Assembly (NCBI GenBank): GCA_041862515.1
Contig: JBGVTJ010000175.1
Coordinates: 1 to 52,656 of the forward strand
DNA: 52,656 bases
DNA from: Thermodesulfobacteriota bacterium
Lineage (GTDB): Bacteria > Desulfobacterota > BSN033 > WVXP01 > G020346125
Direction: 5' to 3'
Shown: piece by piece, positions 1 through 52,656 of the stretch
How the letters are laid out: each line of letters starts with the position of its first letter
Numbering within the stretch: the stretch's first letter is position 1
Program-made: the position numbers and the translations under genes
Notes under the pieces: generated by a model
What the model was told of the DNA's origin: nothing
The model's input: the letters and a program-made list of their open reading frames with translations, nothing else
The model's database searches: none

Positions 1-145
1 GAGGATGTATTACGGGGCCATCTGGGAAAGCATATCCAAATGCTCTTGATGGGTTAGTTTTTGGAATGATGAATAATTGATTTCGATTTCTGTCCCGCCA
101 GATCCAGTACTGCTTTTTAGCTGTCCGTCAATTCCCTGGAGCTTT

Positions 146-522
146 TTACTTTGCCATCGAATTTTGACTTTTTACGAGATCATCAGCTTTGAATGCCTTA
201 ACATCTTCTCTCTTCTTTGACACGAGAAACCCGGAGCTCAATGTCAAGTTATCTTTCCTCCAAATGATCTTCACGATAAGATTCCCCATTGCCCATCTAC
301 CCGCATGTTTGGTCCCCAATTGTATCTGAATAATCTCAATAATCTCACTTAATGGTATATATATCGGCCTAGATGTGAGATACCACAAAAAGTAAAATCC
401 ACTGCCATCAAACCAGTACTTACCAGTCCCCGTGCAAAAAACTTGTTCTTGAGATACCGTTTCCACAACTTTCTCCCAACGACTTCAGTACCGAGATACA
501 AAACGGTATTTTCCCCCCACAT
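146..522 (-). pseudogene. hypothetical protein, probably frameshifted
   Basis: ATG at 522 reads MWGENTVLYLGTEVVGRKLWKRYLKNKFFARG; one extra G in the 4-G run (428-431) would join it to the 146..466 frame (TGKYWFDGSGFYFLWYLT...). Confidence 0.45.
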
Positions 523-690
523 AGCCAAATTCCGCAGTGCAAGAAGTTTATCCTTTGACCATTCTTCTCATTGTACACCTTTTATTCCTTCCATGAGGCA
601 TCGCAATCGCGTTGATTGCTGTTTGCAAGCGCTATTTCCAAAGGTCCCCTCAGCTTCAATATATTGTTCGGTAATGCATAAACGCAACCA

Positions 691-1251
691 CTATGTTAAA
701 TGCTCGATCAATATTTTTACCCCAATTCCGATCAACATCAGGCCACCCAGGATTTCAATCTTCTTTTCGAAAAAGTGTCCAACTCTATTTCCGATAAAAA
801 CTCCGAGTAACGTTAACACAAATGTTACGGTTCCAATTACTATTGCAGGGATCGCAATGGCGATTTTCAAAAATGAAAGGCTTATTCCAACTGCCAAAGC
901 ATCAATACTAGTTGCGATCGATAATATCAGTAAAACAAAAACATTTAACGGGTTTATTTGCCTCTCGATAGATTCTACCTTACATGATTCGTAGATCATC
1001 TTAAAACCAATCCCATTTAAGAGCCCAAAAGCGATCCAATGGTCAAACCCTGAAATAAAATCCCTTAAAGTGAGCCCTGCTAACCAACCTATGAGCGGCA
1101 TAAAAGCCTGAAATGATCCAAAACAGGTCGCTATCGTCAAGGCGTTCCTGATTCGTAGGTGTTTAATCGTTACTCCGCTTGCGATAGATACGGCAAAGGC
1201 ATCCATTGCAAGTCCAAATGCTATGCATACAGTTACAAATGCATCCATCAA
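691..1251 (-). CDS. mntP: manganese efflux pump MntP
   Basis: Hydrophobic 186 aa with LAMDAFAVS and ATSIDALAVG motifs. Confidence 0.93.
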   Translation of the reverse strand: MMDAFVTVCIAFGLAMDAFAVSIASGVTIKHLRIRNALTIATCFGSFQAFMPLIGWLAGLTLRDFISGFDHWIAFGLLNGIGFKMIYESCKVESIERQINPLNVFVLLILSIATSIDALAVGISLSFLKIAIAIPAIVIGTVTFVLTLLGVFIGNRVGHFFEKKIEILGGLMLIGIGVKILIEHLT

Positions 1252-1429
1252 TATCCCTTCTTATGGAGACGTTCTCATGCGCCCCACGGAACCTCGATAG
1301 CCCAAAACGGAGCGAACATCCGCGGGGTTTTCTCAAGCCAACCGAGCGAGCGAATCTACATCTCGCCAATTCAATGTAAGTATGATCAATTCCCGAGATT
1401 TTGCAAGGCAAATATTACCATCAATTCAG

Positions 1430-1459
1430 TTGCAATCCGGATGCCTTTAAGGGTAGAAT
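1430..1459 (+). promoter_or_regulatory. putative sigma70 promoter
   Basis: TTGCAA-N18-TAGAAT, 50 nt upstream of the 1509 ATG. Confidence 0.5.
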
Positions 1460-1508
1460 AAGACCCAATTGAGAGGCATATTTCGAAGAAACTATCAGGA
1501 GGTTACTG

Positions 1509-1976
1509 ATGGAAGCAGTCTGTTATACGCTAGAAGAGGCATTGGAGAAAGCCATCGAACAGGAAAAGAAGAGTTTTGAAATCTACCAGCGGGCCCTGAA
1601 GCTCGTGAAGAACCCATCGGCGAGGAAACTCCTCAAGGAGTTGGCCGAGGAGGAATTGGAACATAAGCATGCCCTGGAAAGGGCCTTGACCGGGGGGGCG
1701 GTTGCCCTCCATGGAGAGGAGGAAAAGGCTGGTCCCACCATGAACTTGACTTTGCTCGTTCAGGAGAGACCCCTGGATGAGAATGCATCTCCCCAGGACG
1801 CCCTGGCCTTCGCCATGCATGATGAAAAACGCTCAGTCGATTTCTACCAACAGATGGCAACCCAGTGCAGTGGTGCGCCCATGGAGGAGATCTTCTCCAG
1901 ATTCCACAAGGAAGAGACGGACCATCTCGCCAGACTTGAAGATACCTACGAAAAGCTCTTCATGAGCCAAATGTAG
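1509..1976 (+). CDS. rubrerythrin/ferritin-like di-iron protein
   Basis: Two ExxH helix pairs (EELEH, EETDH); strong SD AGGAGG. Confidence 0.85.
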   Translation: MEAVCYTLEEALEKAIEQEKKSFEIYQRALKLVKNPSARKLLKELAEEELEHKHALERALTGGAVALHGEEEKAGPTMNLTLLVQERPLDENASPQDALAFAMHDEKRSVDFYQQMATQCSGAPMEEIFSRFHKEETDHLARLEDTYEKLFMSQM

Positions 1977-2299
1977 GAATAACCCATTACTCGTTACCTT
2001 TTCCTCTCGAACGGATTCATGCCAAAAGCTCCTGTCGTGGTCCAAGGGATGGAGGAACACCATCCACCTTGAGAACTTCACTGATTTTCCCCGAGGCCTC
2101 AATAACGTCCAAAACCTCTGCGTGGATTAGCCACTTGGCTCTCGCCTCCCTTTCTTGCAAATCATTTCTCTCCCGAAAAACGAGGGGAAAAATGGATAAG
2201 GGGCATTCTTCGAACCACCGAAATAGCACAATAGGCTATCTTCTGTTTTGATCTTTTCCATGGCAATGCTTTATCAGGTTTGAAAGGAGGGAATGGAGG

Positions 2300-2719
2300 A
2301 TGAAATCCTTTAGGAAGGAGTTATGGTTCGATACCCATTCAAGAAGGGATTATATGAATATTACCCCTCAGGTTGAGGATTGTGTCAGAAGAAGTGGTAT
2401 TAGAGAGGGGCTATGCCTGGTAAACGCCATGCACATTACCGCCTCAGTATACATTAACGATGCAGAATCCGGCTTACTCCAGGACTATGATGAATGGTTG
2501 GAAAAGCTCGCCCCTCATGAACCGATTTCCCAATACAGGCATAATAGGACCGGTGAGGATAACGCGGATGCTCATCTGAAACGCCAGGTCATGGGCCGGG
2601 AGGTGGTGGTTGCCATCACGGATGGAAAGTTGGATTTTGGGCCTTGGGAGCAGATTTTCTATGGTGAATTCGATGGCCGCAGGCGAAAACGGGTCCTGGT
2701 GAAGATCATTGGGGAGTGA
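2300..2719 (+). CDS. yjbQ: YjbQ/UPF0047 family protein (secondary thiamine-phosphate synthase family)
   Basis: [25 protein letters not shown] motifs. Confidence 0.92.
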
Positions 2720-2881
2720 AAAACGAAAGATGGATTTTACGGCTAGAATCGATAAAGATGTGCGTTTGAAATAGTAGAAGCCTTCGGAATTTGTGTGGTC
2801 GTGCAAGCTCCAGGAGCCTTTTGCATCAGTAGTTCCTAGTCAATACTAGGCCACTTCTCCTCAGAGTTATCTTTATTATCT

Positions 2882-3796
2882 TCACTGGAGTATTTTCCCC
2901 GAATCCTTCAAGTCGTACCCAGGCAGGGCCTTTGCTTCCTTCAAAAACCTCCTCGAATTGAGGAGGTTGAAGAATATCCGTACGGGCTCCATGGAGAGGT
3001 TTCCCTGGGGAACGAGCAGGTCGTATCGTTCGGTGGTGACGGGGAAGAATTGGAGTCCCAAGAATTCGGCAACAGGCTGAATCCCCAGTCCCACATCGGC
3101 TTCCCCCTTTAAAAGGGCCAAACCCACCTCCAGGTGTTTATAAACCTCATTCGCATAGCCACTCACCTTTTTCGGGTCGACCCCCTCTTGAGTTAGCAGG
3201 TGATCAAGAAGAATCCTCGTCCCTGATCCCCTCTCTCTGTTGATCAACCGTATTCCCGGCTGAAGGAGATCTGCCGCACCCCGAAAAACGGGGGATCCTT
3301 TCTGCCGAAACATCCATCCCTGGCTTCGATAGGCTAGATTAAATACGAAAAGCCGCTCTTTGGGTACAAAATTCCTCAGGTAAGGCAGATTATATTGGCC
3401 GCTTTGGGGATGGTAAAGATGGACTCCTGCCAGGTGGGCCTTCCCCTCTCGAATGGCCCTGATACCCTCCAGACTCCCATTTGTGGCATAGTAGGTGAGG
3501 AGTTCAGGGCATTCTGCATGGAGAATCTTTGCGATCACTCGGCTCAACAAGAGGTCGTCGCTCCCTGCAATGAAGAGAGCATTTTTGACCTCTGGCTCAG
3601 ATAGACCGGGGGCCGGTCCTCCTCCCCCAAGGGAATGAAATTCGATCCACTCCCGGAGTTGAGATCGAGAAAAGGTCCATTTACCGGTAATTCGCGCACC
3701 GGGAACCCTTCCCTCTTTCACTAGTCGATAGATGACTTTCTCGTTAAGGTTCAGGTATTCAGCCGCTTCCTTTGCCGTCAACATCTCTTTTTCCAT
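2882..3796 (-). CDS. excisionase-type HTH + molybdate/tungstate PBP-like transcriptional regulator (TaoR-like)
   Basis: N-terminal LTAKEAAEYL...GKWTF HTH_17; C-terminal GSDD, GSLEG, NRERGSGTR PBP_like motifs; downstream of tupBC. Confidence 0.8.
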   Translation of the reverse strand: MEKEMLTAKEAAEYLNLNEKVIYRLVKEGRVPGARITGKWTFSRSQLREWIEFHSLGGGGPAPGLSEPEVKNALFIAGSDDLLLSRVIAKILHAECPELLTYYATNGSLEGIRAIREGKAHLAGVHLYHPQSGQYNLPYLRNFVPKERLFVFNLAYRSQGWMFRQKGSPVFRGAADLLQPGIRLINRERGSGTRILLDHLLTQEGVDPKKVSGYANEVYKHLEVGLALLKGEADVGLGIQPVAEFLGLQFFPVTTERYDLLVPQGNLSMEPVRIFFNLLNSRRFLKEAKALPGYDLKDSGKILQ

Positions 3797-3817
3797 GGGA
3801 TTCCCCCGCTGGCTCCA

Positions 3818-4849
3818 TCAGAGGAGATGGACAGAGCTGGCTTTGAAGGTGACATATATCCGGGAACTCACATTCAATTCCAGCCTGCGAAAGGAGTGTT
3901 CCGTGATTTGGACCCTGAAGGTCTCGCCCGCATTCACTACCAATTCTACCCTCCCCCCCTGTTCAACCACCTGGGCAATGGTCCCCTCGTATCGATTCCT
4001 GGCACTGGAGGCGAAGGGCTCCTTGGAGACGATGATATCCTCTGGATTTACGGAGATGTGATTGGAGGATAAGGACGAAAATTCCTGGGGGATCCAAATC
4101 TGGATCTTGCCCGTATCGAAGTAGGGACCGTCCGGGGAGGCCTTTATGGCGCCATCAAACAGATTATGCATGGTGGAGGGAACCAGCCGCCCTTCAAAGA
4201 CGGGAAAGACATGATGTGCGAACCGATATGCCTGGGAAAGATCATGCGTCGTGAGGACAATCGTTGTTTCACGATCTCGATTGATGGCCGCAATAATCTC
4301 CTCAAACTGATGGATATGCCTCACATCAACGTTTGCCGCAGGCTCATCGAGAAACAGGATCTTCGGATCGATGACCAAGGCCCTGGCAATGGCGACCAGC
4401 TGGATCTCACCTCCCGAAAGCTCCCTTGCCCTCCTTTCCGCCATCCCCCCCAAACCTACCTGCTGGAGGGCACCTTTGATGATGGCCGCCCAATTTTTCC
4501 TGGGAATCCCCCGAACCCTCAGGCCGTAGGCGACATTCCTCTCCACCGTGGTATTAAAGAGATAAGGGGTTTGAAGGGTCATGGCCATGGATCTCTGTAT
4601 CTCCAGCCGACTGATCTCATCGCACTGGATGCGTTTCCCCTCGAAGAAGAGTTGTCCTGTGGTTGGCCGAAGGAGAAGATTCATGATGTAGACAAGCGTT
4701 GTCTTTCCGGACCCATTGGGTCCGACCACACCGTAGATCTTTCCCCTTTGGATGGAGAGATGCGGCATATCCAAGACCATCTTTGCATTATAGTAGTGGG
4801 TTACATTCCGCAGTTCCAGTTGAGGTATTTCACCAATCTCCTTCATCAT
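3818..4849 (-). CDS. tupC: tungstate ABC transporter ATP-binding subunit with TOBE domain
   Basis: GPNGSGKT, LSGGE, LFLDEP; C-terminal SARN...VTFKASSV TOBE. Confidence 0.85.
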   Translation of the reverse strand: MMKEIGEIPQLELRNVTHYYNAKMVLDMPHLSIQRGKIYGVVGPNGSGKTTLVYIMNLLLRPTTGQLFFEGKRIQCDEISRLEIQRSMAMTLQTPYLFNTTVERNVAYGLRVRGIPRKNWAAIIKGALQQVGLGGMAERRARELSGGEIQLVAIARALVIDPKILFLDEPAANVDVRHIHQFEEIIAAINRDRETTIVLTTHDLSQAYRFAHHVFPVFEGRLVPSTMHNLFDGAIKASPDGPYFDTGKIQIWIPQEFSSLSSNHISVNPEDIIVSKEPFASSARNRYEGTIAQVVEQGGRVELVVNAGETFRVQITEHSFRRLELNVSSRIYVTFKASSVHLL

Positions 4850-5541
4850 TGACGGCCCTTCACTTGTAGAAAGTGGAAGAAGATGTTGATGGAAAAGACT
4901 ACCAAGAGGAGGAAAAATCCGAGGGCCAGGCCAAACCCGAACTCTCCCTTACTCGTTTCCAGGGCGATGGCGGTTGTCATGGTCCGCGTGTAGGAGCGGA
5001 TGTTTCCCCCCAGCATCATAGCCGATCCAACTTCGGAAACGGCCCGGCCAAAGCCCGCTATAATAGCAGCCAAGAGGGAAAACCGTGCCTCCATCAGTAT
5101 CGTCCAGGCCATCATGGCCCTTCCCGCCCCGAGAGTTTTGGCCGTGAGAATCGCCCGTGGATCCACAGCCTGGACCGCCGACACGGTTAAATTGGCTATG
5201 ATGGGAAGGGAGAGGATGAACTCCCCGACAATCACAGCACCAGGGGTAAAAAGCAGATTTAGAAAACCCAAGGGGGCCCGGCGGGATAAAAAGCCATAGG
5301 CGAGCAGGCCAATAACAACCGTGGGGAGGGCCATGAGGGTGTTCATGAGGGTCAGTAATCCCGATTTTCCCCGGAACCTCTTGGTACCAACGAGAAAACC
5401 GATAGGCACTCCGCACAGAGCTGCCATCAAGGTAGCGGTCAAGGCAAAAAACAGGGACCTCCCTACGATTCCATAGATCTCCCCCTCAAAGGAGAAGATG
5501 AGGTTTATGGAATCCCCAAAGGCCTCAAAAAGGTATTCCAT
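4846..5541 (-). CDS. tupB: tungstate ABC transporter permease
   Basis: LPTVVIGL and FGRAVSEVGSAMMLGGNI...TRTMTTAIALE motifs. Confidence 0.9.
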   Translation of the reverse strand: MEYLFEAFGDSINLIFSFEGEIYGIVGRSLFFALTATLMAALCGVPIGFLVGTKRFRGKSGLLTLMNTLMALPTVVIGLLAYGFLSRRAPLGFLNLLFTPGAVIVGEFILSLPIIANLTVSAVQAVDPRAILTAKTLGAGRAMMAWTILMEARFSLLAAIIAGFGRAVSEVGSAMMLGGNIRSYTRTMTTAIALETSKGEFGFGLALGFFLLLVVFSINIFFHFLQVKGRQ

Positions 5542-5645
5542 GATTCACCACACAGGAACTTAGCCCTCGGAAACAGACCTTACCCGATTGTATCCTTTCA
5601 TCGAAATCTAACAGAAAAAGGAACAAGAGTCAACTTAGATAGAAA

Positions 5646-5675
5646 ATAATAACTTATAATAACTAATTTAAACTT
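5646..5675. promoter_or_regulatory. three 10-bp direct repeats in the divergent tupA/tupB promoter; candidate operator
   Basis: ATAATAACTT-ATAATAACTA-ATTTAAACTT. Confidence 0.5.
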
Positions 5676-5774
5676 TACTCCTTGAAATCAAGTCCAGTCC
5701 GTGGTACACTTTTCGGGTCCTGGGGTAGATCACCGTATCGGTTTAACCATTTCATCAGGAAGGGGGTACATCCC

Positions 5775-6590
5775 ATGAAGAGGTCCATAGTTTTCCTCCT
5801 CATGTTCAGCGTTGCTCTGGCGTTCTCATCACCGGGTTCGGCCGGGGAACGGTTGAAGATCTCAAGTACTTCCAGTACCGATAACACGGGGCTCTTCCAG
5901 GCGCTAAACCCACCCTTTGAAAAGAAGTTTCGCTGCCGGGTCGACGTGGTTGCGGTGGGCACGGGAAAGGCACTGAAGATCGGCGAGATGGGTGATTGTG
6001 ATGTTGTCTTCGTTCACAGCAGACCGGCCGAGGATAAATTTGTGGCAACTGGCTACGGGGTTAACCGAAGGGATGTCATGTACAATGACTTCATCATCGT
6101 GGGACCAAAGAACGACCCCGCACATATTCGGGGGACCAAAGATGCCAAGAAAGCCCTAGCGGCAATCGCTCAGGCCGGGGCACCCTTCATCTCCCGGGGG
6201 GATGATTCCGGCACCCACAAAAACGAGAAATCCCTCTGGAAGAAAGCCGGCATTGTCCCCAAAGGCAGGTGGTATTCGGAGGCCGGCCAGGGCATGGGTG
6301 CGGTCATCCACATTGCCAATGAGAAGCTCGCCTATACCCTGGCAGATCGAGGAACTTATTTGGCCTATAGAAATAAGGTATCTCTGGAGATCCTCTGCGA
6401 GGAAGACCCTGATCTCTTTAATCCCTACGGAATCATTGCCGTCAATCCGGCCAAACATCCACACGTGAATTACGTGCTGGCCATGGCCTATATTGGGTGG
6501 GTAACATCACCCGAAGGACAGAAGATCATTCGGGGATTCGGGAAGGAAAAATTCGGACAGCCGCTCTTCATACCGGTGGCAGTGCCGTAA
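5775..6590 (+). CDS. tupA: tungstate ABC transporter substrate-binding protein
   Basis: Signal peptide from ATG 5775; VGTGKAL, FVHS, SRGDDSGTH, GQGMG, DRGTY motifs. Confidence 0.9.
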   Translation: MKRSIVFLLMFSVALAFSSPGSAGERLKISSTSSTDNTGLFQALNPPFEKKFRCRVDVVAVGTGKALKIGEMGDCDVVFVHSRPAEDKFVATGYGVNRRDVMYNDFIIVGPKNDPAHIRGTKDAKKALAAIAQAGAPFISRGDDSGTHKNEKSLWKKAGIVPKGRWYSEAGQGMGAVIHIANEKLAYTLADRGTYLAYRNKVSLEILCEEDPDLFNPYGIIAVNPAKHPHVNYVLAMAYIGWVTSPEGQKIIRGFGKEKFGQPLFIPVAVP

Positions 6591-6591
6591 T

Positions 6592-6619
6592 GGGCTTTCT
6601 CGTTAGCCCGGCCTTTTTT
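6592..6619 (+). terminator. putative intrinsic terminator after tupA
   Basis: GGGCT-loop-AGCCC followed by a T-run. Confidence 0.45.
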
Positions 6620-6628
6620 ACCGGGAGG

Positions 6629-7072
6629 CTATCCTCGATCTGCTCTTTGCCTCATTTCAAAGGCCTTTTGAATCACCTTTTTCGTTTTCCCTGGAAGACC
6701 GTGACAGGAGATCTCCGATACGGGAACCCACTGGACTTCCAAGGCATCGCTGGAGGGTTTTCCTTCTCCCAAAACGTGTTCGCAGAGGAAATCCACGAGA
6801 ACGTAATGGTATTGGACCCTTCCCTCGGGATCGCGGAAGATTCGCTCCAGGACTTCAACCACCCCTCCCACGCGTACTGCCAGGTTCACCTCCTCAGAAA
6901 CCTCCCTTACAACGGCTTCCTCCAGCGACTCTCCCAGCTTTACTGCTCCGCCTGGGATACTCCATTTCCCGTAGCCCGGCTCCTTTCCCCTTCTGGCCAG
7001 CAGGACCTCTTCTCCCCTTATGATGATAGCCCCGACCCCGATGATGGGATGATTCGGGTATTCCCGCTTCAC
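6629..7072 (-). CDS. NUDIX hydrolase (ADP-ribose pyrophosphatase-like)
   Basis: Nudix box GGAVKLGESLEEAVVREVSEEVNL; GTG start. Confidence 0.9.
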   Translation of the reverse strand: MKREYPNHPIIGVGAIIIRGEEVLLARRGKEPGYGKWSIPGGAVKLGESLEEAVVREVSEEVNLAVRVGGVVEVLERIFRDPEGRVQYHYVLVDFLCEHVLGEGKPSSDALEVQWVPVSEISCHGLPGKTKKVIQKAFEMRQRADRG

Positions 7073-7178
7073 ACCATTTCACCAGTAAGAGTTATCCTAA
7101 AGGCCTCGCATTCTTGAACACTTCGTTCTGATTGTTCTGGAGACCTTACCATAATAATGAAGACCTGCCAATCATAAA
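7040..7178. repeat. copy 1 of a diverged direct repeat (NUDIX 5' end plus promoter)
   Basis: Aligns with about 11520-11660, e.g. shared ATGGGATGATTCGG and CCATTTCACCAGTAAGAGTT. Confidence 0.85.
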
Positions 7179-7203
7179 TAAACCAGTTTCCTGAGTCTCT
7201 AGG

Positions 7204-7465
7204 GAACACCGCTCTCCATGAGCGCAATTTGCTTCAGAAGGATCACGTCGAAACAGGCCGTTGCCCTGGTTCTCTGGAGCGAACATTAAAGAATTTTGCT
7301 ACCCATTCTTAGTGAAGCGAAACGACCACAAATCCAATGTCTGAGCCCACAGGGCGAGTTTTGGATTTGCAGTGAAGCGAACTGTAGAGTGGTCCACAAT
7401 TCTTTTCAGTGAGCGAAAGGGAATTTGGGCAACAGACCCGAGCAACCGAAGGGACAACGGTGTTC
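7204..7465. repeat. nested palindromic REP/MITE-like element, copy A
   Basis: Ends GAACACCG/CGGTGTTC; inner arms TTGCCC/GGGCAA, AAAGAATT/AATTCTTT, CAAATCCAA/TTGGATTTG; core shared with 39270-39362, right arm shared with 22342-22370. Confidence 0.75.
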
Positions 7466-7699
7466 GCTTATGAGAAATATAATATAGATCGCTTCAAAGC
7501 GACCAAAATCGCGAGAGAGTGAGCGGACAAGATGCGGGAGTTGACAAAACCGATCATGAGAAACAAGATATGGAATGGACCTTTGAAGCCATTCTGTCTT
7601 GTTCAGATTGTCTTTGAATGCTCATTTTATTGTCTATCATAGACGTTGCCCACTTCACGATTCTGGAATTTCGTTGCGGACAGAGGAGCTCTATTTTCT

Positions 7700-8212
7700 T
7701 CAGTCCTGAAACTTGAAATCACCGAACTTCTTAACGTAGGGGATTAATCCCCCTTCATCAAGAATTTGAATCATAACAGACGGAAGTTTGCCAAACTTCA
7801 GTCTATCCCCAGTGGAGAGGTTACGGAGGGTGCCAGATGCTAAGTCAACCTCAAGCTCATCCCCATCGCTGATATTCTCAGTATCAGCTATTAATACAGG
7901 TAGGCCAATATTAATAGCATTGCGGAAGAAGATGCGGCCGACTGACTTGGCAATAACCGCACTGACACCATTCATTTTTATTACCCTGGGAGCTTGCTCC
8001 CTGCTGGATCCCAGCCCAAAGTTTTTTCCTGCGATGACAAAATCCCCCTGTTGAACTCGGGCGGTAAAATTGGGATCGGCATCCTCAAATGCATGTTTTG
8101 CGAGTTCGGGGAGGTTGCTTCTCAGGTGCGTGTATCTCCCCGGCGCAATGAGATCAGTAGATATGTCATCCCCAAACCTAATCGCCTTACCTTTTAACAT
8201 GGTTTTTAGCAT
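7700..8212 (-). CDS. leuD: 3-isopropylmalate dehydratase/homoaconitase-family small subunit (short archaeal-like type)
   Basis: DDISTDLIAPGRY, NFGLGSSREQA, IFFRNAINIGL; start at 8212 after SD GAGG; substrate uncertain. Confidence 0.8.
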   Translation of the reverse strand: MLKTMLKGKAIRFGDDISTDLIAPGRYTHLRSNLPELAKHAFEDADPNFTARVQQGDFVIAGKNFGLGSSREQAPRVIKMNGVSAVIAKSVGRIFFRNAINIGLPVLIADTENISDGDELEVDLASGTLRNLSTGDRLKFGKLPSVMIQILDEGGLIPYVKKFGDFKFQD

Positions 8213-8246
8213 GATAGCACCTCTTTCCTTCCGTACGTTCACTCGC

Positions 8247-9503
8247 TCAGGATAAGCATTTCTCAGGGCTGGTAATCTCTCCCGTGATCGCCGAAGCTGC
8301 TGCCGTAGCGGGGCTGGCGAGATAGACAAAGGATTCGGGGTTTCCCATACGCCCTTTGAAATTGCGGTTGGTGGTTGATAGACACATCTTATCTTTTGCC
8401 AAAATTCCCTGGTGAATCCCAGCGCAGGCCGCACACCCAGGGTTTAGCACGGCTGCCCCGGCATTAATAAAGATCTTGATATATCCTTTGTCCAGGGCTT
8501 CCCGGTACACAGTTCGGGAGGCCGGGACAATAATGAGTCGAGTTTGAGGATGTCCCTTCTTCCCATTGAGAATGCTGGCTGCCACGGCTAAATCCTCAAG
8601 ACGAGCATTCGTGCATGAGCCGATAAACACTTGATCAACCTTGGTTCCCGCCACTTTGCTTACCGGAACAACATTATCTACGCTGTGGGGCTGTGCCACC
8701 ATAGGTCCCAGCTTTCTCGCATCTATTTCCACAACCTTTTCGTAGATGGCATCAGGATCAGGCAGGAGAGACTGGAAACGATCACCACGTCCATGGGTCT
8801 CGAGATATGCCCTGTTTATTTCATCAGCAGGGAAGAGACCTACCTTGGCGCCGGCTTCCACCGCCATATTGGCAACAGTGAACCGTTGCGACATGGTCAT
8901 TGTTCTTATGGTATCTCCTCCAAATTCGAGGGCCTTGTAGGTTGCACCCTCAGCCCCCAAGAGTCCAATGAGGTGAAGGATCAGGTCTTTGGAGTAAACT
9001 CCGCGGGGGAACTTACCGGTGATTTTAACCAGGAAGGTCTCTGGTACCCTGAGCCAAGTCTTGCCCAATGCCATGGCAACAGCAATATCGGTTGAGCCCA
9101 TTCCAGTGGCAAAAGCCCCTAGTCCACCAATGGTACAGGTGTGAGAGTCACCCCCTAATACTATGTCTCCTGGATTAGCCCAGTCCTCAACTACAAGCTG
9201 GTGACAAATTCCGTCGCCTACCTGGTAGAGAGGACACCCGAACTCTTGAGCAAAAGTCCTCAGAACCTTCTGGTCGTTGGCAAGCTCTAAACGGGGGCTG
9301 GGTGCACAATGGTCGAGAAAGATAGGAGTGGACTTGGGATTAGCCAGTTTACCCAAACCGCTTTCCTTGAACTGGGTTATTGTGAGGGGGCCGCTGATAT
9401 CATGAGTAAATACCAAATCAGCAGGGACTATGACGATATCCCCAGCTTTGGCATCGACCCCAGATTTGTTGCTCAGTATCTTCTCAGTAAGCGTTTTTCC
9501 CAT
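8247..9503 (-). CDS. leuC: 3-isopropylmalate dehydratase/homoaconitase-family large subunit (about 420 aa type)
   Basis: DSHT, IGSCTNAR, GCAACAG [4Fe-4S] Cys, TNRNFKGRMG; substrate uncertain. Confidence 0.82.
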   Translation of the reverse strand: MGKTLTEKILSNKSGVDAKAGDIVIVPADLVFTHDISGPLTITQFKESGLGKLANPKSTPIFLDHCAPSPRLELANDQKVLRTFAQEFGCPLYQVGDGICHQLVVEDWANPGDIVLGGDSHTCTIGGLGAFATGMGSTDIAVAMALGKTWLRVPETFLVKITGKFPRGVYSKDLILHLIGLLGAEGATYKALEFGGDTIRTMTMSQRFTVANMAVEAGAKVGLFPADEINRAYLETHGRGDRFQSLLPDPDAIYEKVVEIDARKLGPMVAQPHSVDNVVPVSKVAGTKVDQVFIGSCTNARLEDLAVAASILNGKKGHPQTRLIIVPASRTVYREALDKGYIKIFINAGAAVLNPGCAACAGIHQGILAKDKMCLSTTNRNFKGRMGNPESFVYLASPATAAASAITGEITSPEKCLS

Positions 9504-9587
9504 ACAGTTCCTCCTTCCTCAGGAAAATCTCCCCTTGATGTTGACACCCAGTGAAATGAGGTTGATGGAGCGCTAAATTCCTGGATG

Positions 9588-9712
9588 GTCAACCTGACCC
9601 CTTTACCAACATCGTCAATATCTTCCAATCAGCTCAGCATGTTGAGTAGCTGCCCAGCATTCTGCTTTGAGCTGGTTTAGCGGAGTGTTTCACACAATCC
9701 CGAAATTTGTCA
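9588..9712 (-). pseudogene. C-terminal remnant of an MmgE/PrpD-family protein
   Basis: DKFRDCVKHSAKP / frameshift / SKQNAGQLLNMLS*LEDIDDVGKGVRL resembles the MmgE/PrpD C-terminus. Confidence 0.55.
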
Positions 9713-9725
9713 CAAAACGCAAGCG

Positions 9726-9975
9726 GCAGAGAACCCTGGAGTATCTTTCTCCACATTAAAGAGGTTGATCCCCTCATCTCGTTTGCCATGATCAGTGTAG
9801 GCAGCAACGGTTGCGAACTCACAGATGGGCCCAGCAGAGGGCATCCATTTTTTGAAGAGCTGTTTAGGAAAGACATTGGTCTTCTCTGCATCATCTACCA
9901 GGGGGGCGATCTTCTTTTCCGCAAAGCTTCGAATAGCTTTCTGATAAGGTCAATGTTCCTCTGTGAGGTTATTTT
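9726..9975 (-). pseudogene. acyl-CoA dehydrogenase remnant (N-terminal and middle fragments joined)
   Basis: LTEEH...KAIRSFAEKKIAPLVDDAEKTNVFPKQLFKK, then GPICEFATVAAYTDHGKRDEGINLFNVEKDTPGFS; disrupted reading frame. Confidence 0.75.
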
Positions 9976-10074
9976 ATTCCCCCCCTAATCATCCTGTATA
10001 TCTCTTTTACCCAGCTTCATCTCTGTGTTCGTACTCAACTATCCGGACCTCTGGAATGGTTTGTCCCTGATATT

Positions 10075-11343
10075 TTACGGTTTTTCAAGGATAGCGCCTA
10101 TCCCCAATCCACCACCACCGCAGATAGTCTCCAATCCATACCGGGAGCCGCGCCTTTTCATCTCATGGAGTAAGGTTACCAGTCTCATGGCGCCAGTCGC
10201 AGCAATGGGGTGACCAAGGGATATACCAGAACCATTTACATTGATCTTATCATCAAAATCTTCGGGCCTGATCCCTGTCATCCTGGCATCGGCCAACGCT
10301 TGCACAGCAAATGCCTCTTGTATCTCGATCAGATCCACGTGAGCCATGGTGATCCCAGCTTTCGTGAGTGCTTTGTTCACAGCGGCAGGTATTGCAGTAT
10401 ACGTGAGTGTTGGGGCACTCCCAGCGATAGCACAGGATCTGAAAGAAGCCATTGGTTCGATACCCAGTTCGTTAGATTTCGTCTCGCTCATGAGTACCAC
10501 CACTGCCGCGCCATCGTTTTCGGTAGATGAATTTCCAGCAGTACATACCCCACCAGAATAAACAGGGCGTAGTTTGGCAAGCTTCTCTAAGGTGGCATCT
10601 CGCCGAGGGGTCTCATCGGTAGTAAGAATCAATGGCTCTCCTTTTCTTTGTGGAATGGGGATGGGAACAATCTCTTCACTGAATTTCCCAGAGTCTATGG
10701 CTGCGATAGCTTTTTGATGGCTTCGTAGAGCCCATTCATCTGCTTCCTGGCGTGAGATCTTTTCTTTTTTAGCTGCCGTTTCCGCCCAGGTCATCATAGA
10801 GTTGAGTTCCCCGAATCTCTCGATAGGCTGCGACATGACTCTCGCACGCTGAATCCTATCATAAAATGGTATTCCCCACATCGAAAGGGTACCGTGTCCT
10901 TTTGGCATGTACCCCCATTTTTCATCGGTTTTCCCGCCCAAACCCCACTTGATATCCCCCGGAATGTAGAGCTCTGCCTGGCTCATGCTGTCCATTCCTC
11001 CAGCAGCGACGATATCCGCGTTTTCAGTTTGAATTTTCATGACACCGAAAAAAATGGCATCTAATCCGGAACAGCAGCGACGGTCTAGTGTTACCCCTGG
11101 GACTTCAGTTGGCCATCCAGCTTCAAGGAGGGCCATTCGAGCACCATTTGCACATTCACCATTTTGGTAAGACTGCCCCATAATCACATCGTCCACCTGG
11201 GCAGGTTCAATGTGACACCTTTTCAATGCTTCATTCAGAACCACGCTCGTGAATTTATATACTGGGATATCCCGGAGAGCCCCACCATACCTCCCGATCG
11301 GTGTCCGCACCCCACTGACAATGACAACATTTTTCACCGTCAC
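10075..11343 (-). CDS. thiolase (acetyl-CoA C-acyltransferase)
   Basis: RTPIG, RRCCSG (catalytic Cys), QEAF (in place of NEAF), [13 protein letters not shown]. Confidence 0.92.
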
Positions 11344-11361
11344 GTTCCTTTCCGATATCTA

Positions 11362-11499
11362 CTATCCAGTCTTCTTTGTTCCATCTTCATTATACTCGTA
11401 CCAACCCTGACCCGTCCTCCGCCCAAGATTCCCTGCTTTGACTTTATGTCGCAGGATGGCGGGTGGATACCAGTATGAATCCTTGGTTGCCTCGGAGAT
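11362..11499 (-). pseudogene. C-terminal remnant of 3-hydroxyacyl(butyryl)-CoA dehydrogenase
   Basis: ISEATKDSYWYPPAILRHKVKAGNLGRRTGQGWYEY...* matches the G-x-LG-R/K-K/R-T-G-x-G-W/F-Y-x-Y 3HCDH C-terminus. Confidence 0.75.
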
Positions 11500-11660
11500 T
11501 CACATGAGAACCCCGGCCCCAACAATGGGATGATTCGGATATTCCCTTCTCATGCCATTTCACCAGTAAGAGTTGTCCTAAAGGACCGACATTCTTGTGC
11601 TCTCCATTTTGATTGCTTTCAAGACCATACCAAAATAAGAGGGACCTAGCAATTAAAAAC
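11500..11660 (-). pseudogene. truncated NUDIX 5' end with promoter (copy 2 of the direct repeat)
   Basis: ATG 11553 reads MRREYPNHPIVGAGVLM*, versus MKREYPNHPIIGVGAII of 6629..7072. Confidence 0.8.
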
Positions 11661-11915
11661 CCACAATAGTAAAAAAGGACGACCCGGTTGAAGGCGCCTT
11701 AGATTGGGAGTAATACTCGGTCTCTTAGGCCTTCTTTAGGTTATCTCTCTGTGGTAATTTCAACCTTGAACTAGAATAGGCTCTGGTGTATCATACTCTA
11801 ACCTTCCAAGTTTCAGGTTTTCACCTTTTTTGGTGCATATTGCTTCACCTCGGAGCCTTAAACCAAGAGAGTTTTGCATTCTATAATTCTCAACTCTCTT
11901 TTTGGATATGGTGAA

Positions 11916-12668
11916 ATGGTTGAACCTTATTTGATCATTATCGCGTCTATTGCGGCCTTTTTTTGTTCTTGGTTTGGTTCTTTATTAGGCGGTGGGGGAC
12001 TTATTATTGTACCTCTCCTCCTTTCCTTTGGCCTTCCTATTCCTGTTGCCCTGGGAACGAGACGGTTTTCATCGCTTGGCGGAACTGCTACGGGACTTAT
12101 TGAGTTTCATAGGTATAAGAAACTGAATTATAAGCTCAGTTTTTCCCTCGTTATCTTTGCATTAATGGGATCTTTCCTGGGTTATATTATAGTAGATAGT
12201 CTTAATGAGTCGATACTAAGGAAAATCATAGGTTTCTTGATTGTCGCATTGGCAATCGTGTTATGGTTTGAAAATAACGAGAGAATCAAAAAACTAAAAG
12301 GAAGACTCTATAGATATAGAAACGTAATCGGGCCTCCTGTGGCTATATCGTCAAGTTTGACCGCTATAATAATTGGCGGTGCCGGCGGCACCATTATGAC
12401 ATATCTGCTCATAATTGTTTATGGCCAAACGATTCTTCAGTCTGCAGGAAACAGGAGATTACCTCTGCTAGCTGGAAACATTCTGGCAGTCATTTTGTTT
12501 ATTCTTGCCGGATATATCCATTATCCTTTGGCAGTTCCCATGCTTGTCGCAACTGCATTCGGCGGATATTTTGGCTCTCGCTTCTATTTGAAAAAGGGGG
12601 ATGGAAAAGTCAGGGTTTTCTTTTTTGGAATCGTGATACTCCTTGGGATGAAGGTACTCTTTTTTTGA
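11916..12668 (+). CDS. sulfite exporter TauE/SafE family membrane protein
   Basis: GGGGLIIVPLL...G.P..VALGT and GGAGG motifs; multi-TM; visibly AT-rich; ATG 11916 preferred over TTG 11874. Confidence 0.8.
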   Translation: MVEPYLIIIASIAAFFCSWFGSLLGGGGLIIVPLLLSFGLPIPVALGTRRFSSLGGTATGLIEFHRYKKLNYKLSFSLVIFALMGSFLGYIIVDSLNESILRKIIGFLIVALAIVLWFENNERIKKLKGRLYRYRNVIGPPVAISSSLTAIIIGGAGGTIMTYLLIIVYGQTILQSAGNRRLPLLAGNILAVILFILAGYIHYPLAVPMLVATAFGGYFGSRFYLKKGDGKVRVFFFGIVILLGMKVLFF

Positions 12669-12829
12669 AAACCAATTAATCTCTCCTCATTTTTTATTTC
12701 TTTCAGAAGAATGTTTTCCTGATGTCTTATGGACCCAAAAGTTCATTTTGGATAATTTCTTTCCAAACCGCGTCACGCAGAGAGAATAAGGCTGGACTGA
12801 GAGGGCGACAGGTTGCAACACTGACTGTG

Positions 12830-13080
12830 GGAACCGCCCAAGTTGTGGAGGCTGGAGCCATAGCCATCCGGAACTTCTTCTGGTGTCCTTTCACTCTCTG
12901 ACAGAGACCACCACAGTGTTGCTTTAGAAACCCCCTATTGCCGTTTTTCCTTCTGACAGCATGAGTAACGACCCCAACAGGAGTATTTCAGCGATGGTAT
13001 GGGCGACGTACTGATTGCCCATATCTCCGAAATTCCAGGCCTCATCGTTATCACCCCTCATTCAACATTCGCCTTCGTGA
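12830..13080 (+). pseudogene. remnant of a TolB-like (adenylate cyclase/TolB-N/TPR type) protein
   Basis: VVEAGAIAIRNFFW...PIAVFPSDSMSNDP-QEYFSDGMGDVLIAHISEIPGLIVITPHSTFAF with frameshifts, resembling SIAVLPF.NMSGDPEQEYFSDG...SF.Y. Confidence 0.7.
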
Positions 13081-13155
13081 AATTTATGAGTTAAAAAATG
13101 TGGTAGAGCTTTCCTGTAAGGGCCAAGACTGAGGTGTTTCCACCCGAGAATGGGA

Positions 13156-14151
13156 TCAGCTCTGCTCTTCCCATAGCCGAAAGATTTCGTTGATGATTTC
13201 TGCTTTTTTCTTCAACATCTCCGCCTTAGACGTGCAATAGACCGTTCCCCCCGCCGCCCCCTTGTGACCGTCCCCGATATTGAGGCACCTCATAATCTCC
13301 CCCACGTCCTTCTTATGCTCCCTCTTGTTGAGGTTAAGGGAAAGGGACAGGGAAAAGCTCAGGTGGTTGGTCTTTACCCCCCTATCATGGAGGGTATGGA
13401 CTTCCAGCACTGAAAGCGCCTCGGGAAAAATGAGAAAGGCCAGGTTCTTGACGACATCAGGTCTCCGCTTGAACCCGGTCATGTCGAGGATGACTATCTT
13501 CCCTTCGGGGTCCGCTGGTAAAAAGGTGGCAGATTGCTGAATGATCTTGGTCATCCTCAGCTCTTCCTCCTCATACCCGGCTAATCTCTTCTTGACCATG
13601 GGGAGGCTCGCGACTTCTTTCAAGGGATGGTCTCGGATTTGAAAAACTAAATTCCTCATAAAGGCGTTCCGCTCCCATAACGACGGGTCGCTGATTTTTA
13701 AGGTCTTGTCAATGACCCTTCCCGGCGTCTCCCTCCTCCATTCCTCGATGGAGGAATAATTGAAACTATCGATGATATCGGCCTCTGCCACAGTTTCCTC
13801 ATACCAGGGCGGAAAGGTGACCTCTTGGCCGAAAAAATCGAAGACCACCCGGGCACAGCTCGGTTTCAGATCAAACCGTCCCGGCAAAACAGAAAGATCG
13901 ATATTGCGATACTGCAAGGCCTGAAAATTCCCTTCGTGGTGGTCAAACCAAAGGCCGCATTCCAATGGATAGGGAAGATCGCAGACCACATCGGCCTCAG
14001 TAATATTGACCAGTGATCGTTCGATGCTCGAAGGCCCCGCAAAGAAAACTTTTTCCACATGTAACGAAAAGGAACACAAAGAGGCGCTTACGATCCCATC
14101 GAAATCGTTATGGGTGACGATTCTCTCATACTGTCGGTGCAGCTGCTTCAA
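13156..14151 (-). CDS. DHH-family phosphoesterase (exopolyphosphatase/nanoRNase-like)
   Basis: HNDFDG, CDLPY, FDHH, GDGHKGAAG; TTG start overlapping the ecfT stop (TTGA). Confidence 0.8.
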   Translation of the reverse strand: MKQLHRQYERIVTHNDFDGIVSASLCSFSLHVEKVFFAGPSSIERSLVNITEADVVCDLPYPLECGLWFDHHEGNFQALQYRNIDLSVLPGRFDLKPSCARVVFDFFGQEVTFPPWYEETVAEADIIDSFNYSSIEEWRRETPGRVIDKTLKISDPSLWERNAFMRNLVFQIRDHPLKEVASLPMVKKRLAGYEEEELRMTKIIQQSATFLPADPEGKIVILDMTGFKRRPDVVKNLAFLIFPEALSVLEVHTLHDRGVKTNHLSFSLSLSLNLNKREHKKDVGEIMRCLNIGDGHKGAAGGTVYCTSKAEMLKKKAEIINEIFRLWEEQS

Positions 14152-14969
14152 AAAGATCCCCCCAGAAAACCGAAAAATACGAGCAGGCCGATCACTCCTC
14201 CCGTTGCCACCAGGGAGAGACACCCTTCCCTCCCCAATCCCTCTCCCCTCCCCGTAGGCCACCTGGCACCTTCCCCATAACCCCTTGCAGCCAGCGCATC
14301 GCCAATGCCATGAGCTTTCCTCAAACTGTTGGCCATAAGGGGAACCAATAAAGGCAAAACCATTCTCCCCCGTTGCAAAAGGCCTCCTTCATCGAAATAA
14401 ACCCCTCTGGCCCTCTGGGCTTTGGTAATCCGTTCAACCTCTTTTAGAAAGAGGGGCACATATCTCATGGAGATCATCACCATGATAGCGATGTCGTCAA
14501 TGGGGATACGGAAAATCCTCAGCGGGGAGAGCAGCCGAAAAACTCCTTTTGCCAACTCCATAGGAGAGGTCGTGAGGGTGAGAATCGATGAGAAGATGAT
14601 GGATAGGATCACTTGAAACGAAATCAGGGCCCCCTCTTTCAGCCCCGAATACGTCATCTGTATGAAACCGATACGTAAGGGGAAGATCGGACGTCCCGGC
14701 ACAACGAGAAAATGAATGAAAAAGATGAAAAGGAATAGCCAGAGAAAAGGCCTAATCCCCCGCAGGACGAGCATAAGGGGAATTTTCGATTGTTTCACGA
14801 CGAAAACGGAGAAAAAGAACGTTATAGCGAGGGCAGTGGGTTCTCGGACCAAGAAGATCGTGATGATTAAGGCCATCAGCTCAATAATCTTTGCCCTTGC
14901 TTCAATCCTATGGACCATTGAGCCTATGGGCATATAGTGCCCCAAGGTGATGTCACGATAAAATTTCAT
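14148..14969 (-). CDS. ecfT: ECF transporter transmembrane component T
   Basis: ITLGHY.P..S.VHR, LTLTTSP.EL, RYVP, AQRARG and ARGY motifs. Confidence 0.88.
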   Translation of the reverse strand: MKFYRDITLGHYMPIGSMVHRIEARAKIIELMALIITIFLVREPTALAITFFFSVFVVKQSKIPLMLVLRGIRPFLWLFLFIFFIHFLVVPGRPIFPLRIGFIQMTYSGLKEGALISFQVILSIIFSSILTLTTSPMELAKGVFRLLSPLRIFRIPIDDIAIMVMISMRYVPLFLKEVERITKAQRARGVYFDEGGLLQRGRMVLPLLVPLMANSLRKAHGIGDALAARGYGEGARWPTGRGEGLGREGCLSLVATGGVIGLLVFFGFLGGSF

Positions 14970-14981
14970 TCAGCCTTCGCA

Positions 14982-15019
14982 TAAAAAAGGGCTATGATTT
15001 CATCTCCCTCATAGCCCCT
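14982..15019 (-). terminator. intrinsic terminator after rpsA
   Basis: GGGCTATGA/TCATAGCCC stem followed by a T-run on the minus strand. Confidence 0.65.
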
Positions 15020-15054
15020 CCACTACGCCGACAGCCCAACGGGGGTGATAAAGC

Positions 15055-16899
<1,845 letters not shown>

Positions 16900-16942
16900 G
16901 AAACCTTAAACCCCCTCAAAGAAAGTCTTTAAAATTCGCAAA

Positions 16943-16971
16943 ACTATAGCATACTATCCCGAAAAAGACAA
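16943..16971 (-). promoter_or_regulatory. putative sigma70 promoter of rpsA
   Basis: TTGTCT-N17-TATAGT with extended -10 TG. Confidence 0.55.
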
Positions 16972-16991
16972 ATCTTTTAAGCCTTTCATGC

Positions 16992-17238
16992 TTACCGACA
17001 TTGCGACACCATGCGATGCATACCCTCTACGATCTCCTCGATGACCCACCCAGGTGTCAAAGCCCCACCGACAACTCCGATCCTCCCCTTCCCACTAAAC
17101 CATGACGGATTCAGTTCCCCAACCTCTTCCCTATAATCCATATCCCCCAGTATGCGCCGGCAGATCTCAGCTAACCTTTCTGGATTGGCACCTCTAGGAA
17201 TCCCCCAATCAGCTCGAAACGATGCGTTTCACCTTCAA
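16992..17238 (-). pseudogene. ispH: internally deleted ispH (lytB) remnant
   Basis: TTG start overlapping the cmk stop (MKVKR), then IGG / frameshift / ANPERLAEICRR...ELNPSWFSGKGRIGVVGGALTPGWVIEEIV*, matching the IspH C-terminus (SANT.RL.EIC...GVTAGASTPDWIIEEV); canonical cmk-ispH-rpsA position. Confidence 0.8.
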
Positions 17239-17924
17239 CAGCCCTCCCCCTCAGAGATTCGGCGGCGTGCCTCCTCGAACATCCTCTCCACTACCTCTTT
17301 AATGCCCATATGGGTGGAATCAATCACCAACGCGCCCTTGGCCTTCCGCAGTGGCGATAATTTTCTCCTTTGGTCCCGCTCATCCCTTCTTCCCATCTCA
17401 ACAATGGTTTCTTCAAGGCGCACTCGTATTCCCTTTTCCGAGAGTTCCCTAAACCTCCTCTTTCCCCTCTCCTCGGGCGTAGAATCGAGAAAAAACTTCA
17501 ATTCCGCCCCTGGGAAAACCACCGTTCCAATATCCCTTCCTTCCGACACAACCCCACCTCCGGCTCCCATCATCCTCTGCATTCGGACCAAGATATCCCT
17601 AACGGCCTTCTTTGTTGAAATTTCTGAAGCCAATGCACTGATCTCGGGTCTCCGGATGGCTTCGCTCACGTCCTTGTCGTTGCAAAAGGTCTTGATTTCA
17701 CTCCCTTCTTGGACAAATACGATTTTCATTTCTGAACATACCTTGGTCAGTTCCTCCTCGTCATCGATATCGATAGAAAGCTCTCTGGCCTTCAGGGCAG
17801 CCACTCTGTACATAGCCCCGGTATCAATGTAACGATACCCAAGCCTTTCCGCTAACCGCCTCCCCACGGTGCTTTTACCCGATCCCGATGGCCCATCAAT
17901 GGCGATAATGATTCTCCTTGCCAT
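17235..17924 (-). CDS. cmk: cytidylate kinase
   Basis: IAIDGPSGSGKST, DTGAMYR, EGRDIGTVVFP. Confidence 0.95.
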   Translation of the reverse strand: MARRIIIAIDGPSGSGKSTVGRRLAERLGYRYIDTGAMYRVAALKARELSIDIDDEEELTKVCSEMKIVFVQEGSEIKTFCNDKDVSEAIRRPEISALASEISTKKAVRDILVRMQRMMGAGGGVVSEGRDIGTVVFPGAELKFFLDSTPEERGKRRFRELSEKGIRVRLEETIVEMGRRDERDQRRKLSPLRKAKGALVIDSTHMGIKEVVERMFEEARRRISEGEGC

Positions 17925-18201
17925 CTCACCCCCCCCAACCCCCTGAATATTACCAAGAACCTCAAAGCACATACCAATTGCTATCGGAGACTTCACGGTG
18001 AAACATGGACAAAAGGCAGTCTGGGCCCGAGGACGCAAAATGGAGAAATTGATTCATCCTTGGAAAGAACCAAATGGTACCCTACAGTGGGAGCCCAATA
18101 CATGACCATTTTAGGAGGAGGAGAAGGAGGGGTGGCGGAAAAGGCGGGTAAGAGGCGGATCAGCCTTACATCTCGTGTAACAGTGCAACTCCACCATTTC
18201 C

Positions 18202-18702
18202 CTACATTTTATACTTCCCAAAGTCCTCGGGCGAAAGATCCTCGAGGATCTCCTCCCATTTTTTTTCATCGAGTACCCCCTCACCCTCTGCCTGTTGAGC
18301 TAAATCAACCTTTCTCGATTTTTCGATAACCTGTTGGTGGACAAATATGGGAGATTTCGTCCTCAATGCAATGGCAATGGCATCGCTGGGGCGAGCGTCG
18401 ATGGCAAGATCCATTCCATTCCATTTCAAATGGATGATCGCATAGAAAGTATTGTTCCTGAGGTCGTTAACCTCAACTCTCGATACTTCAGCATCCAGGT
18501 GGTTCAAAATGTTCTTCATCAGATCATGGGTCATCGGCCTGGCTAGCTTGATATTTTCCAGCTGAGTAGCGATGGAACTCGCCTCGAGCAGTCCGATCCA
18601 TATAGGAATGACCTCTTGGCTCTCCTTATCCTTCAACAGCACGATAGGCGTGTGGGTAACCGGGTCGATGCTCAAACCTGAAACCCTTACCTCCTTTAGC
18701 AT
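18202..18702 (-). CDS. bifunctional nuclease family protein (DUF151)
   Basis: PIWIG, RPMTHDL, DARPSDAIA. Confidence 0.92.
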   Translation of the reverse strand: MLKEVRVSGLSIDPVTHTPIVLLKDKESQEVIPIWIGLLEASSIATQLENIKLARPMTHDLMKNILNHLDAEVSRVEVNDLRNNTFYAIIHLKWNGMDLAIDARPSDAIAIALRTKSPIFVHQQVIEKSRKVDLAQQAEGEGVLDEKKWEEILEDLSPEDFGKYKM

Positions 18703-18715
18703 GATCTCCTCCTCG

Positions 18716-20044
18716 TCAAATGATCTTTCCTCTCAAGGAATTGGCATATCCCTCTTCTATCCTTACCTTCACCGGTTGACCTATCAAATCAGGGCTTCCC
18801 CTGAAATTGACCACCTTGTTCGAACTCGTCCTCCCGGTCATCTCCTCTTTTGCCCCTTTGCTCACACCCTCAACCAGTATCTCCTCGTATCTCCCCTCAA
18901 GGGCTTGATTCCTCTCCAGGGTAATCCCCCTCTGCAATTTCTGGAGGACCTCTAAGCGATGGCTTTTCGTGGATTCATCGATTTGGTCGGGAAACCGAGC
19001 CGCTCTCGTTCCCTTCCTGGGCGAATACTTGAAAGAAAATAGATTGTCGAACTGAATCTTTCGGATCAGGTCGAGGGTCTCATGGAAATCCTCCTCACTT
19101 TCCCCGGGGAAACCAACCATTACATCAGCGGTAATCCCGATCTCCGGACAGACCTCCCTCAACTGCCCTCCCTTCTCCATATACTGCTTTCGAGTATACC
19201 CCCGGTTCATCCTCTCAAGGATCTTGTCCGAACCGGATTGGAAGGGCAAATGAATGTGTTTGCAGACATTCTCCAACTTCCCGAAGGCCATGATAAGTTC
19301 TTCTGAGATATCCTTCGGGTGGGAAGTGGTAAATCGAATCCTCCATAATCCTTGGATTTCATTAATATGAGTCAAGAGCTGTGAGAAGGTTAGTCCTCCA
19401 GAGATGTCCTGCCCGTAGGAATTGACGTTTTGCCCCAACAGGGTAATCTCCCTTACGCCCCTTTTCGTTAAGGCCTTGATCTCCCCGAGGATGCTCTCGC
19501 TGTGTCTGCTCTTCTGGCTGCCCCTCACATAGGGAACGATACAGAAGGAGCAAAAGTTATCACACCCCTGCATGACGGTCACGTATGACTTCACCGTCTC
19601 GCCATAGGAGGGAGCCGAAAAGATATCCAGGGATTTCACCTCATCGTAGAATTCTACGGCGCACCTCGGCTTCCTCGAGGCCTGAACATCCCCAATGAGC
19701 TCAGGTAGCCTGTGAAGGTTGTGTGTTCCGAAGACCAAATCCAAATGAGCAATGCGGTCCAGAAGCCTCTTGCCCTCCTGCTGGGCAACGCACCCACCAA
19801 CACCGATGACCAGGTGGTGGTTTTTCTCCTTGAGCTTCTTGAGTCTTCCCAAGGCACTATAAACCTTGTGTTCTGGTTTTGCCCTGACGCTACAGGTGTT
19901 GAGCAGGATGATGTCGGCCCGATGGATATCGTCGGTGGGCCTGTAGTCATTTTCCGCTAAAATGGTTAGCATCTTTTCGGAATCATGTACGTTCATCTGG
20001 CAGCCGAAGGTCTGAAGGTAAACGAATTTTCCGTTGGGCACCAT
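18716..20044 (-). CDS. miaB: tRNA-2-methylthio-N6-dimethylallyladenosine synthase
   Basis: TFGCQMN, NTCSVR, GCVAQ, radical SAM CDNFCSFC, C-terminal TRAM; start uncertain. Confidence 0.93.
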   Translation of the reverse strand: MVPNGKFVYLQTFGCQMNVHDSEKMLTILAENDYRPTDDIHRADIILLNTCSVRAKPEHKVYSALGRLKKLKEKNHHLVIGVGGCVAQQEGKRLLDRIAHLDLVFGTHNLHRLPELIGDVQASRKPRCAVEFYDEVKSLDIFSAPSYGETVKSYVTVMQGCDNFCSFCIVPYVRGSQKSRHSESILGEIKALTKRGVREITLLGQNVNSYGQDISGGLTFSQLLTHINEIQGLWRIRFTTSHPKDISEELIMAFGKLENVCKHIHLPFQSGSDKILERMNRGYTRKQYMEKGGQLREVCPEIGITADVMVGFPGESEEDFHETLDLIRKIQFDNLFSFKYSPRKGTRAARFPDQIDESTKSHRLEVLQKLQRGITLERNQALEGRYEEILVEGVSKGAKEEMTGRTSSNKVVNFRGSPDLIGQPVKVRIEEGYANSLRGKII

Positions 20045-20151
20045 TAAACCCTTCAATCCAGGGGTCCTAGATGGATCAGCCCCAACCATAGAGTATTTCA
20101 ATGGTCAATGCCAAGACCTCCATGAGGCCTTGGACGTACAAGTCCAAAGCA

Positions 20152-21252
20152 TCAACCCCTTACCGTAAACTGAGTATCCAGTTTTTTCATCTTTTCGACG
20201 ATTCCACCATACTCCAATTCGCTATAGGGAAGCATAGCCGCTCCGGAGAATCCCTGTTCCCGAATGTCCGTTGCCTTTCTGGCGACCTTTTCCCGAATAT
20301 AATCCCAATAAGGATGATCGAAGGCATCGGCAGGTTCTGTAAATTTCCCATTATGAACGCAGAAGGCGAGACAGCTAACCACTGGGGGACCATCAAAAAA
20401 GGAGATAGACGAATTTCGCTTCACGGGCATCAGGGGCCCCGTATGGCTCCCCCTCATAAATCCCGCGACGAGATGTCCTATGCTGAAAGGTGAAAGGACC
20501 TCCCCTGTGGCGGGAAAAGCCCCCTGAACTCTTACCAGCATGACCGGATCGTCTTTTCCGGTATACTTTCCTGCGATATTGTGGAGACGAGTCGTACTCA
20601 CGGCTACCGCGATTTCCCCGTTATTCCTCGAGTGAATGGATTCCACCACGAACCGCTGGTTATCCCTCAAGAGTGCGGCAATGTCATAGAGATCCTCGGG
20701 GGCATTGAGCTCGATGACCCTATCCCCCTCCGTATAGGATACGTCCATGATGGTGAATTTAAAGCCTTTGTTCATGGCGGGACTCAGAGTCAACCCTGCG
20801 TTATGCATGGGGTCCGTAAAACTCAAATAGAGGGGGAGACTATACGCCCCTGGATCGGTCTTGTCCGCCGCGAAAAAGAGAAAGGGTTCGTTCGGCCTCT
20901 CTTCAAATTCCATCTCCGCTACCGCGGGCCCCATCCCTTTCACATTGCCCGAAAAGGAATCCTTCAAGAGATCCTGCCCTGCTCCATAGAGGCCCTGTTT
21001 TCTGGCCACTTCGGTACCAGCGAGGAACGTATCCCAAGCCAATTTATGAATCTTCTCCGCCCCTACCCCTCCAGTGTGGGAAAGCAGCAGCGCGACATCG
21101 TCCCCGGTGTGGCCTACATAGAAGTCGTTCACGAGATTCTTTCCATCAATGCGGATGAAATTCTCCACCGCCTCTAACAGGTTTTGGCTCGGCTTAATGT
21201 GGCCGCCGATACTTCCAATATCCGCCTTTATTATGCTTACCGTCGTCTTCAT
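20152..21252 (-). CDS. fbp: fructose-1,6-bisphosphate aldolase/phosphatase (class V FBPase)
   Basis: KADIGSIGGH, YGAGQDLL, YTGKDDP, MRGSH, ELEY. Confidence 0.95.
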   Translation of the reverse strand: MKTTVSIIKADIGSIGGHIKPSQNLLEAVENFIRIDGKNLVNDFYVGHTGDDVALLLSHTGGVGAEKIHKLAWDTFLAGTEVARKQGLYGAGQDLLKDSFSGNVKGMGPAVAEMEFEERPNEPFLFFAADKTDPGAYSLPLYLSFTDPMHNAGLTLSPAMNKGFKFTIMDVSYTEGDRVIELNAPEDLYDIAALLRDNQRFVVESIHSRNNGEIAVAVSTTRLHNIAGKYTGKDDPVMLVRVQGAFPATGEVLSPFSIGHLVAGFMRGSHTGPLMPVKRNSSISFFDGPPVVSCLAFCVHNGKFTEPADAFDHPYWDYIREKVARKATDIREQGFSGAAMLPYSELEYGGIVEKMKKLDTQFTVRG

Positions 21253-21286
21253 ACTTCACCCCCCGAAAAATTATTTCAGGCAATGA

Positions 21287-22024
21287 CTAAAATTTCCATT
21301 TTCCCATCTCCTCGAAAGAGGAATAGTCGGTGAGATCCAAGTGAAGAGGTGTGATTGAGATTTGATGGTTCGCTATGGCCTCGAAATCCGTGCCTTCCAT
21401 TGATTCAAAACCCCTATGGCCTCGGATCCAGTAATGTTTTTCCCCAACTGGATCCACCTCCTCCACCACTGCATCCCCATATATCCTTCGTCCCTGTTTG
21501 GTGATCTTGTAAGATTTCACCCCGTCTGCATTGAGGTTGGGGACGTTGATGTTGAGGAACGTGTCCTTTGGAAGGCCGTTCTTCAAAATGAATCGGGCGA
21601 CTCTCAGGGCAAAGGAAGCTGCCGTCTCAAACTTGAAATCATCTTTTGAGACCAATGAGATGGCAAAGGATGGGATTCCATAGAATGCCCCCTCAAAGGC
21701 GGCGGAAACCGTACCCGAGTAGGTGATGTCTTCCCCCAGATTTCCCCCCTTGTTGATACCGGAAACGATCAGGTCCGGCTTTTCCGATAAAAGGCAACAA
21801 ACCGCCAAATTGACGCAATCGGCCGGAGTTCCGTCCACCGCAAGATAATCCTCCCGAACCTGGTCTACCCTCAAGGGACGATGGAGGGAGAGGGAATGGG
21901 CCATGGCACTGCACTCCTTATTGGGCGCTACAACATATACCCTTCCGAGGGCCTTCAGCGTCTCGGCCAAAACTTGAATCCCCTGGGAATCGATTCCGTC
22001 GTCGTTGGTTACCAAGATACTCAA
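21287..22024 (-). CDS. surE: 5'/3'-nucleotidase SurE
   Basis: LVTNDDG, GTPADCV, SGINKGGN, YSGTV. Confidence 0.95.
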   Translation of the reverse strand: MSILVTNDDGIDSQGIQVLAETLKALGRVYVVAPNKECSAMAHSLSLHRPLRVDQVREDYLAVDGTPADCVNLAVCCLLSEKPDLIVSGINKGGNLGEDITYSGTVSAAFEGAFYGIPSFAISLVSKDDFKFETAASFALRVARFILKNGLPKDTFLNINVPNLNADGVKSYKITKQGRRIYGDAVVEEVDPVGEKHYWIRGHRGFESMEGTDFEAIANHQISITPLHLDLTDYSSFEEMGKWKF

Positions 22025-22139
22025 TGGGATCCTTCCCTCCCTTTATCGTGAAAATTCACTATAGCGCAAATCATCCACTTATTCAAGCTTAATTCCCTTG
22101 GAGCGTCCCTGATTTTCCAAAGTAAACAATCCCCCTGAG

Positions 22140-22395
22140 GGAAAGTTGCTGGAGAAGCGGGGTACCCATCGAGGGTGAGCAGAGCTTGTCCTGAGCGGAG
22201 TCGAAGGGCTTCGTTGTGAGTCTTCGATCCTGAGCTCCGTTCGGCCCGAGCGTTCGGCCGAGCCTTTCGGCAGTGAGCTCAAGGCCGAACTGCTCATGGC
22301 AAGGGCTCATGGCCGAGGGCAGACCGAGGGGGTCAGCCGAACGAAAGGGAATTTGGGCAACAGACCCGAGGGCACTGAAGCGAAGCAACGGGTGA
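22140..22395. repeat. composite palindromic REP-like element, copy B
   Basis: Contains GCTTGTCCTGAGCGGAGTCGAAGG, nested TTCGGCC/GGCCGA hairpins and 29 nt identical to 7414-7442; middle part shared with 24094-24172. Confidence 0.7.
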
Positions 22396-22559
22396 ATCTC
22401 CTACTGAAACACCCAATTGCCAATAAAATTAAGGACTTACAAAGATATTTCACGCAAAAGTGGGGAAACTCCGGTAATTCCCGGGGGGGAGCCTTCCTCC
22501 GTCACCGTGATCCAAACGGAGAGAAGTGCGTATTCCAAACCAAGCTTCCCGTACCCTTT

Positions 22560-22844
22560 TCAATCCTCCTCCAAGATTTTGGCCAATGCATCTCCCCCTG
22601 GTTCTGGGGCGTCTTGGGGGAGATAGAGCATAACCCCGCCTTTGACTGGCCTTGTAACAATCTTTCCCTCTCTAGCCAATCTCTGGGTCATTTCGACGGG
22701 GTTTGTCCCGAAATACTCTTTATAGGCTTGGTTGAATCCACTATACACGCTGTGAATACCCCTATACGGTGGCTTCCGCAATTTCTCAATCGCCCGAACC
22801 ACAAATTCCTCTTCCGACATTTTTGGTCTTCCTTCCTTTGCCAT
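22560..22844 (-). CDS. conserved hypothetical protein (small, possibly winged-helix)
   Basis: SD GGAGGGAG before ATG 22844; GIHSVYSGFN...GGVMLYL; the open frame continues upstream to ATG 23042. Confidence 0.65.
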   Translation of the reverse strand: MAKEGRPKMSEEEFVVRAIEKLRKPPYRGIHSVYSGFNQAYKEYFGTNPVEMTQRLAREGKIVTRPVKGGVMLYLPQDAPEPGGDALAKILEED

Positions 22845-23588
22845 GTCAACTCCCTCCGAATAAGCTTCTGTTTTCTCCTTTCCCCCCGCATCTATCTTTC
22901 TCCAACCCGACTGCTTGCCGATCTTAAAAGGCATCTGCCTCTCGTCTTCCTTCTTGACCACCGTCAGAAGGGACGGATCGCTCCAATCTAAAACCCTCAG
23001 CACGCCCAAATCCGGGTGATATATCTCGTCACCAACTTTCATATGCCAATCGCCATACAATGAGAGGAAATGAAGGGATTGCCAATATACCCCTTTAATC
23101 TTATCACATTTCTTCCCGCCCGCCCAGGACCCGGGCCGCATCTCTTTATCGGAGCCGTGTACGGGAAGAACGGTCGATTCATTGCTGTCAGAATCTCTCA
23201 GGAACCGCCCCGGAAAGATACGGATTAACGCAAGGCGAACTAGTCATTCTCCGGCAATCTCGACAAGAAGGGGGAAGCGCAGGAGCAGGGTTCTGGATGC
23301 CCCTTCCTGCCCAAGTTCCACTCCCGGGAGAAGCTTCGGCGTGAAATAGCGGCTCACCGAAGGGACTAAAAGGAAAGGCCCAAAGGGGCGGCAAGATGAA
23401 AGTTCCTTCCCTTATGGGCCTTGTTGGGATAAGAATTACGTGTAAGCGAAAGGGAGAAAAACCTGGAATAAAGACGATAAGGATGGGAAACATCACCGAT
23501 ACACAGAACTCTCTGGTTATTTCACTCGCCTGGGATGTCTCTCCCCCATCATTAATACCTTTTCGCAGGGCTTACGGGACAGCGCCGT

Positions 23589-23924
23589 TTAGGCCTCCTT
23601 TTTCTTGGGAGACCTCTTTCTGGGAGTCCTCGCAGCCCTTGGCTTCGCCGGCTTCTCCTCCTCGGCTGTGCCAGCGGCAGTCTCCGAAAACTCAGCCGTG
23701 GTCTCTGCCTTTGTCGTATCAAAGGAGGGTTCAAACGTCTCGCGTTCGCCCGTCATCTTCTCCTTTATTTCGTCGTATCCGCTGTAAGCCGCAAAGCCTC
23801 CTCCAACCAGGAGAATAATGGGAATCATGCCCTTGATCATGGTGAGGAAATCATCCCAGCACCCGAAGATCAACATGAGGATACCCAAAAATACTGCTGC
23901 AATGCCACCAAAAAATATTTTCAT
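23589..23924 (-). CDS. small two-TM membrane protein, MamI-like N-terminus with charged/basic tail
   Basis: G..A...G...W......IKG.IP..L..GG..A...G pattern; strong SD. Confidence 0.6.
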   Translation of the reverse strand: MKIFFGGIAAVFLGILMLIFGCWDDFLTMIKGMIPIILLVGGGFAAYSGYDEIKEKMTGERETFEPSFDTTKAETTAEFSETAAGTAEEEKPAKPRAARTPRKRSPKKKEA

Positions 23925-24084
23925 ATCTCCCACCTCCTTAAATTATTGTCTATTTTTGTACGATCATCAGGTCAAAACTATATTCATATTATTTATAATA
24001 GAAAAAATGATCATGTCAATGAGTAACTGGAGTTTTCTGATGTTCTGGGGGATTCCTCTGCCCCCCAAGCATCATTTGCCGGAC

Positions 24085-24175
24085 GAGGGTGACGTGAGTC
24101 TCCGAGCCTGAGCTCCATTCGGCCCGTGCTCGTGGCCAGGAGCAAACCGAAGGGCTCAGCCGAACGGAAGGGGAA
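24085..24175. repeat. shorter copy of the REP-like module found at 22215-22350
   Basis: GTGAGTCT.CGA.CCTGAGCTCC.TTCGGCCCG ... TCAGCCGAACG.AAGGG shared. Confidence 0.7.
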
Positions 24176-24192
24176 GACCAGCCCTTAGGTTA

Positions 24193-24332
24193 TTCCCTCG
24201 ACCTCCTACCTCTTAGCCTTAACCTCAACCTCAGCCTCTCACCTCCTACTCGTGACCTGCTGCGGCAGCCAACCATCGAAACCACCCAAACGATCTAAAC
24301 CAGACAAACCCCGGGGACTCAGGAAGTTCCAG
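24193..24332. repeat. 7-mer/9-mer tandem-array element, short copy
   Basis: C/T-rich short repeats, linker GACCTGCTGCGGCAGCC, seven 9-mers; homologous to 49757-50006. Confidence 0.8.
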
Positions 24333-24351
24333 ATTGAGTAAGGCAGGAAAA

Positions 24352-24966
24352 TTATTTCCACCCCGTAAAAAACCACCGCTTTGGATTCCAGAAGTGGATC
24401 ATTCGCTGGGTAAATTGAACTCTGCCAACATTGCTGGCAAGTTCTCGGAGTGCCTGCCTGTTCTTATCTATTTTCCTATCTTGAGCCCTCTCCAACCCAC
24501 CATCGGCAATAAAGGTCCGAATTCGCTCTAATTCACCTCCATCAAGCCAAACCCCATGGAGCCTACATTCGTCAATAATGACACCAGATATCCTTGCGAA
24601 GTTCTTTCGGTTCATTAAGGTCCCACACCGGACACAAGGGATGTATTGGATCGAATCCCTTATGGGCCCTCGAACATATCCCTTTGGTGCCGCTTGATTT
24701 TGGTAAACATCGCTTTCCCGGGTCAAGTCTTTGAATTCACCCCGGTCCAGCCATACCCCCCCACAGTGGGAACACATGTCCAAATCGCGGTTTCGATATG
24801 CATAGTGGGTAAGGGAAACGTGGCACCGGGGGCACACCGGACTTCGTCTTTTTTCCACAGGAGATGGCCGTCTTCCCCCACAATGGGGGCATATGGTACT
24901 CTTGAAATTAACCTTATTCCCACAGTGGGGGCATGTAACGAGCTTCGACTCCACACCACCCTCCAT
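24352..24966 (-). CDS. zinc-ribbon protein with two zf-TFIIB-like domains
   Basis: CPHC...CPHC, CPRC...CSHCGGVWLD.GE, CVRC...CRLHGVWLD.GEL. Confidence 0.8.
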   Translation of the reverse strand: MEGGVESKLVTCPHCGNKVNFKSTICPHCGGRRPSPVEKRRSPVCPRCHVSLTHYAYRNRDLDMCSHCGGVWLDRGEFKDLTRESDVYQNQAAPKGYVRGPIRDSIQYIPCVRCGTLMNRKNFARISGVIIDECRLHGVWLDGGELERIRTFIADGGLERAQDRKIDKNRQALRELASNVGRVQFTQRMIHFWNPKRWFFTGWK

Positions 24967-25148
24967 TGTTATCTTCGACCCCGAGCGCTTCATTCTTCCC
25001 GCAGCATTTATAATGCCGTGCCACCGTAAGATAGGCTTACCGGACATCGCGCTAAAGGGCAAAATCATACCCGGTGGATCATACATCGAAGAGCACTCAA
25101 CCCCTTACGATTTTCGAAACCTCTGGGAGCAAAATACTTCAGCTCCTT

Positions 25149-25583
25149 TCAGCGAGAGTAATATCGAGAATATCGTGCAGGTTGGGACCTTCCGTATTGG
25201 AAGGCCGCGAAAAACAGAAAGGCCAATACAATGATGGAAACGGTCCATCGGGTATCCCACGAAAAACTCACCGATTCATCATTTCGGAAAAAAACGAAGG
25301 AAAATTTGTAATGCTCCAGCCTGTCCCCCTTTTTGAATTTCTCATAAATGGAATAGGTCACCGGAATCCGATTATAGCGAGTTACTCTTCTCTCAGGGTC
25401 AGTTTCCGTGGGCTCCTGATATTTTATGAGGAGACGCCTTCCCGTGGGCAGGCCCCATATACGAAAGGTCTTCCCCCCCGCCACCACCCCTTCTGCTTCA
25501 GCGAAAAAACCGGCCTCTCCGAGGGTTACGAGAAGGAATAAAACCGCCACTACCCAGTAGAGGATTCGAAATCCTGCCTTCAT
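25149..25583 (-). CDS. hypothetical membrane protein
   Basis: SD GGGGGG, N- and C-terminal hydrophobic segments. Confidence 0.6.
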   Translation of the reverse strand: MKAGFRILYWVVAVLFLLVTLGEAGFFAEAEGVVAGGKTFRIWGLPTGRRLLIKYQEPTETDPERRVTRYNRIPVTYSIYEKFKKGDRLEHYKFSFVFFRNDESVSFSWDTRWTVSIIVLAFLFFAAFQYGRSQPARYSRYYSR

Positions 25584-25864
25584 ATGTTAGCCCCCCTACT
25601 TGCTACCCAACCTCTCGCGCGCATATTAACAGTATCCTCATCCACGTACGATTTTGCCGGCTCATCTGCTCCTATCATCTTTCGCGGATGATATTTTACT
25701 CCTTTTTTTCAAAAACCACCAGACTCTTGTCGACCCAACTGAAACCTCTTCCCAAGATTCATCCGCCACGTCATGAAACTCTATTACGGTATTCAGCGAA
25801 ACCCCTCGGCAAGAATGTCCCATGGGCACGGAAGGAAATAGTGGAATACCTATCTTTGTATTTT

Positions 25865-25880
25865 AGCATGTTACATGCCA
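25865..25880 (-). promoter_or_regulatory. putative sigma54 promoter
   Basis: TGGCATGTAACATGCT (GG-N10-GC); about 280 nt from the next gene, so weaker support. Confidence 0.4.
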
Positions 25881-26052
25881 TATGGGAAACAATGAAAGGC
25901 GTAGTCGGATTTCTCCACGTTAGGAGAAGTCAACAAGGGGGCTTTCAACCGTTTTCGCATTTGAGCCGATATAGGCACCCGAGCAAGCCATCATAGCCGC
26001 ATACCAACTGTTTCTCATCCAAAAGAATCATAACCGAGCTATGAATCGGAAT

Positions 26053-26091
26053 AAAAAAAAGCACTGGATGACCCCCATCATCCAGTGCTTT
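26053..26091 (-). terminator. intrinsic terminator after the 26139 PilZ gene
   Basis: AAAGCACTGGATGA/TCATCCAGTGCTTT stem with T8 on the minus strand. Confidence 0.8.
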
Positions 26092-26138
26092 ATAAAGAGG
26101 AGGTCAGGGTTCGGTTGCCAGGGCTTTTCGCAAATCCC

Positions 26139-26564
26139 TTAACTCGTGGGAAATGGATTCTTAAGATGGAATGCTCGAGCCAGCTGGCCCAAAAGGACCT
26201 TAAGATCCGTAAAGACGCTGTCCCTCATTCCTATCAACCTTAAACCATACTGATATCTTCCCCGAAAAGCATGGTGCTCAATAATCCTCCAGACAATAAC
26301 GGCATTTGCGCCGATAATCTTGAGCTGAAAACCTTGGTTGAAGACTAAATTGACCTTCAAAGAGGCCCCAACCTTAATCAGGTCGTGGAGACAGATCAAC
26401 ATACCGCCCTGGCTAATATTGGCGGCGATACCCACATGGATGGCGCTCTCGGTGGTGATACAGTCGATGGGCAACTCACATTCAAACCTGGGGTATTTTC
26501 GGCGCTCTGGGAAACCCATTCTCGGGTGAGGTGCTTCCGACCAGGCAAAATTGCCCCTTTCCAT
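26139..26564 (-). CDS. PilZ domain protein (1 of 8)
   Basis: RRKYPR and NISQGG motifs, VIVW...YQYGL. Confidence 0.85.
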   Translation of the reverse strand: MERGNFAWSEAPHPRMGFPERRKYPRFECELPIDCITTESAIHVGIAANISQGGMLICLHDLIKVGASLKVNLVFNQGFQLKIIGANAVIVWRIIEHHAFRGRYQYGLRLIGMRDSVFTDLKVLLGQLARAFHLKNPFPTS

Positions 26565-26658
26565 AATGGTTCCCCTTAGTGTTAATTGAATTTGATTGAT
26601 GTTGATACGATTCGTGCCTCGATTTATCACATTTTACCTGAAGATGTTTGGATTTTAC

Positions 26659-26674
26659 TGCATTTTTCATGCCA
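26659..26674 (-). promoter_or_regulatory. putative sigma54 promoter
   Basis: TGGCATGAAAAATGCA. Confidence 0.65.
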
Positions 26675-27090
26675 ATCTGGACAATTGGCAAAATTACCAA
26701 TGATCCCCGTAAGTTGCATCATTTCTCAATATTTTCCAAGAGCAACATTTTTTGTCATATTTATGAATTTTTTGCATAATTACCCCGATTTGACGCCGAT
26801 TTACGGGAATCCATGCGATTTTACCGCGGGTCATTAATGAAGAATATGGGGGAAAAGGGGTTTTAGCGGTGAGAAGTTGATGGTTTTATCTCAGTCAGGG
26901 AGATAGTTGAGGCATTGGCGGGGCTCAATGGCGCCATGGAGTTTGGCCGATTTCGATGGGCCCGACAAACTCACTTTCAATAGGTCGATGTCTATCGGCT
27001 CGATGCGGTGAATCCCTTGGGCCTTACCCCTTTCTCGTCCCGAGCCGGCTTTCCATGGCTCGGGTCCTCCACAGAGGTAAATCCTCCCAA

Positions 27091-27627
27091 TTAGGATGGG
27101 GGAAATTGACCGAGCATTTGGCCGCCCAGTCTCCTCAGTTTATGGACATCCTCTTCGAGGATTTCGGTAAATTGAAGCCCATACGTATAACGGGATCCTC
27201 CAGCCACCGCTCCAAAGTCCCTCCAGACAACCCTACAGGTGGCCTTGATCCCCATGACCTCTGAATCCAAGATGAAGGGAACGAAAACAATCATTTTGGT
27301 TCCAATATCCATCTTCTCGTTCAAGAGGACCATCAATCCCCCTTCGCTGGCGTTGGCCACGCTTCCCACATCGGCCTTCCCATTCTCCGTGAGGGTACAA
27401 TCAATGGGAAAGTCGACGGGAAACCTGGGATGTTTTCGCCTCTCCAGTATGAACCTTTCTCCCCTGAGAAACCTGTCCAGTTCTGATTTCAGGACCTTCC
27501 AGCCCTTGCCGACCTTTTTCGCTCGGATCTTTCCCTCATAGACATACTTTAGGTAGGTTGGCCTGGAGATTCTCAGGTATTGGCAGGCTTCGCGGGTTGT
27601 AAGTACCGTATGGGATTCTGATTCCAT
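27091..27627 (-). CDS. excisionase/BldC-like HTH fused to PilZ (PilZ 2 of 8)
   Basis: LTTREACQYLRISRPT...GKGWKV HTH_17, then RRKHPR/NASEGG; start moved to 27627 because ATG 27684 lies inside the sigma54 motif. Confidence 0.85.
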   Translation of the reverse strand: MESESHTVLTTREACQYLRISRPTYLKYVYEGKIRAKKVGKGWKVLKSELDRFLRGERFILERRKHPRFPVDFPIDCTLTENGKADVGSVANASEGGLMVLLNEKMDIGTKMIVFVPFILDSEVMGIKATCRVVWRDFGAVAGGSRYTYGLQFTEILEEDVHKLRRLGGQMLGQFPPS

Positions 27628-27672
27628 GATTTTTTCATGCTCTTCTCCCGCCCGCTGCAGTATAGGATTGAC

Positions 27673-27688
27673 AGCATTTTTCATGCCA
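27673..27688 (-). promoter_or_regulatory. putative sigma54 promoter with adjacent IHF-like site (27715-27727)
   Basis: TGGCATGAAAAATGCT; upstream TGTCAAGTGGTTA is one mismatch from WATCAANNNNTTR. Confidence 0.65.
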
Positions 27689-27828
27689 GGCTACAGGCAA
27701 AGGGTAATAATTGATAACCACTTGACATTAAGGGACAGCTTTCCTTATCCCTTCTGATTATAAAGAGGGGATGTTGAAATTTTTTCCTATTTTCGGGGGA
27801 AAAAGTATGAAATTATTTCAGATCCTCA

Positions 27829-27847
27829 AAGTCCCCCAAGGGGACTT
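27829..27847 (-). terminator. hairpin just after the island dxs stop
   Basis: AAGTCCCC-CAA-GGGGACTT; short T-tail. Confidence 0.45.
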
Positions 27848-27854
27848 CGGGTTG

Positions 27855-29831
27855 CTACTGAAGCAACTCCTCCATTGAGAGGGTAATCCTGTTCTCCCTC
27901 GATCGCATCACCCTTGATCCGGGTTCTTGCAGATCGACCTCACCCATGAAAAAGCCTCTAACTCTTGTCAGGATTCCCCTGCAATCGAGGCCGCATTTTT
28001 CCCTGAGAACTCTTTGAGAACCATGCTCCAAGAATTGATCCGGTATTCCGAGTCGAAGCACCTCCACATCGGAAAGGGCGCTCTCGTGGAGGAGCTCAAT
28101 CACAGCACTTCCAAACCCTCCTGCCAAAACATGCTCCTCGATGGTAACGACCTTACCGATCTTTTGGGCCAGACCGCACAAGAGCGGACTATCCAGAGGC
28201 TTGATGAAACGGGGATTGACCACCGTAACTTGGATGCCCTCTTCGCGAAGCTGTCTTGCAGCCTCACAGGCCCGATAGACCATCGAACCCACCGGAAGCA
28301 TGAGGAGATCATTCCCCTCAGCTAGAACCTCCCCCTTTCCCATCTCCAATACCATCAATGTTGGGTCCATAGCTACCCCTTCTCCCGCTCCTCTGGGATA
28401 ACGAATAGCAACGGGCTGGGAAAAGAGGGTTGCCGTATTGAGCATGTGTTGAAACTCGTTTTCATCCTTAGGAGCCATGAGAACGAGATTGGGGATGTGG
28501 CGTAAATAGGCAATATCGAAAAGGCCGTGATGGGTGGGGCCGTCTTCTCCGACGATCCCGCTTCGATCCAATGCAAAGACTACCGGGAGCTTCGGTAGAC
28601 AAACATCGTGGACAACCTGGTCATAAGCCCTTTGCAAAAAAGTTGAATAGATAGCGACAACCGGCTTGAACCCCTCCGAGGCCAATCCTGCTGCAAAGGT
28701 GACGGCGTGCTGCTCTGCGATTCCCACATCGTATATGCGATCCGGGAATTCTTCCCCATAGACATTGAGGCCAGTGCCATTTTGCATGGCCGCGGTAACG
28801 GCGATAATCTTTGCATCGGTTCGCGAAAGCTTCACCATGGTCTCTCCGAAGACGCTGCTGTAGCTTATACGAGTGGTTTCCTCGCTAATTCGCCTCCCCG
28901 TCTCAATGGCAAAGGGGGCCACTCCGTGGAAGGAGGATGGGTCGAGTTCTGCGGGTTCATAGCCCTTTCCCTTCTTGGTGATCACATGGATCAATATGGG
29001 ACGATGCCACTCCTTTACGTTTCTAAAGGTCTCAATAAGGTGGTCAATATGATGCCCGTCGATAGGACCCACATATTTAAATCCGAGTTCTTCGAATAAT
29101 ATCCCGGGTGTCAAGAATCCCTTAAATGACTCCTCCGCCTGTTTAATAATTCTGACCATGGAGTTACCGATCCCGGGGATGGTCTGAAGGAGGGACTTCA
29201 GTTGCCGTCGAAATCGGTTAACCAATTGGCCAGTCATGATTCGATTCAAATAAGCGGAGAGCGCTCCCACATTGGTAGAGATGGACATCTCATTGTCGTT
29301 GAGTACCACGATGAGGTCCTTTCCCAGATGGCCTGCCTGATTTAACCCTTCGAAGGCCAAACCTCCCGTCATGGAGCCGTCTCCGATGATGGCAATAACC
29401 GTCTTTTTATCCTCTTTGAGGAATTTGGCTACGGCCATTCCCAAAGCGGACGAAATGGAGGTGCTGCTGTGGCCAGTATTGAATGCGTCGTGGGGGCTCT
29501 CCTCCCTTTTAGGGAAACCGCTCAACCCGTTATACTGCCTCAACGAATGAAAGGACCTGCTCCTCCCCGTTAAGAGCTTGTGGGTATAGCACTGGTGTCC
29601 TACATCCCAAATTATCTTATCCCGAGGGGAATCAAAGACGTAGTGAAGGGCAATAGTCAGTTCCACAACCCCCAAGTTCGAGCTCAGATGCCCTCCAGTG
29701 ATGGAAACAGTATGAATGATTTCCTGCCTTATCTCCTCGGCTAGGTGGTATAGTTCTCCTCTGCTCAATTCGCGCAAGTCTTGTGGACAATGGATCTTCT
29801 TCAGAAGGTTCCGTTTTCGGTCCCGGCCCAT
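27855..29831 (-). CDS. dxs: 1-deoxy-D-xylulose-5-phosphate synthase, second copy inside the PilZ island
   Basis: [44 protein letters not shown] all intact. Confidence 0.95.
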
Positions 29832-29850
29832 CTCCCGTGCCCTCCTCTAC

Positions 29851-30222
29851 TCAGACCATCTGGTCCTCTGTGTACTTTCTCAGTCGCTTCAATTTCGATA
29901 TGTCATATTCATCGATCTCGAGAAATTTGAGGCCGTATTGATAACCTGGGAAATCTGATAGTAATCCTACGTCTTTCCAGATGATCTGACATCGTGCTTT
30001 GATCTCCGTCAGTTGATAGCCAAGGTTGAATAACATGGAAAGAACCAGCTTGGTCCCGGTGTTCATGCTCTCCTCGAGACAGACCATCAGCCCCCCTTCA
30101 CTGGCATTGACGGCCTTCCCTACAAAGGTTCTGACTCCATCCGCGAGACGGTAGTCGACGGGAAAATCAACGGGGAACCTGGGATGTCTCCTTCGCTCAT
30201 AGAGTGGTAAATGGCCTTCCAT
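29851..30222 (-). CDS. PilZ domain protein (3 of 8)
   Basis: RRRHPR, NASEGG, IIW...YQYGLKF; SD GGAGG. Confidence 0.88.
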   Translation of the reverse strand: MEGHLPLYERRRHPRFPVDFPVDYRLADGVRTFVGKAVNASEGGLMVCLEESMNTGTKLVLSMLFNLGYQLTEIKARCQIIWKDVGLLSDFPGYQYGLKFLEIDEYDISKLKRLRKYTEDQMV

Positions 30223-30362
30223 ACACCCTCCAACACAAGATGGATTTCGGTCCCACTTCCTTCCGCCGAGAAACCAGGTAACAACCAGGATTATTTGTTG
30301 TATAGGGATAAGGATCCGGTGATGGCTCTGGATGATCTCCTTGCCCCAATGGTAATATTTTT

Positions 30363-30378
30363 TGCATTTTCTGTGCCA
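30363..30378 (-). promoter_or_regulatory. putative sigma54 promoter of the pilZ-dxs unit
   Basis: TGGCACAGAAAATGCA. Confidence 0.65.
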
Positions 30379-30637
30379 AACCTCGACAAAGGTAGCCCGT
30401 CGACCTCGATTCCCCGGCTAAAAAGACCTCCTGGGATGAGATGGGCTTCTCTTGTGTTTTCGTCGATTAATGAGGGCAGGAAGCACAATGGTATGTGGGA
30501 AATATCCTTAACAAGTGGAGGCAAAGATAAGCCCCCTCGGGGATAAACAAAAGGTCCGGGGATTAACCGTTTTGGGGTTGGAATAAGCCCAGGAGGAAAC
30601 AAGGGAAAAGGTAGAATTCAATTCTCCGGGGATGGAT

Positions 30638-31018
30638 TTAGGACTGGATCGCTACATCTGCTCGGAGCCGTTCCAATTTATGCAGGTCTTCATCGGCAAT
30701 CTGTAAAAACTTCAACCCATACTTGTATCGACCCCAGCCCTCTTCCAATCGGGCAGCCTTCCATATCACTTGGGATAATGCTTTAACTCCAGTAAGCTCA
30801 AACCCCAGGGAGAAAAGGAGGGCAACATAGAGCTTTGTCCCGATTTTCATTCGTTCTTGCAGATAGACCATCAACCCCCCCTCGCTGGCATCGCCCACCA
30901 GGCCAGCCTTGAGCCGCATCTTCTCTAGCCGGGCATAATCCACGAGCAGGTCTACCTTAAACCGTTGAGACCTTCTTCTCTCCACGCCCGAAACACCGAT
31001 CCTTTCTTCCATCTTCAC
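30638..31018 (-). CDS. PilZ domain protein (4 of 8)
   Basis: RRRSQR, DASEGG, VIW...YKYGLKF. Confidence 0.88.
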   Translation of the reverse strand: MKMEERIGVSGVERRRSQRFKVDLLVDYARLEKMRLKAGLVGDASEGGLMVYLQERMKIGTKLYVALLFSLGFELTGVKALSQVIWKAARLEEGWGRYKYGLKFLQIADEDLHKLERLRADVAIQS

Positions 31019-31039
31019 CCTCCTTCGGTAATCTTGAAT

Positions 31040-31492
31040 TCACCGATACCGGATGGCAAGGCCCCTTAAGAGAACTTTTTCCTCCTTTGCTTCGGGACTG
31101 GAAATGTCCAATGGTTGATGTCTGGCTTTCCTCCTGATGGGTTCGGCAATAGCCTGCGGGATCGCGATTTCAACTACTTCCCTTTCAAGGCCAATGACGG
31201 CATCTGCTCCAATTCCTCGGGCTGCCTCCTTCATCCGATTCAGCATCTCCTCATCTTCCAATTCGGGAGAGAGAGTTGCCGCTAGTTCTCCGATAATAAT
31301 ATATGGCCTCTCCACGTCACTGGTAAAAACCTCCGCCTTCGCTGTTTCGGGAAATGCTTCCTTTGTATATCTAACAAAGGAGACGCCTTCATATGGGCTT
31401 TCAGCGGCACAACCAACAAAGATGATGACCAGGCATACGATCAGAGAGGACTTGATTTCCTTACAGAACGGAAAAGAAAACAAAAAGGACAC
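31040..31492 (-). CDS. putative lipoprotein with YbjQ-like domain
   Basis: Lipobox-like IFVGC; RPYIIIGEL, EAARGIGADAVI, GLAIRY; start uncertain. Confidence 0.65.
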   Translation of the reverse strand: MSFLFSFPFCKEIKSSLIVCLVIIFVGCAAESPYEGVSFVRYTKEAFPETAKAEVFTSDVERPYIIIGELAATLSPELEDEEMLNRMKEAARGIGADAVIGLEREVVEIAIPQAIAEPIRRKARHQPLDISSPEAKEEKVLLRGLAIRYR

Positions 31493-31564
31493 TGTGATTT
31501 TAACCTACCAAATCTCTTTAGAAAGGGGTTTCTGCTTAAGTTTCCTCTTGCAAAATGGACAAGG

Positions 31565-31690
31565 TCATCCCTCTTGAATCAATATTTCCCTCATGATATT
31601 CAATAAATCCTCATCCTCAAGCACCTGCAGGACTATATTCGGATGGGGCTTTCGATCATATACCCTATAAGGGAAGCTGCTCTTACTCAT
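31565..31690 (-). CDS. small hypothetical protein (41 aa, below the ORF cutoff)
   Basis: SD GAAGGAG then MSKSSFPYRVYDRKPHPNIVLQVLEDEDLLNIMREILIQEG*. Confidence 0.5.
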   Translation of the reverse strand: MSKSSFPYRVYDRKPHPNIVLQVLEDEDLLNIMREILIQEG

Positions 31691-31749
31691 GAACTCCTTC
31701 TTCTCATTTATAAATTGAGCCTCCACTCTACAAGAAATGGATCAATTAG

Positions 31750-32097
31750 TCAAGGATGTTTCTCCTTTGTCATTCGGGATTGAACGATTTTCCTGAGCAT
31801 CTTCTGCGCATCTGCGGAAATCTTTTTGTATTGAATCCCCATTCCCGAATGCGTTCCCTTCAGGATCCAAACGACCTCTCCTACGATCACCAAGGGTTCG
31901 GGGTGATTCGGGAAGGAAAATTCCAGGGGAACTTCTGTCCTGGGGGGCAACAACTCATCCGTTTCGATAAAACATCCTCCCTCGCTGATATTGTCCGTAA
32001 ACCGATGGAGATAGGAATCCATCTTTTGGTAACTCACCTCAATCTGCACCTTCACTCTAGGATGCTTTCTCCGCTCTTTTCCCTTATGGGTCTCCAT
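31750..32097 (-). CDS. PilZ domain protein, myxococcal TIGR02266-like (5 of 8)
   Basis: RRKHPR, NISEGGCFIET, GEVVW, GMGIQY. Confidence 0.88.
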   Translation of the reverse strand: METHKGKERRKHPRVKVQIEVSYQKMDSYLHRFTDNISEGGCFIETDELLPPRTEVPLEFSFPNHPEPLVIVGEVVWILKGTHSGMGIQYKKISADAQKMLRKIVQSRMTKEKHP

Positions 32098-32138
32098 GAG
32101 AACCTCTCCTTATCCAAGGCATTATTGATGTACTCCAC

Positions 32139-32579
32139 TTATCTGACCTGCCGGATGAAACGGTTCCACTTCTCCCTCCTCTTGGGAGTCAACTCCTCGA
32201 GAAAAACCCCGATCTTTAAGCGGTACGTCTCATTGGTCGCTTTTAACTCGCTCCAAATTACCCTGCCCAAGCCGATTATCTTCCCCTCGGGCGATGGGAG
32301 ATCGATTTCCAGCTCCAGCTGCTGTTCTCTCATTACCAGAAACGGCAATACCTTAACCCTTTTTGCACCGCTCGATTCTGAGAAGGTCATAACACCTTCC
32401 TGTACAACGGCATCAGTCTCGATGCACAACCCGTCATAAGAGACATTCCATGTTTCTCCTCCTATGACCATGGAACTCTGTTTCTTGCTCCAAAGGTCTA
32501 CAATCTTAAAGAGGACCCTCAAGGGAACACGGAGCCGGGTAAATAAACGCCGTTCAACGACGCTGATCTTTTTTGCCAT
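32139..32579 (-). CDS. PilZ domain protein (6 of 8)
   Basis: RRLFTR, NVSYDG, GRVIW; paralogue of 38653..39054. Confidence 0.8.
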   Translation of the reverse strand: MAKKISVVERRLFTRLRVPLRVLFKIVDLWSKKQSSMVIGGETWNVSYDGLCIETDAVVQEGVMTFSESSGAKRVKVLPFLVMREQQLELEIDLPSPEGKIIGLGRVIWSELKATNETYRLKIGVFLEELTPKRREKWNRFIRQVR

Positions 32580-32650
32580 CGTTCCTCAATCCCCCCGGAG
32601 AGTCACCTGAATGAGGGTCTCATCGTTTACCATGATCCCCCTACTCTTCC

Positions 32651-32718
32651 AAAAAAAAACCAGCTCTACAGATAATCTCTGGCCCCTGTTCCCCCGAGGA
32701 TAACCAAAATAGAGCTGG
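32651..32718 (-). terminator. terminator-like stem with a long loop between two PilZ genes
   Basis: CCAGCTCTA/TAGAGCTGG stem, about 40-nt loop, T9 tail on the minus strand. Confidence 0.55.
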
Positions 32719-32736
32719 CCGTTACCTTCTTTCAGC

Positions 32737-33132
32737 CTAAGCGGAAAGGCTATCAAGCAACCCTTTTAATTTGGAAAAATCATCCTTCCCTATGTTCATG
32801 AATTTCAATCCGTACTTAAACTCGCCCCAATCCTCGGGTCCCCTGATATCCGCCCAAACGATTTCCGCCTCGGCCTTGATGGGCGTTAGACGAAAACCAT
32901 GGGAAAAGAATACCTCAATCTTCAGCTTTGTACCAATGGGAAACTTCTCCTGCAAATAGACGAGAAGTCCTCCCTCGCTGGCATCGTGGGCAATCCCTCC
33001 CTGCTTCTTACGTACCCTCACCTCGGAATATTTCATGGGGAGATCCACGTTGAACCTGGGAAACCTCCTCTTCTCGATTGAAACAATCCCTTCTCTTCCG
33101 CCCAGATCTTTTCGATTCTTCTCTTTACTCAT
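32737..33132 (-). CDS. PilZ domain protein (7 of 8)
   Basis: KRRFPR, DASEGG, IVW...FKYGLKF. Confidence 0.88.
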   Translation of the reverse strand: MSKEKNRKDLGGREGIVSIEKRRFPRFNVDLPMKYSEVRVRKKQGGIAHDASEGGLLVYLQEKFPIGTKLKIEVFFSHGFRLTPIKAEAEIVWADIRGPEDWGEFKYGLKFMNIGKDDFSKLKGLLDSLSA

Positions 33133-33141
33133 AGAGATTCC

Positions 33142-33300
33142 TCACGGACATTCCTTCAATTTCTGTTCCACCCACTGGATCATCTCATCGAGACACATCT
33201 CCTCGAACATGCCTTCTCGAATATCTTCGAACATTTTTTCGTTCCAGTCAACCCAATCTTTTTCCTGCTGAGCCTTATTCCAGATGGTTATCTTCCCCAT
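33142..33300 (-). CDS. small acidic hypothetical protein (52 aa)
   Basis: SD GGAGGGGGAAGG before ATG 33300; MGKITIWNKAQQEKDWVDWNEKMFEDIREGMFEEMCLDEMIQWVEQKLKECP. Confidence 0.55.
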   Translation of the reverse strand: MGKITIWNKAQQEKDWVDWNEKMFEDIREGMFEEMCLDEMIQWVEQKLKECP

Positions 33301-33416
33301 CTTCCTTCCCCCTCCCGGTATATTGATGCCCATCCCCACTCTCGAATGGGTGAGACTGAAAATTGAGTCGTTGCGATGATCGCTTTTGAAGGGCGAAAGC
33401 AGTCGTCTTGAAGGAT

Positions 33417-33608
33417 TCACTGATCTCCCCTTAAGAAACGCCGCAGCTCCGATTTGAGCACCTTCCAGCCCTTTCCTGCTTTTGTAGCGTTAATCCGTCC
33501 CTCCCGAATATATTTGAAGTATGTTGGTTTCGTAATCCGAAGGTACGCACAGGATTCCTGGGTTGTCAATACTCGATCTTGTCTGTTGTCATAACTGTCT
33601 TGAGCCAT
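33417..33608 (-). CDS. stand-alone excisionase/BldC-like HTH protein
   Basis: VLTTQESCAYLRITKPTY...GKGWKVLKSELRRFLRG, close paralogue of the 27627 HTH. Confidence 0.82.
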   Translation of the reverse strand: MAQDSYDNRQDRVLTTQESCAYLRITKPTYFKYIREGRINATKAGKGWKVLKSELRRFLRGDQ

Positions 33609-33649
33609 ATGCACATTCACCACGACAAGGAAGTGTATCCGTATTACCG

Positions 33650-33665
33650 TGCATTTTTTATGCCA
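33650..33665 (-). promoter_or_regulatory. putative sigma54 promoter with IHF-like site near 33699-33711
   Basis: TGGCATAAAAAATGCA; upstream TATCATGGAGTTA. Confidence 0.65.
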
Positions 33666-33918
33666 AGGGAACCGAGCGATGTTCTGAATCGTCCTCATTA
33701 ACTCCATGATATGATCAGCGATACTTCATGCCACATCCCCAAAAAGATGCCGTCTGCTCATTGAGTTGACTTTTTTTTCATAGTTTAGGCAAACGTCTCT
33801 TATTGAGCGGAGGGATAATGGAAATCTCTATCAAGGCGGGAAATAAGGGCAGGACCGATACCGAGGGGGGTTGATTTTCCTTAAGGGTTAATCCCTTTCA
33901 GCAAACCCCATATGGTAT

Positions 33919-34461
33919 CTATGGGCGTAGCCATGAGGGGTCAGCATCTGCAATCCTGGCCTCATCCAATAAGACGTCATTCAGCATGTGTTTAGCCTCT
34001 TCTGTCTGAGCCTTATATTTTTCGTCTTCCTCCTGGAGGCGTTTGATCTTCCTCCGGTACCTTCTCCTCTTCCCATCGTTTCGGGCCTTGTCTAAGACCT
34101 TCTCTGCTTCTTCGATCTCCCTGGTAATCCTTTGGTGCTGGGAAGTGGCATTATCTAATTGAACCCACCACTTGGAGGCCCTATCCCTCCACCAGGATTC
34201 CCTCCGTCCAAAACGATCCGTGGACTCACGCTGGACCCTTTGCTTCGGCCGTTTCCCCTCCTCGGAAGGTTTTTGCCCTTCCTCCTTGATGGTTTTCTTC
34301 TCCTCAACGCGATCCCAATAGCGCTCGGGTACCTTTGCCGGATCATCAGTAAAATGGATCGTTCCCGAATCGTCCGCCCATTTATATACCTGGGCATAGG
34401 AAAAGGAGGTCGCCAAAATGCAAAAAAGCCCAAGGAGGCCGTGGAGATATCTCATATTCAT
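33919..34461 (-). CDS. DUF4124 domain exported protein with coiled coil
   Basis: Signal peptide, VYKWADDSGTIHFTDDP..VP, coiled-coil C-terminus. Confidence 0.82.
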   Translation of the reverse strand: MNMRYLHGLLGLFCILATSFSYAQVYKWADDSGTIHFTDDPAKVPERYWDRVEEKKTIKEEGQKPSEEGKRPKQRVQRESTDRFGRRESWWRDRASKWWVQLDNATSQHQRITREIEEAEKVLDKARNDGKRRRYRRKIKRLQEEDEKYKAQTEEAKHMLNDVLLDEARIADADPSWLRP

Positions 34462-34967
34462 ACCATTCCCCTGACTCAAGGGGCATTTGATTCATCCACC
34501 CTAAATGATGCCCCGATTGAATTTCGGACAATAATCGGGATACAATCCTTTTACCAATACATCATGGTTTCATCTCCCATGTTGATGTATTGGATTGGAT
34601 CAGCCAAACCCCTCCTTTGGCTGATCCTTTTTTTTAAAAATCTACCCCATCAATGCCGACTCGTCAAGGACGCTTCATCCTATCGCGGAATTTTCGAAAA
34701 ATCCCTTTCATGGTTTGAGGAGCTATGGAAATTGTTTCAGGGACCGAAGTTGCTCTTTTTCATGGAGGAGGAGAAGAGGAATAAAAGAATTTTCGAGGAA
34801 AACATGGCGAGGCCATGAATCAAAGGGAGAGAGGGATCGATGAAATCAATAGTTATCGAGGTTATTGGGGCGGGGGGTTTTTTTACCTTTCTAACTCGAT
34901 CTCATCGGTCCCTCATCCCTCATTCCTATTCATCCAGCATCTGATGCATACCCGTCAGGGCATGAGA

Positions 34968-35315
34968 TCATGCCCATCGTTCCATATACCGTTTGCTCTT
35001 TCGGCTTGCTCTCTCGCGCAGAATTATTCCCAGGGGCAAGCGGAAATTCACATTCCTGGAGGCCCCTTTCGCCTTCCTCCGATGGGTATTTAGATAGGGG
35101 TCCTCCCTTTCCCTCACTCTCCCCTCGATGTATTCCCTCTGGGTTATCTCCTGGATCAGTTTTATGCCTTTCTGGTATCTCTTCTTCTTAACCCTTGGAA
35201 AATGGGAGGCGGAGAACAATACTGAAAAGATATCCCTACCCTGAAGATACCTTACCATTTCGTAACTCTTCCCAGCACCCACGTGACCGCTTTCCAAGAT
35301 GAGCTTAAAGAACAT
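34968..35315 (-). CDS. basic hypothetical protein
   Basis: MFFKLILESGHVGAGKSYEMVRY...; ATG 35315 with SD and a sigma54 motif directly upstream. Confidence 0.65.
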   Translation of the reverse strand: MFFKLILESGHVGAGKSYEMVRYLQGRDIFSVLFSASHFPRVKKKRYQKGIKLIQEITQREYIEGRVREREDPYLNTHRRKAKGASRNVNFRLPLGIILRERASRKSKRYMERWA

Positions 35316-35348
35316 CGCACACCCCTGCAATGACTGAATGCTTTTCGA

Positions 35349-35364
35349 AGCAAGAACTATACCA
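35349..35364 (-). promoter_or_regulatory. putative sigma54 promoter
   Basis: TGGTATAGTTCTTGCT. Confidence 0.6.
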
Positions 35365-35567
35365 AGACCCGTTTAGCCAGGAGGATATGAGAACTCTGGA
35401 TAAATAAAGATGGGGAGAATTCGGCCTGAATTTATTGTCCAACAACGCATAAACTCAGGCCGCATCGATCGGGGCATTAGATGAACAATCCATCTCAAAC
35501 GTTATGAAAACGGCATCAATGCATACCTTTTTTCACCGATCTATGAAAACTTTTCATAAATTCCCAA

Positions 35568-37379
35568 TCATGAAAGGGAACAATGCTCGCAATTCCCATC
35601 CTGACAATAGTCGGCTCCGAGGAGGTAGAGGTAATCGAAGGCCAAGGGGTCATCGGATAAATGATCTATGATCTCATCGAAGAGGTGGGGACGGCCCCCT
35701 AATAAGGGCAATTCCAATCGTTCACCCCAATCACTCCCTCGCCATTCCTGCCTCAGACAGCGCGCAATGGGTTCAAACTGTGCAGGAGATGCCCTCCCAG
35801 TGCCCAATTCCCTCATAGCATATGCGATGCATCGAGCTGAGATGAGAGGATCGAATCCATGGATATTCATGATATCTTGGTGGAGGACCATGATATCGGA
35901 CTCACTGGAGGCCGATATCATTGAGGAGGCTATTGTGCCCACGTGGAGCGATAGTTCCTTTAAGGTTCTGGCAAATCGGGTCTTTCCACCATTTGTATGG
36001 AGCCATACCCCCCCCTTCAATACGCACTTGCGTAATTTGGATTCGATTTCATCCAAACTAACCCTTCGAAGCTCCCCTGCATGAAACAGGCCCTGGTTTC
36101 TCAACAGTGAATTGATGGATCCACCCTCCTCATCCCAGACTATTTCCCAGGGTCGAAAAGGCCATCTATCAAAAAGGATCAGGGAAAGGAACTTTAGAAG
36201 GACATCTTCTTCGCTGACCAAGGATTTGGCATTGAACCCAAGATGGCTGAAATTCCTCAAGTCATGGGGAATTTTTTCCTCGGTATATCCCTTAATGAGA
36301 GCCCTCGCGATACTCGATGGGCTTTTCTGGCTGATTTTAGGGCATGAGAAATTTCTCAGGGGGGACTGGCCATCGAATTGAGCTAGAGGAACGTGTGGGG
36401 ATGGAGGAAAGCTCGATCCAACCTTCTCGTATACCGCCATCTTGGGAACTCCCCAGCCCGGAGGACCTTCCACAAAGGTTCCTGTGTCTCGAATGGAACT
36501 CCCGTGCTCCTGTGCATAACGCGAGAGGATGTCGGCCAAATACCGCCTTGCCGGTTCACTATCAACATCCTCATATTTCCTCTCCAGTATGGCCCACTTT
36601 TCGGGAAAATCTGCCGTTAATACCTCCTCGACATCGGCCTGGGTAAACACATCTTTCGGAATCCTAGAGAACGCTTCTTCCAGTAATGAACAGATGTCCT
36701 CTGAACTGAGGTCCCCCGGCTCCAAGATCACCTTATTGGTGGCCTTGGTTGGATTGTTTCTCCGCGGAAGTACCACCTTTTGGGGGGGAACTTTGTCAAT
36801 CACGGCCGTAATCATTGCTCCATCCTCTCCCTTAAAAGCAATGGAAATACGCCTGACCCCGGTATTTCCCTTCGCCACCACCCTGAAGGGAGAGCATTGA
36901 CCCGAATGAAGGGAACTGAAGGCGATGGGAGATTCCTCATAGATGACGAATTGGTCGCGGAAATCAAAAAATTGAGCAACAACCTTCACACCCCTAAGGG
37001 GATTGGATGAGATGTTCTTCACCCTTCCGACTACCTCTATTCTCCCTCCCTGAGAGCGTGAAGTCAGGGATTCAAGTTGGAGAAAGGGCGCTTTATCTCC
37101 CTCGAATTCCAGCTCCAGCAAAGGCGTTTCGTCCTCCGTTAGGAATTGTGCCCTCCCCCCCAATGATTCAAACTCCTTTACCAAGGCATCGGCCTTAGCC
37201 CGGGAAAGGCCTTTTTTGAGCAAAACGGGTGTGTTGCTGATCAGGTGGTTCGCCTTTTCAGGGGAGATATGGAAACGCTTCGATATATCCCTAAGGAAGT
37301 TTTTCTTGCCCTGCGCCGAGTTGTTGGCAACCCCGAAAAATATGACTTTGTACGTACTTTGATCCCCTCCTGGAACCAC
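35568..37379 (-). CDS. multidomain hypothetical protein (L7/L12-CTD-like N-terminus, FxLYD-like domain, C-terminal HhH/Cys-cluster-like domain)
   Basis: 603-aa ORF; PVLLKKGLSRAKADALVKEFESLGG; VVGRVKN...VKVVAQFFD...LHSGQCSPF; ends GADYCQDGNCEHCSL. Confidence 0.65.
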   Translation of the reverse strand: MVPGGDQSTYKVIFFGVANNSAQGKKNFLRDISKRFHISPEKANHLISNTPVLLKKGLSRAKADALVKEFESLGGRAQFLTEDETPLLELEFEGDKAPFLQLESLTSRSQGGRIEVVGRVKNISSNPLRGVKVVAQFFDFRDQFVIYEESPIAFSSLHSGQCSPFRVVAKGNTGVRRISIAFKGEDGAMITAVIDKVPPQKVVLPRRNNPTKATNKVILEPGDLSSEDICSLLEEAFSRIPKDVFTQADVEEVLTADFPEKWAILERKYEDVDSEPARRYLADILSRYAQEHGSSIRDTGTFVEGPPGWGVPKMAVYEKVGSSFPPSPHVPLAQFDGQSPLRNFSCPKISQKSPSSIARALIKGYTEEKIPHDLRNFSHLGFNAKSLVSEEDVLLKFLSLILFDRWPFRPWEIVWDEEGGSINSLLRNQGLFHAGELRRVSLDEIESKLRKCVLKGGVWLHTNGGKTRFARTLKELSLHVGTIASSMISASSESDIMVLHQDIMNIHGFDPLISARCIAYAMRELGTGRASPAQFEPIARCLRQEWRGSDWGERLELPLLGGRPHLFDEIIDHLSDDPLAFDYLYLLGADYCQDGNCEHCSLS

Positions 37380-37388
37380 AACGTCCCC

Positions 37389-37913
37389 CTATTTCACCCA
37401 TTCCACAGGAACTCCTGCTCTTTCCGCCTCTTCGGGCAAGGTCTTTTCCAGGATTTCCTTTGTTCTATCGATATCCTCACTTCGACCATTTAACTCATCC
37501 TGGAGCGATTCGAGCTCTTTTTGGTACTGCCTCCTTTTGGCACGGGACCGGGTGGCGTTATATTGAGCAATGAGGTCGTTGTATTCCAACCTAACCCGCT
37601 CGTACTCCTTTTGTGCTCGGTTCAATTGCTCCTTAATCTCGTTTGTCCTCTTAACCCAATACTCCTCTCCTCGGCCATACCGATCTCGTGGTTTCTCCAT
37701 TACCCCTTTGGTCTCCCCGGCAGTTCCCGATGATTCCTCCCTCTCTCCGGGTAGCTCCCTGTGGTCTATCTGTTCCCTGTATTTCTTCGGCACTGAATCT
37801 GGGCTGTCGGTGAAGTGGACAACTCCCCGTTCATCTACCCACTGCCAAACCTCGTTCGGTCTTCCCGTTGAAGCAAAAAAAAGAATTGCCATGATCAGAA
37901 AAGCCGCCTTCAT
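37389..37913 (-). CDS. DUF4124 domain exported protein with coiled coil
   Basis: Signal peptide, VWQWVDERGVVHFTDSP..VP; paralogue of the 33919 gene. Confidence 0.82.
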   Translation of the reverse strand: MKAAFLIMAILFFASTGRPNEVWQWVDERGVVHFTDSPDSVPKKYREQIDHRELPGEREESSGTAGETKGVMEKPRDRYGRGEEYWVKRTNEIKEQLNRAQKEYERVRLEYNDLIAQYNATRSRAKRRQYQKELESLQDELNGRSEDIDRTKEILEKTLPEEAERAGVPVEWVK

Positions 37914-37937
37914 CTCCTCCTCCCTTGATGAACTAGA

Positions 37938-38405
37938 TTATTCAACGATGACCGCAGTTCCCTTGGCATATACCAAAACCATCAAAACCTCCTCCTTAAC
38001 TCCAAGGGATTCATAACGGATATCGACTCCGACAAGTCCATTTGCCCCCAGAGCTAGGGCATCATCGGTGAGAGTCCGGATCGCCCATTCCCTTCCCTTC
38101 ATGAATTTGTCCACCAGGGAAAGGGCCATTCCTCCATTGAATTTACTGAGATCCAATTCTCCGGATATTTTGAACCCGACTACCTGTTCCGTCGTCACCA
38201 ACCCCAGGGATTTAGCCACCTTTCTGGTACCAACCTCTGGTGTACTCACTATCACGAATTCCCTTCTCTTCTTTTGATCCGCGAAAAATTGTACGACATC
38301 GGGATTTTCCCGTTTTGTGCAAGAAGGACAGGAATCCGGCAACGCCTCTCCACCGCTAAAAGTAAAGGAATTATCACAGAACTTACACTTAACCATCCAC
38401 TCCAT
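37938..38405 (-). CDS. zinc ribbon + YbjQ/UPF0145 domain protein
   Basis: CKFC...CPSC; LGLV, ALALGANGLVGVDIRYE, VYAKGTAV. Confidence 0.8.
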   Translation of the reverse strand: MEWMVKCKFCDNSFTFSGGEALPDSCPSCTKRENPDVVQFFADQKKRREFVIVSTPEVGTRKVAKSLGLVTTEQVVGFKISGELDLSKFNGGMALSLVDKFMKGREWAIRTLTDDALALGANGLVGVDIRYESLGVKEEVLMVLVYAKGTAVIVE

Positions 38406-38573
38406 TTTCCCCTCATCCCATACTGGAATCCTCTCGTTGTCCCTCGCTATCGCTATTCGTTACTATCCATCCCCCTCAGGGTAAAGGAGGGCTACCCTTT
38501 CGTCCAAAACTCATTCGGAGCGGAACCCACTCCTCCAAACATCCCCTTATGGGCTTACGGTAGGGTTAACAAA

Positions 38574-38589
38574 AGCAATTAGCATGCCA
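38574..38589 (-). promoter_or_regulatory. putative sigma54 promoter
   Basis: TGGCATGCTAATTGCT, near consensus. Confidence 0.7.
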
Positions 38590-38652
38590 ATAATCTTTTT
38601 CCAGGATGTAACGAAATGTACGGAGGGAATGGAAACAAAAAAAACTGATGAC

Positions 38653-39054
38653 CTATTTCCGGAGGGTTGTAAGGAATCGTCTCCATATCTCCTTGGAATT
38701 TTCATCCATTTCCGTCAAATAAACGCCAGCACGAAAACGGTAAGGGGAACCGGATGAACTGAGATCATACCACATCACCTTCCCCAGGGCCGTTATCCGC
38801 TCCGATTCGGGAGGCACATCGATCTCCATTCTGAGCCTCTCCTCCTCCATCGCCTCGGAGAAAACATGCGAACCATCTACCAAGACCACATTGGTCTCAA
38901 GGCAAATGCCCTCGAGGGAAACGTTGGAGATCATCCCTCCCAACTTCCTCGAGGCATCCCGTCTGCCCAGAACGTGATACAGGTTGAACCGGACAGGCAG
39001 AGGGGATTCCAAGCGCAAAAATTTCCTCCTGTCAACTCCTCTCCAACCCTTCAT
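38653..39054 (-). CDS. PilZ domain protein (8 of 8)
   Basis: RRKFLR, NVSLEG, GKVMW; paralogue of the 32139 gene. Confidence 0.82.
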   Translation of the reverse strand: MKGWRGVDRRKFLRLESPLPVRFNLYHVLGRRDASRKLGGMISNVSLEGICLETNVVLVDGSHVFSEAMEEERLRMEIDVPPESERITALGKVMWYDLSSSGSPYRFRAGVYLTEMDENSKEIWRRFLTTLRK

Positions 39055-39189
39055 CGTTTCTCCTCAGGAATTCCCAAAGGAACCCTGCCATCAAGGTTTT
39101 GGGAACGCTTCAAAGAAGACTTGAAACCTATACCTTCTCACCCCTGAACCAACCCTCTATCCCGATTTCAGGGCGCTCTGGAACCTCCT

Positions 39190-39418
39190 TCTCAATTGGG
39201 CCAGATGTGGAAACGTCTCTAGGAAACTGGAAAAGGAAGCTCTGAGCGCGAATTAAGATTTTTTCGGTAACCATTCTTGGTGAAGCGAAACGGCCGCAAA
39301 TCCAATGTTTGAGCCCAAAGGGCGAGTTTTGGATTTGCAGTGACGCGAACCTTAGAATGGTCGAGAAAATATTTTGAGCAGCGAAGAGCGACGTTTTCAC
39401 TGATTTCATCAATTGGAC
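39190..39418. repeat. nested palindromic REP/MITE-like element, copy C
   Basis: About 90-nt core nearly identical to 7302-7394; outer arms CAATTG, AAACGTC/GACGTTT, CCATTCT/AGAATGG. Confidence 0.8.
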
Positions 39419-39456
39419 CTGACACCGAAGTCATTTGGGCGGCCCTTTTTCCGGGA

Positions 39457-40452
39457 CTAGGTGTGGAATTCGATTATATCCCCATCATTCAGGACATAAT
39501 CCTTTTTTACCATCTGCCCTTGATATTTCTCAGATCCCCATATGCGGGCAAACCTCATCTTCTTCACGAAATCCTTGTGCACGGAATATCCCGCATCCTC
39601 CACGGTGCTCCCCCTTTTGAGGATAACGGGTTCACTGAAGTCGGGCTTTTTCCCCGGAGGCTTCGTGTATACTCGCATGATATCCAAGGTCTCAAAAATT
39701 CCCCTCTTCAAATCCTCCAAGCCAATCCCCTTTTGGGCAGAAAGGGAGAAAACTGGAAAGGAGCGTCCATATCTTTCCCTCAGCATCTGATCCTTCTCCT
39801 GGACCCCTTCAAGATCCAGCTTATTTGGTACAATCAGGGCCCTTTTTTGCTCAAGACCTCTCTCCCCCTCCCCATCAGTTTCCTCGTCTTCAAAGCCAAG
39901 AGGTTTGATTCGAATTCCCTCCAATGTAGCCAAAATCCCCTCCACTTGAGCTAATGGATCGCTCTCCAAGTCCACCATAATGATAAGGGCATCGGCATTC
40001 CTCACCATAGGGGACAACCAGGCTTCGCCTATCTCAAAATTGATTGGGGGGATGTCCACTAACTGAATTTGAATGTTTTCAAAAGGCACCATTCCGGGAA
40101 TGGGCTTGCGTGTCGTAAAAGGATAATCCGCCACTTCCGAGTTTGCATTGCTAAGGGCCGAAACCAATTGGGACTTCCCCGCGTTGGGAAATCCCAATAG
40201 CAGTACCTGGGCCGTCCCCTCCCGTTTCACGTTGAATACAGATCCCTTCCTTTCCGTTCCCCCTTTTTTCTCCAATTCCAATTTTAGCTTTGAGAGCTTG
40301 CTCCTGAGCTGACCTCGGAGCTTGTCCGTACCCTTATGCTTGGGCATTATGGCTAACATCGATTCTACGGCTTTGATTTTTTCCGGGATCGCCTTCGCCT
40401 CTCGATATCGCCTTTCCACCTCAAAGTATTGTGGGGGCAAATTTGCCGGCAT
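39457..40452 (-). CDS. OBG/DRG-family GTPase with TGS domain
   Basis: PKHKGT, GFPNAGKS, YPFTT, NKLD, C-terminal TGS; DIPP at the G3 position. Confidence 0.88.
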   Translation of the reverse strand: MPANLPPQYFEVERRYREAKAIPEKIKAVESMLAIMPKHKGTDKLRGQLRSKLSKLKLELEKKGGTERKGSVFNVKREGTAQVLLLGFPNAGKSQLVSALSNANSEVADYPFTTRKPIPGMVPFENIQIQLVDIPPINFEIGEAWLSPMVRNADALIIMVDLESDPLAQVEGILATLEGIRIKPLGFEDEETDGEGERGLEQKRALIVPNKLDLEGVQEKDQMLRERYGRSFPVFSLSAQKGIGLEDLKRGIFETLDIMRVYTKPPGKKPDFSEPVILKRGSTVEDAGYSVHKDFVKKMRFARIWGSEKYQGQMVKKDYVLNDGDIIEFHT

Positions 40453-40837
40453 GATTCCTCCGAAGGAAAATATAGTCTCTCTATTTCATTTCTTCCCGCA
40501 GACTTATCCCTGGCGAGGATCTCTTTGGTCGATAGAATTCACAATGAAAGTCGTCTCACGAAGGACATCACATAAAGGCCTAGAGATCTTAATATGTTAG
40601 ATATCATAAAAGTGGGGTGATGTTAAGAAGAAAAAAGATACCAACAATTCGGCCTGAAGCGGAATCTCCGAACCGGTCTTGCAGGGGGGAATACGGTCCC
40701 CGTCTAACCCCAAAGGAGAGTGTTCATCATAAGGAACCGGGGAATCGATCTACAGATCAACGCAAGAGCAAATTGAGATCAGAGGATCAAGGTGAAGACC
40801 GGTTTCTTACCTGAAACCGAGGTCCTACACCGAAGGG

Positions 40838-41071
40838 CTATTCCTCAACCTGTTTCACATCGCCCTCTCCGTTCTCCTCTCCGAGAGGTTCAACGAAGTA
40901 AACCTTTCTCGCTGCCACTTCCCTGAGGGCGGTTACAATGGTCCGATTAGTCGATTCAGCCACTGGTTTTGCCCCTCTTATGAGCATCTTTGCTCGCCTT
41001 GCAGCCAACATAACCAGCTCAAAACGGCTGCTCACCTTCTCCAAACAATCCTCTACGGTAATCCTCGCCAT
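40838..41071 (-). CDS. rpoZ: RNA polymerase omega subunit
   Basis: [10 protein letters not shown]...RFELV..AARRA...ALREVA. Confidence 0.95.
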
Positions 41072-41086
41072 GTGTCTCCCTCACTG

Positions 41087-41692
41087 CTAAAGCTTATGAA
41101 TGCTAATCCGCTCTAAAACCCTTTCCCGCCGGCATCGTTCGGCGATAATGATGGATTTCAGCTGTTCGGCAGCTTCATCGATTCTATCGTTGACGATGAT
41201 GTAATCATACCACCTGGCTTGCTTCATTTCATCCCTTGCTTGAGCCATCCGAAACTGAATCACCTCCTGTCCATCGACCTTTCTGGCGTTCAACCTCTGC
41301 TCCAATGCCTCCAAGGATGGGGGTAATATGAAGATAAAAACCCCGCCGTCGAAGCGTTCCTCTATCTGCCTCGCCCCTTGACTGTCAATATCCAATATCA
41401 GATCGACCCCTTGGGATCGACTTTCCTGCAGGGAATCCAAGGAACTACCATATCGGTTCCCTAAAACCTCTGCCCATTCCGCAAAAGCCCCCTTCTCCAC
41501 CATCTCCTGAAATTGTTGAGGGGTAATGAAATGATAATCCTCTCCATCCCGCTCGCCAGACCTTGGAGGCCTCGTGGTATAAGAAATGGAAAACCGTATA
41601 TCGGGGAAATAACTCATTACCCGCTTCAGTATAGTTGTCTTCCCTCCCCCTGAGGGAGCCGAAACGATATAGAGCAATCCTTCCCTCTTCAT
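41087..41692 (-). CDS. gmk: guanylate kinase
   Basis: SAPSGGGKTT, SYTTRPPR, DIDSQGA. Confidence 0.95.
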   Translation of the reverse strand: MKREGLLYIVSAPSGGGKTTILKRVMSYFPDIRFSISYTTRPPRSGERDGEDYHFITPQQFQEMVEKGAFAEWAEVLGNRYGSSLDSLQESRSQGVDLILDIDSQGARQIEERFDGGVFIFILPPSLEALEQRLNARKVDGQEVIQFRMAQARDEMKQARWYDYIIVNDRIDEAAEQLKSIIIAERCRRERVLERISIHKL

Positions 41693-41710
41693 CTCCAAGC
41701 CCTTCCGAAA

Positions 41711-41965
41711 TCATCCCTCCCTTTCATCGGAAATGAACCGCTGGGTTACTGTCTCCGCCTGAACAGCCGAAAGGATAACGTGATTACTATCGGTGATGAT
41801 GATGGAACGGGTCCTCCTTCCCTGGGTAGCATCCACCAGCAACCCGGCCTCCCTTGCTCCCTCCTTTAGCCTTTTTATCGGGGCTGAACTTGGGGTGACG
41901 ATGGCGACCACCCTTGAAGTCACCACAACGTTTCCAAAACCGATGTTCAATAGTTTGGGAACCAT
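41711..41965 (-). CDS. remA: DUF370/RemA family protein
   Basis: [22 protein letters not shown]. Confidence 0.9.
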
Positions 41966-41998
41966 ACACGACCTCCATAGGGAAAAAACATCGCCCTT

Positions 41999-42877
41999 TT
42001 ACTCGATATTCTGAATCTGTTCTCTCATCTTCTCCAGTTCCGCCTTGATCTCTACCACCTTCTGAGAGATGAGGACATCATTGGCTTTGGCGCTGATGGT
42101 ATTCACCTCCCTGTGGATCTCTTGGAGCAAGAAATCCATTTTCCGCCCTACGGGTTCATCCGATTCCAACATTTGACCGAATTGCCTCAGATGGCTATCG
42201 ATCCGAACCACTTCTTCAGTGATATCGCACCGATCTGCGAAATACGCCACCTCTTGATGAAGCCTCGAGCTGTCGATTTCCATCCCTTTCCCTATCTCGG
42301 CAAGCCGGTCCGAGAGCCTCTTACGATAAGCCTCCAACACCGATGGAGATCGATCCTTCACCTCGTCTATATGGCGGGCGATCCGTTTCAACCTCCCTTC
42401 CAGATCGAGGACCAAGTTTTTTCCCTCACTTTCCCTCATTGCCTTAAGAGCATCCAGACAGCTCAGCAAAACCCCCGATATCTCCTCCCAAAGGGGGGCG
42501 ACGTCTCCGTCTACCTCCTTCGCCGTGATGACATCCTTAGCCCGCAAAACGAGATCAAGGGTGACCTCCCCCGCTATGTTGAGCTTCGACTTTAAGCTTT
42601 CAAGGGCATGCACGTACATCTGAGCTACCTCGATGTTGGGCTCGAGCTTGAATTGATCTTTCCCGCCGGAATCCATCTCGATGGAGATATCGAACCGTCC
42701 CCTGGAAAAATGGGCCTGCACCATCTCCTTAATCCGAGTCTCAAGGGGGGACAACTTCTTGGGAAACCTCAAATTGATGTCGAGATACCGGTGGTTATTT
42801 GACCTCGCTTCGGCAGTAACCCTTCCCAGAGAAATGACCTTCTGCGCTATTCCATAACCAGTCATGCTCCTGATCAT
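41999..42877 (-). CDS. yicC: YicC/YloC family endoribonuclease
   Basis: SMTGYG, NHRYLD, DITEE, GRKMDFLLQE, REQIQNIE. Confidence 0.93.
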   Translation of the reverse strand: MIRSMTGYGIAQKVISLGRVTAEARSNNHRYLDINLRFPKKLSPLETRIKEMVQAHFSRGRFDISIEMDSGGKDQFKLEPNIEVAQMYVHALESLKSKLNIAGEVTLDLVLRAKDVITAKEVDGDVAPLWEEISGVLLSCLDALKAMRESEGKNLVLDLEGRLKRIARHIDEVKDRSPSVLEAYRKRLSDRLAEIGKGMEIDSSRLHQEVAYFADRCDITEEVVRIDSHLRQFGQMLESDEPVGRKMDFLLQEIHREVNTISAKANDVLISQKVVEIKAELEKMREQIQNIE

Positions 42878-42878
42878 G

Positions 42879-43412
42879 CTACGTCCCTTCTCCCTTTAAC
42901 TGCTTCAAGTAACTCCTCCTGAGTCCATTCATCAATTCAATGACCTCCCCTTGACGATAGTCGGGGTATGTCCACTCTTGCGGTCTAAAGGATCCCCTCC
43001 GAAAAACGAGGGTCAGATCCGCATAAATACCATCCCGAAAATAAACCCGGTGAGCAAAGCCCTTGGTAGTTGCCAAGACCAAGTTCTCCTCTGAGAGGAC
43101 CCCCGGGTCTATGTTCACCTTTCTGCACCCATCGCGACAGTATCTCTCTTCAACTCCGTTCGTCCTCTTCTTGATGTCCGCAAGGGCCTCTCTTTGAACA
43201 AGTTCCTTGAAGGCGATAAACCTCCTGAAGAGCGGGGCCCCCATCTCCCCATCGTAATACCTCGTGAAATCAAAGGGAAGCAAATCGCTGAGGAGATCGA
43301 CTTCTCCATAAATGGCCTTCAAATCCTCCATAGCCCGCATCAATGTTCCATCTTCGGCTGAAATCAAACTCATCATCAGCTTAGCTGGCTTCGGAACCCT
43401 TGGCGTACCCAT
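42879..43412 (-). CDS. DUF4416 family protein
   Basis: FDFTRYY..EMG, RKVNIDPG, LATTK, WTYPDY. Confidence 0.85.
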   Translation of the reverse strand: MGTPRVPKPAKLMMSLISAEDGTLMRAMEDLKAIYGEVDLLSDLLPFDFTRYYDGEMGAPLFRRFIAFKELVQREALADIKKRTNGVEERYCRDGCRKVNIDPGVLSEENLVLATTKGFAHRVYFRDGIYADLTLVFRRGSFRPQEWTYPDYRQGEVIELMNGLRRSYLKQLKGEGT

Positions 43413-43452
43413 ATAACCCTTGCCCGAAATGATGCCCCCACCTATATCAGCT

Positions 43453-44199
43453 TTATGCCTTCGGGATCTTCTCCAGGTGGATGAAGAATTCCCTATTACC
43501 CTTTGGCCCCAGCAGCGGAGATTCCATCGTTTCACCAACCCTTAAACCAATTGACTCCGAAAAACGGGAGATCCGATCGAGAACCTGCTGATGTTTCAAC
43601 CTTTCCCTCACCACACCACCTTTCCCAACCTCCCCCCTTCCCACCTCAAACTGTGGCTTCAACAAGGCCACTATCTCCCCTCCATCCCTCATCATGGGAA
43701 GTATATTGTCGAGGAATTTCACTACAGAGATGAAGGAAGTATCGATAACCACCAAATCCACCTTCTCCCCTACTTCTGGGGGCCTCAAATAGCGGATGTT
43801 CTTCCTTTCGAGGCTCACCACTCGTGGATCGTTCCTCAGTTTCCAGGCCAGCTGCCCATAACCCACGTCAATTGCATAGACCCTCTTGGCTCCCCTTTGG
43901 AGCAAACAATCGGTAAATCCCCCCGTTGAAGCACCCACATCCATGGCTACCTTCCCCTTCGGGTCTACCTGAAATCTACGGAGGGCCTTTTCCAGCTTAA
44001 GTCCTCCCCGGCTCACATAAGGATGATCACTCCCTTTTACCCGAATTTGCGAATCGGGATTCACGAGGCTTCCCGCCTTGTCAACTACTCGATCATCCAC
44101 CATAACCATACCAGCCAGAATAATGGTTTTGGCCCTTTCCCGGGATATAGCGAGTCCCTTATCCACCAGGAGTTTATCCAGCCTTTCGCGCCTCTTCAT
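43453..44199 (-). CDS. tlyA: TlyA family rRNA methyltransferase/hemolysin
   Basis: S4 domain, [30 protein letters not shown]. Confidence 0.95.
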
Positions 44200-46127
44200 T
44201 GCAGCAAAATTCTTTTTCCAAATTCCATAGTGCCGTGCTTTCCCCTGTGTACCCCCAGGACCATTTCCCTTGCCACCTCCGCAATTCCCTCAATATTGAG
44301 TCCATACTTTCCCCTGAGGGTTTCCTGTGGGCCGTGCTCCACAAATCGGTCAGGGATCCCAATACGTCTTACCTTCACCTCGGAAAGCTCCCTTTCTTGG
44401 AAAAGCTCCAGGACCGCGCTGCCAAAGCCACCGTCCAATACATTCTCTTCAACGGTGAGGACCTTCCCCAGTCTTTCAGCATGAGTACAAATTAACTCCC
44501 CATCCAGGGGTTTCACGAAACGACAGTTGATGACCGAAGCCCTCATCCCATGCTCTAATAACCTATGGGCCGCCTCTAAGCTCGGGTAGACAGTGGATCC
44601 GATAGCCAAGATAAGCAAATCATCTCCCTCCAGCAGAACTTCTCCTTTTCCCACCTCCAGTGCTTTCGGCTCTCGGTCCACCTTCACACCATATCCAGTC
44701 CCCCTTGGGTAGCGAAAGGCAATAGGTTTCTTCCACTCGATGGCTGTCTTGATCATATGTTGAAACTCATTTTCATCCTTCGGGGCCATTACAACCATAT
44801 TGGGCAGGTGTCTGAGGTAGGAAAAATCGAAGAGCCCGTGGTGGGTTGGCCCATCACTCCCCACCATTCCCCCCCTATCCAAGGCAAAAACCACGGGCAA
44901 GTTCTGGAGACAAACGTCCTGTTGAACCTGATCATATGCCCTCTGCAAAAAGGTGGAATAGATGGCCAACACCGGTTTGAAACCCTCAATGGCCAACCCG
45001 GCAGCAAAGGTAACGGCGTGTTGTTCGGCGATCCCAATGTCGAAGAACCTTTCAACAAATCCCTTTGAATATCCCCTCAACCCCGTTCCATCTTCCATCG
45101 CTGCAGTGATGGCAATGATCTTATCGTCTTGTTCAGCCAATTGAACTAAGGTCTTCCCAAAGACCTCGCTATAGGTTGGAGGCGCATCTCCCCTCTTATG
45201 CAGCTCTCCTGTCTCGATATGAAAGGGGCCGACGCCATGGAATCGGGATGGATCGGACTCTGCAGGAGAATACCCTTTTCCCTTCTTAGTCAAAACATGG
45301 ACCAATATCGGTCCCTCCATTTTCGCTACATTGGAGAAGGTCTCAACGAGGTGATCCAATCGATGGCCTTCGATGGGTCCGATATATTCAAACCCCAATT
45401 CTTCGAAGAGCAACCCGGGAGTGAGAAACCCCTTAAAGGAATCCTCCGCCTGTTTGACGATTTTATACATGGATTTTCCAATACCCGGAAGGGTTTGCAG
45501 GAAGGCCTTCATCTCAGTACGGAATCGGTTCACGAATCGCCCCGTCAGAACTCGACTCAGGTAGGACGCCAAGGCCCCAACATTAGGGGAGATGGACATC
45601 TCATTGTCGTTAAGTACCACGATGAAGTCCTTTCCCAGATGGCCTGCCTGATTTAACCCTTCGAAGGCCAAACCTCCCGTCATGGAACCGTCTCCGATTA
45701 TGGCGATAACCCTCCTCTTATCCCCTTTGAGGGATCTGGCTATGGCCATTCCCAAAGCGGACGAAATCGAGGTACTGCTGTGGCCGGTATCGAAGCAGTC
45801 ATGAGGGCTTTCTTCCCTCTTGGGAAAACCACTTAAGCCCCCAAACTGCCGAAGGGTCTTGAACCTCTGCTTCCTGCCCGTAAGGAGCTTATGTGTATAG
45901 GTCTGATGTCCCACATCCCAGACCAACTTATCAGTGGGTGAATTGAAGACATAATGGAGGGCGATGGTCAACTCCACCACCCCGAGGTTGGAAGCCAGGT
46001 GTCCTCCCGTCAATGATACCGTTTTGATGATCTCCTCTCGTATTTCAGCGGCCAAGAGGGGCAATTGATTCTTTTCCAATGCCTTTAGGTCAGACGGCGA
46101 GCCTATACGGTCCAACAATTTTTCCAT
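44196..46127 (-). CDS. dxs: 1-deoxy-D-xylulose-5-phosphate synthase (canonical locus)
   Basis: All DXS motifs; xseB-ispA-dxs-tlyA synteny. Confidence 0.96.
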
Positions 46128-46192
46128 CCCTTCCAACCTCAAGGGGATTTTGTCTTCCGTCTCTTGATCAACATTGCATCTTTTGAGTGATA

Positions 46193-47083
46193 TTAGGAGC
46201 TACGTTTCCCGATGTACTGGGCGATCTCTCGGAAGGGCTCCCCCCTGTTTCCGAAGGGTTCCATGGCAGCTACTGCTTGACCGATCAATTCGTTGCATCT
46301 CCGCTTAGACTCCTCCAGTCCTAAGAGGGCCGGATAGGTAATCTTGTCCCGGGCCTTGTCGACTCCAGGGGCTCTCCCCATGGAGGCCCGGCTTCCCTCC
46401 ACATCCAAGATATCATCGGTTATTTGAAAGGCCAAACCGATGGCCCTGCCATATTTGGTAAGGGCCTCCATCTCTCTGTCTGTCGCTCCTCCTAAACATC
46501 CTCCCGTCCTTACGGAAACCAAGATCAGAGAGCCCGTCTTGTGGGTATGGATGAATTCAAGTATGGGTAATTCCACCTTTTTCCCTTCGGATTCGATGTC
46601 AACGACCTGCCCGGCTATCATTCCCGCAAATCCCGCTGCCCTGGATATCTCGTCGATCACCCGGATGGCAACTCGCGGGTCCCCTTCCCCTCTCAGCCCC
46701 TCCCTGCTCATGAGGTGAAATGCCTCAGTTAAGAGGGCATCCCCCGCCAGAGTGGCCATGGCTTCCCCGAATACCTTATGGCTCGTCGGCTTTCCCCTTC
46801 GGTAATCATCGTTATCCAAGGCGGGGAGATCATCATGGATGAGGGAGTAGGTGTGGATGAGTTCCAGGCCGCAGGCGTATGGTAAAATTCCATTCCCTTT
46901 TCCTCCGACGACTTCATAAGCGGTCATGGCCAGGATGGGCCTGATTCTCTTCCCGCCGGGAAAGAGGGTGTATCGTATGGCCCTGTAAAGGGACTGGGGA
47001 AAATCGGTCTCCTTGGGGATAATTTTTTCCAGAGCTCCATCGACAATCCTCTTTTTTCCCTCAAGGTACTCGACGATATCCAT
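46193..47083 (-). CDS. ispA: farnesyl/geranylgeranyl diphosphate synthase
   Basis: [31 protein letters not shown]. Confidence 0.92.
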
Positions 47084-47097
47084 TTCTCCTCCGGGGT

Positions 47098-47346
47098 TTA
47101 TTCTTCTACCGTCTCTTCCGGCTCGAATGGGCGAGGTTCCAACTTTCCCCCGTTTCCCTTGAGGAGCACCTCCACCTTTTTCTGGGCTTCATTCAGCTTT
47201 TGATTGCAAAAACGCGACAGTCTTATCCCTTCCTCGAAAAGCTTTAAGGATTCCTCCAAGGGCAAATCGCCATTTTCCAGTCGGGCCACGATGGATTCCA
47301 ACTGGCTCAGTGCATCCTCAAAGGTCTTCTTTCCCTTTCTATCCAT
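47098..47346 (-). CDS. xseB: exodeoxyribonuclease VII small subunit
   Basis: FEDALSQLESIV..LE.G.LPLEESL..FEEG. Confidence 0.95.
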   Translation of the reverse strand: MDRKGKKTFEDALSQLESIVARLENGDLPLEESLKLFEEGIRLSRFCNQKLNEAQKKVEVLLKGNGGKLEPRPFEPEETVEE

Positions 47347-47380
47347 ATCAAATTACCTTTAGTATACACCCCCTGCCCCC

Positions 47381-48370
47381 TCAGTCAAGAGTTTTCCCCC
47401 CTTGACCGAGATTTTCGCCATTTTTTGTACTCTTTTTCCTCTTTTCTTCCAAATATCTCCGTTTACGAACTATTTTTATGGTTTGCCTGTCGTTGGCAGT
47501 AGACTCCATCAACGAAAGGGGATCTACCCTGGCCCCGTTAATACGAACACCCCAGTGGAGGTGAGGACCTGTGGCCCTTCCCGTTTGTCCCACCGTACCG
47601 ATGACATCACCCCTTCTTACTCCTTGGTTCATTCGGACCGCTACCCTATCCAAATGCATGTAAAAAGTGAACAACCGTTGACCATGATCTACCACTACCG
47701 TCCTTCCCCCGAAAAAGAGCTCGTCCACCATGACTACCCTTCCGTCATTAGGGCAAAGGACCTTCGTCCCCCGTTGGGCCTTAATATCAATACCATTGTG
47801 TCGCCCCCTTCTCTCGCCATTGATAATCCTCCTTACACCGAAGAAGGCGTTGATCCTTCCCTCCGCGGGGGCTGAAAACTCCCCATACCACCTGCGATCC
47901 TCGCTTCCTGCGGCCCATAACGCCTCCATTCTCCTCGTCTCCTCTTTTACCCGTTTCAGGGATTGGAGGTCTAAATGGACCAGCTCCTCAGGAACGGTAA
48001 TCCTCTGAACGCCGAAAATGGCCCTCATCACCTCTATCTGGAACATCCGGCCACTCACCCCGCTTCCCCCCTCAACGGCGATGCTCAACTGGTAGGGCCC
48101 CGCCGGAGATTCCAAATCCACCCCGATCAGGGCCTCATAGCCTGTCCCATTTTCCTGGGGATAGAAAACAATCTCCTCGCCTTGAAAATCCCCCGACGGT
48201 ACTCCCCCTCCATCAGGGGTCAGCCTGATCCTGAAAACATCTCCTTGCTTGAGCGATGAAGGGATTCCCTCCATTCTCCAGATATCCTGCCCACCGAAAC
48301 AGAGCCCCCAACCCAAAGGGGCAATCAATAAGAAGGAGACTATGGCAAGCTTGATTCCTCTACTTCGCAT
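47381..48370 (-). CDS. M23 family metallopeptidase
   Basis: HNGID, YMHL, TGPHLHW; signal-like N-terminus. Confidence 0.9.
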   Translation of the reverse strand: MRSRGIKLAIVSFLLIAPLGWGLCFGGQDIWRMEGIPSSLKQGDVFRIRLTPDGGGVPSGDFQGEEIVFYPQENGTGYEALIGVDLESPAGPYQLSIAVEGGSGVSGRMFQIEVMRAIFGVQRITVPEELVHLDLQSLKRVKEETRRMEALWAAGSEDRRWYGEFSAPAEGRINAFFGVRRIINGERRGRHNGIDIKAQRGTKVLCPNDGRVVMVDELFFGGRTVVVDHGQRLFTFYMHLDRVAVRMNQGVRRGDVIGTVGQTGRATGPHLHWGVRINGARVDPLSLMESTANDRQTIKIVRKRRYLEEKRKKSTKNGENLGQGGKTLD

Positions 48371-49680
48371 ATAATCTCTCCCCGATAGAACTTCACCCTT
48401 ACCCTCTCGCCCCTCTCCACCGAGCGTGCGTCCTTTACGATCTCATCGGAGGGGTGTTTCCTCGTGATACTATATCCCCGCTTGAGTATGGCTAACGGGC
48501 TGAGGTTATCCAGATTAGAGACCAACTGCCTCACTTGATGTTCCCGCTCCCCTATTCCCTTCTGGATGGAACCGCTCAGCTCCTTGGTCAATTGCGAAAC
48601 TCTCAATGCATATCCTTCGGCCCTCTCATGAGGATTCCTGTAAAGCAGTTTTTCCCTCAAGCTGTTGATCTTATCCTGAGCCAGCAACACGAGCCGATGG
48701 CTTTCCGAAGATAGGCGCCGCGATAATTCATTGAGACGTTCCCAAAACCTCTCCACCCTCTTGCGGGGATCTATCAATCCCCCCCTCGCCTGAGCGACCC
48801 GACCCGTCAAAAACCCCACGTGCTGCCTCATGCAGCCCATCATTCTCAGGTTTAAGCTTTGAATTGATCGGAGTAATTCGGCCTTCTCCCTAACAACCAG
48901 TTCAGCTGCAGCCGAAGGGGTAGGAGCCCTCAAATCCGCCACGAAATCGGCAATGGTAAAATCCGTCTCATGTCCCACCGCGGAGATGATGGGAACTCTC
49001 GATTCATAGATAACCCTTGCCACTCTCTCGTCATTGAAGGCCCATAGATCTTCAAGAGACCCCCCTCCTCTTCCCACTATGATAACCTCCACGTCTCCCA
49101 AGGCGTTCAAATCCCGGACCGCTTGAGCAATCTCAAGGGGAGATTCAGCTCCCTGGACTCTCACGGGGCAGATCAAAATCTCCACATTGGGAAAACGCCG
49201 ATGGATGATCTGCAGCATATCCCGAATTGCCGCGCCTGAGGGAGAGGTCACAATCCCGATCCGCCGGGGAACAAGGGGAAGGGATCTCTTCCGCTCCTCG
49301 TCGAAAAGCCCCTCTTTCTCCAGACGGCTCTTCAATTGCTCAAAGGCTATTTGGAGCGCCCCGACACCCTTGGGCTCCATGTAATCCACAATGAGCTGAT
49401 ATTCGCCCCGCCGCTCGTAAAGGGACACCCTTCCACGGCAGATAATCTGGAGGCCATCCTCAGGTATGAAGCGCAGATATCGCCCCTGCTGTTTGAAGAC
49501 GACGGCCCTCATCTGGCTCCATAGGTCCTTCAAGGTAAAATAGATGTGGCCTGAGGGGGGAACCCTCACATTGGAAACCTCCCCCTCTACCCAGATATCG
49601 ATGAAGTATTCCTCTAAAAGGCCCTTTATCTCCTGGGTCAATTGGCTGACGGTATAGATGTGTGGTCTATGGATTTCCAA
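48340..49680 (-). CDS. xseA: exodeoxyribonuclease VII large subunit
   Basis: SGHIYFTLKD, RGGGSLEDLWAFN, GHETD, PTPSAAAE. Confidence 0.96.
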   Translation of the reverse strand: MEIHRPHIYTVSQLTQEIKGLLEEYFIDIWVEGEVSNVRVPPSGHIYFTLKDLWSQMRAVVFKQQGRYLRFIPEDGLQIICRGRVSLYERRGEYQLIVDYMEPKGVGALQIAFEQLKSRLEKEGLFDEERKRSLPLVPRRIGIVTSPSGAAIRDMLQIIHRRFPNVEILICPVRVQGAESPLEIAQAVRDLNALGDVEVIIVGRGGGSLEDLWAFNDERVARVIYESRVPIISAVGHETDFTIADFVADLRAPTPSAAAELVVREKAELLRSIQSLNLRMMGCMRQHVGFLTGRVAQARGGLIDPRKRVERFWERLNELSRRLSSESHRLVLLAQDKINSLREKLLYRNPHERAEGYALRVSQLTKELSGSIQKGIGEREHQVRQLVSNLDNLSPLAILKRGYSITRKHPSDEIVKDARSVERGERVRVKFYRGEIICEVEESSLP

Positions 49681-49756
49681 AGATGTCTCTCCCCTCGGCC
49701 TTGTCCCGACTATACCAAAGGGGCCTCGTTATTTCAATGGGGAAAAGCCACCCGGT

Positions 49757-50006
49757 TTTCCCTCAACCTCCTCCCTCTCACCTCTTACCTCCTACCCCTC
49801 ACCCTTAACCTCAGCCTTGACCTGCAGCGGCAGCCAAACCATCGAACCCACCCAAACGATCTAAACCATCCTAACCATCTAAACGCTCTCAGCCAAATAC
49901 ACCAAACAGACCAGATAGACGAAACAGACCAGACAGACCAAATAGACGAAATAGACTAAATAGACCAGATAAACCAGACAAACCCTGGGAACTCAGGAAA
50001 CTCCAG
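49757..50006. repeat. 7-mer/9-mer tandem-array element, long copy
   Basis: C/T-rich short repeats, linker GACCTGCAGCGGCAGCC, nineteen 9-mers at 49836-50006 (e.g. AGACCAGAT, AGACGAAAT). Confidence 0.85.
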
Positions 50007-50017
50007 TGAATGTTCCC

Positions 50018-50046
50018 TTGTAGCATGTTCCCCAATCGAATATAAT
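50018..50046 (+). promoter_or_regulatory. putative sigma70 promoter
   Basis: TTGTAG-N17-TATAAT, 40 nt before ATG 50087. Confidence 0.55.
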
Positions 50047-50086
50047 AAATTGATTGAATATATGAGCATTACGCAAAGAGCATAAG

Positions 50087-50788
50087 ATGTCGATTCACTC
50101 CATTTTCGAGAGGGTAAGAGGGGAACACCGGGTCGCCTTGATGGAGACGGAGTCGAAGGCCATTTTGAAGGAAGCCGGGCTTCCCGTCATTGACTGCTGG
50201 GAAGTCCATTCCGCGCCGAAGGCTGTCCAGTTATCCAAATCCATTGGATTTCCTGTGGCGCTCAAGATCCTATCACCCAAGGTAATCCATAAATCGGAAC
50301 GGGGAGGGGTGAAGCTCAATCTCTGCACCGGGGAAGCCGTTCGAAAGGCATATCACGACATCAAAAAGGCTTTTGAGAAGATCGATCCCGACGCAGGCGT
50401 ATCGGTTCAAAAGATGGTGGACGGTGGGGTAGAGACTATCGCTGGGATGGTTCATGATCCACAATTCGGTCCAGTGATCATGTTTGGGCTTGGGGGAATC
50501 TTCGTCGAACTCCTCACGGACATCTCCTTTCGTCTCATTCCCATCGAGAGAGGAGACGCCCATCAGATGATCCGGGAGATCAAAGGTTATCCTCTCCTGC
50601 AGGGGTTTCGGGGAAAGCCTGGTGTCAATATTGGCAAGCTCGAGGAGCTTATGATGGGAATCTCAAGCCTGGCCATTAAATACCCCGAAATCTCCGAAAT
50701 GGATCTCAATCCCATCCTGGCCTATCCTGACCGCGTTCTGATTGCCGATGCCAGGATTCTATTGAAGGAGAGAGATGGCCATGTATGA
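50087..50788 (+). CDS. acetate/acyl-CoA ligase (ADP-forming) beta subunit, ATP-grasp
   Basis: GFPVALKI.S..VIHKSE.GGV, DPQFGPVIMFGLGGIFVE, EMDLNP. Confidence 0.88.
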   Translation: MSIHSIFERVRGEHRVALMETESKAILKEAGLPVIDCWEVHSAPKAVQLSKSIGFPVALKILSPKVIHKSERGGVKLNLCTGEAVRKAYHDIKKAFEKIDPDAGVSVQKMVDGGVETIAGMVHDPQFGPVIMFGLGGIFVELLTDISFRLIPIERGDAHQMIREIKGYPLLQGFRGKPGVNIGKLEELMMGISSLAIKYPEISEMDLNPILAYPDRVLIADARILLKERDGHV

Positions 50789-51152
50789 AATCAAGATCGA
50801 ATCTTCATTTTCGGGAGCTCATCACCTCAGGGGTTACGACGGGCAATGCGAAAACCTTCACGGGCACAATTGGAAGGTCGAGGTCTTCGTCTCATCATCG
50901 GAATTGGGGGACGACGGGATGGTTATAGACTTCAGGCGGTTAAAGGAAGCTGCCCAAGCGGTCCTTGAAACCCTTGACCATAGGTATCTCAACGAAATCC
51001 CCTATTTCATCGAAGTCAACCCATCATCGGAAAACATCGCCAAATATATCTTTGACCGAATGAGGAATCGGCTTGGAGAAAAAGGGGTTAGGGTAACCAA
51101 GGTGACGGCATGGGAATCCCCAGGAGCGTGCGCCTCTTATTACGAGGATTAA
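50781..51152 (+). CDS. queD: 6-carboxy-5,6,7,8-tetrahydropterin synthase
   Basis: AHHL...CENLHGHNW, LDHRYLN, PSSENIA. Confidence 0.92.
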   Translation: MYEIKIESSFSGAHHLRGYDGQCENLHGHNWKVEVFVSSSELGDDGMVIDFRRLKEAAQAVLETLDHRYLNEIPYFIEVNPSSENIAKYIFDRMRNRLGEKGVRVTKVTAWESPGACASYYED

Positions 51153-51156
51153 GAAA

Positions 51157-51945
51157 ATGCATGACATTCAAAACCAACATGATTGGCGAAATATCGAGAT
51201 CAACAAGGTTGGGGTCAAGGATATAAGATACCCCATCACCGTTCTGGACAAGAATATCGGTGTACAGCATACCGTGGCCAGCGTCAATATGTACGTGCAT
51301 CTCCCTCACCATTTCAAGGGGACTCACATGAGCCGTTTCGTCGAGATCCTCAATAAATATAGGGGCAGTATTGCCATCAAGAATTTCTCCAATATCCTGA
51401 ATGAGATGAAGGTGAAACTTCGGGCAAGAACCGCTCACCTGGAGATCGAGTTCCCCTATTTTATCCAAAAGGTTGCCCCTGTCACCAAATCGAAGAGCCT
51501 GATGGAGTACCGATGCCGATTCTGTGGGTCAAGCGATGAAGTTGAAGATTTCTATATGGGCGTTACCGTCCCAATTACCACCGTTTGTCCATGCTCCAAA
51601 GAAATCAGTCAACATGGAGCCCATAATCAGAGGAGCCTAGTAACCGTCAATTTCCGATTCAAACGATTTATCTGGATTGAGGACATCATTGACCTGATCG
51701 AGAGCTGCGCCAGTTGTGACGTCTATTCCATCCTTAAACGACCGGATGAACGGTACGTCACCGAAAAGGCTTACGAGAACCCCATGTTCGTGGAGGACAT
51801 CGTTAGGGAGGTTTCGGAAAGGCTCATGGCAGATGAAAATATCACCTGGTTCACCGTGGAATCGGAGAATTTCGAAAGCATCCACAACCACAGTGCCTAT
51901 GCCTTCGTGGAGAGAAGCAGAAACATGGCAAGCCAATCATTCTAA
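51157..51945 (+). CDS. folE2: GTP cyclohydrolase IB
   Basis: KGTHMSRF, CPCSKEIS, AHNQR, ESIHNHSA. Confidence 0.95.
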   Translation: MHDIQNQHDWRNIEINKVGVKDIRYPITVLDKNIGVQHTVASVNMYVHLPHHFKGTHMSRFVEILNKYRGSIAIKNFSNILNEMKVKLRARTAHLEIEFPYFIQKVAPVTKSKSLMEYRCRFCGSSDEVEDFYMGVTVPITTVCPCSKEISQHGAHNQRSLVTVNFRFKRFIWIEDIIDLIESCASCDVYSILKRPDERYVTEKAYENPMFVEDIVREVSERLMADENITWFTVESENFESIHNHSAYAFVERSRNMASQSF

Positions 51946-51990
51946 AGGAAAAGGTGACTCCTATTGCCCTTTTTTATGGACGGAGGATTA

Positions 51991-52006
51991 TGGTATGGTT
52001 TTTGCT
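51991..52006 (+). promoter_or_regulatory. putative sigma54 promoter
   Basis: TGGTATGGTTTTTGCT, 43 nt before ATG 52049. Confidence 0.55.
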
Positions 52007-52048
52007 TCAAAATCTCCTTGATACACTAACTCATCTCCGGAAGCCACT

Positions 52049-52656
52049 ATGCGAAACCCTTACAATTTCACAAGACCGGCTCAAGAATATGCGTTTCTGG
52101 GCGGCCGTGACAGGCAACTGAACGAAATCAAGTACTACATCAACCTCAATAGAAATGGGGGGAATTATCAGTTGGCCCTTCAGGGAAATAGGGCCTCGGG
52201 AAAAACGAGCCTCCTGAATGTCGTCCAAAGCCTATACAGCAATGAGCAAGATATACTCATGGCTCGCGTGGACCTCAACGTGGATCTGGTCACCTCTGAA
52301 TATCTCTTCTTCCGGGAAATCCTCAGCAGCATCATCGCCGAGGGGCTAAAAAGGGGAATCTATGTGTGGCCATCCAAGCTCGAACAACCCGGTCGTCCCA
52401 AGAAGTTCCTCCACGACCATAACGAGCCCCTCTTCTTCTTTGAGATCAGAAGAGACGGAACCATCGATGAAAAGCTCCTCTTCCCGGAAGCTTACATCAA
52501 TGCGGCAAAGCAGAACAGATTCGACCTTCCCATCCCGCAACGCATTGTCATAGAGGGCTTTCGAACCCTGATCGAGGGTTTCTCCCAAAGGGGGATCAAG
52601 GTGATCATTCTGCTTTTAGATGAATGCGACCTCCTCTCCAAGAATACCGCCCTCCT
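52049..52656 (+). CDS. P-loop AAA/STAND-type ATPase, truncated by the window end
   Basis: MRNPYNF...GRDRQL, Walker A GNRASGKTS, Walker B ILLLDECD; no stop before the window end, hence absent from the ORF track. Confidence 0.8.
   Translation, partial: MRNPYNFTRPAQEYAFLGGRDRQLNEIKYYINLNRNGGNYQLALQGNRASGKTSLLNVVQSLYSNEQDILMARVDLNVDLVTSEYLFFREILSSIIAEGLKRGIYVWPSKLEQPGRPKKFLHDHNEPLFFFEIRRDGTIDEKLLFPEAYINAAKQNRFDLPIPQRIVIEGFRTLIEGFSQRGIKVIILLLDECDLLSKNTAL

Follow-up and report, generated by a model that had tools for sequence, protein, structure and literature searches.

Genes, predicted folds, and promoters

The window (the whole 52,656-nucleotide stretch of DNA analyzed here) contains eight PilZ genes in a sigma54-rich cluster, and all eight encode the RxxxR and (D/N)xSxxG motifs. 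The gene of main interest, from a sediment bacterium, encodes an HTH_17 domain fused to a PilZ domain. It lies in the same stretch as a free HTH_17 paralogue and several single PilZ genes.

27091..27627, minus strand: HTH_17-PilZ fusion gene, 178 aa, stop counted in (Pfam and orthologue starts)
27460..27606, minus strand: HTH_17 domain of the fusion, an excisionase/BldC-type winged helix, aa 8 to 56 (Pfam, TIGR01764, AF2)
27424..27459, minus strand: interdomain linker of the fusion, aa 57 to 68, holding the c-di-GMP motif RRxxxR (R63, R64, and R68)
27127..27444, minus strand: PilZ domain of the fusion, with NASEGG (aa 92 to 97) at 27337-27354 (Pfam, Foldseek)
33417..33608, minus strand: free HTH_17 paralogue HTH33608, 63 aa (Pfam, AF2)
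33142..33300, minus strand: orf52, small acidic protein, 52 aa, 9 nt upstream of PilZ32737 (conserved ORF)
32737..33132, minus strand: PilZ32737, a 131-aa protein with PilZ as its single domain, located downstream of HTH33608 and orf52 (Pfam, E value 1.6e-11)
29851..30222, minus strand: PilZ29851, with its own sigma54-like box (30363-30378), nearest paralogue of the fusion PilZ
26139..26564, minus strand: PilZ26139, directly downstream of the fusion, with a sigma54 box (26659-26674) and a strong terminator (26058-26091)

A Pfam scan of the longer ORF (27091-27684, minus strand) placed HTH_17 (PF12728; E value, 6.2e-13) at aa 27 to 75 and PilZ (PF07238; E value, 3.2e-13) at aa 81 to 186. Both matches exceeded the curated cutoffs (49.2 bits versus 27 and 50.3 bits versus 22.5), and the HTH also matched NCBIfam TIGR01764 (47.8 bits; cutoff, 28.8; E value, 1.4e-12). 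Only ~8 residues separate the domains, PilZ starting straight after the last HTH helix, and the initial annotation was thus correct in joining the HTH directly to PilZ. Its choice of the start at 27627 is likewise the one kept in orthologues; the annotated 197-aa form, beginning at 27684, overlaps the promoter and reads through the sigma54 box. Both c-di-GMP motifs of the fusion are intact (RRKHPR, aa 63 to 68, and NASEGG).

HTH33608 has HTH_17 as its sole domain (E value, 1e-10; 42.1 bits; 40.9 bits against TIGR01764, cutoff 28.8), with a TGA stop right after it. It shares 63% identity with the fusion HTH (36/57 residues; E value, 4e-26), including the stretch GKGWKVLKSEL.RFLRG, and is followed by orf52 and PilZ32737, as had been described. 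PilZ32737 keeps RRFPR and DASEGG motifs. It had been assigned to the same group as the fusion PilZ, which is loosely right at 38% identity, yet PilZ29851 (49%) and PilZ30638 (46%) are closer. A GGAGG-type ribosome site precedes orf52, which has no Pfam or NCBIfam match and belongs to no known family; it is free of stops in six loci (73 to 88% identity) and broken in genome G001. Where both genes fall on the fetched stretch, the order HTH33608-orf52-PilZ32737 is kept in the window and in five further loci (L025, L026, L027, L029, and L033), and in L028 it is kept up to the contig end.

In the AF2 model of the fusion, the HTH block is predicted with high confidence (pLDDT 83 to 94 over residues 11 to 50), linker residues 62 to 68 fall below 50 in this apo model, and the PilZ part is of moderate confidence (54 to 80 by block). 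No interdomain geometry is defined (pTM 0.47). Barrel strands lie within residues 76 to 156 and a helix at 158 to 174, giving the six-stranded barrel and C-terminal helix by which PilZ is recognized. Foldseek aligned this barrel with the c-di-GMP-bound PilZ domains of Alg44, MapZ, and YcgR (TMt 0.65 to 0.79), Alg44 with c-di-GMP scoring 0.75 to 0.79. The fold matches also include MapZ in complex with CheR1. Secondary structure and fold matches indicate that the HTH is a MerR-type winged helix (beta-alpha-alpha-beta-beta-alpha) without the coiled-coil dimerization helix. The model of HTH33608 (pLDDT 84) has BldC as its best fold match (BldC-DNA complexes 6ama and 6amk; TMt 0.72 to 0.82, rmsd 1.6 to 1.9 A, identity 20 to 22%), followed by RdfS, TraN, NmlR, and Xis. 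At the sequence level, the fusion profile weakly matches Pukovnik Xis (E value, 0.016) and BldC (E value, 0.044).

Sigma54 boxes were recognized by GG at -24 and GC at -12 in a TGGCAY-N5-TTGCW-like sequence, and the following elements lie upstream of the two HTH genes.

27673..27688, minus strand: sigma54 -24/-12 box TGGCATGAAAAATGCT of the fusion gene, core TGGCATGRAAAATGCT kept in 8/8 orthologues
33650..33665, minus strand: sigma54 box TGGCATAAAAAATGCA of HTH33608, invariant in 6/6 orthologous loci
27706..27717, minus strand: IHF-like block TTATCAATTATT, matching imperfectly, located between the sigma54 box and the palindromes farther upstream
27775..27820, minus strand: palindromes TGAAATAATTTCA (27808-27820) and GAAAAAATTTCA (27775-27786), candidate enhancer-binding-protein sites

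The two boxes are near-identical, with GG and GC ten bases apart in both, and are invariant among the orthologous promoters while their flanks have diverged, which bears out the earlier observation of nearly the same sigma54 motif before both HTH genes. Across the window, TGGCATN6TGCW with at most one mismatch occurs 18 times versus 5.0 expected, and none of 100 shuffles reached 18. The IHF-like sites reported alongside were partly upheld: the TTATCAATTATT block is conserved (exact in six of eight orthologues, with one change in the other two), but the matches are approximate, and TATCATGGAGTTA (33699-33711), upstream of HTH33608, fits WATCAWN4TTR in 3/6 orthologues. The palindromes, kept in eight orthologues, lie upstream of the sigma54 box at distances of 98 and 132 nt. 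Of the 10 genomic loci that bear the same palindrome, 4 have it 100 to 150 nt upstream of a sigma54-like box. The genome contains one rpoN (a single Sigma54_DBD match), 19 Sigma54_activat matches (17 strong), and 7 to 9 GGDEF genes.

Conservation and origin of the fusion

The full-length fusion is present in 8/8 genomes of the genus, in seven named metagenome-assembled genome (MAG) records, and in 39 metagenome protein clusters (79 to 100% identity), every one with both Pfam domains. Residues R63, R64, R68, N92, S94, and G97 are invariant in 29/29 aligned fusions, two of which are just 31 to 36% identical. Both halves are under purifying selection (dN/dS over 28 orthologue pairs: HTH, 0.06; PilZ, 0.32). 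The initial annotation had named a singleton with signs of decay as the outcome that would count against a functional fusion; since the gene is intact and conserved, with dN/dS below 1, it is no such singleton. The fused form was absent from 33 other relatives (0/33) and from 398 other genomes of the phylum (0/398; E value, ≤1e-20). In the samples searched it is restricted to one genus; its function is not broadly needed. The same architecture occurs in two other rare lineages as independent fusions (P0203 and P0236), with both domains in 5/6 members of the P0203 family. In the genome that encodes the fusion, HTH_17 is also fused to REC and to PBP_like, where it would deliver the output of sensor domains.

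An origin by duplication of the HTH33608/PilZ32737 pair followed by fusion, as initially proposed, is not supported as stated, because each half has closer relatives elsewhere. The fusion HTH shares 75 to 84% identity with stand-alone HTHs from other genera versus 63 to 69% with HTH33608, and the fusion PilZ is closer to other paralogues than to PilZ32737. The HTH tree is a three-way split, without resolved order, into the fusion, HTH33608 with the C19 copy, and outside solo HTHs. Adjacent, unfused HTH and PilZ genes are found in that order in two other MAGs (L041 and L084), and contig C355 of the same genome has an HTH_17/PilZ gene pair with an ATGA overlap. Fusion of an adjacent pair like those in L041 and L084 is just as plausible an origin as duplication. 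Only the recurring gene adjacency suggests that free HTH and free PilZ proteins may interact or co-polymerize, as the initial annotation proposed. Among the closest stand-alone HTHs outside the genus, 49/51 lack a PilZ gene in the 700 nt downstream, and the HTH family therefore works as a rule without PilZ.

Proposed mode of action and alternatives

The fusion is probably a one-component c-di-GMP-gated DNA-binding regulator. From sequence and models, we infer on good grounds that it is a c-di-GMP-responsive DNA-binding protein, because it is intact and conserved, its motifs are invariant, and the best match of the HTH is BldC. The BldC/excisionase-type winged helix, of MerR-like fold and lacking a dimerization helix of its own, would be the DNA-binding part, tied to a canonical PilZ beta-barrel by a short disordered linker. 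Since this linker would itself be the RRxxxR arm, which closes over c-di-GMP in PilZ proteins, the linker should be clamped against the barrel once the messenger is bound. Clamping could then fix the HTH domains, or pair them via intercalated c-di-GMP dimers, and DNA binding would be altered. The gene would form a separate transcription unit read from its sigma54 promoter, with the two palindromes as putative enhancer-binding-protein sites. Domain architecture, intact motifs, conservation, purifying selection, the conserved promoter, and the recurrent HTH_17-PilZ gene linkage are observed; binding of c-di-GMP and of DNA is predicted, as are the direction of the ligand effect and the target genes. 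Several points weigh against a regulator: the AF2 model leaves the interdomain geometry undefined and is of moderate confidence for PilZ, the fused form is confined to one genus in the samples searched, most stand-alone HTHs outside the genus have no PilZ gene close by, and the fold relatives Xis and RdfS act in recombination rather than in transcription.

Alternatively, the PilZ domain could be a protein-protein adaptor: the HTH would tether the protein constitutively to DNA, and c-di-GMP-loaded PilZ would recruit or sequester a partner, possibly RNA polymerase, a sigma54 activator, or another regulator. Single-domain PilZ proteins are known to act as adaptors, TssZ on HinK being a described case; MapZ-CheR1 is a fold match of the barrel, and a locus rich in free PilZ proteins fits adaptor roles. 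However, the very short RxxxR-bearing linker speaks for the HTH being coupled directly, and, dxs and other PilZ genes aside, no candidate partner is encoded beside the fusion gene in every orthologue. We consider an adaptor role unlikely, if worth keeping in mind.

A BldC/Xis-like architectural system is quite unlikely. In this model, which corresponds to the co-polymerization idea of the initial annotation, filaments built head-to-tail from the fusion, HTH33608, and the C19 copy would form on repeated DNA sites, decorated or cross-linked by the PilZ domain, and possibly by free PilZ and orf52, depending on c-di-GMP. The closest structural relatives (BldC, RdfS, and Xis) are described as binding DNA as cooperative multimers or filaments, and the modeled HTH lacks any dimerization element. 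The genome encodes three HTH paralogues that are closely related, each behind a near-identical sigma54 box, and the order HTH33608-orf52-PilZ32737 is conserved. Against co-assembly, no repeated operator arrays were identified, and a PilZ neighbor is missing for most free HTHs of other genera. In addition, the HTH paralogues are just 60 to 69% identical, and mixed assemblies are therefore no given. In a broader and rather speculative form, which we regard as doubtful, the sigma54-driven cluster would be a modular c-di-GMP-tuned DNA-coating system of HTH subunits with and without PilZ, free PilZ, and orf52. Free PilZ and orf52 would join or compete via the very surface that is taken up covalently in the fusion, and c-di-GMP would set the composition and reach of the filament rather than act as a single-operator switch.

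It is very improbable that the protein is an excisionase (recombination directionality factor) of a mobile element with an acquired PilZ domain: HTH_17/TIGR01764 is an excisionase family, with Xis and RdfS among the fold matches, but Pfam scans of the window's main ORFs turned up neither integrase, transposase, nor phage genes, the locus has no GC anomaly, and its housekeeping and PilZ neighbors are syntenic across the genus. Confinement to one genus in the samples searched would fit a fusion that is accidental, decaying, or due to misassembly and has no function of its own. This reading is contradicted by eight independent assemblies and 39 metagenome clusters with intact frame and motifs, by dN/dS far below 1 in both halves, and by the conserved promoter, and is hardly credible.

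Relation to known PilZ and MerR-like regulators

In YcgR, PP4397, VCA0042, and MotI, which are among the Foldseek matches, RxxxR lies in the linker that connects the PilZ barrel to an N-terminal domain, and the ligand re-orients the domains. The fusion shares this position of RxxxR with these two-domain PilZ proteins. The YcgR type has PilZN/YcgR_N at its N terminus and acts through protein contact with the flagellar motor, whereas the predicted output of the fusion is DNA binding.

MrkH (5ejl, 5kec, and 5kgo), a fold match of the fusion, is termed a PilZ transcription factor in the literature. Like the fusion, it has a canonical C-terminal PilZ domain with RxxxR and D/NxSxxG; this domain is its c-di-GMP sensor and DNA binding its output, as predicted for the fusion. 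The two align via the PilZ barrel only, at 12 to 14% identity, with no other sequence relation. MrkH-type proteins are defined by an N-terminal PilZ-like domain together with a DNA-contacting helix at the C terminus; the N terminus of the fusion is HTH_17. The fusion would therefore resemble MrkH in its principle of action, not as a member.

BldC of Streptomyces is described as a 68-residue MerR-like developmental regulator that binds DNA cooperatively, head-to-tail. Like the HTH of the fusion, it is a small MerR-type winged helix without a coiled-coil or effector domain; HTH33608 is nearly of BldC size, and BldC itself has no ligand-binding partner domain. BrlR, described as sensing c-di-GMP, and classical MerR proteins also combine a MerR-type N-terminal DNA-binding domain with a ligand sensor, but they have coiled-coil dimerization and a C-terminal effector domain (GyrI-like in BrlR), while the fusion has no coiled-coil and a PilZ sensor. 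AF2 and alignment placed no helix between HTH and PilZ, and the fusion was not assigned to the classical MerR proteins.

TssZ of Pseudomonas aeruginosa, a free PilZ protein, is reported to bind the regulator HinK and block its DNA binding in a c-di-GMP-dependent manner. By analogy, TssZ-HinK could be a precedent for a split mode of HTH33608 and PilZ32737, in which a single-domain PilZ would modulate a separate regulator. HinK is of LasR type, and the published description at hand does not report tssZ and hinK as neighbors, unlike the genes of the HTH33608-orf52-PilZ32737 group.

DNA-binding domains among di-domain PilZ proteins are noted in a similarity-network survey, which describes a compact cluster of 97 PilZ proteins with a predicted HTH and proposed roles in gene expression (bioRxiv 10.1101/2020.02.11.943704). 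As described there, the HTH of that cluster is C-terminal, whereas HTH_17 of the fusion is N-terminal and abuts the RxxxR arm; other clusters of the survey may include the N-terminal HTH_17 type. If gating by c-di-GMP is true, the fusion likely represents a new type of second-messenger-controlled gene regulator.

The PilZ cluster and its HTH genes

Seven PilZ genes lie on the minus strand at 26.1 to 33.7 kb of the window and an eighth lies at 38653-39054. The seven include the HTH_17-PilZ fusion; the stretch also holds HTH33608, a free HTH_17 paralogue, and orf52, a small ORF between HTH33608 and a PilZ gene (PilZ32737).

Features of the PilZ cluster (coordinates, strand, feature)
26139-26630 (-), PilZ
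27091-27684 (-), HTH_17-PilZ ORF; PF12728 at aa 27-75 (E 6.2e-13), PF07238 at aa 81-186 (E 3.2e-13)
29851-30222 (-), PilZ
30638-31018 (-), PilZ
31750-32097 (-), PilZ
32139-32579 (-), PilZ
32737-33132 (-), PilZ32737; start 9 nt past the end of orf52
33142-33300 (-), orf52, 52 aa; strong Shine-Dalgarno sequence in front
33417-33608 (-), HTH33608, 63 aa, HTH_17 only

The fusion ORF also matches TIGR01764, “excisionase family DNA-binding.” HTH33608 and the fusion HTH share 63% identity over 57 residues, including the string quoted in the initial annotation, and the layout described there, a fusion plus separate HTH33608, orf52, and PilZ32737 genes, is correct, as Pfam domains, sequence identity, and ORF order agree. 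A longer, 197-aa reading of the fusion would start inside the sigma54 motif TGGCATGAAAAATGCT (27673-27688); orthologues start at the equivalent of 27627, so the protein has 178 aa (27091-27627(-)).

The small, acidic orf52 product belongs to no known family, and a search of the ESM Atlas with it returned no lead. It is conserved in six loci of the genus and is broken in genome G001, where the start is absent and a premature stop is present. An alternative 92-aa ORF, beginning at a GTG that overlaps the HTH stop, was discarded because the genus loci do not conserve its first 40 residues in frame.

All eight PilZ genes within 13 kb (26139-39054(-)) retain RxxxR and [DN]xSxxG, and the whole genome contains 22 PilZ matches. 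The dxs gene is present twice (27855-29831(-) and 44196-46142(-)): one copy has the canonical xseA-ispA-dxs context, and the second, a 67% identical paralogue, lies within the PilZ cluster, immediately upstream of the fusion, and is kept across the genus at 84 to 94% identity. A set consisting of DUF4124, a YbjQ-like lipoprotein, and PilZ is also found twice (31040-34479 and 37389-39054), which hints at an old segmental duplication; its PilZ members, PilZ32139 and PilZ38653, are 35% identical. A 603-aa ORF (35568-37379(-)) without a Pfam match at E≤1e-5 is kept in the genus, with 75% identity in G001.

Conservation, distribution, and origin of the fusion

The fusion is not a singleton. A search of 41 related genomes found it full-length in all eight members of the genus; the other 33 gave no full-length match and match the two halves separately. 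A word-indexed protein search returned 109 proteins, of which the best 39 clusters were 79 to 100% identical to the fusion and carried both Pfam domains in every case. The dN/dS ratios of both domains are below 1 (0.06 for the HTH and 0.32 for PilZ; Nei-Gojobori, 28 orthologue pairs). Wherever a stretch is long enough to show it, members of the genus share one gene order: DUF4124, HTH33608, orf52, three PilZ genes, the lipoprotein gene, two PilZ genes, the second dxs, the fusion, and PilZ.

An even sample of the phylum (401 genomes, 254 genera) gave full-length matches at E≤1e-20 in its three members of this genus and in no other genome. Among 1.84 billion representatives searched exhaustively, 941 matched at E≤1e-3, but only the fusion's own cluster fell below 1e-30. 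A Pfam scan of 15 of the 150 listed matches found the same architecture, HTH_17 then PilZ, in two distant proteins, P0203 (173 aa) and P0236 (186 aa), with 31 to 36% identity to the fusion; both domains are present in five of the six members of the P0203 family. In all these fusions, P0203 and P0236 included, RRxxxR follows within 5 to 9 residues of the HTH. The ESM Atlas gave leads for the fusion only below 0.8 (PilZ clusters, Thermodesulfobacteriota). Among named genome records, the scan gave 59 loci. Seven are fused, every one with a sigma54 box, and are filed as Syntrophobacterales, Thermodesulfobacteriota, or “Pseudomonadota” MAGs; in two (L041 and L084), the HTH gene is immediately followed by a distinct PilZ gene; 49 are stand-alone HTH genes without PilZ within 700 nt; and one (L090) could not be parsed.

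The initial annotation proposed that the fusion was formed after duplication, with HTH33608 and PilZ32737 as its split counterpart. Duplication followed by fusion is possible from the sequences, but HTH33608 and PilZ32737 are not the nearest relatives of either half. Extraction of HTH domains with an HMM gave three close paralogues in the genus: the fusion HTH, HTH33608, and a copy on contig C19. In a tree of 53 columns, HTH33608 and the C19 copy group together (98/97), stand-alone HTHs from outside form a second group (90/79), and fusion HTHs form a third; the three-way branching order was not recovered. The fusion HTH is 75 to 84% identical to stand-alone HTHs of other genera, compared with 63 to 69% to HTH33608, and the fusion PilZ has its highest identities to PilZ29851 (49%) and PilZ30638 (46%), with PilZ32737 at 38%. 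The window's genome yielded no free HTH of the fusion type, and a search of longer proteins for fused forms of the HTH33608 type, which is weak evidence, gave only two HTH-only proteins (117 and 131 aa). Fusion of an adjacent HTH-PilZ pair, arranged as in L041 and L084, is likewise possible.

A third HTH_17/PilZ pair (L001, 898-1107(+) and 1104-1466(+)) occurs on contig C355 of the window's genome. Its HTH_17 is divergent (69 aa), and its stop overlaps the PilZ start (ATGA), implying translational coupling. The recurring adjacency in L041, L084, the C355 pair, and the HTH33608-orf52-PilZ32737 order supports a functional link of small HTH_17 proteins with PilZ and does not imply physical contact. 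L083 and L084, two contigs of one MAG, share a 61-aa HTH gene without any difference, as well as the opening 12 codons of the ORF behind it; a PilZ follows in one copy and an unrelated 98-aa ORF in the other, a pattern that resembles a recombination junction just past the HTH. In L073, L081, and L085 (about 3150-3490(+)), the gene behind a stand-alone HTH is a conserved ORF of about 62 to 69 aa (MKKL.P.ISS.KSD...) that shows no clear resemblance to orf52.

Sigma54 promoters and candidate upstream sites

The sigma54 reading of the initial annotation is well supported by enrichment of the pattern, conservation of the boxes, and the presence of the sigma factor and its activators. The window has 18 pattern matches compared with 5.0 expected, a number reached in none of 100 shuffles. 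When the region upstream of the fusion was aligned across the eight genus members, the box varied at a single purine only, and three more blocks are conserved upstream of it (TTATCAATTATT, TCTGAAATAATTTCATACTT, and GGAAAAAATTTCAAC); the remaining intergenic region and the sequence just 5' of the start codon are variable. The box of HTH33608, TGGCATAAAAAATGCA (33650-33665), is invariant in six of six orthologous loci. The genome encodes one rpoN and 19 Sigma54_activat matches, 17 of them strong.

The narrow form TGGCAY-RR-AAAATGC-H occurs eight times in the 3.9-Mb genome; four occurrences are in the window, before HTH33608, PilZ29851, the fusion, and PilZ26139, and one precedes the third of the close HTH paralogues, on C19. 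With a looser pattern, the genome yields 77 matches, and the genes behind these boxes include some that, from their N termini by eye, look like type IV pilins and PspA, as well as another small HTH_17 (C77). Sigma54-like boxes precede at least three PilZ genes of the window. The IHF-like sites also claimed for both HTH genes are only approximate matches.

The palindrome GAAAWAATTTCA (TGAAAWAATTTCA; upstream palindromes of the fusion, TGAAATAATTTCA) is carried by 10 genomic loci, and at four of these a sigma54-like box lies 100 to 150 nt downstream in the right orientation.

Palindromes near a sigma54-like box in the window's genome
C175 27775-27820, upstream of the fusion
C238 646
C352 1495
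C363 963

As only about 0.3 such loci are estimated by chance, the palindrome is a candidate enhancer-binding-protein site, which suggests a regulon of one enhancer-binding protein. No activator motif beyond the box itself was common to the regions upstream of all A-rich sigma54 boxes, and only the palindrome of the fusion recurs elsewhere. The C363 locus (L003) encodes a 66-aa HTH_17 (536-736(-)) with the box TGGTACAGATATTGC and the palindrome upstream; the downstream gene resembles, by eye, a Wzz/GumC-type chain-length determinant, making this a possible exopolysaccharide locus. No RNA runs matching 26000-34000 of the window were listed; 20 DNA runs, from 12 studies, contained at least half of the sampled words.

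Structure, proposed mechanism, and known systems

An AF2 model of HTH33608 (47 sequences; pLDDT 84) matches BldC-DNA complexes best (TMt 0.72 to 0.82; rmsd 1.6 to 1.9 Å), followed by RdfS excisionase, TraN, the MerR-type NmlR, Pukovnik Xis, and lambda Xis; the small size of the domain keeps the E values modest (6e-3 and weaker). By sequence, the profile of the fusion matches Xis gp37 and BldC weakly, and together these matches support the earlier description of the HTH as excisionase/BldC-like. In the AF2 model of the fusion (29 sequences; mean pLDDT 71.5; pTM 0.47), residues 8 to 54 form a confident beta-alpha-alpha-beta-beta-alpha HTH, the linker (residues 62 to 68), which is the RxxxR arm, is disordered, and the PilZ barrel and C-terminal helix are of moderate confidence. 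Foldseek matches of the barrel are PilZ domains of Alg44, MapZ, YcgR, MotI, MrkH, and PlzA. Complex prediction for HTH33608 with PilZ32737, run without controls, scored 0.02 where the mark is 0.32, which is evidence neither of binding nor of its absence.

In this genome, HTH_17 is the N-terminal module of fusions with REC, PBP_like (adjoining an ABC transporter), and PilZ, and from this arrangement it appears to serve as the output module of several sensor fusions. The HTH_17-REC fusion (L002, contig C49, 1166-1744(-)) adjoins a PAS histidine kinase, and the ABC transporter next to the HTH_17-PBP_like fusion (window 2882-3796(-)) has a TOBE domain. The genome can make c-di-GMP, as it has GGDEF matches (seven strong, two weak); one of the weak matches resembles class III cyclases and lies about 1.1 kb from the C19 HTH paralogue.

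The RxxxR arm of PilZ proteins is flexible and closes over c-di-GMP. In the fusion, this arm is the whole interdomain linker, and ligand binding should thus pull the HTH against the barrel. In addition, a c-di-GMP dimer may pair two fusion molecules. Either effect would change DNA binding, as the BldC-type HTH is without a dimerisation element of its own. The most plausible reading of the fusion is a candidate one-component regulator whose DNA binding responds to c-di-GMP, with expression driven by a sigma54 promoter. If this is true, a minimal BldC-type HTH hinged to a PilZ domain by the ligand arm would give the simplest c-di-GMP-to-DNA switch that one can imagine. It would also lend itself readily to structural studies and could serve as a compact synthetic-biology part. 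Fused, adjacent, and separated HTH and PilZ versions in the same genomes also provide a natural experiment on whether single-domain PilZ proteins act in trans on small DNA-binding proteins. The predicted placement of many PilZ and small HTH genes of an uncultured sediment lineage behind sigma54 promoters was unexpected.

PilZ effectors and c-di-GMP transcription factors are already known as kinds; the BldC-like HTH with PilZ is a new domain combination. The literature search, with the figures and supplements of the 2020 PilZ survey preprint (bioRxiv 10.1101/2020.02.11.943704) outside its scope, found no report of a protein with HTH_17 N-terminal to PilZ, and HTH-PilZ or MerR-PilZ naming appeared in no paper among the matches listed, which concern “HTH17” in other senses. 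The available text of that preprint reports DNA-binding domains among di-domain PilZ proteins and an uncharacterised cluster of 97 PilZ proteins with a C-terminal HTH. Very few transcription factors sense c-di-GMP via a PilZ domain: MrkH is the PilZ example in the available text of a review, and PlzA controls gene expression according to the text of the same preprint (bioRxiv 10.1101/2020.02.11.943704). A classical HTH is not described for either protein in these texts.
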